From: Escherichia coli
Lineage (GTDB): Bacteria > Pseudomonadota > Gammaproteobacteria > Enterobacterales > Enterobacteriaceae
Reading direction: 5' to 3' (one strand)
Length of the DNA stretch: 64,000 nucleotides
Assembly (NCBI RefSeq): GCF_050320075.1
Contig: NZ_CP190021.1
Below the pieces are notes generated by a model, which searched no databases, was not told the DNA's origin, and saw nothing but the letters and a program-made list of their open reading frames with translations. Positions 1 to 64,000 of the stretch are shown here, one piece after another; positions within the stretch are counted from its first letter, which is position 1; each line of letters opens with the position of its first letter. A program made the translations under genes and the position numbers.

Positions 1-1077
1 GTGTATAAATACACGGCACAATCGCTCCGCCATAAGCGACAGCTTGTGGCAGGTCTGAAGAATACTCCATATAACGCAGTACACTGGAGTCAGTTAGCAC
101 CCGAAGAGCAGATCCGTTTCTGGGAAGACTATGAAGCGGGAAGGGCGACCACTTTCCTGGTTGAACCGGAAAGGAAGCGCACGAAGCGTCGTCGTGGTGA
201 GCACTCCACCAAACCCAAATGCGAAAATCCGTCCTGGTATCGTCCTGAGCGCTATAAGGCGCTGAGCGGGCAGCTCGGGCACGCCTACAACCGTCTGGTG
301 AAAAAGGACCCGGTGACCGGCGAGCAGAGCCTGCGCATGCACATGTCTCTGCATCCTTTTTACGTGCAGAAACGAACGTATGTCGGTCGCAAATATGCTT
401 TCCGTCCGGAAAAACAACGCCTCCTCGATGCCGTCTGGCCGGTTCTGGTCAGCTTCAGTGATGCGGGCACACATACCGTAGGCATGAGTGTTTCCCGTCT
501 GGCCAGAGAAATCAGCCCGAAAGACAGCAAGGGGAAGGTTATTCCGGAACTGGAAGTGACGGTCTCCCGCCTTTCCCGTTTGCTGGCCGAACAGGTACGT
601 TTTGGTGTGCTGGGTGTTTCAGAGGAAACCCTGTGGGACCGTGAAACCCGCCAGCGTCTGCCACGTTACGTCTGGATAACACCGGCAGGCTGGCAGATGC
701 TGGGCGTCGACATGGTAAAACTTCACGAACAGCAGCAGAAACGACTGCGTGAAAGTGAAATCCGCCAGCAGCTCATTCGGGAAGGTGTTCTGCGTGAGGA
801 TGAAGATATCTCCGTACATGCGGCCAGAAAACGCTGGTATCTGCAGCGCAGTCAGGATGCGCTGAAACACCGTCGTGCGAAAGCAGCAGCCAGTAAGCGC
901 GCCAGACGCCTGAAGAAACTGCCTGCCGACCAGCAGATTCATGAGATGGCAGAGTATCTCAGGAAGCGTCTGCCTCCGGATGAAGCCTATTTTTGTTCCG
1001 ATGACCATCTGAAGCGAATGGCCATCAGGGAGTTGCGTCAGCTTGAACTGACGCTGGCTGCCCCGCCACCGCACTAG
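1..1077 (+). CDS. repZ: Replication initiator RepZ/RepA of I-complex plasmids; ORF opens at window position 1, so the true 5' end is probably upstream
   Basis: 358-aa ORF recognised from memory as IncI1-type RepZ (KRTKRRRGEHSTKPKCENP, C-terminal LAAPPPH); consistent with yacABC, nikAB, trbABC and traL-Y backbone in the same window. Confidence 0.8.
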   Translation: MYKYTAQSLRHKRQLVAGLKNTPYNAVHWSQLAPEEQIRFWEDYEAGRATTFLVEPERKRTKRRRGEHSTKPKCENPSWYRPERYKALSGQLGHAYNRLVKKDPVTGEQSLRMHMSLHPFYVQKRTYVGRKYAFRPEKQRLLDAVWPVLVSFSDAGTHTVGMSVSRLAREISPKDSKGKVIPELEVTVSRLSRLLAEQVRFGVLGVSEETLWDRETRQRLPRYVWITPAGWQMLGVDMVKLHEQQQKRLRESEIRQQLIREGVLREDEDISVHAARKRWYLQRSQDALKHRRAKAAASKRARRLKKLPADQQIHEMAEYLRKRLPPDEAYFCSDDHLKRMAIRELRQLELTLAAPPPH

Positions 1078-1650
1078 ACAGCACCATTCCCTCAGCACTG
1101 AATCATCACCAGCCCCTCCGGGGCTTTCGGCGCTGGTTCCGCTCAGCCCAAAATCCGCAGTAATCACCTTAAATCCCCTCAGAGGGGCATATCTGCCCAT
1201 AAAACCACGCATCAGTCATCAGAACATGGCCACGTTGTTTCAGTTATCCACATAAATCCGCAAACAAAGAACTTTAAGAAGCTGCAAACCTGAAACAGCA
1301 AACCTGCAATATAGTCTTAACCCCATTATTTAATCCCCTGCGTTGCTTCGCCGCAGGGAAAATCTTTATCTCTGAGACCACTGTGAACAAATACAAAGAG
1401 GCCTTCGCTTGCAGCGGCCAAGGCCGCGCCGCTCAGAATCTAAAAGCACCTCCCACGCTAACGCGCGGGCCCCGAACCTCACCGTTCTGAAACCACAACA
1501 AAAAGACATCAGGAATAAAAACACCACACAAACGCAGCACCGTGCCCACCCCTCATAACTGAAAAGCGAGGCCGCCCCCGCCCAAAGGGCGGGAACAACA
1601 TCGCTTTTAATTATGAATGTTGTAACTACATTATCATCGCTGTCAGTCTT
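1078..1650. other. Probable CIS/oriV region downstream of repZ (position approximate)
   Basis: Non-coding stretch immediately 3' of repZ; in IncI/IncFII-like replicons the origin lies downstream of the rep gene (established knowledge); no specific motif verified. Confidence 0.3.
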
Positions 1651-1985
1651 CTGGCTGGATGTTCTCAGTACACGCTCGTAAGCGGCCCTGACGGCCCGCT
1701 AACGCGGAGATACGCCCCGACTTCGGGTAAACCCTCGTCGGGACCACTCCGACCGCGCACAGAAACTCTCTCATGGCTGAAAGCGGGTATAGCTTAGCAG
1801 GGCTGGGGATGGGTAAGGTGAAATCTATCAATCAGTACCGGCTGACGCCGGGCTTCGGCGGTTTTACTCCGGTATCACATGTAACCACAGCGTGCCGCCT
1901 TCCATGCCGCTGGCGCGGCATATCCTGGTGACGATATCTGAATCGTTATATACTGTGTATATACGTAGTAATGACGAGGTGATAA

Positions 1986-2255
1986 ATGGCACAGGTTAAT
2001 ATGAGTTTAAGAATCGACGCTGAACTGAAGGATGCTTTTATGGCCGCTGCAAAAAGCATGGACCGTAATGGCTCTCAGTTAATCCGGGATTTTATGCGCC
2101 AGACCGTTGAACGGCAGCATAATACCTGGTTCCGTGACCAGGTTGCGGCAGGACGTCAGCAACTCGAGCACGGCGATGTGCTTCCCCATGACATGGTCGA
2201 ATCCTCTGCTGCAGCATGGCGGGATGAAATGAGCAGGAAGGTTGCCGGTAAATGA
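1986..2255 (+). CDS. yacA: RelB/DinJ-like antitoxin (YacA)
   Basis: 89-aa ORF, stop overlaps start of the next gene (ATGATGG); small acidic C-terminus typical of type II antitoxins. Confidence 0.7.
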   Translation: MAQVNMSLRIDAELKDAFMAAAKSMDRNGSQLIRDFMRQTVERQHNTWFRDQVAAGRQQLEHGDVLPHDMVESSAAAWRDEMSRKVAGK

Positions 2256-2533
2256 TGGAGATATTCTGGACCATGCTGGCCAGCCAGGACAGGAAGCGCA
2301 TTCGTGAGTACATTGCGGAGCAGAACCTGATGGCTGCCATTGAACTGGACGAACGGATTGGTTATTCAGCCAGCAGCCTGGCCGGGCAGCCGTATAAAGG
2401 CCGCAACGGTCGTGTGGAAGGTACCCGGGAACTGGTTATTCACCCGCATTTTGTTCTGGTTTATGAGGTCGACAGCCAGTGGGGAAAAGTGTATATCCTG
2501 CGCGTGTTGCATACTGCACAGAAGTGGCCATAG
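2252..2533 (+). CDS. yacB: RelE/ParE-superfamily toxin (YacB)
   Basis: 93-aa ORF translationally coupled to yacA; size and position typical of RelE/ParE toxin. Confidence 0.7.
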   Translation: MMEIFWTMLASQDRKRIREYIAEQNLMAAIELDERIGYSASSLAGQPYKGRNGRVEGTRELVIHPHFVLVYEVDSQWGKVYILRVLHTAQKWP

Positions 2534-2572
2534 AGGGGCTGTCCGGATATAAGGAAAGGAGATGCAATAACC

Positions 2573-3421
2573 ATGAATAATGATGAGCTGGCCACCAGAC
2601 GTGCGCAGGCGATTGCCGAAGACAGGTGTTTCTCGAAAGGACGTTTGCGCGATGAATTCAGAATGAAACCAGCCCCCGGTGCTGAGCCGGTTAAGTGGTA
2701 TAAAAACACTTATGGTGGCAGGTTCGCTGTATACCGAATTGCAGACTGTGTTCCGATGCGTGAGAAACGCCCTCTGACGAGTAAACAACAGCTGGCTGGC
2801 CAGCGACTTTCCGTTTTATCCAGACTTAACAGCACCAGTGGCCGGATGGCACGGCAGGCATATGACTGGCTGAGTCTGGCACCGCTCTTTCTGGATACTG
2901 AAACGACAGGACTGGATAATACCGCGGAAGCCCTGGAAATCGGCCTGACCGATGCGGCCGGTCAGGTGGTATTTGAAACCAGGCTGAAGCCCACGGTCGC
3001 CATCGGGGCGCAGGCCGCCGCTGTGCATGGTATCAGCGAGCAGGCTCTCTGCGGCGCACCATCATGGACAGATGTGGCGCGGCAACTGCGTCATGCAATC
3101 GGGGACCGACCAGTAATTATCTTTAATGCCCGGTTCGACATCCGCATTCTGAAACAGACTGCTGCCGCACATAGCGATCCGGCTGACTGGCTGGAAGAAC
3201 TGACGGTATATTGTGCGATGGAGCTGGCTGCAGGATATTATGGGGCCACCAACCGCTATGGCACGATTTCACTGGCCTGTGCTGCCAGCCAGGCCGGACT
3301 GACCTGGGAAGGGCAGGCACACTCAGCGATCGCCGACGCACGGATGACGGCAGGGGTGGTAAACGCTATTGCTGCATATCATCTGGAACTGCTGCAGGAA
3401 CAGGCACGGCTGAAAATCTGA
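2573..3421 (+). CDS. yacC: DnaQ-like DEDDh 3'-5' exonuclease domain protein (YacC)
   Basis: 282-aa ORF with Exo I motif (LFLDTETTGLD) and a C-terminal H-x4-D motif (HSAIAD). Confidence 0.7.
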   Translation: MNNDELATRRAQAIAEDRCFSKGRLRDEFRMKPAPGAEPVKWYKNTYGGRFAVYRIADCVPMREKRPLTSKQQLAGQRLSVLSRLNSTSGRMARQAYDWLSLAPLFLDTETTGLDNTAEALEIGLTDAAGQVVFETRLKPTVAIGAQAAAVHGISEQALCGAPSWTDVARQLRHAIGDRPVIIFNARFDIRILKQTAAAHSDPADWLEELTVYCAMELAAGYYGATNRYGTISLACAASQAGLTWEGQAHSAIADARMTAGVVNAIAAYHLELLQEQARLKI

Positions 3422-3492
3422 CCGCCTGGCCTGTATACCGCAATCATTTACGTTATCCAGACGTAAATCCGCCGCTTGTTGCTGTCAGCATG

Positions 3493-3524
3493 TTAATGCT
3501 AATGTATGTGTACATTAGCATTAA
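3493..3524. repeat. Perfect 14-bp inverted repeat with 4-bp spacer (TTAATGCTAATGTA-TGTG-TACATTAGCATTAA)
   Basis: Read directly from sequence between yacC and the Tn21-type IR. Confidence 0.8.
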
Positions 3525-3624
3525 TGAGGGATGATATGTGAGAGACAAAACCAGGGAGGCCATGCGGCTTTTTTTAGGCGGCAGGTGCTACACGGCTGAA
3601 AAACTTGAAAAGGATTATCTGGCT

Positions 3625-3662
3625 GGGGGCACCTCAGAAAACGGAAAATAAAGCACGCTAAG
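3625..3662. mobile_element. Tn21-subfamily 38-bp terminal inverted repeat (IRmer-type)
   Basis: Exact match from memory to GGGGGCACCTCAGAAAACGGAAAATAAAGCACGCTAAG. Confidence 0.85.
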
Positions 3663-3783
3663 GCATAGCTGACCTTGCCAGGCCTGCTTCGCCCTGTAGT
3701 GACGCGATCAACGGGCAGGAAACATTCCCCTTTCGTGCATGGCAGGCGCACACGAGTTCAGACAGCACGGTTTCCATGCGCGC
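3658..3783 (-). pseudogene. merR: merR 3' remnant (last ~41 codons of MerR)
   Basis: Minus-strand translation ends ...[39 protein letters not shown], matching the Tn21/Tn501 MerR C-terminus; upstream residues are unrelated. Confidence 0.75.
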
Positions 3784-4960
3784 CGTCGTGCGGAGATCAT
3801 CAGTCCGTTGGCGCAGTCGGAGACGGTCGGGCACGAAGCGGCCGATATGGCGGCTCAGGCGCTGGGCTTGTCTCGGCGCCAGGTATACGTTCTGATCCGG
3901 CGTGCCCGGCAAGGCAGCGGCCTCGTGACGGATCTGGTGCCCGGCCAGTCCGGTGGAGGTAAAGGTAAGGGGCGCTTGCCGGAACCGGTCGAGCGCGTCA
4001 TCCACGAGCTACTGCAAAAGCGGTTCCTGACCAAGCAGAAGCGCAGCCTAGCGGCCTTTCACCGCGAAGTCACTCAGGTGTGCAAGGCTCAAAAACTGCG
4101 AGTGCCGGCGCGCAATACCGTGGCCTTACGGATCGCTAGCCTTGACCCGCGCAAGGTCATCCGCCGGCGGGAAGGCCAGGATGCCGCTCGTGACCTACAA
4201 GGTGTGGGCGGCGAGCCTCCTGCCGTGACCGCGCCGCTGGAGCAGGTGCAGATAGACCATACGGTCATCGACCTGATCGTGGTCGATGACCGCGACCGGC
4301 AACCTATTGGCCGCCCGTACCTGACCCTCGCCATCGACGTGTTCACCCGCTGCGTGCTCGGCATGGTCGTCACGCTGGAAGCGCCGTCTGCCGTTTCGGT
4401 TGGCCTGTGCCTCGTGCATGTCGCCTGCGACAAGCGCCCTTGGCTGGAAGGACTGAACGTGGAAATGGATTGGCAGATGAGCGGCAAGCCCTTGCTGCTC
4501 TACCTAGACAACGCGGCCGAGTTCAAGAGCGAGGCCCTGCGCCGGGGTTGCGAGCAGCATGGCATCCGGCTGGACTATCGCCCGCTGGGACAGCCGCACT
4601 ATGGCGGCATCGTGGAACGGATCATCGGCACGGCGATGCAGATGATTCACGACGAACTGCCGGGAACGACCTTCTCCAACCCTGACCAGCGCGGCGACTA
4701 CGATTCCGAAAACAAGGCCGCCCTGACGCTGCGCGAGCTAGAGCGCTGGCTCACATTGGCGGTCGGCACCTACCACGGTTCGGTGCACAACGGCCTGCTC
4801 CAACCGCCGGCCGCGCGCTGGGCCGAGGCCGTGGCGCGTGTCGGCGTACCGGCCGTCGTCACACGCGCTACTTCGTTCCTGGTCGATTTTCTGCCGATCC
4901 TCCGGCGCACGCTGACCCGCACCGGCTTTGTCATCGACCACATCCACTACTACGCCGATG
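3781..4960 (+). pseudogene. tniA: tniA (Tn402/Tn5053-type transposase) fragment, 5' end replaced and 3' end cut by IS26
   Basis: ORF 3739-4977 matches TniA from memory from [19 protein letters not shown] onward; the last codons (GHCCK) are read from the IS26 terminal repeat. Confidence 0.7.
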
Positions 4961-5780
4961 GGCACTGTTGCAAATAGTCGGTGGTGATAAACTTATCATC
5001 CCCTTTTGCTGATGGAGCTGCACATGAACCCATTCAAAGGCCGGCATTTTCAGCGTGACATCATTCTGTGGGCCGTACGCTGGTACTGCAAATACGGCAT
5101 CAGTTACCGTGAGCTGCAGGAGATGCTGGCTGAACGCGGAGTGAATGTCGATCACTCCACGATTTACCGCTGGGTTCAGCGTTATGCGCCTGAAATGGAA
5201 AAACGGCTGCGCTGGTACTGGCGTAACCCTTCCGATCTTTGCCCGTGGCACATGGATGAAACCTACGTGAAGGTCAATGGCCGCTGGGCGTATCTGTACC
5301 GGGCCGTCGACAGCCGGGGCCGCACTGTCGATTTTTATCTCTCCTCCCGTCGTAACAGCAAAGCTGCATACCGGTTTCTGGGTAAAATCCTCAACAACGT
5401 GAAGAAGTGGCAGATCCCGCGATTCATCAACACGGATAAAGCGCCCGCCTATGGTCGCGCGCTTGCTCTGCTCAAACGCGAAGGCCGGTGCCCGTCTGAC
5501 GTTGAACACCGACAGATTAAGTACCGGAACAACGTGATTGAATGCGATCATGGCAAACTGAAACGGATAATCGACGCCACGCTGGGATTTAAATCCATGA
5601 AGACGGCTTACGCCACCATCAAAGGTATTGAGGTGATGCGTGCACTACGCAAAGGCCAGGCCTCAGCATTTTATTATGGTGATCCCCTGGGCGAAATGCG
5701 CCTGGTAAGCAGAGTTTTTGAAATGTAAGGCCTTTGAATAAGACAAAAGGCTGCCTCATCGCTAACTTTGCAACAGTGCC
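4961..5780 (+). mobile_element. IS26 copy 1 (820 bp)
   Basis: GGCACTGTTGCAAA terminal repeats at both ends; internal tnpA. Confidence 0.95.
5006..5728 (+). CDS. tnpA: IS26 transposase Tnp26
   Basis: 240-aa ORF MNPFKGRHFQRDIILWAVRWYCKYGISYREL... Confidence 0.95.
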   Translation: MLMELHMNPFKGRHFQRDIILWAVRWYCKYGISYRELQEMLAERGVNVDHSTIYRWVQRYAPEMEKRLRWYWRNPSDLCPWHMDETYVKVNGRWAYLYRAVDSRGRTVDFYLSSRRNSKAAYRFLGKILNNVKKWQIPRFINTDKAPAYGRALALLKREGRCPSDVEHRQIKYRNNVIECDHGKLKRIIDATLGFKSMKTAYATIKGIEVMRALRKGQASAFYYGDPLGEMRLVSRVFEM

Positions 5781-5903
5781 GGATTATGTCCACGATAAGC
5801 ACCTGGGTCGATTCCTGGGAGGCGGCCATGAGGGTAGGGAAGCGCCGTCCCGTCAAGTCAGCGTAATGCTCTGCCAGTGTTACAACCAATTAACCAATTC
5901 TGA

Positions 5904-6719
5904 TTAGAAAAACTCATCGAGCATCAAATGAAACTGCAATTTATTCATATCAGGATTATCAATACCATATTTTTGAAAAAGCCGTTTCTGTAATGAAGGA
6001 GAAAACTCACCGAGGCAGTTCCATAGGATGGCAAGATCCTGGTATCGGTCTGCGATTCCGACTCGTCCAACATCAATACAACCTATTAATTTCCCCTCGT
6101 CAAAAATAAGGTTATCAAGTGAGAAATCACCATGAGTGACGACTGAATCCGGTGAGAATGGCAAAAGCTTATGCATTTCTTTCCAGACTTGTTCAACAGG
6201 CCAGCCATTACGCTCGTCATCAAAATCACTCGCATCAACCAAACCGTTATTCATTCGTGATTGCGCCTGAGCGAGACGAAATACGCGATCGCTGTTAAAA
6301 GGACAATTACAAACAGGAATCGAATGCAACCGGCGCAGGAACACTGCCAGCGCATCAACAATATTTTCACCTGAATCAGGATATTCTTCTAATACCTGGA
6401 ATGCTGTTTTCCCGGGGATCGCAGTGGTGAGTAACCATGCATCATCAGGAGTACGGATAAAATGCTTGATGGTCGGAAGAGGCATAAATTCCGTCAGCCA
6501 GTTTAGTCTGACCATCTCATCTGTAACATCATTGGCAACGCTACCTTTGCCATGTTTCAGAAACAACTCTGGCGCATCGGGCTTCCCATACAATCGATAG
6601 ATTGTCGCACCTGATTGCCCGACATTATCGCGAGCCCATTTATACCCATATAAATCAGCATCCATGTTGGAATTTAATCGCGGCCTCGAGCAAGACGTTT
6701 CCCGTTGAATATGGCTCAT
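5904..6719 (-). CDS. aph(3')-Ia: Aminoglycoside 3'-phosphotransferase APH(3')-Ia (kanamycin/neomycin resistance)
   Basis: 271-aa ORF MSHIQRETSCSRPRLNSNMDADLYGYKWARDNVGQSGATIYRLYGKP...; flanked by direct IS26 copies (Tn4352-like). Confidence 0.95.
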   Translation of the reverse strand: MSHIQRETSCSRPRLNSNMDADLYGYKWARDNVGQSGATIYRLYGKPDAPELFLKHGKGSVANDVTDEMVRLNWLTEFMPLPTIKHFIRTPDDAWLLTTAIPGKTAFQVLEEYPDSGENIVDALAVFLRRLHSIPVCNCPFNSDRVFRLAQAQSRMNNGLVDASDFDDERNGWPVEQVWKEMHKLLPFSPDSVVTHGDFSLDNLIFDEGKLIGCIDVGRVGIADRYQDLAILWNCLGEFSPSLQKRLFQKYGIDNPDMNKLQFHLMLDEFF

Positions 6720-6806
6720 AACACCCCTTGTATTACTGTTTATGTAAGCAGACAGTTTTATTGTTCATGATGATATATTTTTATCTTGTGCAATGTAACA
6801 TCAGAG

Positions 6807-7626
6807 GGCACTGTTGCAAATAGTCGGTGGTGATAAACTTATCATCCCCTTTTGCTGATGGAGCTGCACATGAACCCATTCAAAGGCCGGCATTTTCAGC
6901 GTGACATCATTCTGTGGGCCGTACGCTGGTACTGCAAATACGGCATCAGTTACCGTGAGCTGCAGGAGATGCTGGCTGAACGCGGAGTGAATGTCGATCA
7001 CTCCACGATTTACCGCTGGGTTCAGCGTTATGCGCCTGAAATGGAAAAACGGCTGCGCTGGTACTGGCGTAACCCTTCCGATCTTTGCCCGTGGCACATG
7101 GATGAAACCTACGTGAAGGTCAATGGCCGCTGGGCGTATCTGTACCGGGCCGTCGACAGCCGGGGCCGCACTGTCGATTTTTATCTCTCCTCCCGTCGTA
7201 ACAGCAAAGCTGCATACCGGTTTCTGGGTAAAATCCTCAACAACGTGAAGAAGTGGCAGATCCCGCGATTCATCAACACGGATAAAGCGCCCGCCTATGG
7301 TCGCGCGCTTGCTCTGCTCAAACGCGAAGGCCGGTGCCCGTCTGACGTTGAACACCGACAGATTAAGTACCGGAACAACGTGATTGAATGCGATCATGGC
7401 AAACTGAAACGGATAATCGGCGCCACGCTGGGATTTAAATCCATGAAGACGGCTTACGCCACCATCAAAGGTATTGAGGTGATGCGTGCACTACGCAAAG
7501 GCCAGGCCTCAGCATTTTATTATGGTGATCCCCTGGGCGAAATGCGCCTGGTAAGCAGAGTTTTTGAAATGTAAGGCCTTTGAATAAGACAAAAGGCTGC
7601 CTCATCGCTAACTTTGCAACAGTGCC
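6807..7626 (+). mobile_element. IS26 copy 2
   Basis: Terminal repeats identified; same orientation as copy 1. Confidence 0.95.
6852..7574 (+). CDS. tnpA: IS26 transposase
   Basis: 240-aa ORF nearly identical to copy 1 (one difference, D vs G near the C-terminus). Confidence 0.95.
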   Translation: MLMELHMNPFKGRHFQRDIILWAVRWYCKYGISYRELQEMLAERGVNVDHSTIYRWVQRYAPEMEKRLRWYWRNPSDLCPWHMDETYVKVNGRWAYLYRAVDSRGRTVDFYLSSRRNSKAAYRFLGKILNNVKKWQIPRFINTDKAPAYGRALALLKREGRCPSDVEHRQIKYRNNVIECDHGKLKRIIGATLGFKSMKTAYATIKGIEVMRALRKGQASAFYYGDPLGEMRLVSRVFEM

Positions 7627-7695
7627 GGATTGAATATAACCGACGTGACTGTTACATTTAGGTGGCTAAACCCGTCAAGCCCTCAGGAGTGAATC

Positions 7696-8601
7696 ATGAC
7701 CGTAGTCACGACCGCCGATACCTCCCAACTGTACGCACTTGCAGCCCGACATGGGCTCAAGCTCCATGGCCCGCTGACTGTCAATGAGCTTGGGCTCGAC
7801 TATAGGATCGTGATCGCCACCGTCGACGATGGACGTCGGTGGGTGCTGCGCATCCCGCGCCGAGCCGAGGTAAGCGCGAAGGTCGAACCAGAGGCGCGGG
7901 TGCTGGCAATGCTCAAGAATCGCCTGCCGTTCGCGGTGCCGGACTGGCGCGTGGCCAACGCCGAGCTCGTTGCCTATCCCATGCTCGAAGACTCGACTGC
8001 GATGGTCATCCAGCCTGGTTCGTCCACGCCCGACTGGGTCGTGCCGCAGGACTCGGAGGTCTTCGCGGAGAGCTTCGCGACCGCGCTCGCCGCCCTGCAT
8101 GCCGTCCCCATTTCCGCCGCCGTGGATGCGGGGATGCTCATCCGTACACCGACGCAGGCCCGTCAGAAGGTGGCCGACGACGTTGACCGCGTCCGACGCG
8201 AGTTCGTGGTGAACGACAAGCGCCTCCACCGGTGGCAGCGCTGGCTCGACGACGATTCGTCGTGGCCAGATTTCTCCGTGGTGGTGCATGGCGATCTCTA
8301 CGTGGGCCATGTGCTCATCGACAACACGGAGCGCGTCAGCGGGATGATCGACTGGAGCGAGGCCCGCGTTGATGACCCTGCCATCGACATGGCCGCGCAC
8401 CTTATGGTCTTTGGTGAAGAGGGGCTCGCGAAGCTCCTCCTCACGTATGAAGCGGCCGGTGGCCGGGTGTGGCCGCGGCTCGCCCACCACATCGCGGAGC
8501 GCCTTGCGTTCGGGGCGGTCACCTACGCACTCTTCGCCCTCGACTCGGGTAACGAAGAGTACCTCGCTGCGGCGAAGGCGCAGCTCGCCGCAGCGGAATG
8601 A
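7696..8601 (+). CDS. mph(A): Macrolide 2'-phosphotransferase Mph(A)
   Basis: 301-aa ORF MTVVTTADTSQLYALAARHGLKLHGPLTVNELGLDYRIV...; high-GC codon usage; followed by mrx and mphR. Confidence 0.95.
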   Translation: MTVVTTADTSQLYALAARHGLKLHGPLTVNELGLDYRIVIATVDDGRRWVLRIPRRAEVSAKVEPEARVLAMLKNRLPFAVPDWRVANAELVAYPMLEDSTAMVIQPGSSTPDWVVPQDSEVFAESFATALAALHAVPISAAVDAGMLIRTPTQARQKVADDVDRVRREFVVNDKRLHRWQRWLDDDSSWPDFSVVVHGDLYVGHVLIDNTERVSGMIDWSEARVDDPAIDMAAHLMVFGEEGLAKLLLTYEAAGGRVWPRLAHHIAERLAFGAVTYALFALDSGNEEYLAAAKAQLAAAE

Positions 8602-9836
8602 GCGAACGTCGATATAGCCCGCTCGCGACGCTGTTCGCGGCGACCTTTCTCTTCCGGATCGGCAACGCGGTGGCGGCCCTCGCGCTTCCATGGTTCGTCC
8701 TGTCTCATACAAAGAGCGCGGCCTGGGCGGGCGCCACGGCCGCTAGCAGCGTCATCGCGACCATCATCGGCGCGTGGGTTGGTGGTGGCCTCGTCGATCG
8801 GTTCGGGCGCGCGCCCGTCGCATTGATCTCGGGTGTGGTGGGCGGCGTGGCCATGGCGAGCATCCCACTGCTCGATGCCGTTGGCGCCCTCTCGAACACT
8901 GGGCTGATCGCTTGCGTGGTGCTCGGTGCCGCGTTCGACGCACCCGGTATGGCCGCGCAGGACAGTGAGCTGCCCAAACTCGGCCACGTCGCCGGGCTCT
9001 CCGTTGAGCGCGTCTCGTCACTGAAAGCGGTGATCGGGAACGTCGCGATTCTAGGTGGCCCGGCCCTTGGGGGGGCCGCAATCGGCCTGCTTGGCGCTGC
9101 GCCAACGCTCGGGCTGACGGCGTTCTGCTCCGTCCTTGCAGGTCTGCTCGGCGCGTGGGTGCTTCCCGCGCGTGCCGCTCGGACGATGACCACGACGGCG
9201 ACTCTCTCCATGCGCGCCGGCGTCGCTTTTCTCTGGAGCGAACCCCTGCTGCGCCCTCTCTTTGGTATAGTGATGATCTTCGTGGGCATCGTTGGCGCCA
9301 ACGGCAGCGTCATCATGCCTGCGCTGTTTGTAGATGCAGGACGCCAAGTAGCAGAGCTCGGGCTGTTCTCCTCAATGATGGGGGCTGGTGGTCTCCTTGG
9401 CATTGCCATTCATGCGTCGGTCGGCGCCCGGATATCAGCGCAGAACTGGCTGGCGGTGGCATTTTGTGGCTCTGCGGTGGGCTCGCTTCTGCTTTCACAG
9501 TTGCCAGGCGTGCCGGTGCTGATGTTGTTGGGCGCGCTCGTGGGACTGCTGACCGGCTCAGTCTCTCCCATTCTCAACGCTGCCATCTACAACCGCACGC
9601 CGCCAGAACTTCTCGGCCGGGTACTCGGCACGGTCTCGGCGGTGATGCTGTCAGCCTCGCCCATGGTTATGCTTGCGGCCGGCGCGTTTGTCGACCTTGC
9701 TGGTCCGCTCCCTGGCCTCGTTGTATCGGCCGTGTTTGCGGGGCTCGTGGCTCTACTCTCGCTCCGTCTTCAATTTGCTACAATGGCGGCGGCAGCCACA
9801 GCCTCCGCCCCAACCCATACAGAAGGTGAACACTGA
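8598..9836 (+). CDS. mrx: MFS-type membrane protein Mrx
   Basis: 412-aa hydrophobic ORF overlapping the mph(A) stop; canonical mph(A)-mrx-mphR(A) order. Confidence 0.9.
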   Translation: MSERRYSPLATLFAATFLFRIGNAVAALALPWFVLSHTKSAAWAGATAASSVIATIIGAWVGGGLVDRFGRAPVALISGVVGGVAMASIPLLDAVGALSNTGLIACVVLGAAFDAPGMAAQDSELPKLGHVAGLSVERVSSLKAVIGNVAILGGPALGGAAIGLLGAAPTLGLTAFCSVLAGLLGAWVLPARAARTMTTTATLSMRAGVAFLWSEPLLRPLFGIVMIFVGIVGANGSVIMPALFVDAGRQVAELGLFSSMMGAGGLLGIAIHASVGARISAQNWLAVAFCGSAVGSLLLSQLPGVPVLMLLGALVGLLTGSVSPILNAAIYNRTPPELLGRVLGTVSAVMLSASPMVMLAAGAFVDLAGPLPGLVVSAVFAGLVALLSLRLQFATMAAAATASAPTHTEGEH

Positions 9837-10420
9837 TGCCCCGCCCCAAGCTCAAGTCCGATGACGAGGTACTCGAGGCCGCCACCGTAGTGCTGAAGCG
9901 TTGCGGTCCCATAGAGTTCACGCTCAGCGGAGTAGCAAAGGAGGTGGGGCTCTCCCGCGCAGCGTTAATCCAGCGCTTCACCAACCGCGATACGCTGCTG
10001 GTGAGGATGATGGAGCGCGGCGTCGAGCAGGTGCGGCATTACCTGAATGCGATACCGATAGGCGCAGGGCCGCAAGGGCTCTGGGAATTTTTGCAGGTGC
10101 TCGTTCGGAGCATGAACACTCGCAACGACTTCTCGGTGAACTATCTCATCTCCTGGTACGAGCTCCAGGTGCCGGAGCTACGCACGCTTGCGATCCAGCG
10201 GAACCGCGCGGTGGTGGAGGGGATCCGCAAGCGACTGCCCCCAGGTGCTCCTGCGGCAGCTGAGTTGCTCCTGCACTCGGTCATCGCTGGCGCGACGATG
10301 CAGTGGGCCGTCGATCCGGATGGTGAGCTAGCTGATCATGTGCTGGCTCAGATCGCTGCCATCCTGTGTTTAATGTTTCCCGAACACGACGATTTCCAAC
10401 TCCTCCAGGCACATGCGTAA
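9836..10420 (+). CDS. mphR(A): TetR-family repressor MphR(A)
   Basis: 194-aa ORF immediately after mrx. Confidence 0.9.
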   Translation: MPRPKLKSDDEVLEAATVVLKRCGPIEFTLSGVAKEVGLSRAALIQRFTNRDTLLVRMMERGVEQVRHYLNAIPIGAGPQGLWEFLQVLVRSMNTRNDFSVNYLISWYELQVPELRTLAIQRNRAVVEGIRKRLPPGAPAAAELLLHSVIAGATMQWAVDPDGELADHVLAQIAAILCLMFPEHDDFQLLQAHA

Positions 10421-10858
10421 ACGGAGGTGTGCAGAGTCCCTGCGGCAGGCGACGAACACGACCGTCGTCGATTAGTACCGGTACGGTCGGTGGTATCGAA
10501 GTCTTGATCACCACTCAGGTCTACGGCTTACAAATGGTGACCATCCCGATACTTGCGTCAGAGCACCGGGCCGATTCTTTGACAGTGAATCACTCCCGTA
10601 AGGTTGTGCCGGTGTGGGTGTCCCGGGTCGAGACGATACTCCGCCAATGCGCCCAGCAAACAACCTGGCCATCGCAGGTGGTGGGGAGCGGTGTGGCGGA
10701 TGAGTTGGACAAGTTGGTGTAGCAGCACGAGCACGGCGAGATAACATCGCAGGAGTTCGACATGCTCAAGAGACAGCTGATTGCGAATCGCGATGCAGAT
10801 TCATAACCCGATTGCGGGTTGGCTTCACTCCACCATCACCGAGCAGACTAGCACGGCG

Positions 10859-11297
10859 GGCTCTGTTGCAAAGATTGGCGGCAGTCAGAGGTAGGCTGTC
10901 GCTCTGCGCCGATCAGGCGGCTGCTGCGAAATGGTGGTTGAGCATGCCCATGGCCTCCGTCAGCGCCGAGGGCCCAATGCCAAAAGCTCTCTCCACAAGG
11001 CGCACCTCGCCCCTGATGCCGGGCTGCAGGCACCAGGGGCGAGCCTGTCCTTTGCGCAGGGCTCGCATGACTTCGAATCCCTTGATCGTGGCATAGGCCG
11101 TGGGGATCGATTTGAAACCGCGCACCGGCTTGATCAGTATCTTGAGCTTTCCGTGATCGGCCTCGATCACGTTATTGAGATACTTCACCTGCCGGTGGGC
11201 CGTCTCCCGGTCCAGCTTTCCTTCGCGCTTCAATTCGGTGATCGCTGCACCATAGCTCGGCGCTTTGTCGGTATTGAGCGTGGCAGGCTTTTCCCAG
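10859..11297 (-). mobile_element. IS6100 remnant (IR plus 3' part of tnpA), truncated by IS26 copy 3
   Basis: GGCTCTGTTGCAAAGATTGGCGGCAGTCAGAGG end at 10859; IS6-family tnpA C-terminal translation on the minus strand runs into the IS26 terminal repeat. Confidence 0.8.
10913..11297 (-). pseudogene. tnpA: IS6100 transposase 3' fragment
   Basis: Translation WEKPATLNTDKAPSYGAAITELKREGK... is IS6-family but distinct from IS26; the N-terminal 16 residues of the ORF are read from the IS26 end. Confidence 0.8.
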
Positions 11298-12117
11298 GGC
11301 ACTGTTGCAAAGTTAGCGATGAGGCAGCCTTTTGTCTTATTCAAAGGCCTTACATTTCAAAAACTCTGCTTACCAGGCGCATTTCGCCCAGGGGATCACC
11401 ATAATAAAATGCTGAGGCCTGGCCTTTGCGTAGTGCACGCATCACCTCAATACCTTTGATGGTGGCGTAAGCCGTCTTCATGGATTTAAATCCCAGCGTG
11501 GCGCCGATTATCCGTTTCAGTTTGCCATGATCGCATTCAATCACGTTGTTCCGGTACTTAATCTGTCGGTGTTCAACGTCAGACGGGCACCGGCCTTCGC
11601 GTTTGAGCAGAGCAAGCGCGCGACCATAGGCGGGCGCTTTATCCGTGTTGATGAATCGCGGGATCTGCCACTTCTTCACGTTGTTGAGGATTTTACCCAG
11701 AAACCGGTATGCAGCTTTGCTGTTACGACGGGAGGAGAGATAAAAATCGACAGTGCGGCCCCGGCTGTCGACGGCCCGGTACAGATACGCCCAGCGGCCA
11801 TTGACCTTCACGTAGGTTTCATCCATGTGCCACGGGCAAAGATCGGAAGGGTTACGCCAGTACCAGCGCAGCCGTTTTTCCATTTCAGGCGCATAACGCT
11901 GAACCCAGCGGTAAATCGTGGAGTGATCGACATTCACTCCGCGTTCAGCCAGCATCTCCTGCAGCTCACGGTAACTGATGCCGTATTTGCAGTACCAGCG
12001 TACGGCCCACAGAATGATGTCACGCTGAAAATGCCGGCCTTTGAATGGGTTCATGTGCAGCTCCATCAGCAAAAGGGGATGATAAGTTTATCACCACCGA
12101 CTATTTGCAACAGTGCC
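11298..12117 (-). mobile_element. IS26 copy 3 (inverted relative to copies 1 and 2)
   Basis: Terminal repeats at 11298 and 12117; tnpA on minus strand. Confidence 0.95.
11350..12072 (-). CDS. tnpA: IS26 transposase
   Basis: 240-aa ORF identical to copy 2. Confidence 0.95.
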   Translation of the reverse strand: MLMELHMNPFKGRHFQRDIILWAVRWYCKYGISYRELQEMLAERGVNVDHSTIYRWVQRYAPEMEKRLRWYWRNPSDLCPWHMDETYVKVNGRWAYLYRAVDSRGRTVDFYLSSRRNSKAAYRFLGKILNNVKKWQIPRFINTDKAPAYGRALALLKREGRCPSDVEHRQIKYRNNVIECDHGKLKRIIGATLGFKSMKTAYATIKGIEVMRALRKGQASAFYYGDPLGEMRLVSRVFEM

Positions 12118-12550
12118 CCACAAAATCCCCACGGCAGGCCTGATACGTTATGCCGTTCAGCTCCACCTCCAGATCAGTGGCAGAAGTGCCATCTGCGGGC
12201 AGACCTGCTGCCGGGACCAGCGGCAGTACGACGACTTCTGCCGCACGCTGTTCTGCCCGGAGGCGGTCCTGTTCTGTCAGCAGCAGAGGCTGTGCCACGG
12301 CCCGGCCGGCGTCCGTCAGCTCCACTGCCAGCTGCAGGTTCGGAGCGCGCAGGGTACGCAGCCAGCCGGCATCCTCCAGACGACGGCAGGAGGCGCGCAG
12401 GTTTGGCCCGTAGACCGGGGCTTCCCCGCTTCGCTCCAGCACCCGTTCTATGTCCCGCGTCAGCACGGGTCCTGGCCGTTTTTCATCAAGGGCAGCCAGC
12501 ACAATCAGCACTCTCCGCTGCAGTGGCGACGGTCGGCGGCTCTGAGTCAT
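12118..12550 (-). pseudogene. GC-rich gene of unknown function, 3' end truncated by IS26 copy 3
   Basis: ORF MTQSRRPSPLQRRVLIVLAALDEKRPGPVLTRDIERVLE... ends in GHCCK read from the IS26 terminal repeat; start overlaps the upstream gene stop. Confidence 0.6.
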
Positions 12551-12816
12551 TTCCAGTCATCCTCCGGCCAGATGAGCTTTCTGAGGCGCTGAAAGTCGGC
12601 GTCAATGAGCTCCTGTCTCTTTATGGCATTCATTGAGGCATAGCCATTTATGGCCAGTTCATGCCAGAAGATCAGCACGGCTCCGGCTTTGGCTGACTCG
12701 CAGAGATAAATCGCGCCCTGGCTGTCCAGATTGCATTCCCGGATGCGTCGTTCCGTAAACCGGGTTAGTTGTTCATAGCTGAGTGAAAACACCCTTTCTT
12801 CATCCATCCTGCACAC
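12547..12816 (-). CDS. Hypothetical protein, first gene of a two-gene operon
   Basis: 89-aa ORF translationally coupled to the truncated downstream gene. Confidence 0.5.
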   Translation of the reverse strand: MCRMDEERVFSLSYEQLTRFTERRIRECNLDSQGAIYLCESAKAGAVLIFWHELAINGYASMNAIKRQELIDADFQRLRKLIWPEDDWK

Positions 12817-12837
12817 TCCATCTGATAATGTTCTTAA

Positions 12838-12937
12838 AGGTAAAAATCACATCCTGCATGATTTGTGTGTTATTGATTTATGATAATATCAGGTATGGTT
12901 TTATATTTAATGGTGAAAATCACATCAGATATGATTT
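12838..12937. promoter_or_regulatory. Two ~26-bp direct repeats (GGTRAAAATCACATC-N4-ATGATTT) in an AT-rich intergenic region; candidate operator/res sub-sites
   Basis: Repeats at 12838-12863 and 12911-12937 read from sequence. Confidence 0.5.
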
Positions 12938-13375
12938 TATGTGTGCTGCTTAATTATCATATCTCCTGCCCGTTCTCTGCCGCACAGATCCGGTTTCCGG
13001 CTGTTACGGATCTTCCTCTCCCTCCGCACAGCGCCATCTCCCGTCAGCACAACATGTAGTGCTGAATTCAGCTGCTGATGACACTATATGTTGTGTCATC
13101 TCCCTGACCTGTGATGCGCCGCGCAGGGGCGGAAAACAGCGATATGATGATTTTCTCAGCGTGGTACACTTCCGGAAAGTTGTGATATTCCGGAAAGTCG
13201 GATCTGACGGAAACGGCTCTCCGGTAATTTAACGGCGTGGTTATATGGATGCTTGTTATCATGGTGATGATGATAACGGCATGATGTTATCAGACGGCGT
13301 GACGGTAAGGGCAGTGATGATGGATGACGTTATCGCATGACCGTCCCTGCCCGGAAAAGAAAAAAGGAGTCACCC

Positions 13376-13789
13376 ATGTTTTTTATTGAGAATGAAGGTC
13401 AGGCTGTCGCCGGAACGGATTACTGGCAGTCTGTACAGGCGCAGGCCGGATATGTCTACCTCAGCTGGAATGCCGGCGCAGCCAGGCTGCTTGTCCCGGA
13501 TGCGGCAAAACATTTACTCAGGGAGATGCGGGGGGCTGAGTACGTCATCATCAGTAAGGGAGCACTGCATGGCCGCGATGCGCTGGAACTGGTATTTGAA
13601 GACGGCAGCGATGCGCCGTTTGTGATCCACATGCTGAGTGAGCAGTGCGATCGCCTGCTCCCCGAAAACAACCAGGGAGGGGGTTTTGTTGTCACCGTCT
13701 GGACGCGTGGAGGTAACCAGCTCCGTTATCCGGGAAAGTACCGTGTTGTGGAAAACCTGCCCGACGTTTCCCCGTGGAGTGAACACTGA
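13376..13789 (+). CDS. Hypothetical protein translationally coupled to the downstream recombinase
   Basis: ATG at 13376 with AGGAG RBS (ORF track starts earlier at 13337); stop TGA overlaps TGATATG start of the recombinase. Confidence 0.6.
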   Translation: MFFIENEGQAVAGTDYWQSVQAQAGYVYLSWNAGAARLLVPDAAKHLLREMRGAEYVIISKGALHGRDALELVFEDGSDAPFVIHMLSEQCDRLLPENNQGGGFVVTVWTRGGNQLRYPGKYRVVENLPDVSPWSEH

Positions 13790-13790
13790 T

Positions 13791-14576
13791 ATGCAGCACC
13801 TGCCGGCACCGATCCACCATGCCCGGGATGCTGCTCAGCTTCCTGTTGCCATCGATTATCCGGCAGCGCTGGCACTCCGCCAGATGTCGATGGTTCATGA
13901 TGAACTGCCAAAATACCTGCTGGCCCCTGAAGTGAGCGCCCTGCTCCATTACGTGCCGGATCTGCGCCGCAAAATGCTGCTGGCCACACTGTGGAACACC
14001 GGTGCGCGCATTAATGAAGCACTGGCGCTGACGCGGGGGGATTTTTCGCTTGCGCCTCCGTATCCGTTTGTGCAGTTGGCCACTCTGAAGCAGCGGACCG
14101 AAAAAGCCGCCAGGACGGCAGGAAGAATGCCCGCCGGTCAGCAGACTCACCGGCTGGTTCCGCTCTCTGACGCCTGGTACGTCAGCCAGCTGCAGACGAT
14201 GGTGGCCACACTGAAAATCCCCATGGAACGGCGTAATAAACGAACAGGCAGGACAGAGAAAGCGCGGATCTGGGAAGTGACGGACAGAACGGTCAGGACC
14301 TGGATTGGGGAGGCGGTTGCCGCCGCTGCCGCTGATGGAGTGACGTTCTCTGTCCCGGTCACGCCACATACGTTCCGCCATTCCTATGCGATGCACATGC
14401 TGTATGCCGGTATACCGCTGAAGGTCCTGCAGAGTCTGATGGGGCATAAGTCCATCAGCTCAACGGAGGTCTACACGAAGGTCTTTGCGCTGGATGTCGC
14501 GGCGCGTCATCGTGTGCAGTTCGCCATGCCGGAAGCCGATGCGGTAGCGCTGATAAAACAACTTGAGAGGCGTTAA
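13791..14576 (+). CDS. Tyrosine site-specific recombinase (XerD/ResD-like, probable multimer resolvase)
   Basis: C-terminal HTFRHSYAMHMLYAG...LMGHKSISSTEVYTKV motifs (catalytic R-H-R-Y region); probable start MQHLPAP at 13791 within track ORF 13638-14576. Confidence 0.8.
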   Translation: MQHLPAPIHHARDAAQLPVAIDYPAALALRQMSMVHDELPKYLLAPEVSALLHYVPDLRRKMLLATLWNTGARINEALALTRGDFSLAPPYPFVQLATLKQRTEKAARTAGRMPAGQQTHRLVPLSDAWYVSQLQTMVATLKIPMERRNKRTGRTEKARIWEVTDRTVRTWIGEAVAAAAADGVTFSVPVTPHTFRHSYAMHMLYAGIPLKVLQSLMGHKSISSTEVYTKVFALDVAARHRVQFAMPEADAVALIKQLERR

Positions 14577-14823
14577 AAAGCCGTATTCGCGGTTCAGTCA
14601 AGGGGGAGCTGGTGCATTCATCTATGGAAGATAGAGCACCAAACTCATAGAGGCCACGTTCTCAGGCCAGAACAGTCTTATATCTCTGGCGCTGACAACC
14701 CATAGTACTTGCCTGGATGGGAAACTCTTCTTGTGCCGAGCGTAAGAGCCATCTGCCGGAACGCTTCCTCGCCAGTTCGCTCGCTACGCACAGTTACATG
14801 GCTGCGGCGAGGGCTGCCTGATT

Positions 14824-15150
14824 CTAATAATGATATTTCAGCATGATAGCAGCAATAAAATAGATTGCAGCTATCATGCTGTACACATACGGCCTAGCGC
14901 TCTGTTTATGTTATGCTATCTGCAATCTTGCGGCAATCTTGCTTCATCTGTCGATGCGATTCTGAATGAGGTTTCTTTTATTGTTAACGTGACACAAGTA
15001 TTCGGCTGTCAATTCCAGCACTCTGCTAAGTAGCAAGATTATTTATTGTTGCAATCTTGCTGCAAGCTGTTATCTTGTTCTGGAAGAGTTACTCTACCTA
15101 ATCTCAATCTGGTTTATATTGATGTTTGCTGCAAGATAGCAGCAAGTAAA
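14824..15150. repeat. Partition-site/operator iterons upstream of parA (TGCAATCTTGC and GCATGATAGCAGCAA units)
   Basis: At least six copies of the GCAAGATTGCA-type motif in both orientations, read from sequence. Confidence 0.7.
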
Positions 15151-15159
15151 GGGGGCTAA

Positions 15160-15792
15160 ATGGCCTGGATAGTTGGTTTTATTTCTCAGAAAGGTGGTGT
15201 GGGCAAAAGCACTAAAGCGAGAGCGTTAGCGCGTGAAGCATCCGCCTGTGGTATCAAAACAAAATTAGCTGATCTCGACTTGGAACAGGCAACGAGTGCT
15301 GAGTGGCATCGTAGACGTCTGTCAGCTGGTTTGTCACCGGTTGCTTCCGTTGAAGTGTTTTCAACAGCAAAGCAGGCGATAGAATCTGCCGGCGATTTTG
15401 ACCTTCTGATTCTTGATGGCCCTGCTCGTGCAAGTAAAGGTACTTCAGAAATTGCTAAGGTCGCCGACCTTATCGTCCAGCCAACGGGAGCCTCCCTTGA
15501 CGATCTTGTCCCGGCAATTAAAGTTTTCAACGCGTTGGTAAAAGAAGGTATACCACGTTCAAAACTGGTCTTCGCTTTAAGCCGGGTAGGTACCGAAGCG
15601 GAAGAGCTGGATGCTCGTGCATATATCAGTGAAGCAGGTTATGAAACTTTATCTGGATGCCTTTTTGAGAAGCCAGCATACAGAAAAGCGATGAATTCAG
15701 GACTCGCTGTGACAGAAACACGTTATAAAGGTTTAAACGAGAGAGCTGATGAACTTATCCAGGCACTCATCGATAAGATTGGAGAAGAGTAA
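15160..15792 (+). CDS. parA: ParA-family Walker ATPase (small type Ib partition ATPase)
   Basis: 210-aa ORF with deviant Walker A KGGVGKST. Confidence 0.9.
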   Translation: MAWIVGFISQKGGVGKSTKARALAREASACGIKTKLADLDLEQATSAEWHRRRLSAGLSPVASVEVFSTAKQAIESAGDFDLLILDGPARASKGTSEIAKVADLIVQPTGASLDDLVPAIKVFNALVKEGIPRSKLVFALSRVGTEAEELDARAYISEAGYETLSGCLFEKPAYRKAMNSGLAVTETRYKGLNERADELIQALIDKIGEE

Positions 15793-16166
15793 TGGCTGAT
15801 GCGTCAAAACTTAGAACTAAAAGAACCCGTAGTGGGTTGGGGGTACCCCCGGGCCCCGACGAAGTGGCTACCAGCTTGAATGCGCCTGAGATAGCTCCGG
15901 CTGTCGCTGCCACTGATGTTCAGAGACAACAGGCAGACTCATCGCCAGTGCACCATGAGCCTGTGGTTACGCAAACAGTGACCGAGGTATATACCCGCCG
16001 CGATGGCCGTTCTGCCAGAAAAACAAACAGGACGCTGGCATTTGCAACACGTGTCACACCTGCTTTCGACCAAGAGATCCGGGATATCGCAGAGCGTGAG
16101 GGGTTGAAACTGGTGGAAGTTCTGGAAAAAGCAGTTGAGGCATATAAGGAAAAACAGGGCTATTAA
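15792..16166 (+). CDS. parB: Partition adaptor (ParG/ParB-like, probable RHH C-terminus)
   Basis: 124-aa ORF coupled to parA (stop/start overlap); flanked by iterons. Confidence 0.6.
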   Translation: MADASKLRTKRTRSGLGVPPGPDEVATSLNAPEIAPAVAATDVQRQQADSSPVHHEPVVTQTVTEVYTRRDGRSARKTNRTLAFATRVTPAFDQEIRDIAEREGLKLVEVLEKAVEAYKEKQGY

Positions 16167-16167
16167 T

Positions 16168-16270
16168 CCGGGATGCAGCAATCTTGCTGCATTCTTTTTT
16201 TGTGTGCAATCTTGCAGCAAGATTTATGCTAGATAAATGCTAGATTGCTGCAAGATAAATGATATAATGC
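16168..16270. repeat. Second cluster of TGCAATCTTGC-type iterons downstream of the par operon
   Basis: Read from sequence (GCAATCTTGCTGCA, TGCAATCTTGCAGCAAGATT, AGATTGCTGCAAGAT). Confidence 0.7.
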
Positions 16271-16274
16271 TCAA

Positions 16275-16400
16275 ATTGAGTAGTTAACTGCCCAAGTGAA
16301 GTACGCAGCTTGAGTACTTACCTGTGGTTTATGAGCGTATTTACTTAATGTGAGTAGTTATTGTGTAAAGATGAATACTCAAGTTGAGTATAAATGGAGA
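16275..16400. repeat. parC-like iterons (TGAGTAnTTA units) upstream of the actin-like partition ATPase
   Basis: About six copies of (T/G)TGAGTA(G/C)TTA read from sequence. Confidence 0.6.
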
Positions 16401-16404
16401 TGGT

Positions 16405-17379
16405 ATGAGAATTTTTTGCGATGATGGTTCTACAAATGTGAAACTTGCCTGGTTTGAAGGCAAGACGCTGAAAAGTGCGGTATCAGTGAACTCTTTTCGC
16501 CATAACTGGAAAGTCGAGGGCTTAGGCAGCAGTCGTACTTATAACTATCTGCTTGATGGCCGTAAATATACCTACGACCCGGTCAGCGAAGATGCGATCA
16601 GCACGACTCATATTGAGTATCAGTACTCTGATACAAATGTGTTGGCAGTTCACCACGCATTACTGAACAGTGGCATTGAACCCCAGGAGATCGATCTCAC
16701 CGTTACGTTACCTATCAGCGAGTTTTACACGGCCGACTGCCAGAAAAATACGCTTAACATTGAGAGAAAAATTCGCAACCTGATGCGAGAAGTCACCCTG
16801 AACAAAGGGGGAACTTTTACCATTAAAAGCGTTGAAGTGATGCCTGAATCACTCCCGGCTGTATTTACTCGCCTAGTTACTGACAACGTTGGTCAGTACG
16901 AAAAATCATTGGTTATCGATCTCGGTGGTACAACTCTGGATGTCGGGGTTATTGTTGGCCAGTTTGAGGATGTTTCGGCTGTACATGGTAATCCTGATAT
17001 TGGTGTATCAATGGTCACGAAAGCCACGCTCACTGCACTGAAAATGGCCAGCAGTGATACCAGTCCAATGATTGCTGACGAGTTGATCAAAAACAGGAAT
17101 AACCTGGATTTTGTGGGGCAGGTTGTAAATGAGGTCTCTAAACTAAATCTGGTGCTGGATACCATTGATACAGCGATAAATAAACTGGGCGAGCTAGTTG
17201 TTGATGATTTGCTGCAGTATCGAAACGTAAACCGCGTATATATTGTCGGTGGCGGGGCTGCACTCATTGCTGATGCTGTTCGTAAGGCATGGAACCACCT
17301 TGGCGAAAAGGTGGTTCTTATGGATGAACCTCAGACAGCGCTGGTCCAGGCTATTGCACGCTTCAAAGCGGAGGAGTAA
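16405..17379 (+). CDS. stbA: Actin-like segregation ATPase ParM/StbA
   Basis: MRIFCDDGSTNVKLAW N-terminus (ParM phosphate-1 motif), DLGGTTLD and VYIVGGGA motifs; ATG at 16405 preferred over the TTG at 16384 used by the track. Confidence 0.85.
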   Translation: MRIFCDDGSTNVKLAWFEGKTLKSAVSVNSFRHNWKVEGLGSSRTYNYLLDGRKYTYDPVSEDAISTTHIEYQYSDTNVLAVHHALLNSGIEPQEIDLTVTLPISEFYTADCQKNTLNIERKIRNLMREVTLNKGGTFTIKSVEVMPESLPAVFTRLVTDNVGQYEKSLVIDLGGTTLDVGVIVGQFEDVSAVHGNPDIGVSMVTKATLTALKMASSDTSPMIADELIKNRNNLDFVGQVVNEVSKLNLVLDTIDTAINKLGELVVDDLLQYRNVNRVYIVGGGAALIADAVRKAWNHLGEKVVLMDEPQTALVQAIARFKAEE

Positions 17380-17382
17380 TCG

Positions 17383-17775
17383 ATGTACGAAGGCGAAGAA
17401 AGGAAAAAACTTTCACTCTACCTTCACCCGGAGGACTCTGCCGATTGTCTTGCACTGGCTGAAATCGAAACTGTTCCCCGGAAAAAACGGGGGGAGTTAT
17501 ATCGGCAGGCTTTGATAACCGGCCTGATAATGCATCAGCTTGATGAGCGAATTCCCGCCGTGTTAACCGCGCTATTCACCAGAGAATTGAATGCGGATGA
17601 GGTCATTAGTCAGATTGCCAGGATAACAGGCTGGAAACCCTCCTCCGGTGATTTAAAAGAGGTACTGAAGGCGTTGGGAGGGCTTCAGAGTACAGTTTCA
17701 CCAGAACACTCTCAGGATGACGGTGAACAGGCCCGTCTGAAAGCGGCTAGGGTGAAGATGCAAAACCTGATCTAA
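17383..17775 (+). CDS. stbB: ParR/StbB-like partition adaptor
   Basis: 130-aa ORF 4 bp after stbA. Confidence 0.6.
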   Translation: MYEGEERKKLSLYLHPEDSADCLALAEIETVPRKKRGELYRQALITGLIMHQLDERIPAVLTALFTRELNADEVISQIARITGWKPSSGDLKEVLKALGGLQSTVSPEHSQDDGEQARLKAARVKMQNLI

Positions 17776-17858
17776 AAAAGTCTCGCTCCGTGAAACCTGC
17801 AAAATTTCTCGGGGTGTGCGGCTTAATTTTTAGATTTCCGCGTTTCCCGTCATTTGAG

Positions 17859-18038
17859 TCAATGGAGTGCTGGTTGACAGCTCCTCACTCTGAAGGACGG
17901 GGATTCCCACATATGCAGCCAGATTTCCGGGTAGTGTGGTTTCAGACGTTGTTCGATTTCATTCTGTAGCGCCTGAAGTGTGCCTGATTTGAGTTTTTTT
18001 GTGCTCTGGCGGTCGAAAAGAATTTCAATGCGGATCAT
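17859..18038 (-). pseudogene. impC: impC-like (DinI-family) remnant, 59 codons, diverging after ~40 residues
   Basis: Minus-strand translation MIRIEILFDRQSTKKLKSGTLQALQNEIEQRLKPHYPEIW..., recognised from memory as the ImpC N-terminus; no umuD/umuC-like impA/impB follow; below the track's length cutoff. Confidence 0.55.
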
Positions 18039-18061
18039 GTTCTCATCTTCCTTTTCTTTTG

Positions 18062-18077
18062 CTGTATATATATACAG
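18062..18077. promoter_or_regulatory. Consensus LexA (SOS) box CTGTATATATATACAG
   Basis: Exact CTGT-N8-ACAG palindrome 24 bp upstream of the impC-like start. Confidence 0.85.
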
Positions 18078-18431
18078 TATTCTAATAACTGAATCCGCAC
18101 ACAGTCAAATGTCATTGTTCTGACTAAAAAACGCTCAATTCTCTGAGGGTATGGCTGTATGCCTGCTGTGGAGTGCTGTGTCCAGCTTATCCACAGCATT
18201 TTGTGCACGGTTCTGTGGACAAAATACCTGGTTACCCAGGCCGTGCCGGCACGTTAACCGGGCTGCATCCGATGCAAGTGTGTCGCTGTCGCCGGCCTCC
18301 TCACCCGGTCACGTTTCGTCGTTCCTCCTCCACGCGCTGCGGCTTCGGGGCCGCACCTGCATTCGTATGCGGTCGCCCGGTTACAGGTGCGGCACGGCCT
18401 GATGGAGGCCGCATGTGAGAGGAGAATTCCC

Positions 18432-19358
18432 ATGCCAAACTGGTGCAGTAACCGTATGCATTTTTCTGGTGAACCGGCACAGATTGCTGAGATTAAACGA
18501 CTGGCCAGTGGTGCCGTCACACCGTTTTATCGCCGCGCCACAAATGAAGGTATTCAGCTGTTTCTGGCCGGAAGTGCCGGACTTCTGCAGACCACTGAAG
18601 ATGTGTGGTTTGAACCGTGCCCCGGACTGACGGCTGCCGGACGTGGCGTTGTATCGCCGGAGAATATCGCGTTCACCCGCTGGCTGACACACCTGCAGAA
18701 CGGTGTACTGCTGGATGAGCAAAACTGCCTGATGCTGCATGAACTCTGGCTGCAGAGCGGTACTGGCCAGCGTCGCTGGGAAGGATTACCGGACGATGTC
18801 AGGGATACCATCACCGCGCTTTTCACCGCAAAAAGAGGTGACTGGTGTGGCTTCTGGAGTAACGAGGATGTATCGGTGTGGTGGAACCGTCTGTGTGACA
18901 ACGTACTGCCGGAAAAAACCATGCCGTTTGACCTGCTGACGGTTCTGCCCACCCGCCTTGATGTTGAAGTGAATGGCTTTAACGGTGGTGTTCTGAACGG
19001 TGTTCCTTCTGCATATCACTGGTATACCGAACAGTATGGCGTGAAGTGGCCTTGTGGGTATGACCTGAATATCAGCAGTCAGGGAGACAACTTCATTCAG
19101 GTTGATTTCGACACGCCGTGGTGTCAGCCGGAAAGCGACGTTATTGCAGAATTAAGCCGCCGTTTCAGCTGCACGCTGGAGCACTGGTATGCCGAACAGG
19201 GCTGTGATTTCTGTGGCTGGCAGTTGTATGAGCGCGGAGAGCTCGTTGATGTGCTGTGGGGGGAGCTGGAATGGTCTTCCCCGACAGATGACGATGAGCT
19301 GCCGGAAGTCACCGGACCTGCGTGGATAGTCGACAAGGTGGCGCATTATGGCGGATGA
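18432..19358 (+). CDS. Conserved leading-region protein of unknown function (cysteine/tryptophan-rich)
   Basis: ATG at 18432 with GGAGAA RBS (MPNWCSNRMHFSGEP...); track ORF starts earlier at 18387. Confidence 0.65.
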   Translation: MPNWCSNRMHFSGEPAQIAEIKRLASGAVTPFYRRATNEGIQLFLAGSAGLLQTTEDVWFEPCPGLTAAGRGVVSPENIAFTRWLTHLQNGVLLDEQNCLMLHELWLQSGTGQRRWEGLPDDVRDTITALFTAKRGDWCGFWSNEDVSVWWNRLCDNVLPEKTMPFDLLTVLPTRLDVEVNGFNGGVLNGVPSAYHWYTEQYGVKWPCGYDLNISSQGDNFIQVDFDTPWCQPESDVIAELSRRFSCTLEHWYAEQGCDFCGWQLYERGELVDVLWGELEWSSPTDDDELPEVTGPAWIVDKVAHYGG

Positions 19359-19742
19359 AGTATGACGGAGACGGGCGGGCTACCGCCCGTTTCTTTTCCG
19401 GTAAAGGATGTCGCCGTGCTCCTCTTTTTACTGCGCCGGCTGACGCGGCGCGGCATAAACGCTGCCTGTGGTCAGTGTCCCGCGTCCGGCCGGGCACGGG
19501 ACGGGCGCTTTTACCGCTCCCGGCTGGCGTCGGTGACAGTGTACGCCAGCCTGTCGCCCTTTTCTGATGAACGCCCTTCAAGCCGCTTTCGCGGCATAAC
19601 CTTGCCGTCAGAAAGACGACGGCTGCGGTATTCCACGGTCGGCCTGACCCGTTACCGGACGCGGTGAACAGCCCACAGGCAGCGGGGAACGGGCACCACA
19701 GGGGTGCCCTCCCGGTGCCCTCTGTAAGAGAAGGAGTTTGGT

Positions 19743-20426
19743 ATGTCCCGTTTTGTCCTCGGTAACTGCATCGATGTTATGGCCCGTATCCCTGATAACG
19801 CCATTGATTTCATCCTCACCGACCCGCCATATCTCGTCGGTTTCCGTGACCGTTCCGGGCGCACCATCGCCGGCGATAAAACCGATGAGTGGCTGCAACC
19901 GGCCTGTAATGAAATGTTCCGCGTACTGAAAAAAGACGCGTTAATGGTGAGCTTCTACGGCTGGAACCGCGTCGATCGCTTTATGGCCGCCTGGAAAAAT
20001 GCGGGATTCAGCGTTGTTGGTCACCTGGTCTTCACCAAAAACTACACATCGAAGGCCGCATATGTGGGCTATCGCCACGAATGCGCCTACATCCTGGCAA
20101 AAGGCCGTCCACGTCTGCCACAAAACCCGCTGCCGGACGTGCTGGGCTGGAAATATTCGGGCAATCGCCATCACCCGACGGAAAAGCCCGTTACCAGCCT
20201 GCAACCGCTGATTGAGAACTTCACACACCCGAACGCAATTGTGCTGGACCCGTTTGCAGGCAGCGGCTCAACCTGCGTCGCCGCCCTCCAGTCCGGACGC
20301 CGGTATATCGGTATCGAGCTGCTTGAGCAGTATCACCGTGCCGGGCAGCAACGCCTTGCCGCCGTGCAACGGGCCATGCAGCAGGGGGCCGCGAATGATG
20401 ACTGGTTTATGCCGGAGGCTGCGTAA
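19743..20426 (+). CDS. Orphan beta-class DNA amino-methyltransferase (N6-adenine or N4-cytosine)
   Basis: Motif IV DPPY at residues 27-30 precedes motif I (LDPFAGSGST) near the C-terminus; no restriction endonuclease gene adjacent. Confidence 0.85.
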   Translation: MSRFVLGNCIDVMARIPDNAIDFILTDPPYLVGFRDRSGRTIAGDKTDEWLQPACNEMFRVLKKDALMVSFYGWNRVDRFMAAWKNAGFSVVGHLVFTKNYTSKAAYVGYRHECAYILAKGRPRLPQNPLPDVLGWKYSGNRHHPTEKPVTSLQPLIENFTHPNAIVLDPFAGSGSTCVAALQSGRRYIGIELLEQYHRAGQQRLAAVQRAMQQGAANDDWFMPEAA

Positions 20427-20648
20427 ATGAACTATGCAGGACACGAAAAACTGCGCGCCGAAGTGGCGGAGGTGGCCAATGCCATGTGCGACCTGCGTAC
20501 AACCATGAATGAGATGGAGCAGCGGTACAGCTTTAATGCCGACACCCTGCCGGAACGTCTGGTGCGTCAGACGCTGTTTCGCGCAAACCGCCTCCTGATG
20601 GAGGCATATACCGAAATTCTGGAACTGGAAGCGTGCTTTAAAGATTGA
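20427..20648 (+). CDS. Hypothetical small protein coupled to the methyltransferase
   Basis: 73-aa ORF starting at the MTase stop (TAAATG). Confidence 0.5.
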   Translation: MNYAGHEKLRAEVAEVANAMCDLRTTMNEMEQRYSFNADTLPERLVRQTLFRANRLLMEAYTEILELEACFKD

Positions 20649-20661
20649 GAAGGAGACGAGA

Positions 20662-21096
20662 ATGTACGGAACATGCGAAACGCTATGCCGGGAGCTGGCA
20701 GTAAAGTATCCGGGAGACATGCCGCTGATGCTGGTTATCTGGTCCCCGGAAGAGATTCAGGCCCTCGCTGACGGAATGGATATTTCCCTGTCCGATCATG
20801 AAATCAGAACCGTCCTGGCGCGCCTGGAGGACATCCCGGAAGACCAGCGGACTGAATCCGGTATTTCTTCCGGCGTGGCGATGGAGATCATCAATAACGT
20901 GAGCGAAAACCGCCAGGTGACCGTCCCTGCTGAACTGCTGGCGTCCCTGATTCAGACCGCTGAACAGGCATTGTGGAAACGTGAATGGGCCGCCCGGGAT
21001 CATGGCCTCGCCGTCCCGGAATGCGTCACCCGCCGTCAGGCGGTGATTAATCAGGCCCGCACCCTGCTGAAAAACAACAGACACGAAAACGACTGA
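20662..21096 (+). CDS. Hypothetical protein, paralog of the 22808-23230 gene
   Basis: 144-aa ORF with RBS AAGGAGACGAGAA-ATG identical to that of the paralog; shared RQVTVPA motif. Confidence 0.65.
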   Translation: MYGTCETLCRELAVKYPGDMPLMLVIWSPEEIQALADGMDISLSDHEIRTVLARLEDIPEDQRTESGISSGVAMEIINNVSENRQVTVPAELLASLIQTAEQALWKREWAARDHGLAVPECVTRRQAVINQARTLLKNNRHEND

Positions 21097-21141
21097 TGTT
21101 ATCGCCGCCTCCGGGCGGCGATTCAGGGAGAACGATTAATC

Positions 21142-21918
21142 ATGAACGAAAACACAACACTGAACGCACTGATTTGTCGTCACGCCCGCAACCTGCTGCT
21201 GGCGCAGGGCTGGCCGGAAGAGACGGATGTTGACCAGCGGAACCCGAACCATCCGGGCTGGATCAGCATTTATGTTCTGCTGGATGCGCCCCGGCTGGCG
21301 ACGTTACTTATCAACCGTCACGGCGGCGCACTGCCGCCGCTCCTGGCCTCCGCCATTCACAAACTGACCGGAACCGGGGCGGAACTTGTACTGTCCGGCA
21401 GTCAGTGGCAGTCGCTGCCGGTACTTCCGGCAGACGGAACGCAGGTGTCTTTCCCGTATGCCGGTGAGTGGCTGGCAGAGGACGAAATCAGGGCAGTTCT
21501 TGATGCGGTACGCGATGCAGTACGCTGTGTCAGTTACCAGGTGGCAGAAGATACGCGGCGTATCCGGGCGGCGCTGACCACCACCGGTCAGACGTTACTG
21601 ACCCGCCAGACGCGCCGCTTTCGCCTGGTCGTGAAGGAGAGCGATCACCCCTGCTGGCTCGATGAGGACGACGAAAACCTGCCCGTGGTGCTCGACGCCA
21701 TCCTGAACCGGGGCGCACGTTTTTCGGCGGTGGAAATGTATCTGGTCAGCGATTGTATTGAACATATCCTGTCCAGTTGGCTGGCCTGGGATGTGCTGCG
21801 TATACCGGATGAACCGCCCCGCCGCTGGTTTGACCGTGGTGTTCTGCGGGAGGTGGTCCGGGAAGCCCGGAACGAAATCCGCAGCATGGCGGATGCCCTG
21901 GCAAAAATCCGGAAATGA
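21142..21918 (+). CDS. Hypothetical protein
   Basis: 258-aa ORF with GGGAGA RBS. Confidence 0.6.
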
Positions 21919-21974
21919 TGACACTGGCGGGGTAAATCCCCGCCTTTTTCCTGCCGGTCCCCGGACAGAGCACA

Positions 21975-22315
21975 AAGGACGTCGCCGCCGGCTCCGCTTT
22001 ACCCGGCCATGCAGGGCATGGCCTTGTGGTTTTTCAGTTATGTGGCCGCCGTGTCGTGTGCGGGCTGTGCCGTGCCTCCATCTTAGCCGGGCTGGCAGGG
22101 ATGCAAGGGTACGCTTCGCCGCTGCGGTCACCCGGTCCCTCCTTCCCGTCTGCCGTGATTTTCCGGTCGTTCACCCGCTCAGATTTCGCGGTCTCACCCT
22201 CCAACTCCCGCCAGCCGTGTGCGTCAGGCTGCGGCTTCCCTTGCGCCCTGTGCATCCCCACCTTATCGCCCGGCTTTTATGGAGGCACGGCACCGCCCGG
22301 TGTCGCGGAATATGT
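21975..22315. repeat. Leading-region repeat family A, copy 1 (~340 bp), candidate ssDNA promoter (Frpo/ssi-like)
   Basis: Near-identical to 28922-29265; ends immediately upstream of the KlcA-like gene. Confidence 0.65.
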
Positions 22316-22335
22316 GAACAACGGAGGAAAACATC

Positions 22336-22761
22336 ATGCAATATGCGAAACCTGTCACTCTGAACGTTGAAGAGTGCGACCGTCTGTCTTTTCTGCCTTA
22401 CCTGTTTGGCCAGGATTTTCTGTATGCCGAAGCGTCTGTATACGCGCTGGCGAAACAAATGATGCCGGAATATGAAGGCGGATTCTGGCACTTCATCCGA
22501 CTGCCGGACGGTGGCGGTTACATGATGCCGGATGGCGACCGTTTTCACATGGTGAACGGTGCAAACTGGTTTGACCGTACCGTGAGTGCTGATGCCGCAG
22601 GCATCATCCTTACCTCCCTTGTGATTAACCGCCAGTTGTGGCTGTACCACGACAGCGGGGATGCAGGACTGACCCAGCTTTACCGGATGCGCGATGCGCA
22701 GTTGTGGCGTCACATCGAATTTCACCCTGAATGCAACGCGATTTACGCAGCACTGGACTGA
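22336..22761 (+). CDS. klcA: KlcA/ArdB-family anti-restriction protein
   Basis: 141-aa ORF with pattern LSFLPYLFG...[19 protein letters not shown]...[10 protein letters not shown] resembling RK2 KlcA from memory. Confidence 0.75.
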
Positions 22762-22807
22762 TTAACGGACGGGGCGGCAATGCCGCCCCTGTAAAGGAGA
22801 CGAGAAC

Positions 22808-23230
22808 ATGTACTGTACTGTTAAAGAAATTATCCGCGATGTACTGGATACAGACGTGCCGGACAGTGAATGCGTTTTTGCCGTGGTGCTGACCCGTGGG
22901 GATGTGCGCCACATAGCCCAGGACTGGAGTCTGACAGACGATGAGCTGGAAACCGTCATGCAGCGGCTGGACGATGCCTTTGAATATGGTGCGGATGTCA
23001 GCGTTGTTCACGGCGTTGTTCGTGAACTGATGGAAGAAAAGCGCGCCAGCCGTCAGGTGACAGTCCCGGCGGTGATGCTGGAAAAAGTGTTGGCGCTGGC
23101 AGGCAGTGAAATGAAGCGCCTGTATGCCGTCGGGAGTGAGAACGGGGGCGACGGTGATGCGTTCGTCAGGGAAGAACGCGAAGCAATGGACGTTGTGTTA
23201 CAGGCGCTGGACGGGGAGCACATGTCATGA
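22808..23230 (+). CDS. Hypothetical protein, paralog of the 20662-21096 gene
   Basis: 140-aa ORF; shared RBS and RQVTVPA motif. Confidence 0.65.
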   Translation: MYCTVKEIIRDVLDTDVPDSECVFAVVLTRGDVRHIAQDWSLTDDELETVMQRLDDAFEYGADVSVVHGVVRELMEEKRASRQVTVPAVMLEKVLALAGSEMKRLYAVGSENGGDGDAFVREEREAMDVVLQALDGEHMS

Positions 23231-23418
23231 ATATCAGCACAGAAACCCGCGAAATTCTGCGCAATTACAAAGCCGTGATTAATGCGCGGCGTCGTGAAAT
23301 GGGGCAGAAACCGCTCACCACTGCGCAGATTGTTGATGAAATCTGCGATTTTGTGGCGAATCAGCAGGCGGTTTTCCTCGGTGGTCACTATATCCTTCAG
23401 GGCAGCAGAAACAGGTGA
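23227..23418 (+). CDS. Hypothetical small protein, translationally coupled (TCATGA overlap)
   Basis: 63-aa ORF. Confidence 0.4.
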   Translation: MNISTETREILRNYKAVINARRREMGQKPLTTAQIVDEICDFVANQQAVFLGGHYILQGSRNR

Positions 23419-23620
23419 TACAGGGCAGGCGGTGGAGGCCGCCTGTCAGCCCGCGCGAAAACCCCTGGCAGGCTGACGCCTGCCGGAAATGCGGGGTGCA
23501 GCGCCTGCGGCGCTGCCGGCCCGGCTTTCCGGTCAGAAGGTAGTGTATGGCTGTATGCAGGGAACAGGTGTGATATTCCGTGACACTGTCACCGTTTCTG
23601 GCTGTCTTTTATTGCGCCCA

Positions 23621-24125
23621 CTTCGGCTCCCGGCTGCCTGGCGGCATCCGGTCGTCAGGCCCGACTCCGACAGGCAGCTGCTGGCGCACCCGCCAGTCTC
23701 CGCCGAACCCGCTGGCGCGGTTTCGGGCTGCCGCTACGGTCCGATGCGTGAAAACCCGGCTTGCAGCGACCGTTCCGGTCGCGCCGCCCCTGTCGCGCCG
23801 TGACCTGCGCTCCCTGCACACCTGACGGTGTGTGAGGAAACTGCGCCTGATGGCGCAGCAGTCTTCCCTCCTGCCACCACCCCTGCGGCCTGTTTCCCGC
23901 TGTGGACTTTCCGGGGGGCAGACGTAACCCCCTCCCGTTCCATCTGTCCAGGGTGAGATGCACCGGCCACAAAATTTTTAGCCATGAACCCGGCTAAAAA
24001 TTTTGCGTCCGCCCCCGGACAGCTGTCCCGTGAGGCGGTAAACGGGCCCCCATCGGAAAGGTCCACTGCGGGGAGAAACCCCTGTGAAGTGGACGGCAGG
24101 AGGAGCTTTCGCTCCTCTGAAGGGG
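23621..24125. repeat. Leading-region repeat family B, copy 1 (~505 bp), candidate ssDNA promoter upstream of ssb
   Basis: Highly similar to 29964-30465 and partly to 33013-33345; contains a 14-bp perfect hairpin CAAAATTTTTAGCC-N8-GGCTAAAAATTTTG. Confidence 0.65.
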
Positions 24126-24186
24126 CACATGAACGTCCCGTCGCCGGTATCCGGTTTATCTCACATCTTTCAGTCAGGAGGTTCTT

Positions 24187-24714
24187 ATGAGTGCACGTGG
24201 TATCAACAAGGTCATCCTCGTCGGGCGTCTGGGCAATGATCCGGAAGTCCGTTACATCCCCAACGGGGGCGCAGTGGCAAACCTGCAGGTGGCCACATCA
24301 GAAAGCTGGCGTGACAAACAGACGGGGGAGATGCGGGAGCAGACGGAATGGCACCGCGTGGTGCTGTTCGGCAAGCTCGCGGAAGTGGCAGGTGAATATC
24401 TGCGCAAGGGTGCGCAGGTCTACATCGAAGGTCAGCTTCGCACCCGTAGCTGGGAAGATAACGGTATCACCCGTTACGTCACTGAAATTCTTGTTAAGAC
24501 CACGGGCACCGTGCAGATGCTGGGACGTGCACCACAGCAGAACGCTCAGGCGCAACCGAAGCCTCAGCAGAATGGGCAGCCACAGAGTGCTGACGCGACG
24601 AAAAAAGGTGGCGCGAAAACGAAAGGCCGTGGACGTAAGGCCGCGCAGCCAGAGCCTCAGCCGCAACCGCCGGAGGGGGAGGATTACGGGTTTTCAGACG
24701 ATATCCCGTTCTGA
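24187..24714 (+). CDS. ssb: Single-stranded DNA-binding protein
   Basis: 175-aa [36 protein letters not shown]... with Q/P-rich linker and acidic DDIPF tail. Confidence 0.95.
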
Positions 24715-24765
24715 CTGGCCTGACTGTGATAACCGCCCCGCCCTGCGCGGGGCATCACCGGAGAG

Positions 24766-25005
24766 ATGAGGATGAGCGAATATTTCAGAATACTTCAGGG
24801 ACTGCCGGACGGCTCCTTTACCCGCGAACAGGCGGAAGCCGTTGCCGCACAGTACCGGAACGTCTTTATCGAGGATGATCAGGGAACGCATTTTCGCCTG
24901 GTTGTCCGTCAGGATGGCACGTTGATCTGGCGCTCCTGGAATTTTGAGGACTGTGCCGGGTACTGGATGAACCAGTACATCAGGGATTTCGGGATTCTTA
25001 AGTAA
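24766..25005 (+). CDS. Hypothetical small protein
   Basis: 79-aa ORF between ssb and the ParB-like gene. Confidence 0.5.
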
Positions 25006-25057
25006 GAGAGGTGCCGGACGCGCGAACGTCCGGCAGGACATAAGCAATTATAAGGGG

Positions 25058-27022
25058 ATGATTATGCCTGTAACGAAGTGTGAACCAGAAACCACCCGCA
25101 AAGCAAGCCGTAAATCTGTAAAAACGCAGGAAACTGTCCTGTCTGCCCTGCTGGCGCAGACGGAGGAAGTGAGCGTGCCGCTGGCCTCGCTGATTAAATC
25201 ACCGCTGAATGTGCGCACGGTGCCGTATTCTGCGGAGTCCGTCAGCGAACTGGCGGAGTCCATTAAGGGCGTCGGACTGCTGCAGAATCTGGTCGTGCAT
25301 ACCCTGCCTGGTGACCGTTACGGTGTCGCCGCAGGTGGTCGCCGACTGGCTGCACTCAACATGCTGGCAGAGCGTGGCATCATTCCGGCTGACTGGCCTG
25401 TACGCGTGAAGGTTATTCCGCAGGAGCTGGCGACGGCTGCATCAATGACTGAAAACGGTCATCGTCGGGATATGCACCCTGCCGAACAGATTGCCGGATT
25501 CCGTGCGATGGCGCAGGAAGGCAAAACGCCTGCACAAATCGGTGATTTGCTGGGCTATTCGCCCCGCCACGTTCAGCGAATGCTGAAACTGGCAGACCTT
25601 GCGCCTGTCATCCTCGATGCGCTGGCAGAAGACCGCATCACCACAGAGCACTGTCAGGCGCTGGCGCTGGAGAACGACACCGCGCGTCAGGTGCAGGTGT
25701 TTGAAGCCGCCTGCCAGTCGGGATGGGGCGGTAAACCGGAAGTACAGACCATTCGTCGTCTGGTGACCGAAAGTGAAGTGGCGGTGGCAGGTAACAGTAA
25801 ATTCCGCTTCGTGGGGGCTGATGCTTTCTCACCTGACGAACTGCGTACTGATTTGTTCAGCGATGACGGGGACGGTTATGTCGACCGCGTGGCGCTCGAT
25901 GCTGCCCTGCTGGAAAAACTCCAGGCTGTCGCTGAACACCTTCGGGAAGCCGAAGGCTGGGAATGGTGCGCCGGACGCATGGAGCCTGTCGGTGAGTGCC
26001 GTGAGGATGCCGGAACATACCGCTGTCTGCCGGAGCCGGAAGCGGTGCTGACGGAGGCAGAAGAAGAACGCCTGAACGAACTGATGACGCGTTACGACGC
26101 GCTGGAAAACCAGTGTGAGGAATCCGACCTGCTGGAAGCAGAAATGAAGCTGATGCGCTGCATGGCGAAGGTCAGGGCGTGGACGCCGGAGATGCGTGCC
26201 GGAAGTGGCGTGGTGGTGTCCTGGCGTTATGGAAACGTATGTGTCCAGCGTGGTGTGCAGTTGCGCAGTGAAGATGACGCGACTGATGACGCTGACCGCA
26301 CGGAACAGGTGCAGGAGAAAGCGTCAGTGGAGGAAATCAGTCTGCCGTTGCTGACGAAAATGTCTTCCGAACGCACGCTGGCAGTCCAGGCAGCACTGAT
26401 GCAGCAACCGGACAAATCTCTGGCACTGCTGGCATGGACGCTCTGCCTGAATGTGTTTGACAGCGGAGCGTACAGTAAACCAGCACAAATCAGCCTGGAA
26501 TGTAAACATTATTCGCTGACCAGCGATGCGCCGTCAGGGAAGGAAGGTGCCGCATTCCTGGCGCTGATGGCAGAAAAAGCCCGTCTTGCGGCCCTGTTAC
26601 CGGAGGGATGGTCACGGGACATGACGACGTTCCTGTCACTCAGTCAGGAGGTGCTGTTATCCCTGCTCAGTTTCTGCACCGCATGCAGCCTTAACGGTGT
26701 CCAGACCCGCGAGTGTGGTCGCACGTCACGCAGTCCGCTTGACTCACTGGAGAGCGCCATCGGTTTTCACATGCGCGACTGGTGGCAGCCGACGAAAGCA
26801 AACTTCTTCGGACACCTGAAAAAGCCGCAGATTATCGCAGCCCTGAATGATGCCGGACTGTCCGGTGCCGCACGGGACGCAGAGAAGATGAAGAAAGGCG
26901 ATGCCGCTGAACATGCAGAGTTCCATATGAAAGACAACCGCTGGGTGCCTGGCTGGATGTGTTCACCACGTCCACAGACGGATGCCACTGAACGCGCCGA
27001 TAACCTGGCTGATGCCGCCTGA
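25058..27022 (+). CDS. ParB/Srx-like N-terminal domain protein of the leading region
   Basis: 654-aa ORF; N-terminal region has a ParB-box-like GGRRLAA motif and an HTH-like segment. Confidence 0.75.
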   Translation: MIMPVTKCEPETTRKASRKSVKTQETVLSALLAQTEEVSVPLASLIKSPLNVRTVPYSAESVSELAESIKGVGLLQNLVVHTLPGDRYGVAAGGRRLAALNMLAERGIIPADWPVRVKVIPQELATAASMTENGHRRDMHPAEQIAGFRAMAQEGKTPAQIGDLLGYSPRHVQRMLKLADLAPVILDALAEDRITTEHCQALALENDTARQVQVFEAACQSGWGGKPEVQTIRRLVTESEVAVAGNSKFRFVGADAFSPDELRTDLFSDDGDGYVDRVALDAALLEKLQAVAEHLREAEGWEWCAGRMEPVGECREDAGTYRCLPEPEAVLTEAEEERLNELMTRYDALENQCEESDLLEAEMKLMRCMAKVRAWTPEMRAGSGVVVSWRYGNVCVQRGVQLRSEDDATDDADRTEQVQEKASVEEISLPLLTKMSSERTLAVQAALMQQPDKSLALLAWTLCLNVFDSGAYSKPAQISLECKHYSLTSDAPSGKEGAAFLALMAEKARLAALLPEGWSRDMTTFLSLSQEVLLSLLSFCTACSLNGVQTRECGRTSRSPLDSLESAIGFHMRDWWQPTKANFFGHLKKPQIIAALNDAGLSGAARDAEKMKKGDAAEHAEFHMKDNRWVPGWMCSPRPQTDATERADNLADAA

Positions 27023-27073
27023 TGAACAACCACACCGCCCCGCCGGAGACGGGGCGGCAGAGGGAGAAATACG

Positions 27074-27511
27074 ATGATGAATACCGAACTGACACTGAAT
27101 GCCCTGCAGTCCATGAATGCCCAGGAATATGAAGAAATCCGTGCTGCGGGAAGCGATATGCGCCGTAATCTCACTCACGAGGTGATGCGTAAAGTGGACG
27201 CACCGGCTAACTGGATGATGAACGGAGAGTATGGCAGCGAGTTCGGGGGCTTTTTCCCCGTCCAGGTTCGTTTCACGCCAGCCCACGAACGTTTCCACCT
27301 GGCATTATGTTCGCCGGGAGACGTCTCTCAGCTCTGGATGCTGGTTCTGGTGAATGGTGGTGGACAGCCTTTCGCCGTCGTTCAGGTGCAACATATCTTC
27401 ACGCCTGCCGCGATCAGTCACACGCTGGCGCTTGCCGCGACACTGGATGCGCAGGGATACAGTGTTAACGACATCATCCATATCCTGATGGCAGAAGGAG
27501 GTCAGGCATGA
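27074..27511 (+). CDS. psiB: Plasmid SOS inhibition protein PsiB
   Basis: 145-aa ORF recognised from memory; immediately followed by psiA. Confidence 0.9.
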
Positions 27512-28227
27512 GCGCACGTTCACGGGCACTGATCCCCCTCAGCGCAGAACAACAGGCCGCCATGCAGGCGGTGGCTGTCACAGAACAACGTCGTCGTCAG
27601 GGACGCACACTTTCAGCATGGCCTTATGCCACCGCTTTCTTTCGCTGCCTGAATGGCAGTCGCCGGATTTCGCTGACCGATCTCCGCTTTTTTGCCCCTG
27701 CGCTGACGAAGGAGGAATTTCATGGCAACCGTCTCCTGTGGCTGGCTGCCGTGGATAAACTGATTGAAAGTTTTGGGGAAGTCTGTGTTCTTCCCCTGCC
27801 ATCCGATGCGGGGCACCGTCTGTTCCCGTCCGTGCCTTTTCGTGAAGGTGAGCGTCGTCGTCAGAAAACCACGCTGACAGAGCAGAAATACAGCCGCCAG
27901 CGGGAACGTGAGGCAGAACGACGGGAACTGGAATACCAGACATGTTTTGCTCAGGCGCAGATTGACCTTGCGTTTCATACTCCCGCCACGGTCGGAAGCT
28001 GGTTGTCCCGCTGGTCTGGTGTTGTTGAGGAGCATGATCTGGAAACGATTTTCTGGGGGTGGTGCGGGCGTTTTCCATCACTGTCATCATTTGACCGGTT
28101 TTTCTGGCAGGAGGAACCACTCTGGCGGCTGATTTTTGAAGCCGGTGAGGCCGGTCGTGGTGCACCGGTACAGGTACGTGCACTTGAGCAGTGGATGATC
28201 CCGAACAAGCTGGAGAACGTAATATGA
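27508..28227 (+). CDS. psiA: Plasmid SOS inhibition protein PsiA
   Basis: 239-aa ORF overlapping the psiB stop (ATGA). Confidence 0.9.
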
Positions 28228-28820
28228 TGAAATCAGACGAAAAATACCAGGTTCCCGCGTGGATGCGACCTCTGTTGCCGTTGCTCTGCAACACCGGGGG
28301 GAACGATCCGGAAGAACTGCTGAATGATACAGAAACCACTGCCAGTGCGAATGTTGTCCGTTATGTACTGATAGTTGCTGTGCGGTCGCAGGTTGATCTG
28401 CTGCAGCTTCTGTACAGGAAAGGGCTGTTGCGCACAGAGATACCAGGTGGCTTTTCACCGGAAGAAGCGCAGGCACTCCTGGATAATCTGGTGCGCAGCC
28501 ATATCAGCAAGGCGCTGTCGGGCGAGCGAATGGCAGCCCGTGACAGAAATGCCGATCTGGCCTGGATTGGACAGCAACTGGTCGATGACGCCTGGTTTGT
28601 CCGTGCCACACTGGAAGCGCATGGGATGAGCGTCGGAAATGAGAGTCCCCCTGCTCCGCCGGAGACAATGCCGGACATACAGACACGGGAACTGGTGATG
28701 TTGATCAAGCGACTGGCATCATCGCTGAAAGCGGTGAAACCGGACAGTTGTGTGGTGCGTGAAGCGCAGGACTGGCTGCGCGACAGAAAACTTGTGGATA
28801 TCACAGATATTCTCCGGTGA
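28224..28820 (+). CDS. Hypothetical protein translationally coupled to psiA
   Basis: ATGATGA overlap with psiA stop; 198 aa from ATG 28224 (track ORF starts at 28191). Confidence 0.55.
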   Translation: MMKSDEKYQVPAWMRPLLPLLCNTGGNDPEELLNDTETTASANVVRYVLIVAVRSQVDLLQLLYRKGLLRTEIPGGFSPEEAQALLDNLVRSHISKALSGERMAARDRNADLAWIGQQLVDDAWFVRATLEAHGMSVGNESPPAPPETMPDIQTRELVMLIKRLASSLKAVKPDSCVVREAQDWLRDRKLVDITDILR

Positions 28821-28921
28821 ACCAGGCATGTATATTTTACGCAGGGACACGCCGATCATGATCGTTTCATATCAGGGGTGGTCTGGAGGTCATGCGGCGT
28901 GTCCTCTGCACTCGCCGGAAT

Positions 28922-29265
28922 AAGGAAGTCGCCGGCGGCTCCGCTTTTACCCGGCCATGCGGGGCATGGCCTTGTGGGGTTTCAGCTCTGTGGCCTCAGC
29001 GTCGTGTGCGGGCTGTGCCGTGCCTCCATCTTAGCCGGGCTGGCAGGGATGCAAGGGTACGCTTCGCCGCTGCGGTCACCCGGTCCCTCCTTCCCGTCTG
29101 CCGTGATTTTCCGGTCGTTCGTCCGCTCAGGTTTCGCGGCCTCACCCTGCAACTCCCGTCAGCCGTGTGCGTCAGGCTGCGGCTTCCCTTGCGCCCCTGC
29201 ATCCCCGCCTTATCGCCCGGCTTTTATGGAGGCACGGCACCGCCCGGTGTCGCAGAACATGTGAC
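28922..29265. repeat. Leading-region repeat family A, copy 2, candidate ssDNA promoter upstream of ardA
   Basis: Near-identical to 21975-22315. Confidence 0.65.
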
Positions 29266-29281
29266 TATGGAGGATTCGGGA

Positions 29282-29782
29282 ATGTCTGTTGTTGCACCTG
29301 CTGTATACGTTGGAACCTGGCACAAATACAACTGTGGAAGCATCGCCGGACGCTGGTTTGACCTGACCACGTTTGATGATGAGCGCGACTTTTTCGCCGC
29401 CTGCCGTGCTCTTCACCAGGATGAAGCCGATCCTGAACTGATGTTTCAGGATTATGAGGGATTCCCGGGGAATATGGCCTCTGAATGCCATATCAACTGG
29501 GCCTGGGTTGAAGGCTTCCGCCTGGCACGGGATGAAGGCTGCGAAGAGGCTTATCGTCTCTGGGTGGAGGATACCGGTGAGACGGATTTTGACACCTTCC
29601 GCGATGCCTGGTGGGGCGAGGCTGACAGTGAGGAGGCTTTTGCGGTTGAGTTCGCCAGTGATACCGGCCTGCTGGCTGACGTGCCGGAGACGGTGGCGCT
29701 CTATTTTGACTATGAGGCGTATGCGCGGGATTTATTCCTGGACTCCTTCACCTTTATTGACGGTCATGTGTTCCGTCGGTGA
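29282..29782 (+). CDS. ardA: Anti-restriction protein ArdA (type I R-M inhibitor)
   Basis: 166-aa acidic protein [38 protein letters not shown]...; the track ORF 28892-29782 extends upstream through the repeat. Confidence 0.95.
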
Positions 29783-29963
29783 TTTACTCCCCCGCTCCGG
29801 CGGGGGTATGGCCTGCCAGGCCGCCGGAAAACCCTGGCAGGCTTACGCCTGCCTGAAATGCAGGAGGGCCGCGCCTGCGGCGCTGCCCTTCCTGCCCGTC
29901 ATGGTGTGAGGCATTTTTCTGTTATGTCGTTTCTGTTGTTCTGATTTCCGGAGGCGGGGACAC

Positions 29964-30465
29964 CTTCGGCTCCCGGCTGCCTGGCGGCATCCGGTCGTCA
30001 GGCCCGACTCCGACAGGCAGCTGCTGGCGCACCCGCCAGTCTCCGCCGAACCCGCTGGCGCGGTTTCGGGCTGCCGCTACGGTCCGATGTCTGAAAAACC
30101 AGGCTTGCAGCGACCGTTCCGGTCGCGCCGCCCCTGTCGCGCCGGAAACGGCGCTCCCTGCACACCTGACGGTGTGTAAGGCCACTGCGCCTGATGGCGC
30201 AGTCAACCCTTCCGCCGCCACCCCTGCGGCCTGTTTCCCGCTGTGGACTTTCCGGGGGCTGGAGTAACCACATCCCGTTTCAGCAGTCCAGGGGAAGATA
30301 TACCGTCCACAAAATTTTTAGCCATAAACCCGGCAAAAAATTTTGCGTCCGCCCCCGGACAGCTGCCCCGTGACGTGGTGACGGACGCCCCATCGGAAAG
30401 GTCCACTGCGGGGAGAAACCCCGAAGAAGTGGACGGCAGAAGGGGCTTTCGCCCCTCCGGGGAGC
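29964..30465. repeat. Leading-region repeat family B, copy 2
   Basis: Aligned by eye to copy 1 over ~500 bp. Confidence 0.65.
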
Positions 30466-30510
30466 AACCGGTCGGCCCGGCGACCTGATTCAGCAGAAGG
30501 AGACGTTTTC

Positions 30511-30945
30511 ATGACAGTCAGCAGCACGATTTCCGTTTTTTGCCGCGACGGGGTGTTCCGTACCGTTTACTGCCACCTGCACGGGGAGCCGACCTGGAAC
30601 GGTCGCATCCTGCATACCCACTATGCCACCGGTCAGCAGGCCGAAGCCCTGGTTGAACACGGTGATATCCGTTGCCTCGGTCCCCGTTGCGACAAACCCG
30701 CCGGGCATACGCTTCAGAACCCGGTGGACGGTGTGACGGCTTATTACGGACGTGACAGTGGTTTCCGGATGGACAGTGAGGCGCGTGAGTACCGTTCTTT
30801 CAGGGAGGCTATTGCCACTGAAAGCACTGAAGAGGTGCGCTTCCATTATGTGTTCATCGACGGCTACTGGAAGGTGATGTACCGCACGCCGGAAGGCTGG
30901 AAGATGAAAGCGCTCGCGCTGGCACTGCGTCGCTGTCCGAAATGA
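30511..30945 (+). CDS. Hypothetical protein
   Basis: 144-aa ORF with GAAGGAG RBS directly after repeat B2. Confidence 0.6.
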   Translation: MTVSSTISVFCRDGVFRTVYCHLHGEPTWNGRILHTHYATGQQAEALVEHGDIRCLGPRCDKPAGHTLQNPVDGVTAYYGRDSGFRMDSEAREYRSFREAIATESTEEVRFHYVFIDGYWKVMYRTPEGWKMKALALALRRCPK

Positions 30946-31038
30946 AAAAAAGGCAGGGCGATAAACCCTGCCTCTCTCCGCCGGCGCTTCCCCGCCAGGA
31001 AGTCCGGCATCTCAATCACTATCTATGGAGATTATGCC

Positions 31039-31305
31039 ATGAGACCATCAATTATCTTCGCAACCGCCGAGTATGTAAAGCGTCTGCGTGAAGAGTGCCT
31101 GCGGGAGAATAAACCCCTGCACCGCCATACCCGCTTCAGACGTCAGGAGCTGGCACAGGATGAGATTAACCCGGACGTCCTGGCGATGAGCGGCCATATC
31201 GCCAGACGCTGCAGTGAGCAGAAGCGGGTGCGTATCCCCGCTATGAAAGTCAGCGAATGGGGCCACCTGCTCCGCGCGCTTGAAATTGAGCGGGTCTGCC
31301 ACTGA
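31039..31305 (+). CDS. Hypothetical small basic protein
   Basis: 88-aa ORF upstream of the Rpn-like gene. Confidence 0.45.
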   Translation: MRPSIIFATAEYVKRLREECLRENKPLHRHTRFRRQELAQDEINPDVLAMSGHIARRCSEQKRVRIPAMKVSEWGHLLRALEIERVCH

Positions 31306-31369
31306 TTAACCCTTGCCGTCTGCCTGTGCAGGCGGCAGGATACGTTCAGACATCTCACCAGGAGGAACC

Positions 31370-32308
31370 GTGAGTCAGAAGAAAACCACCACGACGCCCA
31401 CGCCGCATGATGCCGCGTTCCGGTCGTTCCTGGCGAATCCCGACGTCGCCAGAGATTTTCTGGAACTGCATCTTCCGGCGGAGTACCGGCAGTTGTGCGA
31501 CCTGTCCACGCTGAAGCTGGAACCCGCCACCTTTGTTGAGCCGGACCTGCATCAGTACGCCAGCGATATCCTCTGGAGTGTGAAAACCACCGGGGGTGAA
31601 GATGGCTATGTTTATACGCTCATCGAGCACCAGAGCACCGAAAATCTGTACATGCCTTTCCGCATGTTACGTTACAGTGTGGCGGCGATGCAGAGACATC
31701 TGGAGCAGCACAAAACGTTGCCACTGGTGATTCCTGTACTGTTCTATCATGGTGAGCGCAGCCCGTACCCGTACAGCATGAACTGGCTGGACTGTTTTGA
31801 GAATCCGGCACTTGCGGCTAAAATATACACAAAGCCGTTTCCGCTGGTTGATATCACTGTCGTTGATGACAATGAAATCATGAACCATCGCCGGATGGCC
31901 GCACTGACGCTGCTGATGAAGCATATCCGCCATCGTGACATGATGGAGCTGCTGGACAAACTCCCGCAGGTCATGGTGGAAATTTCAGACGAGCAGGTGC
32001 GTGTTCTGATTCATTACATCGTTAACGCAGGGGACTCTGTATCACCGGAATTTATGCGGGCGCTGGCTGAGCGTCTGCCGCAGCATGAGGATAAACTGAT
32101 GACTATCGCAGAACGTCTTGAGCAAAAAGGTCGCCAGGAGGGCAGGATGGAAGGACGCATGGAAGGACGCATGGAAGGACGCATGGAAGGAGCGCTTGAA
32201 AAAGCCCTGGCTATTGCGTGCCAGCTTCAGAAAATGGGGATGACGCCGGAGCAGATTAAGCAGGCTACCGGACTTTCCGATGACGAACTGAAGAAAATCA
32301 CTCACTGA
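31370..32308 (+). CDS. Rpn (YhgA-like) family PD-(D/E)xK nuclease/recombination-promoting protein
   Basis: GTG at 31370 with GGAGG RBS; N-terminal TPHDAAFRSFL, core YVYTLIEHQSTEN...FRMLRYSVAAMQRHL, recognised from memory as the YhgA/Rpn family. Confidence 0.75.
   Translation: MSQKKTTTTPTPHDAAFRSFLANPDVARDFLELHLPAEYRQLCDLSTLKLEPATFVEPDLHQYASDILWSVKTTGGEDGYVYTLIEHQSTENLYMPFRMLRYSVAAMQRHLEQHKTLPLVIPVLFYHGERSPYPYSMNWLDCFENPALAAKIYTKPFPLVDITVVDDNEIMNHRRMAALTLLMKHIRHRDMMELLDKLPQVMVEISDEQVRVLIHYIVNAGDSVSPEFMRALAERLPQHEDKLMTIAERLEQKGRQEGRMEGRMEGRMEGRMEGALEKALAIACQLQKMGMTPEQIKQATGLSDDELKKITH
32141..32188. repeat. In-frame 12-bp tandem repeat (GGACGCATGGAA x ~4) encoding (EGRM)n inside the Rpn-like gene
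   Basis: Read directly from sequence. Confidence 0.9.
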
Positions 32309-32314
32309 GTAAAC

Positions 32315-32345
32315 ATCACAGCCCGGCAAAATGCCGGGCTTTTTT
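32315..32345 (+). terminator. Rho-independent terminator after the Rpn-like gene
   Basis: AGCCCGGCA-AAA-TGCCGGGCT stem followed by TTTTTT. Confidence 0.7.
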
Positions 32346-32369
32346 GTCAGCAGGAGCAGAGCAAATAGC

Positions 32370-32528
32370 ATGACGATTGCAGAACGTCTTATTCAAAAAG
32401 GCGCACTTGAAGTGGCGCGGGAAATAGCCTGCCGGCTGCGGGATATGGGCTGGACGCCGGAACGGATTCAGGAGGCAACCGGACTTTCCGGTGAAGAACT
32501 GAAAAAGCTGTTTCCTGATGAGCAGTAG
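32370..32528 (+). CDS. Small protein duplicating the C-terminal module of the Rpn-like protein (RpnS-like candidate)
   Basis: 52-aa ORF MTIAERLIQKGALEVAREIACRLRDMGWTPERIQEATGLSGEELKKLF..., parallel to the Rpn tail MTIAERLEQKG...ALAIACQLQKMGMTPEQIKQATGLSDDELKK. Confidence 0.55.
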   Translation: MTIAERLIQKGALEVAREIACRLRDMGWTPERIQEATGLSGEELKKLFPDEQ

Positions 32529-32558
32529 CCTGGCATTCAGCCAGGCTGTGAATCACGC

Positions 32559-32810
32559 TCACACATCCTCTGCCGTTTCCCCCAGTTCATTTTCCAGTCG
32601 CCTGATGATATCTGCCTTACGCATCCCCTGCATGTGAGGCAGCAGGTCACGGACTGAAAGTGCCTGGGTGGTCCTCCAGACGGTGACGTCCACCTGTTCC
32701 GCATTTTCCCAGGCGTGCCATGTTCTCTGCGTCACGCCAAATTCTCTGGCCGCTTTTTCGCGTGACCAGAGCATGCTTTTTCGCCAGATTCGCAGTTCCC
32801 AGCCGGTCAT
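32559..32810 (-). CDS. Small HTH DNA-binding protein (Cro/Xre-like)
   Basis: 83-aa ORF with EFGVTQRTWHAWENA HTH-like segment; twin palindromes in its 5' region. Confidence 0.6.
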   Translation of the reverse strand: MTGWELRIWRKSMLWSREKAAREFGVTQRTWHAWENAEQVDVTVWRTTQALSVRDLLPHMQGMRKADIIRRLENELGETAEDV

Positions 32811-32824
32811 AAAACACCTTTGAA

Positions 32825-32912
32825 AAAGTGAAAAAACTTCACTTTATTTTATCATCACAATTGCCAAATCAGCGCGATAAATAAGTGTAAAAAAGTGAAG
32901 AAATTTCACTTT
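32825..32912. promoter_or_regulatory. Two palindromic operator candidates AAAGTGAA-N5-TTCACTTT (32825-32845 and 32892-32912)
   Basis: Identical 8-bp arms in both copies, 67 bp apart, read from sequence. Confidence 0.6.
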
Positions 32913-33012
32913 TTTTGCTTGTAAATGTCGTGCGGTTTTCTCTGTTTTCACCTGTGCGGGAGTGGTGTGCCAGTGACCACCACATGCCATTGTTGTGCCG
33001 TCGTTTTTCTTC

Positions 33013-33345
33013 AGTCGCGCCGTATGCGGCGCTCCCTGCACACCTTACGGTGTGTAAGGCCACTGCGCCTGATGGCGCAGCTGTCTCTGCCTGTCTGCCG
33101 CCGCACTGCGGCCTGTTCTCCGCAGACGGACTTTCCGGGGGTACATACATGACCACATCCCGTTTCAGTCGTCCAGGGGGGAGATGTACCAGCCACAAAA
33201 CTTTTTGCCGCAGGCGTCAAAAACTTTTGCGTCTGCCCCCGGACAACTGCCCCGTGACGTGGTGAGCGTCCCCCGTCGGAAAGGTCCACTGCGGGGAAAT
33301 CCCCGAAGACCCGGACGGCAGAAGGAGCTTCGCTCCTCCGGGAAA
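33013..33345. repeat. Leading-region repeat family B, copy 3 (partial, 3' two-thirds)
   Basis: Aligns to 23792-24125 of copy 1, including a degenerate version of the hairpin. Confidence 0.6.
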
Positions 33346-33389
33346 TGACCTGGCTGTCCCGGCAGTCGTGACGATGAGGAGACAATGTG

Positions 33390-34238
33390 ATGAATCAGAC
33401 TTTACCCACTGCTGACCTGAATACTGCCGGCACGACAGATGTTATTCCGTCTGTGGCTATCGACCGCATCATCGCGCAGCGTAACGAAGGTATTGCACTG
33501 TTCATGCAGGCGATGGAATGCCTGGCGACAGCGCGCAAGATTCTGCTCGATGCGTCAGGTGATATTTTTCTTTACGGGTTTGAAGACTGCGTGACTGATT
33601 CCGTTCGTCGCATAGATAAACCGGAAGAAGCGAAAAGGAATATCACCCGTCTTGCCGACCGGAAAATCTGGGACCGCCTGATGACAGATACGGGCATGTA
33701 CACCTTCATGAGTTCATGCCAGCGTGATGAGTGGAACAGCCAGCTGATGAGCGACACCTGTCCTGAAATCACCCTGGACAATGTACTGGCAACATTCCGC
33801 CATCTGAATGCCTGCAAGATGCAGACATTTGAACAGGGACTGATTGATGTCTACCGGAAATTGTCATGGGATTACAGAACCAATAATCCCTGCCGTCTGG
33901 GTAAGAAAATCATTATTGAAAACCTGCTGTACCGCTGGAGTAACGGGCGTGTGACGCTGGACTGCAGCGGACGGGAGGCACTGGATGACCTGGTACGTCC
34001 GTTTTATCTGCTGGAGGGGCGCAACGTTCCTGACTTCAGGAACAGTATCGGGGCGCAGTATGGTGAATTTCTCGGGAACGGCGACAATGTCGGTAAGCTG
34101 TTAGAAGGGGAATATTTTACGGTGCGTGGCTACCAGAAAGGGACCGTACACATTGTCTTTAAGCGTTCTGACCTTGTTGAAAAACTGAATGATATTATTG
34201 CACGGCATTATCCAGGTGCATTGCCGCCACGAGTCTGA
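33390..34238 (+). CDS. Hypothetical protein, last leading-region gene before oriT
   Basis: ATG at 33390 with GAGGAG RBS (track ORF 33387-34238 starts at a GTG one codon earlier). Confidence 0.6.
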   Translation: MNQTLPTADLNTAGTTDVIPSVAIDRIIAQRNEGIALFMQAMECLATARKILLDASGDIFLYGFEDCVTDSVRRIDKPEEAKRNITRLADRKIWDRLMTDTGMYTFMSSCQRDEWNSQLMSDTCPEITLDNVLATFRHLNACKMQTFEQGLIDVYRKLSWDYRTNNPCRLGKKIIIENLLYRWSNGRVTLDCSGREALDDLVRPFYLLEGRNVPDFRNSIGAQYGEFLGNGDNVGKLLEGEYFTVRGYQKGTVHIVFKRSDLVEKLNDIIARHYPGALPPRV

Positions 34239-34243
34239 TTAAA

Positions 34244-34282
34244 CAGAAAAGCCCTGGTATTTATGCCGGGGCTTTTTTTTCT
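34244..34282 (+). terminator. Rho-independent terminator
   Basis: AAGCCCTGG-loop-CCGGGGCTT stem followed by a T8 run. Confidence 0.7.
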
Positions 34283-34323
34283 GTAATCATCATAATCTCA
34301 GAACACGATGTGACATTGTCACA

Positions 34324-34665
34324 TCAATTGTTGTTCATATCGATGCCATCTTTCCTGCCTGAATCTGTCTTTTTAGGTGCTGTTTTAGAGGAAGAACGGC
34401 GGGATGGTTTTTTCGATTCTGCTTCCCGAATAATGTCACGAAGTGCCTTCTCTCCTACTTCATACCCTGCATTTTTGAGCGTGTCACGAACATCTGCCAG
34501 TGTATAACCCTTTGTCCTTACCAGGACAATAATGTCATCACGAATGGCATCAAGAAAATCACGCAATGTTTTCCGTTGAGCGGTGAGATCTGGCAATTCC
34601 GATAAAGCAGCTTTTGCCAGCTGGATGTCATCATCTGAGTAAAATTTTTTAGAAGCCATTGGCAC
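34324..34665 (-). CDS. Hypothetical protein with basic C-terminal tail, divergent from nikA next to oriT
   Basis: 113-aa ORF ending ...KKPSRRSSSKTAPKKTDSGRK... Confidence 0.5.
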   Translation of the reverse strand: MPMASKKFYSDDDIQLAKAALSELPDLTAQRKTLRDFLDAIRDDIIVLVRTKGYTLADVRDTLKNAGYEVGEKALRDIIREAESKKPSRRSSSKTAPKKTDSGRKDGIDMNNN

Positions 34666-34718
34666 TTTCTCTCCGTTTCATGTTGAAGTCTGATTTTATC
34701 ATCAAAAACTGACTCCTG

Positions 34719-34846
34719 GCAGGGCTGCGCCCTGCCTCTGCCGTCTGCATAAGACTATGATGCACAAAAATAACAGGCTATAATGGCCTGAAAAACGGGA
34801 CAGGATGTGCAATTGTATAACCGCGCACGCGCGATTATACAATTGC
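34719..34846. other. oriT: oriT region: 8-bp perfect inverted repeat (GGCAGGGC-TGC-GCCCTGCC, 34719-34737) and 18-bp imperfect inverted repeat (34809-34846) upstream of nikA
   Basis: Inverted repeats read from sequence; position upstream of nikAB matches IncI1 oriT organisation. Confidence 0.65.
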
Positions 34847-34891
34847 CTCCTGGTCAGGGCTTCGCCCCGACACCCCAGTAAGGAGCTGACC

Positions 34892-35224
34892 GTGAGTGAT
34901 AAACGTCAAAGAAGTGGTAGTGAAAGACGGCAAAAGACGATCCTGAGAGCGGTCCGGTTCTCACCGGATGAGGATGAAACTATCTGTAAGAATGCTGAAG
35001 ATTCCGGACTTACTGTATCTGCTTACATCCGAAATGCAGCACTGAATAAGCGAATTAACTCCCGTACAGATGATGCTTTTCTGAAGGAGTTAATGAGACT
35101 GGGAAGGATGCAGAAGCATCTGTTTGTTCAGGGAAAAAGAACCGGTGACAAGGAATACGCAGAAGTGCTTGTTGCCATAACCGAACTTACAAATACATTG
35201 CGTAAACAGTTAATGGAAGGTTGA
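34892..35224 (+). CDS. nikA: oriT-binding relaxosome protein NikA
   Basis: 110-aa product from GTG 34892 with AGGAG RBS; the track ORF 34805-35224 is an upstream extension. Confidence 0.85.
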   Translation: MSDKRQRSGSERRQKTILRAVRFSPDEDETICKNAEDSGLTVSAYIRNAALNKRINSRTDDAFLKELMRLGRMQKHLFVQGKRTGDKEYAEVLVAITELTNTLRKQLMEG

Positions 35225-35234
35225 GGATTCTCCG

Positions 35235-37934
35235 GTGAATGCAGTCATTCCGAAAAAGAGAAGGGACGGCAAGTCTTCGTTCGAAGACCTGGTATCCTAC
35301 GTCTCTGTCCGGGATGACATGACCGATGAGGAACTGGATTTATCTTCTTCTTCGCAGGCTGAACAACCGCACCGAAGCCGTTTCAGTCGCCTTGTTGATT
35401 ATGCGACACGTCTTCGAAATGAGTCATTCGTGGCGCTGGTTGATGTCATGAAGGACGGCTGCGAATGGGTCAACTTTTATGGTGTCACCTGCTTTCATAA
35501 CTGTACTTCTCTTGAAACTGCCGCTGCAGATATGGAGTACATTGCCCGGCAGGCACACTATGCAAAAGATGACACTGACCCTGTTTTTCACTACATCCTT
35601 TCCTGGCAGTCACATGAAAGCCCGCGTCCGGAACAGATTTATGACAGTGTACGTCATACGCTGAAATCACTCGGCCTTGCCGACCATCAGTATGTCTCTG
35701 CCGTGCATACTGATACAGATAATCTGCACGTCCATGTGGCTGTTAACCGGGTACACCCTGAAACGGGTTATCTGAACCGGTTATCATGGAGTCAGGAAAA
35801 ACTCAGTCGTGCCTGCCGTGAGCTTGAACTGAAGCATGGTTTTGCTCCGGATAACGGTTGCTGGGTCCATGCGCCGGGAAATCGTATCGTTCGCAAAACT
35901 GCCGTTGAACGTGATCGCCAGAACGCCTGGACACGCGGAAAAAAACAAACTTTTCGTGAGTATGTTGCGCAGACAGCGGTCGCTGGTTTACGCAGTGAAC
36001 CTGTACATGACTGGTTATCCCTGCATCGTCGTCTTGCGGAAGATGGTCTGTACCTGTCTCAGATGGACGGAAAATTTCTGGTGATGGATGGCTGGGATCG
36101 CAACAGGGAAGGTGTACAGCTTGACTCGTTTGGTCCCTCCTGGTGTGCAGAAAAACTCATGAAAAAAATGGGTGACTACACGCCAGTGCCAAAAGACATT
36201 TTCAGCCAGGTGGAAGCACCAGGACGCTATAATCCGGACTTCATTGCAGCTGATGTTCGCCCGGAAAAAATCGCTGAAACAGAAAGTCTGCAGCAGTATG
36301 CCTGTCGTCATCTTGGAGAACGTCTGCCGGAAATGGCACGGGAAGGACGGCTGGAAAACTGCCTGGCTATTCACCGCACACTGGCTGAAGCGGGATTATG
36401 GATGCGTGTTCAGCATGGTCACCTGGTTATCTGTGACGGTTATGATCATAACCAGACTCCCGTTCGTGCTGACAGCGTATGGTCACTGCTGACGCTCGAC
36501 AATGTGAATCAACTCGATGGTGGCTGGCAGCCTGTACCAACAGATATTTTCCGCCAGGTTACGCCAACAGAACGCTTCCGTGGTCGTCGTATGGAGAGCT
36601 GTCCTGCGACCGATAAAGAATGGCACCGTATGCGTACAGGTACGGGGCCGCAGGGGGCTATCAAACGCGAACTGTTTTCTGACAAAGAAAGTCTGTGGGG
36701 ATACAGCATCAGCCATTGTAGCCCTCAGATTGAAGAAATGATCACACAGGGTGAGTTTACCTGGCAGCGTTGTCATGAGTTGTTTGCACAACAGGGACTG
36801 ATGCTACAGAAACAACATCACGGGCTTGTTGTCGTTGATGCTTTTAATCATGAGCAAACGCCGGTGAAAGCCAGCAGCATTCATCCTGATCTGACACTGG
36901 GGCGTGCGGAGCCACAGGCCGGACCTTTTGTGAGTGCTCCAGCAGATTTGTTTGACAGGGTGCAACCTGAAAATCGCTATAACCCGGAGCTGGCTGTCAG
37001 TGACAGGTACGGGGTCAGCAGTAAACGTGACCCAATGCTGCGCCGGCAGCGACGTGAAGCCAGGGCTGAGGCCCGTGCTGACCTGCGTGCCCGCTATCTG
37101 GCATGGCGTGAACAATGGCGTAAACCGGATCTGCGTTATGGGGAACGTTGTCGGGAAATTCATCAGGCATGCCGTCTGCGGAAGTCACACATTCGTGCGC
37201 AGTACGATGATCCGGCATTACGTAAGCTGCATTATCACATTGCAGAAGTTCAGCGAATGCAGGCATTGATCAGGCTGAAAGAAGACATCAGGGATGAGCG
37301 ACAGAAACTTATTGCTGACGGGAAATGGTATCCACCCTCTTACCGTCAGTGGGTCGAAATTCAGGCTGCTCAGGGAGACAGGGCTGCTGTATCGCAGTTG
37401 AGAGGCTGGGATTATCGCGATCGCCGTAAAGACAAGTCACGCACAACGACGACAGACCGCTGTGTCGTGCTTTGTGAACCGGGCGGAACGCCGGTATACG
37501 GTAATACCGGTGATCTCGAGGCCCGTCTGCAGAAGAACGGGAGTGTTCGTTTCCGTGACCGTCGGACGGGAGAGTTTGTCTGTACGGATTATGGTGACAG
37601 AGTTGTTTTCCGTAATCACCATGACCGCAATGCGCTGGCAGATAAACTGGATTTGATTGCACCGGTATTATTCGGGCGTGATCCACGCATGGGGTTTGAA
37701 CCAGAAGGAAACGACAAACAATTTAACCAGGTCTTTGCTGAAATGGTTGCCTGGCATAATGTGACAGGCCGTACCGGTCACGAAGACTACAGGATTACGC
37801 GACCGGACGTGGATCATCACCGTGAAGGAAGTGAACGCTACTACCGCGATTATATCGCGGCGAACAGCAACGATGACGCATCACTGCCTCCGCCGGAGCA
37901 GGATAAACGCTGGGAACCGCCTTCTCCAGGTTAA
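35235..37934 (+). CDS. nikB: Relaxase NikB (MOBP family)
   Basis: 899-aa ORF immediately after nikA; histidine triad region HTDTDNLHVHVAVNRVH. Confidence 0.9.
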   Translation: MNAVIPKKRRDGKSSFEDLVSYVSVRDDMTDEELDLSSSSQAEQPHRSRFSRLVDYATRLRNESFVALVDVMKDGCEWVNFYGVTCFHNCTSLETAAADMEYIARQAHYAKDDTDPVFHYILSWQSHESPRPEQIYDSVRHTLKSLGLADHQYVSAVHTDTDNLHVHVAVNRVHPETGYLNRLSWSQEKLSRACRELELKHGFAPDNGCWVHAPGNRIVRKTAVERDRQNAWTRGKKQTFREYVAQTAVAGLRSEPVHDWLSLHRRLAEDGLYLSQMDGKFLVMDGWDRNREGVQLDSFGPSWCAEKLMKKMGDYTPVPKDIFSQVEAPGRYNPDFIAADVRPEKIAETESLQQYACRHLGERLPEMAREGRLENCLAIHRTLAEAGLWMRVQHGHLVICDGYDHNQTPVRADSVWSLLTLDNVNQLDGGWQPVPTDIFRQVTPTERFRGRRMESCPATDKEWHRMRTGTGPQGAIKRELFSDKESLWGYSISHCSPQIEEMITQGEFTWQRCHELFAQQGLMLQKQHHGLVVVDAFNHEQTPVKASSIHPDLTLGRAEPQAGPFVSAPADLFDRVQPENRYNPELAVSDRYGVSSKRDPMLRRQRREARAEARADLRARYLAWREQWRKPDLRYGERCREIHQACRLRKSHIRAQYDDPALRKLHYHIAEVQRMQALIRLKEDIRDERQKLIADGKWYPPSYRQWVEIQAAQGDRAAVSQLRGWDYRDRRKDKSRTTTTDRCVVLCEPGGTPVYGNTGDLEARLQKNGSVRFRDRRTGEFVCTDYGDRVVFRNHHDRNALADKLDLIAPVLFGRDPRMGFEPEGNDKQFNQVFAEMVAWHNVTGRTGHEDYRITRPDVDHHREGSERYYRDYIAANSNDDASLPPPEQDKRWEPPSPG

Positions 37935-37937
37935 AAA

Positions 37938-37968
37938 AAAGGCCGCGCCAGAATCCGGCGCGGCCACT
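37938..37968 (-). terminator. Stem-loop terminator for the minus-strand trbC operon, at the convergent nikB/trbC junction
   Basis: GGCCGCGCC-AGAATCC-GGCGCGGCC stem; T-run follows on the minus strand. Confidence 0.7.
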
Positions 37969-37970
37969 GT

Positions 37971-40262
37971 TCAGTACATTCCGTCCCAGTCCGGACGGTT
38001 GGTTTTTTTATGATGAAACCCGTTTACAGGACGCCCTGTCGGGTGGTTATTGTCCTGTGGAAGCGTTAACAGGTTTATACCTGCTCTTTCTGCTCTCACT
38101 GATATCTGATTTTCCTCTTTTGTTTCAGGTAGTTCTGGTCTGTTCAGCGTGATATAGCGAATTCGTCGCTCTTCCCGTGTGGTCGTTTTAAGCGTATTCA
38201 CCGCTGTTTCCCACAAGGCACTTTCACGTGCGTTGATATCTGTGTCGTACTCTTCCAGCATTGCCATAGCCGCCTGACGTCCTGCAATGCGTTGCTGAAA
38301 TGTATCCACGATCGTGTGCGGCTCTGTGCGAATTTTTCGTCTTTTTCTGGAGGGTTTTGCAGTCAGGACGCCAATGATGGCACTGACATTTTCCGGTGAC
38401 GGTATTCGACGTTGAGTAGTACGGGGAACAAGACGGCGGAGACGGTCCAGGCGTGGCGCATCCACGCTGATATACCTGTTTATAACAACGGGATCGCTGC
38501 TGCAGCTTTTCTCATCGTCAGGGATGAAGAATGATGCTGATGGTACGGTTTCTCCCCGGAAAATAGAAAAGAACTCGCCAGGATGAAGTTCAATCAACTC
38601 CTGAACATTTATCTTGCTTTCCATCAGGATGCTGATTTGTGGGCTGTCAATCCATGATTCACCAAATATGCCGTCCTGACGCTGCAGGTTGTTCATTCTC
38701 GCCCTGGCTTCTTCACCGGCGGCGCTTTTCAGCGTTCTGGCCGTACTACCCTCGCTGACAATCCTGCCGGCAAATTTTGTCCCCGTGTTCTGCATCAGTG
38801 TTGCAGTATTCGTGGCTGTTGTCTGTCCTTCTATACGTTCCTGGTCCTGTGCCATCAAAATCAGAGCAAAATCCAGTGAACGCACCTGAGTGGCTTCCAC
38901 AGCAATACGGTCCGTATAGTATGCCCCTACTTCATCAAGGAAACACAGATAAGGGAAACGCCCCTTATATTTTTTGACTTCCAGTGCATCGGAATCAGTT
39001 CCTTCGAGGCGGTAGCCCAAATCACGGGCGAGAATCATACTTTTCTGGGTGATAAACATTCGTCCAAGAGCAGACGTTGTATGCGCTGATGTATCCAGAG
39101 CGGGGATCATTACCATCAGAATCCTGTCGCTGTGAATGCTGTCACGGATATCGATATCACCGGAATCTTCAGCAAAAATATCCCCGAATGCTTCCGTGAA
39201 TGTGCTGAAAGTTTCAGAAAACTGCCCGGAGAGATAAGCATGTTGTTTTCTGGGTTCTTCCGTCCAGGCTGATGGTGTCCTGACCAGCGACAGGTCGAAA
39301 CCGGGAACGTCCTGAAGGTAGTTACGTAACGGTGCGATAGCTTCTTCCGGCCACTGATCATCGAGGCCACGACAGTAAAGTTTGGCCATCCCTTCGAGAG
39401 TCATATGTTCACGGAGCATCTGCAGCGACATTGTTTTGCCTTCGCGCACACACCAGAATTTAGTACCAAATACCAGTGCCTTATTCATGGCAATGGCCCG
39501 GGACTGCCACTCGCCCCCCTGGACGTTCTGGGGCAGCATTGACTGCATTGTCTCCGCTGTGAATGCCTCGGTGCTGTAACAGAAGGGATTCCAGGTATTT
39601 GACTGAGGACGCGTTTTTTCACCACTCAGAATGATTTCACTGCGGGATTTTCCTCCGTTCATGAAGTTAATGACTTCCACATCGTCTTCACGTCCAAAGC
39701 GTCTGGCCAGATACCAGATCGTTCTTGCCGTATCATTCTGTGCCTTGCCATCGACAAGGGTGAATCCTCTTGCCCAGCAAAGTGGGTTAATCGCCCAGGC
39801 AAAGATGGTTTCCGTTTTACCGCCACCGGTGGTGGCGAAAAACATTATATGGCGGGTCAGATCGTCCATACTCAGCCATAACTCCCTGCCAATATCCCTG
39901 ACGCGTTGATAACCAACATAGAATATGCCGCTGGCCGGTGATTCCAGAATGACCTCATACTGGAACAGGGTTGGCCAGAAGCTGAAAAGACTTCTTTTAA
40001 TCATTCTGTCCTGTGACGGGTCAGCACATTCCAGCGTCATGGGCATACGAAGAGGGCAGCGCCATCGCTGCAGACTAAATACCAGCATTGTTATCAGTGT
40101 GAACAACAGACATGCCGGTAATGCAAGTGGCCAGATAAAACTGGCCACAAGACTTGCCACCAGGCAAAAGCCATAGATATTGAGACTCTGGAGTGCATTC
40201 CAGACAGGATTTCCCCAGGCTGTACGATGTAAAAGCTCGGGGTTAACGCGATGTTCACTCAT
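37971..40262 (-). CDS. trbC: TrbC, DotL-like type IV coupling protein ATPase
   Basis: 763-aa ORF with N-terminal TM segments and Walker A GGGKTET. Confidence 0.85.
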   Translation of the reverse strand: MSEHRVNPELLHRTAWGNPVWNALQSLNIYGFCLVASLVASFIWPLALPACLLFTLITMLVFSLQRWRCPLRMPMTLECADPSQDRMIKRSLFSFWPTLFQYEVILESPASGIFYVGYQRVRDIGRELWLSMDDLTRHIMFFATTGGGKTETIFAWAINPLCWARGFTLVDGKAQNDTARTIWYLARRFGREDDVEVINFMNGGKSRSEIILSGEKTRPQSNTWNPFCYSTEAFTAETMQSMLPQNVQGGEWQSRAIAMNKALVFGTKFWCVREGKTMSLQMLREHMTLEGMAKLYCRGLDDQWPEEAIAPLRNYLQDVPGFDLSLVRTPSAWTEEPRKQHAYLSGQFSETFSTFTEAFGDIFAEDSGDIDIRDSIHSDRILMVMIPALDTSAHTTSALGRMFITQKSMILARDLGYRLEGTDSDALEVKKYKGRFPYLCFLDEVGAYYTDRIAVEATQVRSLDFALILMAQDQERIEGQTTATNTATLMQNTGTKFAGRIVSEGSTARTLKSAAGEEARARMNNLQRQDGIFGESWIDSPQISILMESKINVQELIELHPGEFFSIFRGETVPSASFFIPDDEKSCSSDPVVINRYISVDAPRLDRLRRLVPRTTQRRIPSPENVSAIIGVLTAKPSRKRRKIRTEPHTIVDTFQQRIAGRQAAMAMLEEYDTDINARESALWETAVNTLKTTTREERRIRYITLNRPELPETKEENQISVRAERAGINLLTLPQDNNHPTGRPVNGFHHKKTNRPDWDGMY

Positions 40263-41325
40263 GGCCAGACTCGCTGTCGGTGGTTTTCAGGAATAAATTA
40301 AGCGTGCCAGTTTCCTGCAGAATTCCTGTAGGCAGATGCCAGCCGGTGTCGGACAGCACCCATGGGGTACCGGCAAATCCGAACTTACGGAAGGCGACAT
40401 TGTTAACATCAATCGCAGCTCTGGCTGCTTTCAGGCATGTTTCATCTGCAGGCGTTGTTTCTTCTGATGGCGTCATCATTCCGTTATCTGCGGAATACAG
40501 TCGGTGCCAGCCGGCAGCACGTTTCTGAGCATCTTTTTCACACAGCAGTGGTGCCACACGGTCGGTGGATTCCTCTCCACCAATAACTGAAACCGGGTAG
40601 ATAACGACATTGAAGTCGCTGGCCAGGCGTTTTAAGGCCGGCTCCAGAAGTCTGCAGTTAGGACAGGCAGGATCGAGAAATGCGAACAGGGTTCGTTCAT
40701 GACCGGATGACAGGTTGATGGTAAACATGCCCCGATCGGCGTTCCGCTTCAGAACAGTAGCCAGATTATGTCGCGCAGCTGCGGCTTCCGGATTTTTGCT
40801 TGTGATTGTTTTCTCCGGTACCTGGACGTCTTTTTTCGGGGGAACCGGGAGTTGAATGCCTTCATTTAATGGCACAGTGTGATTCAGGTGAGGGGGAAGC
40901 AGTCGTGGCTCACCTGCTGTCTGTACTGCTTCAGGCGTTGTATCATCCCAGAATACACGATCAACATAGCGGAACAGAGAGAAGCCAATCGTTGCCATTA
41001 CGAACAGCACAACGCTGGCGATTATGCCACGGAACAAAGGTGTTCTGCTGAAGCGGCGTTCCATCAGATATTCAAGGCGCAGGCAGGAATCAATAGCTGT
41101 AAGTATCTGGTCAGCGTTATGCTCCTGTTTATCAATCAGGACGGTTTCTCTGTTACGGGTGCCCATGGCGTCAAAGGCTATATGAATCAGTTGATTATTT
41201 CGTGTTACCAGCCCTGACAGGGCATCCCGTGGAAGGACGGCAATAATTTCTGTCCTGCCATCCGGCCAGATTGCCTGCACGGAAATATGTTTTGCAATAC
41301 GTGTTGCAAAGTACTCGATTGTCAT
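40255..41325 (-). CDS. trbB: TrbB, thioredoxin-fold disulfide isomerase-like transfer protein
   Basis: 356-aa ORF with CPNC motif. Confidence 0.85.
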   Translation of the reverse strand: MTIEYFATRIAKHISVQAIWPDGRTEIIAVLPRDALSGLVTRNNQLIHIAFDAMGTRNRETVLIDKQEHNADQILTAIDSCLRLEYLMERRFSRTPLFRGIIASVVLFVMATIGFSLFRYVDRVFWDDTTPEAVQTAGEPRLLPPHLNHTVPLNEGIQLPVPPKKDVQVPEKTITSKNPEAAAARHNLATVLKRNADRGMFTINLSSGHERTLFAFLDPACPNCRLLEPALKRLASDFNVVIYPVSVIGGEESTDRVAPLLCEKDAQKRAAGWHRLYSADNGMMTPSEETTPADETCLKAARAAIDVNNVAFRKFGFAGTPWVLSDTGWHLPTGILQETGTLNLFLKTTDSESGHE

Positions 41326-41343
41326 TTTCAGTTCTCCGGATAA

Positions 41344-42552
41344 TCAGAATTCGTTGTCTGTAGCAGGTGTGCGGGGCAGGATGTCGTCGGTGAGGGACCA
41401 GTTGGTCAGGATGCGGCGTTTCCGGTCGCGATCTGGTTGTGGTTCATCCCAGATAAGACCGAGACTGAGCATATCCCGCCGTAAGCCTTCCACCGCTTCA
41501 TCAACACAGGGTTCAGGGCAGGGAAGGCCAAAACGCATGGCTTCGGCCTCTGCACGTGCAACGGCCACCACGCCAGCGCCTTCAATAAATCCTTTCGTGG
41601 TATTGGCGCGGTGTAATGCATAAAACAGCGTCCTGTCCACGCCTTTCAGCCAAATCCAGTTGGGTGGCGTAAGCCGCAGGTCATGTGCATACAGCCAGAC
41701 CAGCCCACTGCGGACGTAGCGATGTTGTTTCAGCCATTGCTGTGCTCCGTTGCTTTTAATCACTCTCTGGAAAGCTGATTTGGCCAGTGAATAAACAGGG
41801 GTACAGAATTTCCCACTGTCCCGTTTGCTTTTAATTCTGCATGAGAGGTTCAGTGTATCCATGAGCTTTAATGCTGCCTTACGATCATCCAGGAAATACT
41901 GAAGACCAAATATGGCAAAGAGCGCTTTTTCATGTGGTGCCATGTCTTTCCAGGACGTTAAAGGTTTACCCAACTGGGCCATGAAACATCGTCTTGCAGC
42001 TGCAACATCGAGCTGCATATTGGTGATGAGAGTATGCTGCTCGACAAATGCTTCCGGGGTGAGAGCAACCCGCCGTTCAGGTCGTTTGCCACCATGAAAG
42101 AGTTTTTCCGGATCACCATCTGCCAGTACAGGGGCGATAGCAGGGGACAACGAAGCAAAGATGTATGGCAGGCGGGTAATATCTACTGGTCTGCGGGTGA
42201 AACGACTTTGTCCCGGATGTTGATACCACTCCCACAAACACCAGAGTGTCACAGGTAAGAGGTACATCCACAGAATACCTATGGTCTGCTCCATGACGTT
42301 AACCCACTGGCTATAGCTTATGTTGGCGGCGTTGTTACCGGTCATGGCAAGCAGGTTGTATCGTGGTGCTGCATAGTTATGAAATGGTCCCCAGTCAACC
42401 AGTCCCCATAAGGTATGAAGAATCAGGCAGCTGGCGTAAACCACTTCCGGCAAGAATAACCATATAACGAATAGCAGCAGGATAAGAAGGACACCAACAG
42501 CGCCCCATATCTGCATAGGATCTTCTGCGACAGGCTGTCGATTGTAAGACAT
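41344..42552 (-). CDS. trbA: TrbA, inner-membrane transfer protein (DotM-like)
   Basis: 402-aa ORF with hydrophobic N-terminus; position in trbABC. Confidence 0.85.
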   Translation of the reverse strand: MSYNRQPVAEDPMQIWGAVGVLLILLLFVIWLFLPEVVYASCLILHTLWGLVDWGPFHNYAAPRYNLLAMTGNNAANISYSQWVNVMEQTIGILWMYLLPVTLWCLWEWYQHPGQSRFTRRPVDITRLPYIFASLSPAIAPVLADGDPEKLFHGGKRPERRVALTPEAFVEQHTLITNMQLDVAAARRCFMAQLGKPLTSWKDMAPHEKALFAIFGLQYFLDDRKAALKLMDTLNLSCRIKSKRDSGKFCTPVYSLAKSAFQRVIKSNGAQQWLKQHRYVRSGLVWLYAHDLRLTPPNWIWLKGVDRTLFYALHRANTTKGFIEGAGVVAVARAEAEAMRFGLPCPEPCVDEAVEGLRRDMLSLGLIWDEPQPDRDRKRRILTNWSLTDDILPRTPATDNEF

Positions 42553-42785
42553 GACAAAGTCTCCATTTCTGGAATTTAAATCAAACGGAAAGGTTAAAAA
42601 TTTATTTGCAGGCGATAAGAGCTAACCAGAGGAATTAGCCGTGTGATAAAAGGATTGTTGCAGATACGAAAGTCGTTAGAATAGCTGCGGGCGCTTGAGG
42701 CTGTATGCCGAAAGCGTTTTGTGGACGGTATACAGCAGAAAGCCCCTGGAGATTTTTTTATCAATCAACCAAGGGCTCTACTGTA

Positions 42786-42989
42786 ATGCCTAGACAACAT
42801 TATAGTAGCCCGATAACCGCCGTAAGGCAATGGAGGGGCTATGATGCCACAGCGAACGTTTTTAATGATGTTAATCGTCATCTGTGTGACGATTCTGTGT
42901 TTTGTCTGGATGGTGAGGGATTCGCTTTGCGGACTCCGGCTCCAGCAGGGAAACACAGTGCTTGTGGCAACGTTAGCCTACGAAGTTAA
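42786..42989 (+). CDS. pndC: Possible PndC (mok-like overlapping reading frame); start uncertain
   Basis: Frame overlapping pndA in the track ORF 42705-42989, as in hok/mok systems. Confidence 0.35.
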   Translation: MPRQHYSSPITAVRQWRGYDATANVFNDVNRHLCDDSVFCLDGEGFALRTPAPAGKHSACGNVSLRS

Positions 42990-42996
42990 ACGTTAA
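42841..42996 (+). CDS. pndA: PndA, Hok-family membrane toxin (type I toxin-antitoxin)
   Basis: 51-aa ORF MMPQRTFLMMLIVICVTILCFVWMVRDSLCGLRLQQGNTVLVATLAYEVKR, read by hand (below track cutoff). Confidence 0.85.
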   Translation: MMPQRTFLMMLIVICVTILCFVWMVRDSLCGLRLQQGNTVLVATLAYEVKR

Positions 42997-43472
42997 CGGG
43001 CAACACGGCGGCAGGTTTTCTGCCGCCGCTTTGTTGCGAAGGCTGACCTCATTGCGCCCTTTCTTCTTCAATGAAGCGTATCCGGTATTGTTTCATTTCC
43101 CCTGAAGCCGATTAGCTCCAGCCGAATGCCTTTGCCATCCGGGGCCACGTTCTGCATTTCGCAGATACCACGTCGGGTCATGAGTGTGAAGGCTGTCATT
43201 GCCAGCATGGCTAACGCATTTTCCTCGCTTCCGCTGCGTTTCTCGAGAGCATCGGCAATTTATTCTATGCTCCCCACCTGAAAGCAAGAGTCGAATTCTT
43301 TACTCCACTTTTCTGACATCGGATTTTCTCTCTGTATTTATGGGTAGTTATCGAACTGAATGTGCCAGTTTTTTCAGGAGACGGCAAAGTTGAGATGGTT
43401 GGTTCTGATTCAAAGCATGAGTTTCCCCGGTGTGACGGGCATGTCGGGCGGATTTTGAGAAACAACAGATGT

Positions 43473-43503
43473 AAAAAAACCGACTGGTGAGGTCGGTTTT
43501 TTT
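43473..43503. terminator. Bidirectional rho-independent terminator candidate (A7-ACCGAC-loop-GTCGGT-T7)
   Basis: Read from sequence. Confidence 0.55.
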
Positions 43504-43526
43504 ACTGTTCCGTTACAGAGTGGGTG

Positions 43527-43747
43527 GCTCTGGTCGGAAAAGAACTGTCTATAACTGACCTGTAGATAGTACGTCTGGAATTATATTTCTGCAAGTACTG
43601 GATAAGTGTATACTCGGCATGTCAGCTCTGAGGCATGTTCTGTCCGGCATATTGTTCAGCGGGAAGAACAGGTTACAAGTCCTGGCCAAAACATCAGGTG
43701 GTGCTGGTTTTGGTGCTCTGGTCGGAGAAGAACTGTCTATAACTGAC
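43527..43747. repeat. Pair of 33-bp direct repeats (43527-43559 and 43715-43747, 32/33 identical)
   Basis: GCTCTGGTCGGARAAGAACTGTCTATAACTGAC read from sequence. Confidence 0.85.
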
Positions 43748-43979
43748 ACTATAGAAACCGTTGTGACAGGCAGTGTAAGAGCGAACAACGGGGTTCTTTC
43801 TCCAGTGATGGAGAAGCGGATGATTAATCTGTTAATCATCGTTCTCAGGGCAGTAGTTGCCGTTGCAAACGCGCTGATTGCTGTTCTGGAACTGATCCGG
43901 GAACTTATCGACTGATAAGCCTGGAAACGTAACTAAGGGCAGGGAGTTACCGCTTCCTGCCCTTTAACAAAAAGAGATC

Positions 43980-44156
43980 TCACGTTAAAAATTTGTACCC
44001 TTCTTTAACTTCCAGTGCCTGCTCCTTTGACTCAAACATCAGTCTTGTTTTCCCGGGAACGCCCCATGAAATGTATTCAACATCTATCCACCATTTTCCA
44101 TATTCTTTATATGGCCCGGATATTACTTTTTTGACAAAGGCATCTACCAGATTCAT
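43980..44156 (-). CDS. Hypothetical small protein in the AT-rich block upstream of excA
   Basis: 58-aa product from an internal ATG with AAAGGA RBS inside track ORF 43980-44264. Confidence 0.3.
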   Translation of the reverse strand: MNLVDAFVKKVISGPYKEYGKWWIDVEYISWGVPGKTRLMFESKEQALEVKEGYKFLT

Positions 44157-44541
44157 TGTTTTTTCCTTTTTGTGTTGAAAATAATTAATGCCAGAGCACA
44201 GCGAAAATAATGAATGCGCTGGCTGTGATAATTGCGATTTTCTCCCATATGATATTTTTCTCATGGGGGTTTCTACGGAGATTATTTCTTCGCATTGAGA
44301 TACCGGTATTCATGTTTTATCTTGGACTTTTGTTTTGTTGTCTGTCTGGCAGGCTGTTCTGCGCCCGTTTGTGACAAGGTTAGCTTATGGGGTTAAATGG
44401 TCACGGACATCATGCGGACGGTTCCCTGTCACATGCCATCTGGTTTTTTCATTCAAATTGAGAGATATTGCTAAGTTGAGTCGCTTGCGATAGTGGACTC
44501 CTGTTTGTAAGTGAGTGCCATTGTTTATTTCATGAAGAGGA

Positions 44542-44757
44542 TTGATTATGAGCATGCCTCCTGCGATAGCTAATACTTTCTTGTTTGAAATGATGAAGAG
44601 TAAATCAAAAGACGTTACACTTGCTGCGATCTATGCATTAGGTGAAGGCCGGTGTCAGGCGGAGAACATTACTCGTGAATTACATAGATTGAGTCAAAGT
44701 GATGATATGGAAATAAAAATTGCTGCGATTAAAGCACTTGGTCGAATTTATCGGTAA
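44542..44757 (+). CDS. Hypothetical small protein
   Basis: 71-aa ORF in AT-rich region; weak RBS. Confidence 0.3.
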   Translation: MIMSMPPAIANTFLFEMMKSKSKDVTLAAIYALGEGRCQAENITRELHRLSQSDDMEIKIAAIKALGRIYR

Positions 44758-44828
44758 CGGCATAAGTTATCTGTTGTAATGAACAAAAGCCGGCTCATTT
44801 GAACCGGCTGTTATGGAGGGAGCTTATC

Positions 44829-45491
44829 TTAAAATACTTCGGCTACAGGCATGCCTGCAATCTGCTCCCACTCCTTACGCTTCTCCTGAATCAGGCGAGG
44901 AAAGTCGACAGGGTAATCATATCCTCGACTTGCCATAGCGTGCATGGTGTTTGATGCGGTTTCTGGATGAGTACACCATGATGGAATAGGAACCATTGGC
45001 AGGTTGATGTATTTCGTATGAATTTCCAGTGTTTTGTCGTCTGTTACAGTACGAGTGAAATTATGAATGTCAAAACCGATAACATCCATAATGTTGCCTG
45101 GATAGATACGGACATACAACATTGTGCCATTTTTAAGGTCAATACCGAAATAAGCTCCCTGAGTTAAAGATAATCCTTCATACCCCTTCTCTGGAGAGTA
45201 GAAGCCTGACTCTTTTATTGTTTGTACAACTTTTCTTATCTTTTCTCTCCTTGTTTTTGCACGTGAATACATCCATATACCTGGCGCAAGTAATAAGAAC
45301 CAACTACCAAAAGTGACAACATAATCTTCAATGTTGTCACCATAATAACGAGAACTAAATAACATCAGTGTAGATGTCAGTGCGCAAAATAAAAAGAAAG
45401 GTATTCCTAAAAAGAAGTAAGCCTTCCTTAATACATAATATAACAACCACCAAGTTGGAAATCTGTCAGGTGTCTCTTTTTTATCTTTCAT
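44829..45491 (-). CDS. excA: Entry-exclusion protein ExcA
   Basis: 220-aa ORF with N-terminal TM helices, directly downstream of traY. Confidence 0.85.
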
Positions 45492-45555
45492 ACAATGCCT
45501 CCCCTCGTACTATCTATTATTTTAATGCCGATGGGGAGGTTGTGCAATATTTATA

Positions 45556-47787
45556 TTATCCTTTTATTCCGTCCTTGTCGTCACTTCCTTTATCTTTAAG
45601 ACGATCTGTTTTCATTCCAGGAGTATGTCGGATATTGCGACTTCCTCCAATAAATATTTCTTTAACAGAATTTGCCATGCTGCCAAGAGTGTTGGCTCCC
45701 TCACGCCCACCAAGGAAATTAATAACATGATCAGGTAGGTAGGCCTGAAGGGCAAATATGGCAGCTACAGAGGTTGTACAAATTCTGGCGTATATCAGCA
45801 AGAAACCAGCAAGACTGAAAATACCGGTCAGCGAATTGAACTGTACGTTAACCAGGGCAGCGCCAAATAATGCATTCAGTATTGTGCCTACGGCGATGAT
45901 GGCAACAGAAGCAAAGAAAAAACCAAAGACCATGATGGGCGGCCTTATCATACTATCAATTAAGTATATATAACCGTAGGCTGCCCGACTTCCTCTATCT
46001 TCTGATGTTCCGAGATGTGTTGCAGCCCACAGAGGTCCGGCGGTACATCCTATTAATACACTGACTATCCAGTTCCCAATGCCTGTCATCCAGAAAATGA
46101 ATGGTATAAATGGTAGGTAAATTGATAAGGAAAAACCCGCACAAAACAACAGGAACAACAAGAAATATATTGGGGGAGCTGCAGCATCCAGCAGAGCAAC
46201 TAATCCTTTAGGTAATCCAGAGAATAAATTGGCAACCTTTCCGAAAATAGAGTTATCACCTACTGTCGCGAGAACTCTAACTGTTGTATATCCACTCCAG
46301 AGAATCTCTGTTGTTCCTAATGTATAATCACCAATATTTTTCATCTTTATCAATGGATTGACCTGATCGCTTGTTGTTCCTGTGCCACTTATCTCTGTTG
46401 CTATCCAGTTGGTTCGATAGACAAAGAAGCTCATCATTTCAGATAAGGCAGACTTAGGATCTTGCGCATTGGCCATTCGTTGCTCATTGGCTGATGTAAC
46501 AGTGCCCAGAGGTGGTGTATAGGTGGTGTTCTGTAATTGAGTCTTGTAGGCACTCATGACTGCACTGAATAAGTCAGTATCACCAACTTCTCCCAGTGAT
46601 GACATTGAAGTTACAGCTGGAGCTCTGTCAGCCAGCTCGGCCAGACGCTGGTTAGCAGTGGCAAAGGTCTGATACCATGCGCCAAGCGTTACCCACCCGT
46701 AGGTTGTGAGATAAGATTTAAGAGCCTCTTTTCTGGATTGCTCTCCGTTATCAGTGGGTAGCGATTTTTGTACAGCACGTTCATACTCGTCGGCTGCTCT
46801 CTGAATCCGTGTCTCGATATCCGGCAATGTTCCGTTGCCAGAATTTCTTTTTTCCAGAAATGTTGTCACAAACTCACTGGCAGCGTTGTCCATGTCGCTA
46901 ATCATATTATCCATGGCTGCACGTTGTGCTGAGATAACACCGCTGTATTCGTTTTTACTGAAGGGATTAAAGAATTTTCCAATCGTCGATTGATCTGTTG
47001 TTCCGTTTCCTTCTACTGACAGGCTGGCTGAACCACAGATACCGCTGCCATTGGATACCGTGACAGTGTAATTACCACTGGCGGTTTTAGCTGATTCTGT
47101 CATCAGTGAAGTCGAGGATTTGGCCGTCTGATTAAAATCATTTAGTCCTGCGTTAACCGCATACTTACACAGTTCCATTTCAAAAATGCCACGCGCTGCT
47201 GTTTGTGTGGATGCCTGAACTGGCTGTACAGTCATTGAATAACCATTTGCGATATTATCAGCGGCAAGTTGCACCATCACATTGGCGGACCCAACCCCCA
47301 TTATCGATGCGCCCCATAACATAATGAGCTGAGCGATACTCCAGCCATTTCCGGTTGGAACGATCATCAGAAAACCTGCAACGACACTCAGTGTGCCGAC
47401 GATATCGCGTCCGGTGCTGAATACCTGTCCCTGATGCCCCGAACGCACAACATGACGGATACCAATGAACATAAACCAGACAACGGCAAGTACGGCGATG
47501 ATACTGTTGAACGCCCCGAACATGCTTCCGATCAGAGTGGGGGCGCTGGTTGACAGTGGATTGGTGACTACATCACCGAATATCGTGACCAGCGCCTGGC
47601 GAGACAGATCGTCAGGATTGGTTGCGGCAGACACAATATCCTGATAGGTCACTGAAGCCATTGCCGGCAGTGAGGATATAGCAAGGCCTGCACAGAGTGC
47701 GCGAAGTAAAATTTTCACAGTAACTCCGGAATAGAATTGCGTATGGGCAAAGGCCACACAGGATTTAATTAAGGGGGATGGCGACAT
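45556..47787 (-). CDS. traY: TraY, polytopic inner-membrane transfer protein
   Basis: 743-aa multi-TM ORF; gene order. Confidence 0.85.
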   Translation of the reverse strand: MSPSPLIKSCVAFAHTQFYSGVTVKILLRALCAGLAISSLPAMASVTYQDIVSAATNPDDLSRQALVTIFGDVVTNPLSTSAPTLIGSMFGAFNSIIAVLAVVWFMFIGIRHVVRSGHQGQVFSTGRDIVGTLSVVAGFLMIVPTGNGWSIAQLIMLWGASIMGVGSANVMVQLAADNIANGYSMTVQPVQASTQTAARGIFEMELCKYAVNAGLNDFNQTAKSSTSLMTESAKTASGNYTVTVSNGSGICGSASLSVEGNGTTDQSTIGKFFNPFSKNEYSGVISAQRAAMDNMISDMDNAASEFVTTFLEKRNSGNGTLPDIETRIQRAADEYERAVQKSLPTDNGEQSRKEALKSYLTTYGWVTLGAWYQTFATANQRLAELADRAPAVTSMSSLGEVGDTDLFSAVMSAYKTQLQNTTYTPPLGTVTSANEQRMANAQDPKSALSEMMSFFVYRTNWIATEISGTGTTSDQVNPLIKMKNIGDYTLGTTEILWSGYTTVRVLATVGDNSIFGKVANLFSGLPKGLVALLDAAAPPIYFLLFLLFCAGFSLSIYLPFIPFIFWMTGIGNWIVSVLIGCTAGPLWAATHLGTSEDRGSRAAYGYIYLIDSMIRPPIMVFGFFFASVAIIAVGTILNALFGAALVNVQFNSLTGIFSLAGFLLIYARICTTSVAAIFALQAYLPDHVINFLGGREGANTLGSMANSVKEIFIGGSRNIRHTPGMKTDRLKDKGSDDKDGIKG

Positions 47788-47814
47788 GCCAGTGGTACTG
47801 GCATCTGGACGTGA

Positions 47815-48399
47815 TCAGTATTGTTTACTGGTTACGGCAATTAACGTGGCATTGCGCCAGCCATTGCGGTCGTTCAGAAAATCACGGAAAGTCCCCTGCT
47901 CGGGTTCGCTGACTTTTCGTTCATGCAACTGCCAGAGGCGGTATGTAACAATCAGTGCTCTGGAAGCACAAAGAGCGACGCCTGACAGTATCAGCACAAG
48001 AGTGCTGATGGCGCGTACCAGAGTCGTAAGAGGTAATGAAGAGGCGGCAAAGAGCATACCACTGAGAAACAAAGCGATGGCCAGCAGACTCCAGCAACAG
48101 AATCGCCATACTGTTCTGCGCCGGCGGAAACGACGATCCAGATCGTCTACTGACATATGGCTGGCCTGCAGAGCTTCTTCCCACGTGAGGTGGAGTTGCG
48201 CCTTTTTATTATTTACCTGACGAAATCTGTCCAGTCTGCGTTTTTGTTGTTCCAGCATATGCTGTACAGAATTCGTTATCAGGCGAGTCTCCATCAGAGG
48301 AACAAAAATGTTAATAATCCCCCGGGTGGCTATGCGGGTTATGGATGGTGATTTTTTGACGTTTTTCGTCTGGTCTGAATTTTCCGGTAACTTATTCAT
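47815..48399 (-). CDS. traX: TraX transfer protein
   Basis: 194-aa ORF; gene order. Confidence 0.75.
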   Translation of the reverse strand: MNKLPENSDQTKNVKKSPSITRIATRGIINIFVPLMETRLITNSVQHMLEQQKRRLDRFRQVNNKKAQLHLTWEEALQASHMSVDDLDRRFRRRRTVWRFCCWSLLAIALFLSGMLFAASSLPLTTLVRAISTLVLILSGVALCASRALIVTYRLWQLHERKVSEPEQGTFRDFLNDRNGWRNATLIAVTSKQY

Positions 48400-48427
48400 T
48401 TTTTCAGTCCTGTTCTGACGTCAGCTT

Positions 48428-49630
48428 TCAACGTGCGTTTGCCTGATTGATTGTTTTCTCAAGGCTACCGAGTTGTTTTTCATAATACTGGCGGGCGGTC
48501 AGAGCCAGTTGCTGTCCAGAGATGACATTACCCTGGCGGATCTGTTCTTTCAGGTCGTTCAGTTGCCAGTTCATTTGCGCAGTGATTCTTACCAGTTCAC
48601 GGAGCAGGTTATCTCCCTGCATTTCCTGTAAATCCACCAGGTATGCTGTGTTGGCGTAGCGCCGGCCAGCCTCAAAAGCTTCAAACTCACGGGTACTCAT
48701 ATATCCCCGTGCTTTTGCTTCTGGTGAAGCCACCTGGTCGAAGTAAGCGGCCGCTGAGTCTGACTGCAGTGTTTCAGCCAGTGCTTTACGTGTGCTTTCA
48801 TTAGGCGTGCTGTCAGCAATCAGCGTCAGTTGGGGATTCGACGCAGAATCAATGATGCCGTTGTATTCGTTCTGGAGTCCGACGTAGGTTCGCCCACTCT
48901 GGGTATTCACTTCTCCTTTACCCAGAGCACGACCGGCAGAGGGGCGGGAAGTGTTTTTCATGTAAGCCGTCGCTGCATCTATTTGCTTCTGATCCCATGT
49001 CAGTGCTGCAGGTGTGTCCGCTGTACCTGCGCCGTGGTAAATCGAGCGTACCTGACTGTCTCCACCTGGTATTTCGCCCACAGAAGGACAAACGGCGGTT
49101 CCTCCAAAACGTGCATATTCTGCTTCTGTACAGTAACTGGCGTGTATGGCCGCGCCATCATAAGCTTCCCGCACGGGAGAGTTTGCTGCGCTGGCCAGAC
49201 GGTCGCGGATGCTACGGTTGCTCACACCGCCACCTTTACTGAGTTTTGAGGCTGCGGATGCTGAGGCACTTTTGCTTTCTGTTGCAATCCCTGATGCGGA
49301 TTCACTGCAGATGGAGTCTGGCACGGTGAAGCTTTTCCGTGCCTCCTCGAGGCGCTGAGTTTCATTACTGAAAATCATCTGCTGACGTGTCGCCTGTCCG
49401 TTCTGGGCAATGACACTTGCCAGCTTTTCAGAGTTCTGATTGATAGCGGTACCCGTGGCTGTCTGGGTACTCAGTATGTTGCCAAGGACATCTTTGATGG
49501 CTTCCATTCTGGGGATGACCTGCTCTTCAACAGGCCGGCTGGCGACGACGGTGACTGAATAAGCATGAGCCTGGCATGCCGTTCCACTCAGGGTGGCTAT
49601 AAGGGCTGCGAGTAATGTTTTTCTTTGCAT
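48428..49630 (-). CDS. traW: TraW lipoprotein
   Basis: 400-aa ORF with signal peptide and lipobox-like LSGTAC. Confidence 0.8.
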   Translation of the reverse strand: MQRKTLLAALIATLSGTACQAHAYSVTVVASRPVEEQVIPRMEAIKDVLGNILSTQTATGTAINQNSEKLASVIAQNGQATRQQMIFSNETQRLEEARKSFTVPDSICSESASGIATESKSASASAASKLSKGGGVSNRSIRDRLASAANSPVREAYDGAAIHASYCTEAEYARFGGTAVCPSVGEIPGGDSQVRSIYHGAGTADTPAALTWDQKQIDAATAYMKNTSRPSAGRALGKGEVNTQSGRTYVGLQNEYNGIIDSASNPQLTLIADSTPNESTRKALAETLQSDSAAAYFDQVASPEAKARGYMSTREFEAFEAGRRYANTAYLVDLQEMQGDNLLRELVRITAQMNWQLNDLKEQIRQGNVISGQQLALTARQYYEKQLGSLEKTINQANAR

Positions 49631-50211
49631 TTTATTGTCTCCTGCTCGGGATGGAGCACAAGGTCAGGAAGGCTGTCGTATTTTCTGTTTTCAGGTAGTG
49701 GGGCCAGTGGGAAACACTGAAATCGCCTGGTGATATAACCTTTCCTGTTCCGGTTATCGATGATGCTGAAAGAACGACGTCTGACGCGCCGTAAGGTGGA
49801 AGGGTCAGTATCCATAACAGGCCAGTCACCGGCACTCAGTGCCGGCGTTCCGGGAACGGATGGCCATAACCAGGTATCATCGGACATCAGCGAAGCCAGC
49901 GGTGAAGGGAGTATCCACTGGATGACATGCTGAACGTCGAATGGTGCTTCATCCGGGACAGAAACCTGCCATATTGCCGTTGTTATCAGCTCATCTGTGC
50001 TGGACGGCAACAACAACCGCATGCCTGTAACCTTTCCCTGTGTTCTGGCATCCGAGGCGTATATCACTCTGGGATTGGGGGCCGGATGTAACCTGAAGAC
50101 ACGTGACGGCAGAGTGAATGAGAAACTGTCACCTTTTACCTCAAGTTTTTTAAGAAATACCTGCCCTCTGGCAGGTCTCCGGCAGCGTGGGGTGATATGA
50201 ATTGTACACAT
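49597..50211 (-). CDS. traV: TraV transfer protein
   Basis: 204-aa ORF; gene order. Confidence 0.75.
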   Translation of the reverse strand: MCTIHITPRCRRPARGQVFLKKLEVKGDSFSFTLPSRVFRLHPAPNPRVIYASDARTQGKVTGMRLLLPSSTDELITTAIWQVSVPDEAPFDVQHVIQWILPSPLASLMSDDTWLWPSVPGTPALSAGDWPVMDTDPSTLRRVRRRSFSIIDNRNRKGYITRRFQCFPLAPLPENRKYDSLPDLVLHPEQETIKCKEKHYSQPL

Positions 50212-53200
50212 CAGAGATTGTATCCCTGTTTTCGGATGAGCTCCGAGGCCAGTTCTTCAATAACATTGTCACTGTTATGTTGGCCCGCCCGGTGCTCAAT
50301 TAATGACGTTGCAGAACCTCTGGGGAAGTTTTCGGCCAGAATCTTACGTGCCCGAACTGAACCTAACTTATTTGTCAGTGTTTTACGCAGGGCACTGTCT
50401 TTTGGCGATGAGTTCAGCGCCCATAGCTCCAGTGGACCGACGGTAAATTTGAGTATTCTCGCAAGCGTGCCACTTTTTACCCTGAATACTCCCAGAACAG
50501 GAACACCACTACCATCTGGTGCCGGGCCTTCCGGCATTTTCAGGAAGCGTTTCAGCATAAATTCAGGAACGTTGAAGTTATCCCTCAGTACGGGGATATC
50601 TTCGGGTTTGTAGCGCAGTAACCAGAGAGTATTTGCTGACTTAAGAACGCTTTCCGGGTAGTCCCTCAGATACTGCGTACTCAGAACCGTGCGGATAGCA
50701 AACTTGCGTTGCTCACGCTCCTGGGTATCCAGATTTTCCCAGATGAAGTCAATGCCCCGGGCGTTATGCAGTTCATCATAAACTTTTGTCTTAACCTCCT
50801 GATCAAGTTGGTTAATACGTTTAAGAGCGATTTCATGGTATTCCCGTGGAAGCTGCTTTAACACTTCATCCCTGTATTGTGGCAGGGTGAAGTCACCACC
50901 GGCGATCTGACCTGCAAGCAGGTACATGATGCCGGTTTTAAGCCTGCCTGCAGGCGTTTTGTCACCGGCAACATTATTCAGATCGACAGCGATGACCCGG
51001 GTTTCCGGGTTGATCATAAACCGGGTATACCCGGATATCATGGGGTAGTCGTTATGTCCCTGCTCCAGGGCGCGGCGGATGTAGTCCAGCAGAAGCTCGT
51101 TTGAACCATCACGCTGAACAGTACCGAAAACATCCCTGAGACTGGTATGGCCCAGCATCGAGGACACTTCGGGAAGCTGGGGCATTGCCTGATAATGTGC
51201 CCGCTGAGCCGCCATGATATACCCGGCATTGTGGAGCATATCCCGGACTTCGAACCAGGTTGATCTGGCCCACCAGGTTGCATCATGTTTTTCATACAGT
51301 CCCGAGTCCTGCAGTGCTGAATCCACCAGTTCTTCCGTTGAGGCGCGATAAAGTCGCGGATTATTTTCACCGTACTCTTTAAAAGCCAGCTCGATAAGCT
51401 GGTTGATAATTTGTCGGGTGTCTCCGGGGTTACAGGGTTGACCGGTACCGGTATCGACACAGAGAGCACACAGCACCGATGACATGAAATTCTTTTCCGG
51501 CGTAATAGGCTTTTTAGCGCCGTACATCACGTCAAAAAGGTTACGGGTGTATTCCGGATCATTGCTCAGAATAATACCGACAGCTTCGTCTTTTCTTTCC
51601 GGAGGAAGACTGTCGCGAATAAGCTGAACCAGTCCCTGAGCACTGTATCCCTTATCGATATAGGCAATGAAGGGCAGGTTTTTCTGAGCAGATGATATCT
51701 GTATTTCCGACAATGTATTAATCAGAACTGATTTACCCAGTCCCGGATCGCCTGGTGCGAGTTCTGTATGTTTATTTTGTTGGGATGACGCCAGACCAAC
51801 CTCAATTGCGGAACCGTCTTCTGTATGTAACATCAGATTCCCTTTGCCTCGCCAGACAGAGCCTGCCCTGTTAAGCGGGAAAAGCGAGATGGCATGTGAC
51901 AACGGGGGATACAGGGGAACCGGGCCGGAGCCTCCGGATGCCGCGAGAATGGTATTCACCCAGGCGCGTCGGGGATCGCCAAATGTTGTCGTGGTGCCAC
52001 ATACGCCCCAGCCTTCAATGGCTGATTTCAGAATGGCCTGGTTTCGTGTGCATATTTCACGTGTTTTTCCCCACGTGGAGGCCATGATGGTCATTATGCA
52101 GACAGGTTCTTTTTCATCCGTTGCCGCCAGGGCCATAACGGATTCATACATTGGACGAACGGCAGAAATGAAACTGCTGTAAGTCAGAAGCGTTTTCTTC
52201 AGATTAAGAGCCTTCATCCCGCCGGGCATCAGATCCATTCTGATGCGCCAGGGGACTGCGCGTGGGACGGCACGGACCAGTTCGTTAAACGTCTGCAGAT
52301 TTTGCGGAGGTAAAGTAATCGATACCATTCCGTGCCAGAGTCCGCCCGCCTGAACCAGGTTGCCCTGTGTGGTCACCTGAGTGTTGAATAACTGCAAATG
52401 CAATGAAGGAGCATGTAGTACGGATTCATCGTCAGTCCAGCGATATCCCGCTGGCTGGGCATCTTCAGGCAGGTGGGGTTGCCAGTTACGCGGTGTGCTG
52501 TGCCGTTCTGTCTGACGACGTATTTCACGCCCGACCTCGTGTATATCCAGTAGCCGGAGAATCAGGCCATCAGATGAATGTCTCAGTGCCTGTTCCACAT
52601 TATCAAGAAAAGCTTCGTGGCGGATTTTCAGTGCAGATAAGGTCCACTGCCAGGGGGACTGGGCAAAGCGTGCTTTCGGTACCCGTTCAGCCAGTCTTCT
52701 GACAAGCTCATCATGGGCGGTACGATCGCTGTTGCTGATAAGGTCGGGTCCACTCCAGATCGCCAGCCAGCAACGCTCCCGGACCAGCCATGGGGACAGT
52801 GTTGTGACTTTCTCATCGACCACATCCTGTAACTGGATACCTGTATTAGCCAGTGAGCGCTTTTGTGGGGCGACCATGTCTTCGATTTCTTCTTTCCCCA
52901 TGTCAGGATCACGCTCAAAAACGAAGCTGATTTTATGACCGCTGTTTTTATATGCCGTATTCAGGCTGTCACTCATGCTGGTGATCAGCGATTCCAGTGA
53001 ACCTGGGCCAGTCTGGTCGGATGCTTCATCCATTTCCCTGAAAGCACCGCTGACTTCAAAGACAGAGAGATATTCTCCACGCTTTGTGGCTGCAATATAG
53101 GGCGAATTCAGCCATGGGCGACGTTCACGATCCTGTCTGTCCAGACCTATTACAGTACGTAAATCGCAATACTCAACAAAACTGCTTGCGACAGAGAAAC

Positions 53201-53255
53201 GGGATAGCGTGTTCAGACAGTCTTCGATAGTGAAGATTAAACGGTTTATGTTCAT
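50211..53255 (-). CDS. traU: TraU, DotO/IcmB-like transfer ATPase
   Basis: Walker A GDPGLGKS; start at internal ATG (MNINRLIFT) with GGAG RBS gives 1014 aa; the track ORF extends to 53348. Confidence 0.85.
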   Translation of the reverse strand: MNINRLIFTIEDCLNTLSRFSVASSFVEYCDLRTVIGLDRQDRERRPWLNSPYIAATKRGEYLSVFEVSGAFREMDEASDQTGPGSLESLITSMSDSLNTAYKNSGHKISFVFERDPDMGKEEIEDMVAPQKRSLANTGIQLQDVVDEKVTTLSPWLVRERCWLAIWSGPDLISNSDRTAHDELVRRLAERVPKARFAQSPWQWTLSALKIRHEAFLDNVEQALRHSSDGLILRLLDIHEVGREIRRQTERHSTPRNWQPHLPEDAQPAGYRWTDDESVLHAPSLHLQLFNTQVTTQGNLVQAGGLWHGMVSITLPPQNLQTFNELVRAVPRAVPWRIRMDLMPGGMKALNLKKTLLTYSSFISAVRPMYESVMALAATDEKEPVCIMTIMASTWGKTREICTRNQAILKSAIEGWGVCGTTTTFGDPRRAWVNTILAASGGSGPVPLYPPLSHAISLFPLNRAGSVWRGKGNLMLHTEDGSAIEVGLASSQQNKHTELAPGDPGLGKSVLINTLSEIQISSAQKNLPFIAYIDKGYSAQGLVQLIRDSLPPERKDEAVGIILSNDPEYTRNLFDVMYGAKKPITPEKNFMSSVLCALCVDTGTGQPCNPGDTRQIINQLIELAFKEYGENNPRLYRASTEELVDSALQDSGLYEKHDATWWARSTWFEVRDMLHNAGYIMAAQRAHYQAMPQLPEVSSMLGHTSLRDVFGTVQRDGSNELLLDYIRRALEQGHNDYPMISGYTRFMINPETRVIAVDLNNVAGDKTPAGRLKTGIMYLLAGQIAGGDFTLPQYRDEVLKQLPREYHEIALKRINQLDQEVKTKVYDELHNARGIDFIWENLDTQEREQRKFAIRTVLSTQYLRDYPESVLKSANTLWLLRYKPEDIPVLRDNFNVPEFMLKRFLKMPEGPAPDGSGVPVLGVFRVKSGTLARILKFTVGPLELWALNSSPKDSALRKTLTNKLGSVRARKILAENFPRGSATSLIEHRAGQHNSDNVIEELASELIRKQGYNL

Positions 53256-53344
53256 AGGTGAGGGAACTCCGGACTTACAGGAGGGAGGTTTGTGCAGTTT
53301 GATTTTTTTAATGCCACCCCGCGCTGGAGTGGCATGAAGAAAAA

Positions 53345-54145
53345 TCAATCAACGTATTCTTTTTTGATGAATGAATCTGGTGTCAGAATCAGGGCAATCC
53401 CGTTCATTTTTTCACGCAGGGGCGAACGACCGGAAGGTGGATAGCGACGAAAAACGTCAGCGAAATCGGCCGGGCGGAAACTGCGGAATTTATCCTCAAC
53501 CGCCAGTCTGTTTTGCATCAGTGCAGAGAGCGCTTCCCGTCCCCGCCGGACCCGGAACTTATCATTACTGAAAACTTCCTGTAATGAACGACGGTTAAGG
53601 GCCACGACCGTGGATGGATGAAGGTCGGGTAGCCACACCATAACGCCCTGTGCTGCGGCATAACCATTCAGTGAATGCCAGGCGTGGCAGAAAGCACATA
53701 AGCTGTAAGGCGGGCCGTCTTCATGAAACAGTTCCTGCTCTTTCTCTGACAACGACTCTGTACTGGTGATTTCAGCTTTCTGTACATGGCGGAGTGAAAG
53801 ACGTCTGGCAGACAGACGGGCCTGCTCAAGCGCCCGTTCAGCGGCTTTTACTGCCGTGTTGTACTTTTCCTTTTCGCCGGTTGCGACTGGTTCACCACGC
53901 TTTTTTAACTTATCCAGATGTTCTGTGGCCTTATTAAGACGAACTCGTGTGTCACTGATTGTGTCGGTAAGCTGTCTGAGTGGCCATGAGTCATCCAGTC
54001 TGAAACGGTGCCTGACGTTTTGCCGGCAGCAGATACATCGACCGGGCGTTGTTAATTCCGGTTCCGGTAACAGTGGCTCCTGTGTATGAACCACATCAAT
54101 TTCTGGAAAGGGATACAACCACAAGTCTTTAATGCTGTGTTGCAT
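53345..54145 (-). CDS. traT: TraT transfer protein
   Basis: 266-aa ORF; gene order. Confidence 0.75.
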   Translation of the reverse strand: MQHSIKDLWLYPFPEIDVVHTQEPLLPEPELTTPGRCICCRQNVRHRFRLDDSWPLRQLTDTISDTRVRLNKATEHLDKLKKRGEPVATGEKEKYNTAVKAAERALEQARLSARRLSLRHVQKAEITSTESLSEKEQELFHEDGPPYSLCAFCHAWHSLNGYAAAQGVMVWLPDLHPSTVVALNRRSLQEVFSNDKFRVRRGREALSALMQNRLAVEDKFRSFRPADFADVFRRYPPSGRSPLREKMNGIALILTPDSFIKKEYVD

Positions 54146-54317
54146 GAGCAGGCTCCGTACTGGTGTAACGTTTCACGGCTTCCAGAATGATGTTTGCGAT
54201 TTCATCGGAACAGCATTCTGCAAAAATGAATTCCTGATCGTCCCGACTGTCGTGGGCAATCACATTGCCGTTTTCTGTTCGTCGTAACGTTATGTGCTCC
54301 GGGCTCCAGGCAGACAT
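54129..54317 (-). CDS. traS: TraS small transfer protein
   Basis: 62-aa ORF overlapping the traT start. Confidence 0.55.
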   Translation of the reverse strand: MSAWSPEHITLRRTENGNVIAHDSRDDQEFIFAECCSDEIANIILEAVKRYTSTEPAHATQH

Positions 54318-54380
54318 ATGTGCCTCCTTGTATTGCCGAACAGGAAGGGCACCGGATAAATGCCAGTGCCCTGGACAGGA

Positions 54381-54785
54381 TTAGCCAATGGAAATTGAGG
54401 AAATCCCCAACTGTTTCTGGCTGCGACTCATCATTTCAGGTCCGGCGGCAAGTAGCGCCCCAATGACGATAGATAGAATGCAACCAGCCAGTCCCATCCC
54501 CCCTTGTTTCCCAACTTTTTTCAGCCCAATCAGGCCCCCGAGAAACGCAATTACGCCGATGAACTGCGCAATAGTCAGTGATGATGACTGTGCTGTTTTG
54601 GCACCTTGTTCGACATTGCGAACCATATCGGCAAGATCTCCATCGGCAAGAACGGCTTTGGGCAGCAACATCATGGGAATGAGCAGCAGGAACTTAGTCA
54701 GTTTGCTCCGGCATGACATTACAAACAGTTGTGCGTGGATAAATGCGGCGTACAGACGGGCCGCTACGACACGAATACGTGACAT
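54381..54785 (-). CDS. traR: TraR membrane transfer protein
   Basis: 134-aa hydrophobic ORF. Confidence 0.75.
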   Translation of the reverse strand: MSRIRVVAARLYAAFIHAQLFVMSCRSKLTKFLLLIPMMLLPKAVLADGDLADMVRNVEQGAKTAQSSSLTIAQFIGVIAFLGGLIGLKKVGKQGGMGLAGCILSIVIGALLAAGPEMMSRSQKQLGISSISIG

Positions 54786-54835
54786 AGTTTCTCCTTAAAT
54801 GGATATATCAGTGGTTTATATGAAGGTGAAAAAAA

Positions 54836-55363
54836 TCAGAAGACGATTCCAATGCTTGCCAGCAGGGCATTGAGGACACGATCGATAAAGACCAGCAGGA
54901 CGCCGGCAATAAATTTGACGTTTCCCTTACTGACGGATTCACTGGCACTCAGTGCGGTATGTCCATCGAGTCCGGCCTTGCGCCAGATGGATATCCCGTT
55001 CATTACAAATCCAACACCGGCCAGCTTGGCCAGCGACAGAACTGCATTTGCTGCGCCAGCAGCAGCGCCAAACGTCTGAGGTTGTACATATGCAATCGGG
55101 CCAAATGAGTCAGCCCTGAATCCCATTTGTACGCCTCCGGCGTTAATCATTGCCGGGAGTGATACGAGCATGCAGCTGGTTAACATCCCCGCAATAAATT
55201 TTCCGGGAGACATTTTTACCGGACCGGCTGAACGGGCGCGGGCAAACAGGGTAATCATGCTGATCACCCCGATGAATTCTCCCCAGGTAAACAGGAAATC
55301 CATTCCGGCACTGAAAATACTGCTGGCAAAGTTCTCAATGGCGGTCAGGGCATCCATGTTCAT
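54836..55363 (-). CDS. traQ: TraQ membrane transfer protein (DotE-like)
   Basis: 175-aa hydrophobic ORF. Confidence 0.75.
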   Translation of the reverse strand: MNMDALTAIENFASSIFSAGMDFLFTWGEFIGVISMITLFARARSAGPVKMSPGKFIAGMLTSCMLVSLPAMINAGGVQMGFRADSFGPIAYVQPQTFGAAAGAANAVLSLAKLAGVGFVMNGISIWRKAGLDGHTALSASESVSKGNVKFIAGVLLVFIDRVLNALLASIGIVF

Positions 55364-56067
55364 CAGCGTAACGTCCCTGCACTGGTGATGATGGTCCGGG
55401 TAGTCGGATCAATCCGCTGGATCACCACATTGCCCAGCGTCTGACCTTCTCTGACAGCCCAGGTACTACCCTGCCAGCGAATCCAGGCCATACCAGTTTC
55501 CATCGACATGATTTTCATTCCGTTAAGTACAGACGACGTTTTTTTCTTTGCTGGATGCGGTGTGGAAGAGGATTCAGTGACGCTTTTCTGTGTCATTATT
55601 CCGTTCAGGCGGCTCCGGATATCATCCAGCTGACGGCGTGTTTCCTGTGCGTATTCTTCATCCTTTTTTATAGCTTCGCCCAGCTTGTTAATGCTGTCGT
55701 GAAGCATATTCAGTGTTGCCTGAATTTTTTCATCGCGGTTATCCAGCTCTGTTTTTACATCCCGGGCAAGCTGGCTCATATCTTCTCCTGTCCGGACAGT
55801 CATAGTCTCAGTGGACTGAACGGAAGGTGATGATTCTTGTGTGGTTTGCCAGGTCTGTACGCCAGCATCCGCATCATTAAACGGAGGCATGCCTGTTTCC
55901 GATGGCGCTCTCAGGAACAGATACCATATGGCTGCGAGCAACACGACTGCACATAGCCCCCATGTTGCTACAGATATCCCCCAGACGGAACGTTTCCAGA
56001 AGGGGGCGGGTTTCTCTTCGGGTTCACCGAAGCTGCCGGTTTCATCTATTTCTGTTTCAGGTTTCAT
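55363..56067 (-). CDS. traP: TraP transfer protein (DotF-like)
   Basis: 234-aa ORF with one TM segment. Confidence 0.75.
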   Translation of the reverse strand: MKPETEIDETGSFGEPEEKPAPFWKRSVWGISVATWGLCAVVLLAAIWYLFLRAPSETGMPPFNDADAGVQTWQTTQESSPSVQSTETMTVRTGEDMSQLARDVKTELDNRDEKIQATLNMLHDSINKLGEAIKKDEEYAQETRRQLDDIRSRLNGIMTQKSVTESSSTPHPAKKKTSSVLNGMKIMSMETGMAWIRWQGSTWAVREGQTLGNVVIQRIDPTTRTIITSAGTLR

Positions 56068-57356
56068 TATGGTGTCTCCGGTTGTTCATCATACCGACGT
56101 TGCATCACAGCTTTTCTTTGCTCCATGGCTGTCTGCATTCGTGCCTGCGAGCGTTGTTCCGCCTGTGATGTACGATTAACTGAAGGGGAAATGCCACTGG
56201 AAAGGGAAGATGACCTGGCGTCGTTTGTCATTACCGGGTCAACAAACAGAATTGATACGACTTCATGCTGATACACTTCTACCTGTTTATAGGGCTCACT
56301 TTCTGCCTGGCGGGTTAATATCTGACTTCCTCTTTCCGCCATACCACCGGCAATAACGCCCGCAACAGCTTCACCACTGGGCATTCCCACGCGTCCGGTA
56401 ACCGTGCCATAGTTACCCTGAATAACCTGCGTGTTGGCATCTTTATAAAGTGTGCCAATACTGCCCACACCTCCTAACACTGACGGCAGAATGATATGTT
56501 TAAACCAGCGTGTATTCACATTGCTGGCCACGGATGACATCAGGTTGTCTTCCCGTTGAGCATATGCATTGACCTTAAGGTCCATGCCGTTCCAGCTCAT
56601 CCGGTCGAAATGGATCTCCACGCCGTTACCCACCAGTTTGACTCCCGGACTGAACAGCGTTGCCCCTGCCCAGGGGCCAGCGGGAATGGTTGCGATAACC
56701 TTGGATGACGGGTTATCAGAATCCACTGCAGTATCAATATATGCCGGTATACGGGTCAGGGCAGGTATCAGTTGTATCCCTTTTTCTGCTACAGGCGTGG
56801 ACAGGCTGGCATTCTGTAATGCGAATTGCTGCGTACCATTCTGCCCTGTTGTTTCTGCCGGAGATTTATTCCACATAGTCGTTGCTATGGTTGGTGTACT
56901 ACCGGCAGGATGCTGATCTTTTATTCTTACAATCAGCTTTTGCAGCCGTTCCATACGCTTTTCACTGGCTGCTCGATCCTCCTGTGGTGTGCCGGAAGCC
57001 TGGCGATAAGCATAGTTTTCCGGTTTTGCTGCAGGCTGTTGTTGCTTTTCCGGAGTGTCCGGAATATCAAGCCCCTGCGGAAGACTGGCAATGAACGTCT
57101 GATTATTGCGGGCTGCCGCCGCAGCCCCTCGTTCATTATCCGCTCTTAACAGTTCACGATAGTGAGGCGTTTCGGTAACGCTGCGCGTACCGCCACTTGC
57201 AGCACTGTTTATGTTCACGGCTGACTGCATATCGCTGTTACTCCCTGATACTTTGGAAAACGCGATATAGCTGCCGCCAAATAAGATGATGCTGCTCAGC
57301 CCAAGCAGGGCAGCCAGTTTCTTTCCGGATTTACCGGCATCCTGTTCAGCACTCAT
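56067..57356 (-). CDS. traO: TraO transfer protein (DotG-like)
   Basis: 429-aa ORF; gene order. Confidence 0.8.
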   Translation of the reverse strand: MSAEQDAGKSGKKLAALLGLSSIILFGGSYIAFSKVSGSNSDMQSAVNINSAASGGTRSVTETPHYRELLRADNERGAAAAARNNQTFIASLPQGLDIPDTPEKQQQPAAKPENYAYRQASGTPQEDRAASEKRMERLQKLIVRIKDQHPAGSTPTIATTMWNKSPAETTGQNGTQQFALQNASLSTPVAEKGIQLIPALTRIPAYIDTAVDSDNPSSKVIATIPAGPWAGATLFSPGVKLVGNGVEIHFDRMSWNGMDLKVNAYAQREDNLMSSVASNVNTRWFKHIILPSVLGGVGSIGTLYKDANTQVIQGNYGTVTGRVGMPSGEAVAGVIAGGMAERGSQILTRQAESEPYKQVEVYQHEVVSILFVDPVMTNDARSSSLSSGISPSVNRTSQAEQRSQARMQTAMEQRKAVMQRRYDEQPETP

Positions 57357-57358
57357 GA

Positions 57359-58342
57359 TTACTCCAGTTCTGGTGTCACGTGAACGGACTGGCCATTCAC
57401 AGAGAAAGTCAGTAGTGGGGTGACGGGAAGCTTCCAGAGATGAGTTCCGTCGGCAGAGGACAAGGTCTGTTCAAATTCATCGCGCAATATCGCCCGGGAA
57501 CGAACCAGAAGGTCATCGCCGTGTTGCCAGATCGTTGTATCCGGGACATTACCTGTGAATTTCAGCCTCTTAACTGAAGGGTCCCGGGGAGGAATACCAT
57601 CCAGAAATGCCTGTAATGTTGCATCATGCAGGGCGATTTTATCCGTCGGGATGGAGACAACCGGGCTGGTTGGTCCCTGCCGTGGTATTCGCAGATCCAG
57701 ACGACTGTCCATTTCCTGACTGGATGACGGCGTATCTGTTTCGCCACTGGTTACGTTCAGGATGACCGGTACCGACAGACCTTTCAGGTAGACAGAAATG
57801 TTTCCGGATGCCCATGGCCGCAATGGTGTGATTGTCACCATGTTCTCGTTGTACTGCACATCAAAGAGTTTTGGTGCCGCGTTATAAGGAGGATCGGATT
57901 GTGGCCATGGTGAACCGTTGATATCGGTAAATGTCACTACGCTCAGGTTGTTCATGGCTGTGCGAACAAGAGGAAGGCTGGCACCGGGGGACAGATTAAC
58001 TGTCAGAGAGCTGATACGGGGTACAACACTGGTGATGGGCGCATTGATGGCCCGCTCGTTATCCGCCATGAGACTGCGTAGTGAGCGAATCTCATCGGCG
58101 GAGAGCTCAGAATCAAGTCTTGCCGCATCCTGTACCAGCGGGCTGGCCTGCCCGGGGGCAGGCAGCTCACCTTTTACCAGTGTTGCCGGAACACCTCCGG
58201 TGTTTTGGGAGGCGTTCTGAACGTGATCGCTGGCAGAATTTGTCGTTTGTGGTGTGCGTGCGTTCTGCCATCCTGCGTTATCGGCAGACGTGGCGGCGCT
58301 GCACACCAGGAGCAGTGTGCTCAGTAAATAACGTGATTGCAT
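57359..58342 (-). CDS. traN: TraN secretin-like outer-membrane protein (DotH-like)
   Basis: 327-aa ORF with signal peptide. Confidence 0.8.
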   Translation of the reverse strand: MQSRYLLSTLLLVCSAATSADNAGWQNARTPQTTNSASDHVQNASQNTGGVPATLVKGELPAPGQASPLVQDAARLDSELSADEIRSLRSLMADNERAINAPITSVVPRISSLTVNLSPGASLPLVRTAMNNLSVVTFTDINGSPWPQSDPPYNAAPKLFDVQYNENMVTITPLRPWASGNISVYLKGLSVPVILNVTSGETDTPSSSQEMDSRLDLRIPRQGPTSPVVSIPTDKIALHDATLQAFLDGIPPRDPSVKRLKFTGNVPDTTIWQHGDDLLVRSRAILRDEFEQTLSSADGTHLWKLPVTPLLTFSVNGQSVHVTPELE

Positions 58343-58352
58343 ATTACTTATC

Positions 58353-59045
58353 TCAGGAGTTCGGTCCGGCGTTACGGGAGATCATCTGCCGGATTTCCAT
58401 ACCGGATGGTTTCAGTCTGGGGTCAACACGCTGGATGGTGATTTCGAAAACAAAAGACTGTTCTGGCTTGCTGGTTGTCTGGCCGACCAGACGCATACGG
58501 ACAGGATACTGAAATGTCCAGAACCATACGCCGTCGGACATTTGTCCCTGTCGTACCAGAACGCCAGCGCCTGTCGTGGCGGTCAGATTCATCTTCTCTT
58601 TCTTGATCGTCTCCAGAATGTTAGATGCCTGTAATGCATTCACATATCCGGCAAAACCTTCGTCAGAAAAACGCGGAGACAGGGAGGAAATCTGTGAACG
58701 ATAGTGCACAAAATCCAGGTTGAATGCGGTCGCCAGTGCCTGGCTGCCAAAGGCCATTGCGTCATTCTGACTCCATGCTGGCTGATTTGTTGGTGCCAGC
58801 CTGACCAGACGACCATTGTCTGTAGCGAAATATTCGCGCTCCACATTCGTTGAGTGCCAGTACTGAATGGCGTTGCCAGTAATACTGATAAGAAGACATG
58901 TGCCCGTACATAAAAGCGCTTTTATCAGCGCAGGGACATTATTTGCCCGCTGTTCTGACTGCTTCATAGCCCTGATTGTGCTCTTCAGTATTTCCGGGTC
59001 AGGTGCCGGATGTGATGGCGAGGATAGCTCGGTATTTTCGGTCAT
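58353..59045 (-). CDS. traM: TraM transfer protein
   Basis: 230-aa ORF; gene order. Confidence 0.75.
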   Translation of the reverse strand: MTENTELSSPSHPAPDPEILKSTIRAMKQSEQRANNVPALIKALLCTGTCLLISITGNAIQYWHSTNVEREYFATDNGRLVRLAPTNQPAWSQNDAMAFGSQALATAFNLDFVHYRSQISSLSPRFSDEGFAGYVNALQASNILETIKKEKMNLTATTGAGVLVRQGQMSDGVWFWTFQYPVRMRLVGQTTSKPEQSFVFEITIQRVDPRLKPSGMEIRQMISRNAGPNS

Positions 59046-59389
59046 AGGTTGTAGTCCTTCCAGGGATCAATATTCCCCGGCAGCTTTTCATTCACCTTGT
59101 CCACGACCGCGTCGCAGACCTGGTTTTCCAGCTGCGACAGAATGTCGTCAAGGCTGGGGAACTGGGGGAGGTTTATGCTGATTTTTTTGATTCGTGACAG
59201 ACAGGACTGCAGGGATGAGGAAACATCGTTTTCACGTTGTGACCATGCATCCGCAGCTGCACGTGCTCGCTCATATCCTGTATTACTACCGGCCTGTGCC
59301 GCGCTACCCGCACGACAGGTTGCAGCACTTGCCGTGGATGAAATCAGGATAAGGCCGAGCACGGCAACCAGAGACTTATGCATGTTCAT
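59042..59389 (-). CDS. traL: TraL transfer protein
   Basis: 115-aa ORF with signal peptide. Confidence 0.75.
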   Translation of the reverse strand: MNMHKSLVAVLGLILISSTASAATCRAGSAAQAGSNTGYERARAAADAWSQRENDVSSSLQSCLSRIKKISINLPQFPSLDDILSQLENQVCDAVVDKVNEKLPGNIDPWKDYNL

Positions 59390-59406
59390 ATGGCTTCCTT
59401 ACCGGC

Positions 59407-62400
59407 TCATCGGCCGGGGCTGTGGGAGAGATCCTGATGCAGAGTTTTTTCCTGCCTGTCCTCCGGCTTTTGGCTGTTGGACCACTGCTGCCATGACTGC
59501 TCGAAGCCCAGGTTCCGGTACAACGCATCAGGTTGTTTTTCCGGCGTGTAGACAGCAGCAAAAAGCGGTTCTTCCCGGGTTTTCAGATGAAACTGCATAA
59601 GCTCCGGTGCGGGGCGATTCGTGCTGTCAGCATCGTGGTTTACCGCTTCACCATAACCTGCAAAGCGTAAACCTTTGTCGGTCAGCGCATTGATAACCAA
59701 CTGACTGTTGTCGGCCGATGGGGTGGCCAGTGCCGGATACAATGTGCCGTTCAGCCGGACCACACCCTGCAGATGTTCATCGGCACTCTGGACAAGTAGC
59801 AGGTTGAGTTCACGCGTATCCTTATCCACTGATCCCAGAACAGGTGTCAGCTTGTCAGGGGCTGCGCTGGTTATTTCTGTTACCTGATTTGCGTTCTGTG
59901 GCGCGGAGACCGGATGTCGGTCTTCACCGATAAACAGATGTGAGCCGACGTTTTCTGGCATACGTAACGCTTTCATCTCTTCGGGCCACCCCTGGCTGAT
60001 TTGCGCAGCCACTTTCATAAAGGTTTCGACCGGAATCGCCTGAATACGCTGACCTTTATCCGGATTATCATGTGATACCGAGATCCCGTTGGTAACTGAC
60101 TCCATGGACCACTTATTCCGGAAACGTGCTTTTTGCTCACCAGGGAGAATGAATTGTTCGCGGTTCTGAAGTGTCAGTGTCACCACGTCACCTTTCTGAT
60201 GGTTTTTGACCAGACTTTCCAGTTGTTCCCCCCAGTAGAGTTTGCTGCCACTGCGGTTTTTAAGCTCAACAAAGAAACTCTCTCCTTTGCCGGGTGCATA
60301 TTCAGCACGACCAAAATTGTGCAGTACGGCAGTCACGCTCTCTCCCGGGCGAAGTTTTCCTGGTGGTTCTTCACCTTGTGCCGCATCTGCCGTTTTGCCA
60401 GGTTCAGCCGGTGATGATGCAGGGACGGTGCTGACGGTTGATGCTTCAGGGGCAACTGGGGACGCCGGGGATTGTGTGGCTTCTTTTTCCTGAACGGGGT
60501 CAGGGACAACCGGTTGTTCAGGGGTATTCCGGTTAAGTTCCGGCGTTGGCTGATGGGTGACAACAGCATCCTTACCGACAGCCATTTCCTTACGTAATGT
60601 ATCGAGCTCCAGACGCTGATCAGCGTGTTTCATGCGCACATTGATGTTGTGCTCGATAATCAACCGCATCGCTTTTTGCTTAAAGGCATCACTGCCTGTC
60701 AGCTCAATGACGCCACCATAGAAATTAGTGGCCACAGCAAGTGCGGCCAGAACACTGCGATCGTCATTGCTGGCACCGTCGACCATTTCCAGCCGGTTTA
60801 CCCGGTCAATGAAGGCTGGTTTGCCATCCAGCTTGTACAGGACGGTTCTGTCTGCTCGTTTTTCACCCTTCAGTGATTTTATGATTTCGTCCAGATTAAG
60901 CGATATCGGTGCATCAGGACGTTCCGGGGCGTAGACAATACTGTCAGGTGTCGGTGTGGTCGTCGTGGTTTCCGGTGAGGGCGTGGGATCACTGTTCTCA
61001 TGTGCCTGTGAATCCGTTTTTTTACGCGTAAAAAAGCCACGCGCTTTGTCGAGAAACGATGAAGTATTATCAGAAGGTGATGTGCTCTGAACAGGTTGCT
61101 GTGGATTGGGTTCATCCCGGACAGCCGGTTCTGCAGTATCTGTTGTGGCCTGAAGTTCTGACTCATCTGCCTGAACGTGGTCTGTGTCCGGTTGCGACGG
61201 CATATCACTGTTTTCCTGCAGATGCTCAGGATTTTCATTGTTCATCAGCTCCTGATATGCGCTGTAGTTTTCGTATTCTTCGGGGCCATCTGACTCAGGA
61301 AGGAACGGCTCTGGCTGAAGGGGAATGTCTTCAGTTACATGGCTGACCGCCTCTTCCCGGGGAGTATCCGGGGATATTCCGGTGCTTTGTTTGTCATCAG
61401 GCTCCGTCATCACGGTCATTTCCTCTTTGACTGCATCAGGGGAAGGTGATGGCTCGGCTGATTCATTCATGGTTTCAGATGAGGGACTGTCTTCAGGGGA
61501 TGCGGGGGCGGCAGCAGGGGCCGGTATTTCAGGTGAAGTGCCGGATTCCTGTTGTGACTCGTTTTTTTCCGGTTGTGACAGTTCGGCTTCAAATTCACGC
61601 CAGTCTTTATCTGTGGCCACCGAGACAACTTTTTCCGGAGGTTCCGCCGGATGAGCGGGTTCATCAGGGGCAGATGCCGTTGTACTTTCCGGGGACGCCG
61701 GTGATTCTGCAGGGGAGTCCTGAACTACAGAGCTTTCCGTTTGCGCCTGAACGTTATCAGCGTGCCGCTCATCTTTGCCGTTATTTTCAGTGGCGTGACT
61801 GGTAAATGACTGTGTTTCGTCAGCAATGTTACTGCTGGAAGCAGCTGGTTGTTCCTGCTGCGTGGCGGACGGCAGAGAAGGTCCCTGGTCATGGCTGTGC
61901 CCTGTATCGGGTGATGTTTCAGGATATTCTGTCGGAGTCATGGTTTTTTCCTCAGTGTGGACCGGTGTAAAAACGAGGTTGCCGATCACCAGTGCCTCGC
62001 GGATTTCCGGGGTGTTACTGTTGGGGGTGGAAACCCCGATGTGTTCTAACTGGGCGTTGATGACATGCTGAAAAGCGGCCCGTCCCCGGCTTGCGTCCAG
62101 GTCATTGAAATCGGTCAGCCCCTGCGCTTTTTCGGCATCGGTGAACGCAGGAAAGATGACCGTTCCTCCTGTCAGTTCTGCGGCTTTTGTTGCACTGACG
62201 ATACCTTTGTTAACCCGGATTGCATGATCGTTGTCGGCACAGAAGATAAAGGGGCTTTGCGTCCACTTTTGCCGGGCATTTTCGGCAACGGCAATCATGT
62301 TGCCTCCATCCACCGTCATCAGTACCGGAAGGCCCGTGGCTTCGTGCAGGGAGGCCGCAGTGGCATAGCCCTCGGCAAACAGTACCGGCTGACCGTTGCG

Positions 62401-63174
62401 CGGTGTGCCCAGCGCAAACCAGTTACCGGTTTTCTCTGAATCTTTCAGGATGCGGGCATCCTTCCCCCCGGTGACCGGAATACGCTGGTAAGAGCGTATC
62501 GCGCCGTTACGGTTACTGAAGGGAATAACCAGTTCATTTTTGTTGTTTACCCGCACCCCCGGTGCAGCCTGAATGCCTTTCCGGGTCAGGTATTCATGTG
62601 CTGTGGCCTGCGGCCATTTGTTGACATAGCGGCGGGCATACGCGGCCTGTCGGTTGTACTGTGCTTTCAGTTCCCGCTCCGCGTCCTCCCTGCGTTGCAT
62701 TGAATGCGCTTTCAGGTGGAGTCTTGCGCGGGGATCTGTCTGTTCTCCGCCGGAGAAGGTCCAGGTGATCGGCGAATCATCCGCGCTGCGATAATCCCTG
62801 TACCAGCCGGCAGGTCTGCCGTCCAGGAATCCGCGATATGCGCCACTTTTTTGTCCTTTTTTGTCATCGGCAGTCGGGACACGGTGGATTTTCCCGTCCA
62901 TGACCGGCAGTTCTTTCAGAACCAGTCCGGCATTCTCCAGAACCTGGGCAAACTCGGTGACCGGATCACTGCCGTTCATGGAGACGTCCTGTGGCCGGGG
63001 CAGCCAGCGGTCCAGCCTGGACAGGTCCGCCCCCGGGCGGGCGAACCAGAGTTTGTGCTCCTTGTCCCAGATGACGGGCGTGTGCCCGTTCATCGGGGGA
63101 TGTGCTTTTTTGAGATCTTCTATTTCATCTGCAGGCACGGCAAGCCAGGTGCGGTAGCGGGATACAGACGGCAT
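59407..63174 (-). CDS. sogL: SogL DNA primase (SogS expected from an internal in-frame start)
   Basis: Start at MPSVSRYRTW gives 1255 aa (track ORF 59407-63210 is 1267 aa); long P/E/S/T-rich low-complexity linker. Confidence 0.85.
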   Translation of the reverse strand: MPSVSRYRTWLAVPADEIEDLKKAHPPMNGHTPVIWDKEHKLWFARPGADLSRLDRWLPRPQDVSMNGSDPVTEFAQVLENAGLVLKELPVMDGKIHRVPTADDKKGQKSGAYRGFLDGRPAGWYRDYRSADDSPITWTFSGGEQTDPRARLHLKAHSMQRREDAERELKAQYNRQAAYARRYVNKWPQATAHEYLTRKGIQAAPGVRVNNKNELVIPFSNRNGAIRSYQRIPVTGGKDARILKDSEKTGNWFALGTPRNGQPVLFAEGYATAASLHEATGLPVLMTVDGGNMIAVAENARQKWTQSPFIFCADNDHAIRVNKGIVSATKAAELTGGTVIFPAFTDAEKAQGLTDFNDLDASRGRAAFQHVINAQLEHIGVSTPNSNTPEIREALVIGNLVFTPVHTEEKTMTPTEYPETSPDTGHSHDQGPSLPSATQQEQPAASSSNIADETQSFTSHATENNGKDERHADNVQAQTESSVVQDSPAESPASPESTTASAPDEPAHPAEPPEKVVSVATDKDWREFEAELSQPEKNESQQESGTSPEIPAPAAAPASPEDSPSSETMNESAEPSPSPDAVKEEMTVMTEPDDKQSTGISPDTPREEAVSHVTEDIPLQPEPFLPESDGPEEYENYSAYQELMNNENPEHLQENSDMPSQPDTDHVQADESELQATTDTAEPAVRDEPNPQQPVQSTSPSDNTSSFLDKARGFFTRKKTDSQAHENSDPTPSPETTTTTPTPDSIVYAPERPDAPISLNLDEIIKSLKGEKRADRTVLYKLDGKPAFIDRVNRLEMVDGASNDDRSVLAALAVATNFYGGVIELTGSDAFKQKAMRLIIEHNINVRMKHADQRLELDTLRKEMAVGKDAVVTHQPTPELNRNTPEQPVVPDPVQEKEATQSPASPVAPEASTVSTVPASSPAEPGKTADAAQGEEPPGKLRPGESVTAVLHNFGRAEYAPGKGESFFVELKNRSGSKLYWGEQLESLVKNHQKGDVVTLTLQNREQFILPGEQKARFRNKWSMESVTNGISVSHDNPDKGQRIQAIPVETFMKVAAQISQGWPEEMKALRMPENVGSHLFIGEDRHPVSAPQNANQVTEITSAAPDKLTPVLGSVDKDTRELNLLLVQSADEHLQGVVRLNGTLYPALATPSADNSQLVINALTDKGLRFAGYGEAVNHDADSTNRPAPELMQFHLKTREEPLFAAVYTPEKQPDALYRNLGFEQSWQQWSNSQKPEDRQEKTLHQDLSHSPGR

Positions 63175-63263
63175 GAGTGCTTCTCCTGAAAAAAGACGGA
63201 AAAAAACCACCGCCGGAAGCCGGGGGTGGCTGGGGGGATAGAAAATCGGGGGAGAAATGTTTG

Positions 63264-63815
63264 TCAGGGTTTCCAGTCTGTACCCTTATTCCAGCGATCC
63301 TGCCAGTGTTCAAGATATTGTGCGGCTACATCCGGCATATTCTTGAGCACAACGACATTCTCTGAATTCTTGCGTGCAGCAGCACGAGAGAAGTTATAGG
63401 AGCCAGTTTCAACCGTGTTTCCGTCAACAATGATGACTTTGTCGTGATGGATGGGGAAGGCATCTACAGTCCGGAGAGGAATGTCCAGCAGGTTGATATA
63501 TTTCATCGCTTCCTGACTTGCCCGGTTCGTATTCCCCTTGTCATCAACAACAATACGGACGTCCACTCCGCGTTTTTTCGCTTTTGCCAGCGCATGCATT
63601 ACATCCGGGTCGGTGAAGGAATATGCCATCATCCTGATGGAGCTTTCCGCACTGTTGATTGTGTCAAGCACCAGAGCGGATGCGCTTCCTTCAGGAGAAA
63701 AGCCGACCTTCACGGATGGCGTGTCGATCATTGCAAACGATGGTGTCGTGAACAGTAACGGGCATGCCAGTAGCGATACCCGGAGCAGAGTAACGATAGT
63801 TTTTTTACCTGACAT
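63264..63815 (-). CDS. nuc: Nuc endonuclease (phospholipase D superfamily)
   Basis: Start at MSGKKTIVTLL (signal peptide) inside track ORF 63264-63998; HxK motif in PIHHDKVIIVDG. Confidence 0.85.
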   Translation of the reverse strand: MSGKKTIVTLLRVSLLACPLLFTTPSFAMIDTPSVKVGFSPEGSASALVLDTINSAESSIRMMAYSFTDPDVMHALAKAKKRGVDVRIVVDDKGNTNRASQEAMKYINLLDIPLRTVDAFPIHHDKVIIVDGNTVETGSYNFSRAAARKNSENVVVLKNMPDVAAQYLEHWQDRWNKGTDWKP

Positions 63816-64000
63816 AAAGACTCCAGAATTTAATCGAGGCCAGTCCAGTCTCGTGGTGATTCCGTATGGTGGCGATACCACCATGGACGACCGGAGGCGA
63901 TGGCCCCTCTCAGAATGCTGAAAATGCGTGTACAGATAGTCCTGACAGTCCAGCCTGAACGGTCGAGAATAACGAAAAATAAAATGATGCCGGTGCAAAT

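Follow-up and report, generated by a model that had tools for sequence, protein, structure and literature searches.

The window, by which is meant the whole 64,000-nt stretch of DNA analysed here, contains a perfect palindrome between yacC (with repZ, yacA, and yacB further upstream) and the terminal inverted repeat (IR) of a Tn21-type transposon. The palindrome's arms, at 3493–3506 (TTAATGCTAATGTA) and 3511–3524 (TACATTAGCATTAA), are 100% complementary and enclose the spacer TGTG, giving a 14+4+14 arrangement. The palindrome starts 72 nt past the end of yacC and lies 102 nt from the IR, much as the first-pass annotation had described it. The features of the locus, some of them predictions whose grounds are given below, are as follows.

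2573–3421, + strand: yacC-like 3'-5' exonuclease gene (282 aa), the upstream neighbour, outside the module described below; from the list of open reading frames and the ColIb-P9 annotation.
3476–3481, + strand: predicted yadA −35 element, TTGTTG, with an 18-nt spacer to the −10 element; suggested by the enrichment of TTGnnn at this position.
3493–3524, no strand assigned: upstream palindrome, 32 bp, TTAATGCTAATGTA TGTG TACATTAGCATTAA; upstream member of the pair flanking yadA and proposed operator.
3500–3505, + strand: predicted yadA −10 element, TAATGT, within the left arm; suggested by comparison of modules.
About 3512, + strand: predicted transcription start, at the beginning of the right arm; placed from the −10 position.
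3526–3531, + strand: GAGGGA, resembling a Shine-Dalgarno sequence, 6 nt upstream of the GTG; read from the sequence, with similar purine runs in other modules.
3538–3625, + strand: 5' remnant of yadA, 29 codons from GTG 3538 (the RefSeq start is ATG 3562), ended by the transposon.
3626–3663, + strand: Tn21-type 38-bp terminal IR (GGGGCACCTCAGAAAACGG...), interrupting yadA; the junction is ambiguous by 1 nt (3625/3626).

The IR at 3626 is identified as Tn21-type by its resemblance to the Tn21 IR sequence. It opens a resistance insertion (3626–8601) that we take to comprise the mer-end IR of Tn21; a merR 3' fragment fused to a tniA-like open reading frame (3739–4977); two IS26-type transposase genes (5006–5728 and 6852–7574) flanking an aph(3')-Ia-like gene (5904–6719, − strand); and, after the second transposase gene, an Mph(A)-like open reading frame (7696–8601). 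These gene identities come from translations of the open reading frames.

The palindrome is AT-rich and unlike a terminator, as had been noted at first reading: its arms contain 21% G+C, no T-run follows on the 3' side, and a scan of 3200–3800 returned no intrinsic terminator. (A generic promoter scan returned an unrelated promoter-like match on the minus strand only.) Of 30 randomisations of the window under a first-order Markov model, 2 produced a perfect inverted repeat with arms of 14 bp or longer and a loop of at most 10 nt, so that on chance alone the palindrome is only suggestive; it is considered non-random because its sequence is conserved across plasmids. Neither further copies nor half-sites beyond chance expectation were found elsewhere in the 64-kb window. 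Other inverted repeats are present, two of them likewise perfect over 14 bp: that at 43471–43505 (AAAAAAACCGACTGGTGAGGTCGGTTTTTTT) is a canonical bidirectional intrinsic terminator, and that at 23970–24005 (AAAATTTTTAGCC-N8-GGCTAAAAATTTT) has AT-rich ends. An 8-bp inverted repeat (ATTTACGT-N7-ACGTAAAT, 3446–3468) lies 25 nt past the yacC stop codon; at the equivalent position a Klebsiella plasmid carries a different hairpin, AAAATCAG...CTGATTTT, just before its own palindrome.

A megablast search with 3380–3625 matched 1,134 plasmid records. Among these is ColIb-P9, an intact IncI1 backbone without the resistance insertion, which is 100% identical through 3625, where homology stops at the transposon junction. 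This speaks to the check proposed at the outset, namely conservation in IncI1 backbones lacking the insertion: the sequence is identical there, and the lack of conservation suggested as a refutation is not what is found. The ColIb-P9 sequence also identifies the interrupted DNA as a small gene, yadA, annotated as 149 aa; an upstream GTG start would give 157 aa. The upstream GTG is the more likely start, because substitutions relative to a Klebsiella homologue are codon-like from that position on and because other members have ATG there (for example module L008, at the position equivalent to window GTG 3538). On the 3' side of the yadA stop codon, ColIb-P9 has a second copy of the palindrome, TTAATGTTAATGTATGCATACATTAGCATTAA.

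In the window, a search of all 64 kb found neither the 3' part of yadA nor the downstream copy. The window palindrome is thus the relic of a disrupted module, of which the upstream copy, the predicted promoter, and 29 yadA codons are left. The same yadA::Tn21 junction is common to 95 PLSDB records. The first-pass annotation had also raised the possibility of a recombination site that drew in the transposon. Transposons or insertion sequences have truncated yadA in different plasmids at codons 14, 28/29, and 59, at no fixed distance from the palindrome, and nothing indicates that these insertions are tied to the palindrome itself.

The arrangement of palindrome, ribosome-binding site, open reading frame, and palindrome recurs widely. 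The sequence TTAATGCTAATGTA-YGYR-TACATTAGCATTAA stands on both sides of a yadA gene of 157–160 aa in all eight loci first examined, and sixteen such modules were tabulated. In these sixteen, 10–16 nt separate the upstream copy from the start codon, and this copy adjoins the Shine-Dalgarno sequence. On the other side, the gap between stop codon and downstream copy is 0–33 nt (37 nt in ColIb-P9), and in the Photobacterium module (L006) the two overlap. The copies are 504–556 bp apart, centre to centre, with no evident phasing. A tblastn search found YadA homologues in 3,633 plasmid records. The module groups examined were pSLT-like IncF, IncHI1A, IncFII(K), IncFIB, IncX1, and the Photobacterium plasmid, along with contigs from Citrobacter, Enterobacter, and Xenorhabdus and an Alteromonadaceae metagenome-assembled genome (MAG); among these groups, bracketing of yadA by palindromes holds in nearly every module. 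The backbones that carry modules are unrelated: IncI1, IncF, IncHI, IncX, small Rep/Mob plasmids, and the Photobacterium plasmid.

Sequence comparisons set the limits of the module at the palindromes. The homologue on a Klebsiella IncHI1B/FIB plasmid has 79% DNA identity and both palindromes, and its homology with IncI1 runs from the outer edge of the left palindrome to the outer edge of the right one. Moreover, several megablast matches start exactly at 3493. With its unrelated contexts and with homology ending at the sites, the yadA unit is a site-bounded module. Within it, arm identity stays at 90% or more even where the YadA proteins share just 43–52%. Seventy half-sites give the consensus TTAATGCTAATGTAYG, in which T8, A9, and A14 never vary and G6, G12, and G16 hardly do. 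The centre, YGYR, varies by transitions only, and a 14-bp alternating purine-pyrimidine tract is thereby kept. In the enterobacterial group, one-arm substitutions are common and uncompensated, with no bias toward G.U over A.C on the sense strand. The absence of such a bias argues that the half-sites are conserved as sequence rather than as a stem, which is the expectation for duplex recognition by a symmetric protein.

The palindrome therefore belongs to yadA, the only gene consistently linked to it, and not to the yac operon. An operator bound by the YacA/YacB toxin-antitoxin complex, as the first-pass annotation had suggested, is very improbable. Proximity is what recommends it: the site is 72 nt past yacC, and in one IncF plasmid (L110) yacC reads through the palindrome. 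However, the site lies downstream of the operon that it would control, the yacA promoter has a different and unrelated palindrome, and the motif is otherwise absent from the window. Moreover, the fetched neighbourhoods of the IncF, IncHI, IncX, and Photobacterium yadA plasmids show no yacAB genes, and in pSLT-type plasmids the palindrome occupies a divergent intergenic region. The palindrome at the yacA promoter is imperfect (TACTGTGTATATACGTAGTA, 1951–1970), lies just before the yacA start codon at 1986, and probably serves as the true operator of the yacAB toxin-antitoxin promoter; one of its halves resembles a LexA half-site.

The position of the upstream copy suggests what it might do for yadA. 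TTGnnn occurs 16–18 nt before TAATGT (arm positions 8–13) in 13 of the 16 modules, and in 11 of 14 independent lineages. Three control classes, scored in the same way, gave 1/16, 0/16, and 0/16: the upstream copy in the opposite orientation, and the downstream copy in each orientation. The 5' flanks of the upstream copies are otherwise unrelated between backbones. This enrichment over controls argues that the palindrome overlaps a σ70 promoter for yadA, as an operator would. The predicted promoter lies across the left arm, with the −35 element outside and the −10 element inside, and transcription would begin where the right arm does. A dyad spanning −10 to about +12 occupies the classic position of a repressor operator. 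The −10 assignment fits a natural variant in the 28.7-kb plasmid L097 (NZ_AP042589.1), in which a one-base insertion turns the TAATGT stretch into CATAAT, 16 nt after TTGTTT.

What might bind such a site? The YadA family is small: out of 1.84 billion proteins it makes up 175 clusters at 50% identity, with a single domain in every member. Most members are basic, with a pI of 9–9.9, and many arginine and lysine residues are invariant. Searches of YadA against Pfam, NCBIfam, PHROGs, and PADLOC models, and against PDB sequences, returned nothing significant, and no solved structure resembles the family. The AlphaFold model (pLDDT 90.7) is all-helical with a long C-terminal helix; it places an invariant segment, LFGRTGSQ, between two helices to form a helix-GRTGSQ-helix motif. 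Reading sequence and model together, this region could be a helix-turn-helix. YadA is a protein without a known DNA-binding domain, and its standing as the candidate binder derives from linkage and co-variation.

The strongest indirect evidence is this co-variation, seen in ten distant homologues for which contexts were obtained. Palindromes still flank their genes, with the sequence altered in both arms together.

L099: palindrome TAATACTAACGTATCGATACGTTAGTATTA.
L103: palindrome TAAAGTAAACGTATGCGTACGTTTACTTTA.
L108: palindrome GTTAATGTTAATGTATGCGTACATTAACATTAAC.
L101: palindrome ...TAATGGATATATCCATTA...
L100 (334–352 and 995–1015) and L106 (545–567 and 623–639): palindrome of entirely different sequence, GCGTGAGTnACTCACGC.

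In L100, the upstream and downstream copies both carry GCGTGAGTnACTCACGC. (L106 additionally has palindromes of the AGCTAATATACATATGTACTAGCT type nearby.) Because the flanking palindromes of distant homologues change symmetrically, site along with gene, YadA itself is pointed to as the binder. Another candidate was dropped. On Salmonella plasmids of the pSLT type, yadA has a divergent neighbour that encodes a 371-aa "DNA-binding protein" (L003, 1106–2221; L007, 1105–2220), which we take to be TlpA, the thermosensing coiled-coil repressor. The palindrome in L003 and L007 lies 214 nt upstream of the start codon of this TlpA-like gene. It accompanies yadA on plasmids without tlpA, however, so TlpA was set aside as the binder. 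(A search of the accessible literature for the TlpA operator sequence did not find it.)

The palindrome is overwhelmingly a plasmid element. In PLSDB, 4,352 of 72,556 plasmids (about 6%) carry the 32-mer or variants with at most three mismatches, as counted by matches to a 38-nt consensus; none of 50,697 phage records contains the palindrome. In 5,426 complete E. coli genomes it was found at 3,789 places on plasmids and 39 on chromosomes (99% plasmid-borne), every site being counted twice since the query is a palindrome. When one genome per species was scanned for the pattern, 80 loci came back, most of which were discarded as single-arm chance matches in AT-rich genomes, and a few as coming from probably mis-binned contigs. 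The genuine sites are almost exclusively from Enterobacterales, together with the Photobacterium plasmid and the Alteromonadaceae MAG. Each replicon has one to three sites.

Near-confinement to plasmids is evidence against a host transcription factor that controls a chromosomal regulon. More generally, a chromosomally encoded nucleoid protein or transcription factor that binds the palindrome, and is exploited by plasmids, is a quite unlikely explanation. It would account for perfect sites on plasmids that lack yadA (such as L096) and for the many different gene contexts; moreover, the arm can be read as tandem TAATG hexamers, loosely like a Fur array. Nevertheless, chromosomal targets would be expected, and E. 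coli chromosomes hold only 39 of the 3,828 places (each site again counted twice). Furthermore, the palindrome shows no convincing match to the consensus of LexA, CRP, Fur, ArgR, or Xer, and its sequence co-varies with the linked yadA homologue. Separate comparisons with consensus sequences came to the same end: the LexA box CTGT-N8-ACAG is absent from the palindrome, and CRP, Fur, ArgR, TyrR, AcrR, KorA/KorB, Ter, and protelomerase telO sites show partial resemblance, none of it convincing. (The palindrome contains an AcrR half-site-like CATACATT in everted orientation, and its centre, TACGCGTA, resembles telO.) A dispersed palindrome of the REP or MITE kind was likewise rejected, with only one to three sites per replicon and 99% of places on plasmids.

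Together, these results favour a protein-binding site, which the first-pass annotation had thought more likely, and assign it to a different gene. The palindrome would be the promoter-operator of yadA, with YadA as the predicted autorepressor binding both copies, a reading to which we give a probability of about one half. Linkage, co-variation, half-site conservation, and near-absence from chromosomes are the reasons for favouring YadA in this role; from them, and from the promoter overlap, we infer both the operator function and the identity of the binder. In this model, a YadA dimer or tetramer would most likely bind the upstream copy and repress its own promoter. The downstream copy would serve as a second operator, either through looping or as a roadblock or insulator toward neighbouring genes. 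In the window, where the Tn21-type transposon has cut yadA after codon 29 and the downstream copy is missing, an orphan promoter-operator would be left. A more radical proposal, which we regard as improbable, is that palindrome, yadA, and palindrome form a new kind of plasmid module in which YadA, with a new fold, recognises its flanking palindromes as duplex or as extruded hairpin or cruciform, in a role beyond autoregulation: cassette movement or exchange among plasmids, insulation of backbone segments, or plasmid-plasmid interaction via the solitary sites that other replicons carry.

The palindrome might instead act as a single-stranded hairpin: as the end or stabiliser of a yadA or yacC transcript, or, in the transferred DNA strand, as a structure that a protein would recognise in conjugation, for instance in priming or processing. 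This is unlikely, yet several observations lend it some weight. As DNA, the hairpin is predicted to be stable (−12.1 kcal/mol, z = −6.3); as RNA, the stem is the dominant structure of the local fold. The downstream copy has the position typical of a terminator, and in one distant homologue (L098) a canonical terminator takes its place. Furthermore, the symmetric changes in distant homologues preserve pairing, and many solitary copies lie just past the 3' end of a gene. On the other hand, the stem is AT-rich, with no T-run and an empty terminator scan. In L102, L104, and L108, the stop codon is followed first by a canonical terminator (a GC hairpin with a T-run) and only then by the downstream palindrome, so that the downstream copy is not simply a terminator. 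Enterobacterial arms are kept as sequence, and their one-arm changes break pairing without a G.U bias. The upstream copy, moreover, would be only half transcribed if the predicted start is right. Finally, no family in Rfam 15 reaches its gathering threshold against the palindrome; the best match is mir-155 (27 bits versus 56), followed by other miRNA look-alikes. The mir-155 match covers 3490–3527, and the arm starts with UUAAUGCUAAU, the 5' end of miR-155. This resemblance is due to chance and has no biological meaning here.

The promoter-operator reading has familiar parallels. In the lac (O1/O2), gal (OE/OI), and deo systems, too, a dyad overlapping the promoter is accompanied by a second identical site a few hundred base pairs away. 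Here, however, one small gene is bracketed in full, its stop codon lying before the second site, and the repressor is a prediction. The sites of KorA/KorB (IncP-1), StbA (IncW), and ArdK (IncN) are likewise short, conserved, plasmid-specific palindromes at several intergenic places, each bound by a small plasmid-encoded protein; YadA would be the counterpart. The yadA palindrome differs from these in its sequence, in having only one to three copies per replicon, and in spanning many incompatibility groups, and YadA differs from their binding proteins in lacking an HTH, RHH, or ParB signature.

The plasmids concerned include IncI1, IncF virulence and resistance, IncHI, IncX, and Klebsiella IncFIB/HI1B plasmids. 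Full-text literature searches with the palindrome sequence found nothing relevant, and plasmid yadA appears in the searchable literature only in a gene-list mention among ColIb-P9 genes. What is novel is a widespread, undescribed cis-element together with a protein family that lacks a model; the mode of action is probably conventional. Should YadA prove to be a sequence-specific regulator, acting at sites both on the plasmid that encodes it and elsewhere on other plasmids, it would represent an unstudied layer of plasmid backbone regulation and a new DNA-binding fold.

Two identical palindromes also leave their mark on plasmid structure. In L014 (NZ_CP024246.1, 1740–1960), a solo palindrome joins the left flank of an IncI1 upstream copy to the right flank of the downstream copy in L110; because both outer flanks meet at one palindrome, yadA was evidently lost through recombination between the copies. 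(A clean deletion relative to ColIb-P9 does not fit; the structure fits only with an L110-type downstream flank.) In L110 itself (CP099271.1, 1480–1545; an IncF plasmid with yacABC-yadA), the two flanks of the upstream palindrome are exact reverse complements of each other (CATCCCTCA...TGAGGGATG), making a 50-bp perfect palindrome. About 110 nt, comprising the yacC 3' end and the spacer, are deleted, and yacC consequently reads through the palindrome. This rearrangement looks like template switching at a quasipalindrome. Both events are comparable to known quasipalindrome or solo-LTR-like events, L014 retaining one palindrome with both outer flanks and L110 having its left flank converted; such by-products of two identical palindromes do not account for the conservation of sequence. 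The pair can give rise to deletions and to palindrome-extension rearrangements, a point to bear in mind when plasmids are compared or assembled, and it marks a recurrent breakpoint or insertion locus in IncI1 backbones (yadA::Tn21, 95 records).

These events bear on the idea that the palindromes are recombination sites and yadA a mobile cassette, moved by a recombinase, whether of host or plasmid origin, or by YadA. The presence of the module in unrelated backbones, with homology bounded by the palindromes, would be expected of a cassette, as would the loss of yadA between copies in L014 and the palindrome-driven rearrangement in L110; the central 14-bp purine-pyrimidine tract, varying by transitions only, is also compatible. 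Closest among known systems are the pdif modules of Acinetobacter, in which a gene likewise lies between two sites of about 30 bp, in unrelated contexts and with boundaries at the sites. The yadA site, however, is a true palindrome rather than XerC-spacer-XerD, and its upstream copy has a promoter signature. Moreover, a search with a chimeric query found yadA inverted between its palindromes in none of 1,174 IncI1-type records. The arms are unlike XerC/XerD half-sites or attC cores, and no recombinase gene is consistently linked; YadA has just 160 aa and no similarity to catalytic domains. Homologous recombination or slippage between 32-bp repeats could explain one deletion and the shared boundaries, and in L009, L010, and L068 the flanks stay homologous for about 25 nt past the palindrome. 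Since inversion is not seen and the arms are unlike Xer or attC sites, site-specific mobility is a minority reading, and we consider it distinctly unlikely. Individual site types were also rejected: by eye, no register of the arms agrees with the Xer consensus sequences (dif, cer, psi, pdif) at more than 6 of 11 positions, and the centre here is 4 bp rather than 6–8 bp; integron attC cores (RYYYAAC...GTTRRRY) are absent, the palindrome is perfect, and none of the fetched loci has a linked integrase.

Solitary sites make up about a third of those found. Some of them are plainly module remnants: those in L012, L082, and L091 adjoin a truncated yadA, and the left flank of the site in L074 is that of the module in L075. 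For the remaining solitary sites, possible explanations are scars, additional operators acted on in trans, and a function of the element that does not depend on YadA. One perfect site is on a complete 33.8-kb IncX plasmid from which yadA is absent; others lie just after HigBA-like gene pairs or the genes for a Dam-like methyltransferase or endonuclease I.

In Klebsiella and Enterobacter IncFII-type plasmids, the solitary palindrome lies 23 nt past a gene for an SOS-response-associated peptidase (L009, 2000–2031; L010, 2001–2032; L068, 3106–3137), sometimes as the symmetric variant TTAAAGC...GCTTTAA. The palindromes of these three loci are followed by a shared 25-nt stretch, AATTAGCCGTGCATCGTAACTAATT, after which the flanks diverge; homology thus ends past the palindrome and not at it. 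The L097 plasmid has both kinds of site. The palindromes flanking its yadA homologue (18960–19036) are decayed, the upstream one containing the better −10 element, CATAAT; a well-conserved solitary palindrome (12625–12656) lies 6.4 kb away, between pilI and a RepA gene.

Follow-up and report, generated by a model that had tools for sequence, protein, structure and literature searches.

Results

Composition of the region

The window analysed here is a 64,000-nt stretch of an IncI1 plasmid from Escherichia coli (GCF_050320075.1, contig NZ_CP190021.1). It carries the following features, given with their positions in the window.

3620-3624, plus strand: TGGCT, the one copy left of the 5-bp target-site duplication from the entry of a Tn21-family transposon into the IncI1 backbone
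3625-3662, plus strand: 38-bp terminal inverted repeat (IR) of Tn21, mer end; the sole Tn21 IR in the window
3658-3784, minus strand: 3' remnant of merR, last 41 codons plus stop, 100% identical to merR of Tn21 derivatives (L003 6035-6161)
3777-3784, no strand: TGCGCGCC, 8-bp microhomology at the junction of a 4,690-bp merR-tniA deletion
3778-4960, plus strand: tniA fragment, codons 24-417, cut on its 3' side by IS26 copy 1; start codon and IRt absent
4961-5780, plus strand: IS26 copy 1, 820 bp, with G614A at window position 5574 (Tnp26 G184D)
5781-6806, minus strand: aphA1a passenger of PTn4352, 1,026 bp, with the aph(3')-Ia coding sequence at 5904-6719 (minus strand)
6807-7626, plus strand: IS26 copy 2, 820 bp, in direct orientation relative to copy 1
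7696-8601, plus strand: mph(A), within 7627-10858
8598-9836, plus strand: mrx(A), within 7627-10858
9836-10420, plus strand: mphR(A), within 7627-10858, followed by a spacer up to IS6100
10859-11297, minus strand: IS6100 remnant, 439 bp of the 880-bp full-length element, its outer IR intact and only the 3' portion of the transposase gene retained; cut by IS26 copy 3
11298-12117, minus strand: IS26 copy 3, 820 bp, inverted relative to copies 1 and 2, interrupting IS6100 at one end and a backbone gene at the other
12118-12550, minus strand: hypothetical backbone gene, its last 52 codons removed by the IS26-adjacent deletion, collinear with pSH1148_107 31113-31545 (full gene 30955-31545)

In comparisons with NCBIfam profiles APH(3')-Ia scored 649.9 bits (cut-off 625) and Mph(A) 685 bits (cut-off 550). 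All three IS26 copies contain an intact 234-aa tnp26 ORF for an IS6-family DDE transposase, scoring 276 bits against transpos_IS6 (cut-off 125). The IS6100 remnant covered positions 123-202 of the 202 positions of the IS6-family profile and the 41-residue MerR peptide positions 104-144 of 144 of the MerR profile (E = 1.4e-19), while the hypothetical gene at 12118-12550 had no NCBIfam match. As predicted from these genes, the region would confer kanamycin/neomycin resistance via APH(3')-Ia and MphR-regulated macrolide resistance via Mph(A).

The Tn21 end and its insertion site

The Tn21 IR was searched for in the window and in pSH1148_107 with a pattern allowing up to 5 substitutions, which gave one 38-bp IR in the former and two in the latter. 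As the first-pass annotation had proposed, the original target site could be defined by comparison with IncI1 relatives. In pSH1148_107 both IRs (4034 and 23960) are flanked by TGGCT and the whole transposon occupies 4034-23960; the reconstructed empty site had perfect (100%) matches in many IncI1 plasmids, and 834 plasmid records contained 80% or more of it in one place. A single transposon insertion into the backbone generated the 5-bp duplication TGGCT, as seen in this relative. A Tn21 transposon comprises two 38-bp IRs, tnpA, tnpR, res, the mer operon and a 5-bp duplication. What is left in the window is one IR and 41 merR codons, and by comparison with pSH1148_107 no tnp genes and no other mer genes were found there; it is therefore a remnant and not a functional member.

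IS26 copies, their flanks and the origin of the block

Three IS26 copies, two direct and one inverted, had been described as bounding aph(3')-Ia and mph(A)-mrx-mphR(A), and this arrangement was recovered at 4961-5780, 6807-7626 and 11298-12117. The 14-bp terminal inverted repeats GGCACTGTTGCAAA are present at both ends of every copy. The copies are 99.9-100% identical among themselves and to the IS26 of reference plasmids: copies 2 and 3 are identical, and copy 1 differs at one base, G614A, a variant found in ~210 records. The flanks are CGCCGATG / GGATTATG for copy 1, CATCAGAG / GGATTGAA for copy 2 and TTTCCCAG / CCACAAAA for copy 3. On re-inspection of these six flanks no 8-bp target duplication, direct or reverse-complement, was detected, in agreement with the first-pass annotation; its flank ACATCAGA for copy 2 was shifted by one base and should read CATCAGAG, which does not affect the conclusion. 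Such a lack of duplications is what secondary events (IS26-IS26, homologous or deletion) are expected to produce.

The junction between tniA and copy 1 was found in 1,359 PLSDB plasmids of many types, including pHCM1. The reciprocal half-junction, IS26 followed by CGCCGATG and tniA, survives in 198 other plasmids, and thus copy 1 began as a classical insertion. The IS26 position in tniA goes back to an ancient ordinary transposition with the duplication CGCCGATG. Window positions 3777-11297 are continuous, at 99.8% identity, in plasmids with an intact mer operon, and the tniA/IS26 junction travels with a widespread block, tniA-IS26-(aphA1-IS26)-mph(A)-mrx-mphR(A)-IS6100, occurring in IncF, IncHI and other plasmids. 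Most likely this block would have entered the IncI1 lineage by homologous recombination in shared Tn21/integron sequence. Alternatively, IS26 could have inserted de novo at the same tniA nucleotide in IncI1, with the modules recruited singly and no pre-assembled block imported. IS26 is abundant, later steps such as translocatable-unit capture look alike under both routes, and in two IncF plasmids a homologous backbone gene carries IS26 at the equivalent nucleotide, so that site reuse is not impossible. However, the identical junction in so many plasmid types, the 7.5 kb between tniA and the end of the IS6100 remnant, collinear with IncF and IncHI plasmids at 99.8% identity, and the occurrence of the rare 14-bp-deleted variant also in an IncF plasmid make independent insertion improbable, and import of the block is far more parsimonious than de novo insertion with local recruitment.

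The macrolide genes lie in the order mph(A)-mrx-mphR(A) with IS26 immediately upstream and IS6100 downstream. This is the IS26-mph(A)-mrx-mphR(A)-IS6100 unit, named as such beside a mer-containing Tn21 remnant (PMC6848029). In the window the unit is 100% identical to NZ_CP069958.1 up to 11297 and 99.8% identical overall to L003/L004, and the IS6100 remnant is continuous with the full IS6100 of L002-L004 up to the same position.

The aphA1 unit

Copies 1 and 2 enclose aphA1a in direct orientation, as in PTn4352, and the unit is a 14-bp-deleted variant of it. Compared with the canonical passenger of 1,040 bp (PMC12670165 Table 1), AATTTATGAGTAAA is missing beside the right end of copy 1, a shortening overlooked in the first-pass annotation. 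The 14-bp-deleted passenger was found in one other PLSDB record only, that of an IncF plasmid. A single G adjoins the IRL of copy 2, upstream of aphA1a; this marks the stable Tn4352 type and not Tn4352B (PMC4676283). A conservative, orientation-specific and duplication-free IS26-IS26 reaction is on record, as is movement of the aphA1a translocatable unit (PMC4196232). The aphA1 unit may have been joined beside an existing IS26 either by RecA recombination or in the conservative reaction by which Tnp26 inserts translocatable units; directly oriented IS26 copies lacking a new duplication are the outcome of both. Whether the 14 bp were lost by transposition is uncertain, a target 14 bp from the IS end being sterically awkward.

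The Tnp26 G184D exchange and the trimmed passenger may be functional, jointly altering IS26-aphA1 excision or IS26 activity; G184N at the same residue is reported to enhance IS26 activity. IS26 at the same nucleotide of the homologous backbone gene in unrelated IncF plasmids may in turn mark an insertion hot spot. Taken together, we give these two readings only a slim chance.

The third IS26 copy

Following copy 3 the backbone resumes at pSH1148_107 ~31113. The window corresponds to pSH1148_107 410-5369 plus 31110-82995 at 99.96-99.99% identity, with 7,157 bp in place of ~25.7 kb. The sequence missing relative to pSH1148_107 comprises the rest of IS6100, the integron, Tn21 tnpR/tnpA and a 7.15-kb backbone segment that carries the colicin Ia and immunity genes. 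This large deletion, marked by the third IS26, had escaped the first-pass annotation. On the other side of copy 3, the 1,259-bp block of IS6100 remnant and IS26 is 99.9% identical in the Klebsiella pneumoniae plasmid OW969757.1, and as it is common to both this side is the older junction. The IS26/backbone junction in the window's orientation was detected in no plasmid of PLSDB or complete E. coli genomes, and the last step therefore stands without an independent replicate; the full module combination of the window had no match in these databases either.

Short-read mis-joining across the 820-bp IS26 repeats would make the module order, orientation or adjacency unreal, above all the IS26/backbone joint and the apparent 25.7-kb loss. 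Three near-identical repeats of this length are a classic source of mis-joins, and an artefact would fit the unmatched junction and combination. Against this, most other junctions are independently present in other records, copy 1 has a private SNP that a collapsed repeat would normally not retain, and right after the junction 51.9 kb of backbone run collinear with pSH1148_107. We consider an artefact very unlikely.

The merR/tniA junction

The last 41 codons of merR had been noted to abut a 5'-truncated tniA with a non-native N-terminus, and alignment to intact Tn21 derivatives bears this out. In these the native ATG lies 68 nt further upstream, and the first 23 codons are missing from the window. 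The Tn21-type 38-bp IR placed 160 bp away corresponds to the IR start, ~155-160 bp before the joint; the IR end lies ~115 bp before it. Up to 4960 the tniA fragment is 100% identical to pSH1148_107. Its extent was derived from the L003/L004 alignment and translation, the whole gene being presumably ~559 codons long, which agrees with the start of tniB. A class 1 integron/Tn402 tni module has 25-bp ends IRi and IRt, intI1/attI and tniA-tniB-tniQ-tniR. Here the tni content is tniA codons 24-417 only, neither the IRt nor the IRi sequence was found within the window, and the intI1-bearing part of pSH1148_107 is missing.

Alignments of the window to the intact Tn21 derivatives pT16RC-1 and pKA2-1 overlap by exactly 8 bases, TGCGCGCC, an identity with a chance expectation of ~4^-8. 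A 44-bp junction-spanning query retrieved 103 PLSDB plasmids, all from Escherichia or Salmonella and 100 of them conjugative, among them pSH1148_107 with the junction unchanged; together with its IncI1 flank the junction was 100% identical in ~97 records. The junction is an older 4,690-bp microhomology deletion, not made by IS26, and a lineage marker. Deletion between two copies of TGCGCGCC took out merTPCADE, urf2 and the integron end IRt together with the 5' part of merR and the first 23 tniA codons, probably by RecA-independent microhomology deletion or replication slippage.

A mobile element or site-specific recombinase might have made the joint instead, through a Tn402/Tn5053-type insertion or through an adjacent deletion caused by an IS that was subsequently lost. 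Tn21-family transposons are indeed targets of Tn402-family elements, and the normal neighbour of tniA is the integron end IRt, but here IRt is missing together with the first 68 nt of tniA, and no IS, IR or res-like site was found at the joint. Moreover, the orientation of merR and tniA is that of Tn21 minus an internal segment, and the breakpoints share 8 identical bases, which leaves either origin highly improbable.

Discussion

The region is a decayed Tn21-type transposon with later IS26-carried kanamycin and macrolide resistance modules. Very probably it is the remnant of a Tn21-family mercury/class 1 integron transposon at an IncI1 accessory-gene site that was remodelled in routine steps. 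The view of the first-pass annotation, that IS26-IS26 (cointegrate/translocatable-unit) or homologous recombination assembled the array, as opposed to three simple transpositions, fits all the evidence. The stepwise reading is limited in that one sequence gives neither the order of events nor the enzyme, Tnp26 or RecA, for each IS26. Mobility is retained only by the IS26 copies and, as a translocatable unit, by IS26-aphA1; what is left of Tn21 and Tn402 is immobile.

The structure in which IS26 separates IS6100 from the backbone is the pattern left by IS26 adjacent deletion. The third IS26, inside IS6100, would have deleted from its other end to the backbone gene, removing the rest of IS6100, the integron, Tn21 tnpR/tnpA and the adjoining backbone, presumably by intramolecular replicative transposition. 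That copy 3 derives from one of the other two copies through an inverting reaction of this type, turning the mph(A) segment round and deleting nothing, is already disfavoured and extremely unlikely: copy 3 is inverted and sequence-identical to copy 2, and IS26 is known to make such inversions, but these would leave reverse-complementary 8-bp duplications on the inner and outer flank and none exists among the six, the orientation of mph(A)-mrx-mphR-IS6100 relative to tniA and IS26 matches hundreds of other plasmids, and the ~25.7 kb are missing and not inverted. The finding is thus genuine but ordinary, since all junctions can be explained by routine events; there is nothing new in kind, only known parts in one further permutation.

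Among known plasmids, pT16RC-1 (NZ_MN848327.1) and pKA2-1 (NZ_CP102870.1) carry mer - tniA remnant - IS26 - aphA1 - IS26 - mph(A)-mrx-mphR(A) - IS6100 - chrA - sul1 - class 1 integron. They are collinear with window 3777-11297 (99.8%) and share the exact tniA/IS26 junction and, at 100%, the IRmer-merR end. In contrast, the window is without 4,690 bp from the 5' part of merR to tniA codon 23 and 14 bp of the aphA1 passenger, an inverted IS26 truncates its IS6100 at 439 bp, and chrA, sul1, the integron and the tnp genes are gone.

The backbone, the Tn21 site and the merR/tniA junction are shared with pSH1148_107 (NC_019123.1, Salmonella Heidelberg; PMC3519518) and ~100 Escherichia and Salmonella relatives. 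Unlike the window, pSH1148_107 retains the remainder of tniA, tniB, IS1326, an integron with sul1 / aac(3)-VIa / aadA1, tnpR, tnpA, the second IR with its TGGCT duplication and the 7.15 kb of backbone (yagA, colicin Ia and immunity), and it has none of the window's three IS26 copies. Of the IncI1 relatives with mph(A), NZ_CP069958.1 (E. coli FDAARGOS_1279) is the closest. It has the same backbone site, merR/tniA and tniA/IS26 junctions and IS26-mph(A)-mrx-mphR(A)-IS6100 unit, whereas the aphA1 unit is absent and IS6100 is complete. Its third IS26 is a 3-nt variant, lies 35 bp past IS6100 and abuts the backbone at pSH1148_107 24430 instead of 31113; with these differences it is not the direct ancestor.

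As in PTn4352/Tn4352 (M20306), two direct IS26 copies surround aphA1a with a single G at the IRL, but the passenger is 1,026 bp and not 1,040 bp long and copy 1 encodes Tnp26 G184D. The unit is located in tniA, as is Tn4352B of pRMH760 (PMC4676283, PMC4196232), and the closest described framework is the translocatable-unit model for IS26 (Harmer, Moran and Hall).

Original insertion and comparison with pSH1148_107

The whole window was collinear with two segments of pSH1148_107 (NC_019123.1), an IncI1 plasmid of S. Heidelberg (PMC3519518), namely 410-5369 (99.96%) and 31110-82995 (99.987%). The two plasmids share the backbone, the joint between IR and backbone and the merR/tniA deletion but, unlike the window, pSH1148_107 keeps the whole transposon at 4034-23960, with tniA, tniB, IS1326, sul1, qacEdelta1, an ISCR-groEL-aac(3)-VIa-aadA1 integron, intI1, tnpR and tnpA. 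In pSH1148_107 TGGCT was found beside each of the two 38-bp IRs, and a 5-bp duplication is the expectation for Tn21-family transposition. The empty target site was rebuilt by joining both pSH1148_107 flanks with a single TGGCT. This sequence was 100% identical in many IncI1 plasmids, and 834 records had at least 80% of its length in one place. The rebuilt site defines the original target through IncI1 plasmids without the insertion, as had been proposed in the first-pass annotation.

In the window 7,157 bp (4961-12117) replace approx. 25.7 kb of pSH1148_107, consisting of the transposon remainder and 7.15 kb of backbone. The lost backbone (pSH1148_107 23961-31112; gap at window 12117/12118) included a ProQ/FinO-family gene, yagA and the genes for colicin Ia and immunity, and the final 52 codons are gone from the hypothetical gene that now stops at 12118. 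Since the colicin Ia and immunity genes are deleted, the plasmid should be colicin-negative, unlike its close relatives.

The merR/tniA junction

A single Tn21 end was found.

3625-3662, Tn21 38-bp inverted repeat, the only such repeat in the window

The junction was mapped by aligning the window to the mer-retaining Tn21 derivatives pT16RC-1 (NZ_MN848327.1) and pKA2-1 (NZ_CP102870.1). Window 3624-3784, comprising the IR and the merR 3' end, matched these at 100%, and 3777-11297 aligned from within tniA onward, so that both alignments overlap in 8 bases, TGCGCGCC. Relative to the two plasmids 4,690 bp are absent at the joint: on the mer side the 5' two-thirds of merR, followed by merT, merP, merC, merA, merD, merE and urf2, and on the integron side the terminus IRt with the initial 68 nt of tniA. 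The 41-residue peptide matched the MerR profile over its final 41 positions (NCBIfam). Alignment and profile thus confirmed that the last 41 codons of merR abut a 5'-truncated tniA near the Tn21 38-bp IR, as first annotated.

The merR and tniA remnants are oriented exactly as in Tn21 minus an internal piece, and inspection of the joint revealed no IS, terminal repeat or res site. For an 8-bp identity at random breakpoints approx. 1.5e-5 was expected by chance. Together, the Tn21-like orientation, the lack of an element end and this low expectation make a microhomology-mediated (illegitimate) deletion the best reading of how the joint would have formed. An origin by the action of a transposon or recombinase is disfavoured, as no element end was found there and the 8-bp microhomology is present.

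With a 44-bp junction probe, able to match only across the joint, 103 plasmids were found in PLSDB (67 from Escherichia, 36 from Salmonella; 100 of the 103 conjugative), and approx. 97 records were 100% identical over both the junction and the IncI1 backbone beside it. The junction had been called non-canonical; it is real but not peculiar to this DNA, and represents a lineage marker present in about 100 sequenced plasmids.

The mer deletion also created an in-frame ORF at 3739-4977 (+), the ATG of which lies on the antisense strand of merR. It comprises 13 new residues and then TniA from residue 24, here running on into IS26; in relatives with an uncut tniA (pSH1148_107) the product of the same ORF would be a TniA of nearly full length with an altered N-terminus.

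IS26 copies, flanks and resistance genes

By reading window 3000-13000 and searching for IS26 ends we identified three complete copies, and the same three arms were recovered by an independent repeat search.

IS26 copies with their 8-bp flanks
4961-5780, + strand, IS26 copy 1, 820 bp, complete; flanks CGCCGATG / GGATTATG
6807-7626, + strand, IS26 copy 2, 820 bp, complete; flanks CATCAGAG / GGATTGAA
11298-12117, - strand, IS26 copy 3, 820 bp, complete; flanks TTTCCCAG / CCACAAAA

Resistance genes and IS6100 fragment (NCBIfam)
5904-6719, - strand, APH(3')-Ia gene, 649.9 bits (cut-off 625)
7696-8601, Mph(A) gene, 685 bits (cut-off 550)
8598-9836, mrx, MFS protein
9836-10420, mphR(A), TetR-like protein
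10916-11296, IS6100 fragment, IS6-family C-terminal part

End search, repeat search and NCBIfam agreed with the earlier description of three IS26 copies bounding aph(3')-Ia and mph(A)-mrx-mphR(A). Comparison of the six flanks, direct and as reverse complements, gave no matching 8-bp pair. The reported absence of matching 8-bp repeats was therefore correct, but one flank had been given as ACATCAGA, displaced by one base, which is immaterial. The interpretation that the array was built by IS26-IS26 or homologous recombination was essentially right, the flanks being free of duplications.

Copies 2 and 3 are identical in sequence and copy 1 differs by one base, G614A (window 5574), which changes Gly184 of Tnp26 to Asp (G184D). 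This allele was found in approx. 210 PLSDB records. A literature search yielded no paper on G184D in IS26; residue 184 is the position changed (G184N) in IS26-v1, a variant cited in PMC9412624 as having enhanced activity.

From family membership, APH(3')-Ia is predicted to confer kanamycin/neomycin resistance, and Mph(A) with Mrx and the repressor MphR(A) macrolide resistance. Mercury resistance, the integron cassettes and sul1 have all been lost from the region. The Tn21 remnant, left with a single IR and lacking transposition genes, is immobile, and so is the Tn402 remnant, both of whose ends are missing. Copies 1 and 2 with aphA1 may still act as a translocatable unit, 1,846 bp in length. 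As copies 2 and 3 are mutually inverted, mph(A) is not releasable as a unit; each of these two copies can still form cointegrates.

Origin of the tniA-IS26 block and the aphA1 unit

Window 3777-11297, with the order tniA fragment, IS26, aphA1, IS26, mph(A), mrx, mphR(A) and IS6100 remnant, was continuous at 99.8% in mer-retaining IncF, IncHI and other plasmids. An "IS26-mph(A)-mrx-mphR(A)-IS6100 unit" beside a "mer-containing Tn21 remnant" and a chrA region is a recurrent module (PMC6848029). The exact tniA-IS26 joint was present in 1,359 PLSDB records, including pHCM1 of S. Typhi CT18, and the reciprocal half-joint, IS26 followed by CGCCGATG and the rest of tniA, in 198. Since both half-joints are known, copy 1 goes back to an ordinary event in which IS26 (or PTn4352) inserted into tniA and duplicated CGCCGATG; the left half alone survives here. 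Tn4352B has been located in tniA of In34 (PMC4676283).

The identical IS26 position in tniA is shared by the mer-deleted IncI1 lineage and many plasmids in which mer is intact, and the 3' part of tniA is uninterrupted in IncI1 relatives such as pSH1148_107. In the simplest history the IncI1 lineage would have acquired the block through homologous recombination in Tn21/integron sequence common to both partners, with 1.18 kb of tniA available as left-hand homology. Such an import is far more parsimonious than IS26 having inserted de novo at this very nucleotide of tniA.

IS26 reacts preferentially with another IS26 in a conservative, orientation-specific reaction, which places a translocatable unit beside the resident IS and generates neither a new IS copy nor a new duplication; the aphA1a unit of Tn4352B was shown to move in this way (Harmer, Moran and Hall; PMC4196232). 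The joints of the aphA1 segment with copies 1 and 2, and of copy 2 with mph(A), are accounted for either by this conservative Tnp26 reaction or by RecA recombination of one IS26 with another, which has an identical product; the two routes cannot be distinguished from sequence alone.

The aphA1 passenger is 1,026 bp here and 1,040 bp in canonical PTn4352 (PMC12670165 Table 1). The 14 missing bp (AATTTATGAGTAAA), which border IS26 in canonical PTn4352, adjoin the right end of copy 1 exactly (window 5780/5781). Among 1,222 PLSDB plasmids with that aphA1 flank the trimmed joint was found in one other, the IncF plasmid p2461-1, which also shares the tniA-IS26 joint and has an intact mer operon. With the 14 bp gone, GGATT stands at the start of the right flank of copy 1 as well as of copy 2, probably by coincidence; an origin of the loss in microhomology or conversion at this motif is unsupported, as p2461-1 has CTTGATAT after its second IS26. 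The unstable Tn4352B was ruled out by the single G beside IRL of copy 2, and the aphA1 unit is, judged from this sequence, the stable Tn4352 form as opposed to the readily excising Tn4352B (PMC4676283).

The third IS26 and the probable adjacent deletion

Copy 3, opposite in orientation to copies 1 and 2, cuts IS6100 after 439 bp. The 1,259 bp of IS6100 remnant and IS26 (10859-12117) were 99.9% identical to 6592-7850 of OW969757.1, a K. pneumoniae IncFIA/IncR plasmid, where the block lies in a different context beside an EcoRII restriction-modification locus. Of the two junctions of copy 3, the one with IS6100 is therefore the older, and the hybrid end travels between unrelated plasmids. On its other side copy 3 meets the backbone, not inverted, at approx. 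31113 of pSH1148_107. Such an arrangement is expected of an IS26-mediated adjacent deletion, in which intramolecular replicative transposition would have discarded the DNA in between as a circle.

Mis-assembly across the IS26 repeats is unlikely, as most junctions were independently attested and copy 1 retained a private SNP. An inversion by IS26 is excluded, since no 8-bp flanks are reverse complements of each other and 25.7 kb are missing.

The IS6100 remnant, IS26 and backbone in one piece (query 11000-12600) were absent from PLSDB and from complete E. coli genomes, and no database record had the IS26-backbone joint in the orientation of the window. Two IncF plasmids carry IS26 in the opposite orientation at the nucleotide equivalent to 12118 (NZ_CP148464.1, 7015/7016), in a gene homologous to the backbone gene at 94% identity; this may be chance or point to an IS26 insertion hot spot.

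Among IncI1 plasmids that carry mph(A) the closest, NZ_CP069958.1 from E. coli FDAARGOS_1279, differs from the window in having a complete IS6100; its third IS26, a 3-nt variant, lies 35 bp past IS6100, and its backbone endpoint is at 24430 of pSH1148_107. By these three differences it was rejected as a direct ancestor, and its deletion is independent of that in the window.

Other features of the window

An Rfam scan of the whole window gave nothing besides sok and AgrB RNAs, both distant from the resistance region. These are type I toxin-antitoxin loci of the IncI1 backbone, one hok/sok-like and the other dqlB (pSH1148_107 annotation). Three pairs of diverged direct repeats of approx. 330-500 bp were seen as off-diagonal matches in the pSH1148_107 alignment, in the leading region (ssb, psiB, ardA area). 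We take them to be, probably, repeated non-coding elements known from IncI/IncF leading regions.

42689-42846, + strand, sok antitoxin RNA (Rfam, 134 bits)
43471-43558, - strand, AgrB-type antisense RNA (Rfam, 53.7 bits)
21975-22328 and 28922-29274, diverged direct repeats, 93% identity
23621-24117 and 29964-30457, diverged direct repeats, 90% identity
30136-30461 and 33014-33342, diverged direct repeats, 82% identity

Comparison with known systems

The importance of the region is purely local. It records a resistance swap in an IncI1 lineage that is common among Salmonella and E. coli associated with poultry and livestock, in which a gentamicin/streptomycin/sulfonamide integron gave way to kanamycin and macrolide (azithromycin-relevant) resistance and the colicin Ia genes were lost. 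The merR/tniA junction (TGCGCGCC), the IS6100 remnant-IS26 junction and the IS26-backbone junction are useful epidemiological lineage markers. All components are 99.8-100% identical to known, annotated sequences and no new biology is involved, each step being published behaviour of Tn21, class 1 integrons or IS26. The structure is a textbook case of Tn21, class 1 integron and IS26 decay and reassembly, already known in kind.

Follow-up and report, generated by a model that had tools for sequence, protein, structure and literature searches.

Our analysis indicates that positions 12986-14576 of the window, the whole 64-kb stretch of DNA under study, very probably constitute the IncI1 version of the rfsF-resD multimer-resolution (replicon-fusion) module of the F plasmid, in which a core site is followed by a leader, a cargo gene and resD, in the same order as in F (Table 1). 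The rfsF/ResD system of IncI1 and F-type plasmids, which splits plasmid dimers and occasionally fuses plasmids, has been described previously; its presence in IncI1 plasmids and the switching of gene sets at rfsF are in print (PMC8004404, PMC9412624), and the IncI1 reference plasmids R64 and ColIb-P9 (PMC8004404) carry the same module as the window. An earlier, sequence-only reading had placed an rfsF-like site upstream of an operon with a recombinase gene, and an rfsF-type core does lie within the region it delimited, with the cognate tyrosine recombinase encoded last in the operon. The same reading took two clusters of repeats to be the recombinase binding sites; since the 28-bp crossover site, which it did not mention, sits between these clusters, the site had been mislocated.

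Table 1. Features of the rfsF-resD module and its left-hand neighbourhood (positions in the window).
Feature	Position	Strand	Basis
31-nt direct repeats, outside the rfsF-resD module	12834..12937	.	Repeat search; co-occurrence with leftward genes
rfsF core, AGATCCGGTT / TCCGGCTG / TTACGGATCT (left arm / spacer / right arm)	12986..13013	+	Single hit of the published pattern in the window; conservation; published coordinates
Conserved leader/accessory block	13014..13280	+	84-91% identity to F/IncFIA DNA upstream of ccdA; profile over 42 ResD loci
Inverted conserved 11-13-mers ACACAAcATGTAG (13047-13061) and CTATATGTTGTGT (13084-13096)	13047..13096	.	Repeat search; conservation
Near-invariant TGGTACACTTCCGGAAAGT (13161-13180) and AAAGTCGGATCT (13194-13205)	13161..13205	+	Conservation 8-9/10 over 42 loci
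Conserved CCGGTAATTTAA and GTGGTTATATGGnTGCTTgTTATCA	13221..13262	+	Alignment; promoter-proximal part of the leader common to non-F ResD loci
GTTATCA repeats: palindrome GTTATCAT-N7-ATGATAAC (13255-13277) and a third, direct copy (13286-13292)	13255..13292	.	Repeat search
ORF137, conserved cargo gene, 137 aa	13376..13789	+	RefSeq start 13376; AGGAG Shine-Dalgarno
resD, tyrosine recombinase (D protein of F)	13791..14576	+	94% identity to F ResD; PF00589; catalytic motifs

The ResD protein is 94% identical to the D protein of F over 252 aa, matches PF00589 (E = 2.5e-18) and holds the catalytic residues R73, H193, R196, H219 and Y228. Its former description as XerD-like is right as to the tyrosine recombinase class, but the protein is ResD and not XerD: it scores 83.6 with TIGR02225 (cut-off 329.6) and 76.7 with TIGR02224 (cut-off 335) of the curated NCBIfam collection, its catalytic domain begins after only about 32 residues, and the match to the Xer profiles starts at residue 33 and covers that domain only. 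ResD thus has neither a score above the NCBIfam cut-off nor the two-domain architecture of XerC/XerD. A Tn3-type res site with a serine resolvase was rejected, the recombinase being of the tyrosine type and the repeat search returning no three-subsite arrangement of a single motif. At the junction TGATATG, read earlier as translational coupling, the cargo gene stop codon (TGA, 13787-13789) and the resD start codon (ATG, 13791-13793) are 1 nt apart and do not overlap. There is a GGAG 11 nt before the resD ATG. In F, resD likewise follows directly after its upstream gene.

The rfsF site is defined as the 28-bp AGATCCGNAAN8TTNCGGATCT, in which an 8-bp spacer separates two inverted repeats of 10 bp (PMC8299605), and both fusion and resolution at this site have been demonstrated experimentally in F, according to the account in PMC8299605, which cites O'Connor et al. 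1986. Searching the window with the published pattern gave a single match with two mismatches (0.03 expected), at 12986-13013, which by the published scheme is parsed into arms at 12986-12995 and 13004-13013 and a spacer at 12996-13003. It is not an exact match to the search pattern AGATCCGNAANNNNNNNNTTNCGGATCT (PMC8299605): TT replaces the AA of the pattern in the left arm, which reads AGATCCGGTT instead of AGATCCGNAA. The TT variant is common in nature, and of 49 natural sites located upstream of resD homologues only 12 satisfy the strict pattern, which is therefore too strict and overlooks most of them. The published rfsF coordinates, nt 45922 in F (PMC4398462) and nt 43,620 in R64 (PMC8004404; compared here as NC_005014), both coincide with the first A of the core motif.

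Conservation singles out the same 28 bp. An alignment of 42 ResD loci gives the outer arms a conservation score of 9/10 and shows a hypervariable centre, the invariant part being confined to the outer 7 bp of each arm. Of 80 homologous loci, 43 carry the relaxed motif RGATCCG-N14-MGGATC upstream of resD and in the same orientation (chance expectation about 0.06 by our own arithmetic), at a distance of 772-2722 bp (805 bp in the window). Copies of the arm motif CGGATCT start at 12986 (-), 13007 (+) and 13199 (+). Compared with F, the outer arms are the same and the right arm TTACGGATCT is identical, whereas left arm and spacer differ, with GTT/TCCGGCTG in the window and AAA/ACCCCAAG in F. The literature searched yielded no direct experiment on the IncI1 variant core found here; we infer that ResD would act on it. 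A second ResD site at the boundary between cargo gene and resD, which would make the cargo a cassette, was discarded, as no conserved motif occurs near the resD starts.

The core is also the exact point at which R64, F and the window plasmid change flanks. R64 joins the left flank (the pif side), left arm and spacer of F to the right arm and right flank of the window plasmid, with which it is nearly identical from the right arm through ORF137 and resD, GTTATCA palindrome included. Locus L005 has the window's left flank, left arm and spacer, beyond which the two diverge. In 14 locus pairs, identity is 85-99% to the right of the core and about 50% to the left of it. That natural mosaic junctions map to the core is indirect evidence of recombination at this site.

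From the core rightwards, positions 13003-13229 are 84-91% identical to the DNA directly upstream of ccdA-ccdB-resD in IncFIA plasmids and F, and positions 12986-13215 show the same identity to the rfsF/oriV1 region of F. The homologous leader stretch of about 215 bp corresponds to the oriV1 region of F and reaches up to about 13215; from about 13216 F diverges, with the ccd promoter in place of the GTTATCA palindrome. The leader of the window (roughly 260 bp) bears additional arm-like motifs. We regard TGGTACACTTCCGGAAAGT and AAAGTCGGATCT as candidate accessory half-sites that ResD may bind, because AAAGTCGGATCT repeats the CGGATCT arm motif of the core. Between the inverted 11-13-mers lies CAGCTG (13068-13073), and in the window plasmid the pair is extended into local palindromes at 13044-13065 and 13077-13100, which as single-stranded DNA fold with a z-score of -4.5. 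Pair counts in the 13048/13095 inverted repeat are mostly invariant and leave little room for covariation, and Rfam gave no relevant match to a structured RNA in the leader. These palindromes were dismissed as the core: their outer arms are not conserved, and flank switching and published pattern both point to 12986-13013. Similarly, a single-strand promoter of the Frpo/ssi type was considered on the grounds that 13003-13230 has matches in thousands of IncF plasmids, in DNA without annotation; it was rejected because the matches inspected lie directly upstream of ccdAB-resD or resD and the window has no second copy.

Both groups of repeats flagged earlier are real and non-random. The inverted and direct GTTATCA/TGATAAC repeats noted upstream of the ORF at 13376 comprise three copies (13255-13261, +; 13271-13277, -; 13286-13292, +), the first two forming a perfect palindrome; the distance to the ORF137 start is 84-120 bp. 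A cluster of three in 38 bp is not a chance event (about 1e-3 by our estimate). The perfect palindrome is found only in the IncI1-type loci L001, L008, L060 and L094, a degenerate TTATCA...TGATGA takes its place in alignments of other ResD loci, and F has unrelated sequence there despite its 94% identical ResD, so that the palindrome is not required for strand exchange. It is retained in R64, L008 and L060, whose left flanks differ. An operator belonging to ORF137 itself was excluded, since the palindrome is absent upstream of ORF137 homologues elsewhere; for the same reason we assign it to the leader of resD instead of the cargo gene.

The palindrome is probably a regulatory element, operator or promoter, and not a crossover site. 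A more specific version, compatible with the rfsF-resD module explanation, is that it serves as an operator overlapping the ORF137-resD promoter and is bound by ResD or a host factor, thereby affecting expression and not recombination. From sequence and context we judge this role to be about as plausible as its opposite, if slightly less so. It is consistent with the position of the palindrome inside a leader conserved over ResD loci with different cargo, with its failure to travel with ORF137 homologues, and with the resemblance of TGTTATCAT to an extended -10 element (TGtTATCAT), read directly from the sequence; moreover, the D protein is also a transcriptional repressor, to go by the title of Lane et al. 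1986 as cited in PMC4398462. On the other hand, scanning for consensus sigma-70 promoters gave none in the leader, palindrome included (the single hit of the scan, at 12880-12907, is at chance level), and in the alignment the candidate -10 and the hexamer that looks most like a -10 in other loci are offset by 3 nt.

The other cluster had been described as 26-bp direct repeats at 12838-12937; direct repeats exist there, but they are 31 nt long, occupy 12834-12864 and 12907-12937, and are 81% identical. Each copy contains the palindrome AAATCA-N9-TGATTT, which occurs exactly twice in the 64 kb (0.03 expected). The repeats lie to the left of the core, on the exchanged side of the crossover, and 27-130 bp upstream of a leftward gene starting at 12807. 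All loci with these repeats carry the leftward two-gene module: L001, L004, L008 and L017, and also L005 and L006, where the repeats are degenerate. R64, F and L060, each with a resD module, lack them, as do nearly all ResD loci, and the repeats accompany the leftward genes into loci with an unrelated right flank (L004 and L005, the latter with an AAA ATPase gene instead of resD). They are probably the operator or promoter of the neighbouring leftward operon. The left side of the window is of the 'Col' type, with colicin and immunity genes upstream, and its left module is truncated by IS26; the two leftward proteins gave no informative family, and fold searches with them were negative.

With regard to the leader, it is improbable that the block 13014-13215 is primarily a replication origin like oriV1 of F, or a replication or priming element, that lies beside rfsF incidentally. 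The F counterpart is annotated as oriV-1 (PMC4398462), and the palindromes of the block fold well as single strands. However, the block is conserved upstream of resD across many replicons (IncI1, IncF, IncR, and Klebsiella, Pantoea and Rahnella plasmids), and always between core and resD in one orientation, which better fits a recombination or regulatory role; the outer parts of its palindromes are not conserved, and reading the sequence revealed neither iterons nor good DnaA boxes.

More doubtful still, and in our view very unlikely, is the proposal that ResD binds both the GTTATCA repeats and the 31-bp direct repeats, which together would form a multi-subsite, res-like site. Both sets are non-random and flank the core within 130-270 bp, and the GTTATCA palindrome is kept, in degenerate form, in many ResD loci. 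Accessory repeats do occur at other tyrosine-recombinase resolution sites: the IRS of TnpI has them, and the crs site of pSDL2 reportedly uses 17-bp repeats. The crs/rsd system of the Salmonella virulence plasmids, attributed to Krause and Guiney 1991, is said to be a tyrosine-recombinase multimer-resolution system with its cis site upstream of the gene and partly homologous to rfsF of F, and crs reportedly holds eight 17-bp direct repeats. Such an eight-copy array has no counterpart in the window by repeat search. In pSDL2/pSLT, crs/rsd (rsdB) has been termed the rfsF-RsdB system (PMC9412624). Against the proposal, the direct repeats are on the exchanged left side of the crossover and move with the leftward genes, the GTTATCA palindrome is missing from F, whose ResD works at the 28-bp core, and neither repeat resembles the AGATCCG/CGGATCT arm motif. 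Finally, the idea that the repeats are chance features of AT-rich intergenic DNA, suggested by the general over-representation of GTTATCA in the window (17 copies, 5.8 expected) and the commonness of short two-copy repeats, is effectively refuted by the conservation of both sets, AAATCA-N9-TGATTT in L004, L008 and L017 and the GTTATCA palindrome across different left flanks.

The slot between leader and resD, occupied by ccdAB in F, holds ORF137 in the window. A ccdAB-like type II toxin-antitoxin cargo was ruled out: where F encodes the CcdAB pair, the window has a single 137-aa gene without a match to a toxin or antitoxin family. Besides a 79-aa ORF inside ORF137 in another frame (13386-13625, + strand), the only other + strand ORF of at least 40 aa overlapping the slot is a 150-aa extension of ORF137 from an ATG at 13337. 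ORF137 has no match in Pfam, NCBIfam, PHROGs or PADLOC; its predicted fold is confident and has no relative in PDB or BFVD. The gene is also found alone, in prophages and on other plasmids. The rfsF-resD slot is hypervariable, with at least a dozen unrelated protein families that include CcdAB, Rx4H/HEPN-like proteins, the PADLOC defence candidate PDC-S67 and many uncharacterised proteins. A joint reading, to which we give a low probability, would have the slot co-express stability, defence or anti-defence genes with the resolvase, ORF137 act as a new plasmid-maintenance or phage-interaction protein, and the published pattern under-detect sites.

Xer/cer, Xer/psi, Cre/loxP and TnpI/IRS of Tn4430 share tyrosine-recombinase chemistry, two inverted arms and a 6-8-bp spacer. 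Of these, cer, psi and IRS have a one-sided accessory region beside the core, like the conserved leader described here. In contrast, ResD is plasmid-encoded, acts alone and falls far below the XerC/XerD cut-offs, and only about 7 bp per rfsF arm are invariant. Taking up the rfsF-resD module again, we propose a reaction scheme in which (i) ResD, little more than a catalytic domain, would bind both inverted arms of the 28-bp core; (ii) it would cut at the edges of the variable central spacer; (iii) strands would be swapped in two steps via a Holliday junction; and (iv) a plasmid dimer with two directly repeated cores would be split into monomers, while the same reaction between different plasmids would fuse the replicons and swap everything to the left of the core. 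The leader to the right of the core would most likely provide accessory sites for binding as well as the regulated promoter from which ORF137 and resD are transcribed; resD would be read directly behind whichever cargo gene occupies the slot. Any selectivity for resolution that the leader might impose is not strict, because natural and experimental intermolecular fusions occur.

In summary, the function found in the window is a textbook one in plasmid maintenance, and its occurrence in IncI1 plasmids is already known from the literature. There are two side results, namely a variable slot whose cargo, here the uncharacterised ORF137, is co-expressed with resD, and the incomplete coverage of natural rfsF sites by the literature pattern. 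The use of the finding lies in annotation: the core at 12986-13013 would mark the point at which segments are exchanged or fused among IncI1, IncF, IncR and virulence plasmids. This bears on how mosaic plasmids of resistance and virulence are traced.

Upstream regions of 42 loci, from a set of 80 encoding ResD relatives (47–97% identity, one genome per species), were aligned, and conservation peaked in AGATCCG and CGGATCT, the inverted arms of a 28-bp core, with 14 poorly conserved bases between them. The motif RGATCCG-N14-MGGATC lies 0.8–2.7 kb upstream of resD, in constant orientation, at 43 of the 80 loci and has one copy in the window; by our own arithmetic, about 0.06 matches would be expected by chance across all fetched DNA. 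In 14 locus pairs, identity is 85–99% over the 200 bp to the right of the motif and about 50% (unrelated) on the left. The IncI1 reference plasmid R64 has on the left F's pif-side flank, arm and spacer, and on the right the arm and all downstream DNA of the window plasmid, and pCFSA664-1 matches the window in left flank, left arm and spacer and diverges afterwards. The flanks switch at the spacer/right-arm boundary (~13003), where BLAST alignments also stop. In pCFSA664-1 (IncHI2/IncN; fetched locus L005, 2694–2730), the leftward module, direct repeats, left arm and spacer are joined to unrelated right-hand DNA with an AAA ATPase gene and no resD; a similar junction in locus L004 (2688–2731) has a damaged right arm (CGGAG). 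Both are apparently left over from exchanges between plasmids at the core. Locus L060 carries a second core-like site at its position 241.

Experiments by Xu et al. demonstrated both fusion and resolution of F and Klebsiella virulence plasmids at a site of 28 bp, which they equate with the rfsF of O'Connor et al. 1986, with 10-bp inverted repeats, a variable 8-bp spacer and the search pattern AGATCCGNAANNNNNNNNTTNCGGATCT (PMC8299605). This pattern has a single match in the window, the core itself, with two mismatches (0.03 expected). F nt 45922, given as the point where the RepFIA region with rfsF begins (PMC4398462), and R64 nt 43,620, the coordinate used for 'rfsF to yfcA' (PMC8004404), both coincide with the first base of the AGATCCG...CGGATCT motif, and IncR and IncFII plasmids have been proposed to have acquired IncI1 DNA via ResD/rfsF (PMC9412624). 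Given these matches to the published site, coordinates and IncI1 proposals, the rfsF-ResD module is a known system. The sequence-only reading had placed an rfsF-like site upstream of a gene/recombinase operon; it had the right type of element and the right interval, but the motifs it named are not the site, which is the core.

The recombinase, a 261-aa member of the Phage_integrase family with the catalytic arginines, histidines and tyrosine all present, is 94% identical to ResD (D protein) of F and scores far under the XerC and XerD cut-offs; it is not XerD. The hypothetical gene upstream (ORF137) does adjoin it as described, its TGA (13787–13789) being one base from the resD ATG. A sensitive DNA search with window 12780–13400 as query found ~13003–13230 conserved at 84–95% in thousands of plasmids, in stretches without annotation; in F and the inspected IncFIA plasmids, the homologue lies directly upstream of ccdA-ccdB-resD, the rfsF/oriV1 position. 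The alignment with F spans ~12986 to ~13215, beyond which F has the ccd promoter, whereas the IncI1 plasmid has the GTTATCA region. The analogy of cer, psi and the TnpI IRS suggests that the conserved leader elements (Table) could be accessory ResD sites; another candidate role is a link to oriV1 activity, as annotated in F. Pair counts on the inverted 13-mers come mostly from invariant positions.

Features around the rfsF core, in window coordinates
Feature	Position	Remark
IS26 transposase	11350-12072	
IS26 terminal repeat, ...TTTGCAACAGTGCC	ends ~12114-12117	right end of IS26 (12061-12117)
Leftward 196-aa gene	12101-12550	cut short by IS26
Leftward gene start	12807	
31-nt direct repeats	12834-12864; 12907-12937	81% identical
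rfsF core	12986-13013	arms 12986-12992 and 13007-13013
ACACAAnATGT-like 11-13-mers	13047-13096	inverted pair; conserved
TGGTACACTTCCGGAAAGT	13161-13180	conserved
AAAGTCGGATCT	13194-13205	conserved; third copy of arm motif
CCGGTAATTTAA	13221-13232	conserved
GTTATCA copies	13255; 13271; 13286	second copy inverted
ORF137	13376-13789	
resD	13791-14576	
Repeat cluster	14836-15150	18-bp arms 14839-14856 and 14864-14881, 94% complementary
ParA gene	15160	

The inverted and direct GTTATCA/TGATAAC repeats of the sequence-only reading exist, the first two copies forming a perfect palindrome, GTTATCAT-N7-ATGATAAC, which sits within the leader, between the core and resD. Its left half falls within a segment (13237–13262) kept in most non-F ResD loci regardless of cargo gene. 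As a crossover site it fails: it is not the core motif, is absent from F in the alignment with the window, and is confined in perfect form to IncI1-type loci. Nor is it present with ORF137 homologues located elsewhere. The most economical reading is that the palindrome is a putative regulatory element of the ORF137-resD operon, and TGTTATCAT looks like an extended -10, although a consensus scan detected no promoter there. Across the 64 kb, the heptamer is about threefold over-represented (17 copies against 5.8 expected; 0 of 100 shuffles reached 17).

The direct repeats are likewise real, each 31-nt copy containing the palindrome AAATCA-N9-TGATTT, a pattern that occurs exactly twice in 64 kb (0.03 expected). 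They had been proposed as recombinase binding sites. However, they lie left of the crossover point, 27–130 bp upstream of a leftward gene, and were found only alongside the leftward two-gene module (L001, i.e. pSD107, L004, L008 and L017; degenerate in L005 and L006); they were not found in R64, F or L060, although all three carry the resD module. This assigns them to the adjacent leftward operon, most likely as its operator or promoter, and ResD cannot require them.

The window has an IncI1-type plasmid backbone, with 12115–15200 sharing 99.9% identity with many IncI plasmids of Salmonella and E. coli, and the gene order around the site is colicin/immunity, two leftward hypothetical genes, the 137-aa hypothetical gene, a 'site-specific integrase', ParA and ParM. 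IncI1 homology begins at 12115, at the IS26 end, and the leftward gene truncated there is complete in pSD107 (L001 5846–6436). Between resD and the ParA gene, densely packed inverted and direct repeats are built from GATAGCAGCAA / TTGCTGCAA; this cluster probably serves the ParA system as its partition site or operator. Among the fetched assemblies, L074–L079 (Desulfosporosinus, Aquimarina, Raphidiopsis, Amazonocrinis, Alicyclobacillus, Aeromicrobium) hold 96%-identical resD fragments of residues 145–258 only, a signature of F-derived BAC or fosmid vector remnants in public assemblies of unrelated phyla. The upstream sequence read in L076–L079 is identical among them and, judged by eye, resembles a chloramphenicol-resistance (cat) gene. 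Two Gram-positive MAGs, L009 (Collinsella) and L060 (Lachnospiraceae), contain enterobacterial IncI-type contigs with the rfsF leader, ORF137 or other cargo, and a resD 90–95% identical; these contigs are probably mis-binned.

The core-to-resD distance ranges from 772 to 2722 bp across loci, and the slot between leader and resD is hypervariable: a dozen or more protein families, unrelated to one another, occupy it (loci L002–L067). CcdA/CcdB are among them, as are proteins with Rx4H motifs (one a sub-threshold HEPN_RiboL-PSP match), a family that matches PDC-S67, a defence candidate of PADLOC (L031 2225–2986; E 1.5e-33), and some ten unknown families. Many of the loci read have the resD start codon either directly at the preceding stop codon or no more than a few bases from it. 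ORF137 occupies the slot only at IncI1-type loci. Its family comprises well-conserved proteins of ~140 aa (275 hits), and solitary members occur in IncFII-type plasmids as well as in a Thiocystis prophage. AlphaFold2 models ORF137 with confidence (pLDDT 89, pTM 0.85). As for the site, the fetched loci hold 49 natural copies that precede resD homologues, and the published pattern AGATCCGNAAN8TTNCGGATCT fits just 12 of these; at positions 8–10 of each arm, all four pairings of AA and TT occur. Searching with this strict pattern will therefore under-count fusion-competent plasmids. Modest leads are offered by the cargo slot, by ORF137 and by the undue strictness of the published rfsF pattern.

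Follow-up and report, generated by a model that had tools for sequence, protein, structure and literature searches.

The region at about 14715-17815 is very probably a single, evolutionarily conserved 'double par' stability module, made of a Walker type Ib-like unit followed by a type II unit. It spans ~3.1 kb of an IncI1-type conjugative resistance plasmid and contains two intact partition systems: a ParA/ParB pair of the Walker-ATPase kind comes first and is followed directly by an actin-like ParM/ParR pair, with all four genes in tandem on the + strand. Each cassette has its own set of DNA repeats, and both sets are clustered far beyond chance in the window (the whole 64-kb stretch of DNA that was analysed). 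The sequence-only reading had described two different partition cassettes adjoining one another, each with its own repeat type; the open reading frames and repeats bear this out, with the ParA cassette (15160-16166) and the ParM/ParR cassette (16405-17775) found exactly at the positions it gave. More than 100 deposited plasmids carry a 100% identical sequence, and some 300 PLSDB plasmids match the whole query with a coverage of at least 80%. The coordinates of all features can be found in Table 1.

Table 1. Features of the double par module and its borders, in window coordinates.
Feature	Position	Strand	Description
Tyrosine site-specific recombinase gene	13791..14576	+	ResD-like, presumed multimer resolvase; Pfam Phage_integrase 4.5e-18
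Conserved non-coding segment	14715..14835		moves with the module; from identity in relatives
parS1	14839..15078		upstream ParB-type site cluster; candidate centromere/operator
Palindrome TTGCTGCAAGATAGCAGCAA	15126..15145		15 bp ahead of the parA start codon; possible operator for autoregulation
parA	15160..15792	+	210 aa; small deviant Walker A partition ATPase, type Ib-like
parB-like gene	15792..16166	+	124 aa; candidate centromere-binding adaptor
Hairpin GGGATGCAGCAATCTTGCTGCATTCT and T run	16170..16205	+	intrinsic-terminator-like, after parB; terminator scan
parS2	16173..16256		downstream ParB-type site cluster; repeat scans, conserved in relatives
Candidate parMR promoter	16260..16268	+	extended -10 TGaTATAAT, read from the sequence by eye; abuts the first ParR site
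parC	16268..16390		four 15-bp ParR-type sites TACTCAAnTTGAGTA at 16268, 16302, 16342 and 16376
parM	16405..17379	+	actin-like segregation ATPase; Pfam and PDB matches
Possible fifth ParR-type site GACTCATATTGAGTA	16605..16619		inside parM, codons about 67-71
parR	17383..17775	+	ribbon-helix-helix adaptor of ParM; Pfam Plasmid_stab_B 3e-28
impC remnant, truncated	17859..18038	-	marks where the module meets the IncI1 backbone on its right side

All four open reading frames are intact and of unchanged length in copies whose divergence is about 9% and about 34%; the copies in which they are intact include one with saturated synonymous divergence. Compared with a 91%-identical Klebsiella copy (locus L004), Ka/Ks values were 0.03 for parA, 0.14 for parB, 0.06 for parM and 0.24 for parR. 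The four genes are therefore under purifying selection and neither cassette is a pseudogene cluster, the outcome against which the dual arrangement was to be checked; intact reading frames and Ka/Ks values likewise rule out decay of either cassette.

The ParA protein carries a Walker A motif, SQKGGVGKST, at residues 9-18. It matches CbiA/MipZ in Pfam, ParF (4dzz) and ParA (5u1g) in the PDB at 5e-7, and the NCBIfam model ParA_partition over its full length (1e-26; 93.6 bits, below the 180-bit cut-off). Its size falls within the ~200-230 aa of type Ib proteins, its deviant Walker A motif (KGGxxK[ST]) is N-terminal, and it has no N-terminal HTH extension. A small adaptor gene lies directly downstream in the operon, and the pair is kept in all relatives examined. 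This parB-like gene overlaps parA by 1 nt (TAATG) and, from the sequence, is predicted to be translationally coupled to it. By gene size, adaptor position and flanking repeat arrays, the Walker unit can be described as type Ib-like.

Sequence and profile searches with the 124-aa adaptor returned nothing in Pfam (including no significant ribbon-helix-helix, or RHH, match), NCBIfam or the PDB, and no sequence match to any characterised centromere-binding protein. A total of 243 homologues were found, some of them named 'stability/partitioning determinant'. A basic peptide at the N-terminus and a helix-helix domain at the C-terminus of the protein are conserved, and the linker between them is variable. 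The C-terminal domain was modelled by AF2 with a pLDDT of about 88 and with the strand unformed in the monomer; a linker-joined dimer gave a low-confidence model lacking a ribbon. The top Foldseek matches of the C-terminus were mostly RHH proteins (CopG, Arc, SvtR, NikA, MatP, ParG), with a TM of 0.7 relative to the target and E values of at least 2. The C-terminal domain may be of the RHH type.

Putative ParB sites form two arrays, upstream and downstream of the parAB operon, as in type Ib loci. The upstream cluster, parS1, comprises an inverted repeat (14839-14881), ATCTTGC at 14925, 14936 and 15054, GCAAGAT at 15033, and degenerate copies at 15062 and 15072. The downstream cluster, parS2, comprises ATCTTGC at 16181 and 16209, GCAAGAT at 16217 and 16250, GCTAGAT at 16228 and 16239, and the palindrome TTGCWGCAA at 16212 and 16245. 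Allowing at most one mismatch, the two arrays hold at least 15 ATCTTGC-type sites in both orientations, so that the term 'iteron' used in the sequence-only reading does not suit them: they are ParB-type sites rather than simple direct iterons. Nine of the 15 heptamers (ATCTTGC/GCAAGAT) in the window fall in the parAB flanks, which make up about 410 bp (binomial P about 1e-16, for zones chosen post hoc). All four exact TTGCWGCAA palindromes of the window are located in the parAB flanks, and the exactly five copies of GCAATCTTGC all lie at 14922-16215.

These repeats are conserved in relatives. The ATCTTGC heptamer is the top or a near-top enriched word upstream of homologous parAB genes in L004, L005, L006, L008, L009 and L010, and the motif is kept at seven other homologous parAB loci, including pYV-WA314 (ParA 78% identical). 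The copy number of the upstream array varies between alleles through indels. The parS2 cluster is conserved in L004, L006 and L009 and in L011-L019. Closer to parA, the palindrome TTGCTGCAAGATAGCAGCAA is invariant in the window, L004, L005 and L006, and its position makes it a candidate parA operator. No convincing parA promoter emerged from a two-hexamer scan. A candidate hexamer, TATATT (15115-15120), is poorly conserved. The hairpin that follows parB folds with -16.6 kcal/mol (z = -3.0) and is conserved with its T run at distant loci. Because the stem of GGGATGCAGCAATCTTGCTGCATTCT itself holds the first downstream ParB-type repeat, some of the downstream sites may serve transcription alone.

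To the left, the leader segment keeps 86-94% identity in L004, L005 and L006 irrespective of the sequence that precedes it (integrase, rep or repE). No Rfam family or structured RNA was found in this segment or in the rest of 14400-18400, the leader fold having a z-score of +0.9. Two small open reading frames in this part, one of 45 aa (14709-14846) and one of 67 aa (14830-15033; no Pfam match), were treated as non-coding because indels, of 11 bp in the case of the former, break both in relatives. The recombinase gene further upstream encodes a protein with XerD/XerC-like NCBIfam matches below cut-off, annotated 'site-specific integrase' in NC_017675; homologues 79-81% identical lie upstream of the par modules in L004, L007 and L010. 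More generally, linkage of the recombinase to the ParA cassette is frequent among relatives.

The second unit is a type II system. ParM matches Pfam StbA_N (2e-68) and the ParM C-terminal domain (3e-43), and aligns with R1 ParM from the PDB over 305 residues (1e-81). Its nucleotide-binding motifs are intact relative to R1 ParM (DDGSTN, IDLGGTTLD and GGGA), the IDLGGTTLD motif spanning the D170 position named in PMC6519299. The adaptor gene directly follows parM after a gap of 3 nt, and residues 4-129 of ParR match the pB171 ParR/StbB structure 2jd3 (8e-34).

Upstream of parM, as in other type II loci, lie the parC repeats, spaced by 34, 40 and 34; the last site ends 14 bp before the parM start codon. 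The TGAGTAnTTA repeats previously reported here are real (exactly three copies, within 84 bp), but they are better seen as parts of four 15-bp sites TACTCAAnTTGAGTA; since these are (semi)palindromes, the supposed ParR iterons are inverted-repeat sites. At two mismatches or fewer, TACTCAAnTTGAGTA has five matches in the window versus 0.08 expected. The outer palindromes are conserved in L009 (66% overall identity) and in L011-L019. The two-hexamer scan reported neither a convincing parM promoter nor the extended -10 element read by eye, whose hexamer is nevertheless kept as TATAAT, TATGAT or TATATT in L004, L006, L009, L011, L013 and L015. From this conserved hexamer we infer that parC overlaps the parMR promoter. 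The -35 zone of this candidate promoter coincides with the last ParB-type site (16239-16256). Inside parM, the nucleotides of GACTCATATTGAGTA are identical or near-identical in L006, L007 and L009 despite otherwise saturated synonymous sites; as evidence for a fifth ParR-type site this is weak, because the same codons encode the conserved TTHIEY.

The tandem ParA-ParB-ParM-ParR order was found in L004, L006 and L009 and in all five of the distant ParB homologues sampled. Together with the intergenic layout, it recurs in distant Salmonella, Citrobacter, Erwinia, Morganella and Pectobacterium plasmids, where the parB-parM interval keeps the succession of hairpin and T run, ParB-type repeats, -10 hexamer, ParR palindromes and Shine-Dalgarno sequence. 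The four-gene unit is thus shared across many unrelated plasmid backbones and distant Enterobacterales lineages. In some relatives the ParA cassette is present and ParMR is missing: L005 breaks off within parC, an IS256 adjoins parB in L008, and L010 also lacks the second unit. With the same flanking repeats, the ParA cassette stands alone in pYV-WA314 and in L010.

The IncI1 backbone offers another view of the locus: between them, IncI1 plasmids have three or more alternative partition modules at this one site. The right edge of the present module truncates impC: in BLASTP, the first 43 of the 82 residues of the remnant align with pESBL ImpC before the two diverge, homology to pESBL and L007 begins at 17911, and impA and impB are absent. 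Because alternative modules share this site and the right edge truncates impC, module exchange or deletion has shaped the locus, and recombination explains how the module entered the IncI1 backbone. From about 17815, where the module ends, to the impC junction at 17911 there are 95 bp for which, among the loci compared, only L006 has a homologue. This locus shares the whole right junction, and the 95-bp interval fits deletion or recombination alike.

The earlier suggestion that the duality may reflect recombination between backbones therefore holds for the module as a whole, which has been exchanged or deleted at the IncI1 site, and fails for its two halves. That the pair is an accident of recent recombination, one cassette being a redundant passenger that is decaying or silent, is improbable. 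Such an accident might be suspected from the alternative par modules at one IncI1 site, the truncated impC, the solitary ParA cassettes of L005, L008 and L010, and the near dispensability in the laboratory of one of the two systems in pINV (PMC6519299) and SCP1 (PMC13245405). Against it stand the purifying selection on all four genes, the conservation of both repeat sets and of the composite intergenic layout, the roughly 300 PLSDB plasmids noted above, and the persistence of the four-gene order in distant lineages with saturated synonymous divergence. Because order and layout recur in distant plasmids, recent assembly of the two cassettes by backbone recombination is, on this comparative evidence, largely refuted.

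In the working that we propose for the double module, dimers of the ParB-like protein would bind the ATCTTGC/TTGCWGCAA sites on either side of parAB. The protein-DNA complexes so formed would stimulate ParA-ATP bound to the nucleoid, and would be moved and equi-positioned along a ParA gradient; the upstream sites and the palindrome beside the ribosome-binding site probably also autoregulate parAB. The second unit would work as a type II system of the pB171 par1 lineage, with ParR binding the four parC sites that overlap the parMR promoter, hence autoregulation, and capping ParM filaments, by which sister plasmids would be pushed apart. More speculatively, and by analogy with the regulatory cross-talk in pB171, the position of the last ParB-type site in the -35 zone of the candidate promoter, seen in most lineages, suggests that ParB might repress parMR as well. 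Both systems are predicted to stabilise the plasmid, and they may be redundant, as the sequence-only reading proposed; equal function of the two is not assured, because in the dual-par plasmids pINV (PMC6519299) and SCP1 (PMC13245405) one system contributes little in the laboratory. A stronger version, which we regard as possible but rather doubtful, makes the locus an ancient and obligately coupled module, in which the Walker adaptor controls the actin system via the downstream ParB-site array, serving at once as operator in the -35 zone of the parMR promoter, and allows hierarchical or conditional use of two machines that differ in mechanism, and in which whole-module swaps at the IncI1 site set partition incompatibility between similar epidemic plasmids.

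Other roles for the Walker cassette have to be weighed against this. It could be no independent segregation machine, serving instead as a regulator or accessory of ParMRC (the ParB-like protein as parMR repressor, ParA as co-factor) or in another positioning task. The conserved juxtaposition of ParB-type sites with the -35 zone of the candidate parMR promoter and the tight linkage of the cassettes would suit such functional integration, as would an adaptor lacking a match to known centromere-binding proteins. We nevertheless consider it unlikely, since the ParA cassette occurs alone with the same repeats (pYV-WA314, L010), as expected of a self-sufficient par locus, and its small ParA, coupled adaptor and arrays on both sides match validated type Ib loci (PMC7602700); moreover, regulation and partition are compatible in such systems. 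Even less credit is due to the idea that the repeats flanking parAB are transcription signals only (operator, terminator or promoter elements), the real centromere being elsewhere or absent. The terminator-like hairpin formed by the first downstream repeat and the operator-like position of the palindrome at 15126-15145 are compatible with it, but at least 15 sites in two arrays and both orientations are far above what an operator or terminator needs, site number varies across lineages while the motif is conserved, and dual arrays are the centromeres of pB171, and ParB binds those of pESBL (PMC7602700).

Among the resistance genes that IncI1 plasmids of this type disseminate in Salmonella and E. 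coli from food animals and people are blaCMY-2 and ESBL genes, and the persistence of these plasmids without selection depends on stability modules. If our reading is correct, a large IncI1 subgroup has, in place of the par locus of pESBL/R64 on which work has so far centred, a conserved and uncharacterised tandem module of type Ib and type II; results obtained with pESBL would therefore not be simply transferable, and IncI1 lineages may differ in partition incompatibility. The 124-aa adaptor family is annotated 'hypothetical' and has no Pfam or NCBIfam model. The tandem module would also offer a second natural arrangement, beside the divergent one, for studying cross-talk between Walker and actin segregation systems.

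Loci with two partition systems are already known, and the four-gene lineage described here is a further member of this group; no experimental study of this lineage was found in the literature searched. The combination of a type I RHH-ParB system with a type II system is frequent in PLSDB (971 plasmids; PMC13245405). Walker and actin systems are also combined in R27 (IncHI1; Par1/Par2) and pUTI89, likened here by description, and in Shigella pINV (ParAB and StbAB); both systems are reported to be functional in R27 and pINV (PMC13245405, PMC6519299, PMC9800825). The pINV plasmid differs in having a P1-like Walker system and two loci about 90 kb apart (PMC6519299). In the type Ib ParF/ParG/parH system of TP228, ParF (4dzz) is the best solved-structure match of ParA (5e-7) and ParG is among the weak fold matches of the ParB-like C-terminus. 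The similarity is distant, however: ParB and ParG have no sequence similarity, and parH is a single array of tetramer boxes (PMC3130281).

Type Ib operons flanked by repeat arrays on both sides have been described in pESBL, pB171 and pSM19035 (PMC7602700). The par locus of pESBL/R64-type IncI1 plasmids, with a type Ib ParA, a 100-aa ParB and GATAACAA octamers (PMC7602700), belongs to the same plasmid group and occupies the same backbone position, beside impCAB and a DUF1281 gene. It shares with our locus a small Walker ParA, a small ParB of an orphan family, and upstream and downstream arrays in both orientations. Identity of the two is ruled out: ParA is only 26% identical, the ParB proteins cannot be aligned, the GATAACAA octamer is absent from 14577-16404, and pESBL has no ParMR.

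The closest known system, as judged from sequence, is the double par locus of E. coli pB171 (par1, ParMRC, type II; par2, ParABC, type Ib), which we compared through the pB171-type locus L007 of an IncI1-type plasmid, PDB 2jd3 and secondary papers. Both loci have adjacent type Ib and type II cassettes with small ParA and adaptor proteins, a parAB operon flanked on each side by an array of ParB sites (parC1 and parC2 in pB171; PMC4270457), and impCAB/umuDC-like genes adjoining. Relative to L007, ParM is 69% and ParR 46% identical, and the ParR site motif CTCAAnTTGAGTA directly follows the -10 hexamer in both, with two ParR sites in L007 and four here. In contrast, ParA and ParB are only 33% and 26% identical in global alignment, the ParB families lack detectable homology (hhalign probability 0.4%), and the ParB sites are ATCTTGC/TTGCWGCAA here versus TGAAGTATGA-type repeats in L007. 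The cassettes are in tandem here, whereas pB171-type loci, including L007, have divergent operons around a shared control region. The lack of detectable ParB homology, the low ParA identity and the tandem orientation rule out strict membership of the pB171 type; the alignments place the Walker half in a lineage different from pB171 par2 and indicate that the ParMR half is homologous to its pB171 counterpart.

Our ORF calls agreed exactly with the sequence-only reading, which had placed two partition cassettes side by side: a Walker-type parA with a 124-aa adaptor gene (parB), followed by an actin-like parM/parR pair. Deposited names are 'ParA family protein', 'hypothetical protein', 'ParM domain-containing protein' and 'plasmid partitioning/stability family protein', respectively. 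More than 100 deposited plasmids from E. coli and Salmonella, 85–120 kb in size, match the segment 14600–17900 at 100% identity; one of them is TY474p2 (S. Typhimurium ST4/74), typed IncI-gamma/K1, MOBP, MPF_I. Elsewhere the window is consistent with a conjugative plasmid of IncI1 type: it has a resistance region, a leading region carrying ssb, a ParB/Spo0J-family ORF, psiA and ardA, and a relaxase gene and large ORFs placed where pESBL has its tra genes. The ssb–psiA interval holds a 654-aa ORF (25058–27022, plus strand) with ParB N-terminal and ParB HTH domains, a third par-like gene located outside both cassettes.

Coordinates of the partition module, its sites and neighbouring features (window positions unless a locus is named)
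Feature	Position	Strand	Remark
Resistance-type cluster	5904-10420		upstream of the stability region; two APH, MFS, TetR
APH-family phosphotransferase gene	5904-6719	minus	
APH-family phosphotransferase gene	7696-8601	plus	
MFS transporter gene	8598-9836		
TetR-family regulator gene	9836-10420		
IncI1 par site, window	~13791-18400		
IncI1 par site, locus L003	995-4077		
IncI1 par site, locus L007	948-6336		pB171-type double par locus
parA	15160-15792		210 aa
parB (adaptor)	15792-16166		124 aa
ParR-type 15-bp sites TACTCAAnTTGAGTA	16268, 16302, 16342, 16376		before parM
parM	16405-17379		
parR	17383-17775		
Truncated impC (DinI-like) remnant	17859-18038	minus	first 43 of 82 residues match pESBL ImpC, then diverge

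ParA carries a deviant Walker A box (SQKGGVGKST, residues 9–18) and matches Pfam CbiA/MipZ, ParF and ParA structures (5e-7) and, over its full length, the NCBIfam ParA_partition model (1e-26, under the curated cut-off). The adaptor ORF and the parA stop codon share one base. The adaptor family comprises 243 homologues, goes under 'hypothetical protein' in RefSeq, although a few UniRef entries are named 'stability/partitioning determinant', and has neither a Pfam nor an NCBIfam model. The basic N-terminal peptide (MADASKLK.KR.R..LG.PPGP..VATSL.APE.AP) and the C-terminal block (RRDGRSARKT.R...FATRV.P.FD..IRDIA...G.KLVEVLE.A..AYK) are both invariant, and the variable low-complexity linker that joins them accounts for all the length variation (100–138 aa). 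The AlphaFold model contains two confident helices (residues 90–122), and the top Foldseek matches are nearly all ribbon-helix-helix (RHH) proteins (CopG, Arc, SvtR, NikA, MatP, ParG). An RHH fold is thus probable but unproven, since the E-values of these matches are non-significant and the ribbon did not form in a linker-joined dimer model. Judging from other type Ib adaptors, such as ParG-like proteins, the basic peptide could plausibly be a ParA-stimulating tail.

The bracketing of the ParA cassette by repeats was borne out: all five exact copies of GCAATCTTGC in the 64 kb lie within 14922–16215. The core heptamer ATCTTGC/GCAAGAT is concentrated in about 410 bp on both sides of parAB (9 of its 15 copies in the window), and 15 ATCTTGC-type sites with at most one mismatch flank parAB in both orientations, as do all four exact TTGCWGCAA palindromes of the window. 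A palindrome, TTGCTGCAAGATAGCAGCAA, located 15 bp 5' of the parA start codon, is invariant in close relatives. Aligned with three relatives at 91–94% identity (L004, L005 and L006), the window is devoid of three short blocks (~49, 40 and 18 bp) at 14880–15040, two of which hold additional ParB-type repeats, so that the number of upstream sites varies between module alleles. In relatives, a GC-rich non-coding segment (14715–14835) always precedes the parA upstream repeats, and its own upstream neighbour differs (integrase, rep or repE). This segment matches no Rfam family, has an ordinary RNA fold, and is overlapped by a small ORF that is broken by an indel in relatives; it might be a recombinase target site, as a candidate only.

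For the actin unit, an upstream TTG start of parM was rejected in favour of the ATG at 16405, which coincides with the beginning of the Pfam StbA_N match and has a GGAG 5 nt before it. ParM matches R1 ParM (1e-81), with phosphate- and adenosine-binding motifs aligned, and ParR hits both Pfam Plasmid_stab_B (3e-28) and 2jd3, the pB171 ParR structure (8e-34). The TGAGTAnTTA iterons noticed earlier before parM are present; they are, however, not full units but halves of 15-bp ParR-type sites. The site motif occurs five times in the window (0.08 expected). The fifth match, GACTCATATTGAGTA, is inside parM (16605–16619, codons ~67–71), and its nucleotides are the same in L007, in the E. coli IncFIA copy L006 and in the diverged Salmonella copy L009, synonymous positions included, while synonymous divergence is saturated elsewhere. 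This may be a ParR site within the gene, or mere codon constraint on TTHIEY.

Both cassettes are alive. A frameshifted pseudogene cluster in relatives, which would have undermined the proposal of two systems, was not encountered, as the ORFs are retained and Ka/Ks is low. The whole module occurs at 91–94% nucleotide identity and with the same ORF lengths on a Klebsiella IncFII/IncR plasmid (L004) and on the E. coli IncFIA plasmid (L006), and Ka/Ks values against L004 are 0.03 (parA), 0.14 (parB), 0.06 (parM) and 0.24 (parR). The Salmonella plasmid (L009) retains the four ORFs in unchanged order although synonymous sites are saturated, with amino-acid identities of 86% (ParA), 64% (ParB), 72% (ParM) and 45% (ParR).

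The duality had been proposed to reflect recombination between backbones. As a recent pairing of the two cassettes this does not hold. Five distant relatives of the 124-aa adaptor (57–72% identical), on contigs of Salmonella, Erwinia, Citrobacter, Morganella and Pectobacterium, were sampled, and the ParA-ParB-ParM-ParR tandem was present at all five loci; the adjoining genes, for replication or recombination, differ, and in most cases convergent umuDC-like genes come after the tandem. In most of these lineages the parB–parM interval also keeps one order of elements: first a hairpin (GCAGC...GCTGC) and its T run, then ParB-type repeats, next a -10-like hexamer, after it the ParR palindromes, which some lineages have in smaller number and more degenerate form, and last the Shine-Dalgarno sequence of parM. 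Exceptions to the tandem are pYV-WA314, where IS256 lies directly 3' of parB, L010, where another gene does, and L005, cut within parC. Their ParA cassettes keep the same flanking heptamers, as would be expected of a self-sufficient unit.

Recombination stands, by contrast, as exchange or trimming of the whole module at the IncI1-type site. This site, which has a ResD-like tyrosine recombinase on one side and impC/DUF1281 on the other, holds at least three different partition modules: a single type Ib locus with impCAB (pESBL/R64 type; 1265 PLSDB records), a pB171-type divergent double locus with impCAB (L007; 996 records) and the tandem double module of the window (~302 records), all counted at ≥80% coverage over plasmids of all types, beyond IncI1. 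Homology to the Klebsiella copy stops at ~17815; the backbones of pESBL and L007 become homologous again from 17911, within impC. The tandem module was therefore swapped or cut back in its entirety, by deletion or by replacement. The umuDC-like genes impA and impB, neighbours of the par locus on other IncI1 plasmids and in the majority of distant module relatives, are missing in the window. Such alternative modules may bear on whether IncI1 lineages are incompatible in partition.

In the mechanism that we propose, the adaptor would coat both arrays flanking parAB, and these complexes would stimulate nucleoid-bound ParA-ATP and be equi-positioned on a ParA gradient. The palindrome TTGCTGCAAGATAGCAGCAA probably mediates parAB autorepression, and the hairpin and T run after parAB (-16.6 kcal/mol, z = -3.0) would terminate the transcript. 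ParR would bind parC, repress its own promoter and link the plasmid to ParM filaments. A candidate promoter of parMR is an extended -10 (TGaTATAAT, 16260–16268), and in most lineages the last ParB-type site fills its -35 zone; one may therefore speculate that ParB modulates parMR, in a manner analogous to the regulatory cross-talk described for pB171 (cited in PMC4270457 and PMC6519299).

The kind of arrangement is known, and the plasmid is very commonly sequenced. Walker and actin partition combinations are well documented in pB171, pUTI89, R27 and pINV (PMC9800825, PMC6519299), and a 2026 survey counted 971 PLSDB plasmids with type I RHH-ParB and type II systems (PMC13245405). The Walker unit was rejected as the pESBL IncI1 par locus (PMC7602700), with ParA 26% identical and adaptors unalignable, and the pESBL octamer GATAACAA is absent from the par region of the window. 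In pESBL itself, par defects had been hidden by post-segregational killing and re-transfer (PMC7602700). The Walker unit was likewise rejected as pB171 par2: ParA identity is 33%, and aligning the two adaptor families profile to profile gave a probability of 0.4%. A limited literature search found no characterisation of the tandem lineage, the adaptor family or the ATCTTGC/TTGCWGCAA sites. The actin unit belongs to the pB171 par1 lineage, with ParM 69% and ParR 46% identical to L007. ParR core motif and layout are alike in both, but L007 has two sites (CTCAAATTGAGTATT and CTCAGATTGAGTATT, 2938–2998, directly 3' of a TATGAT hexamer) where the window has four. Given this shared motif, the ParR of one module type might recognise the sites of the other, which could make pB171-type and tandem modules incompatible in partition. 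What is new here is the conserved four-gene synteny, an adaptor family outside existing family models and the pattern of module exchange at the IncI1 site.
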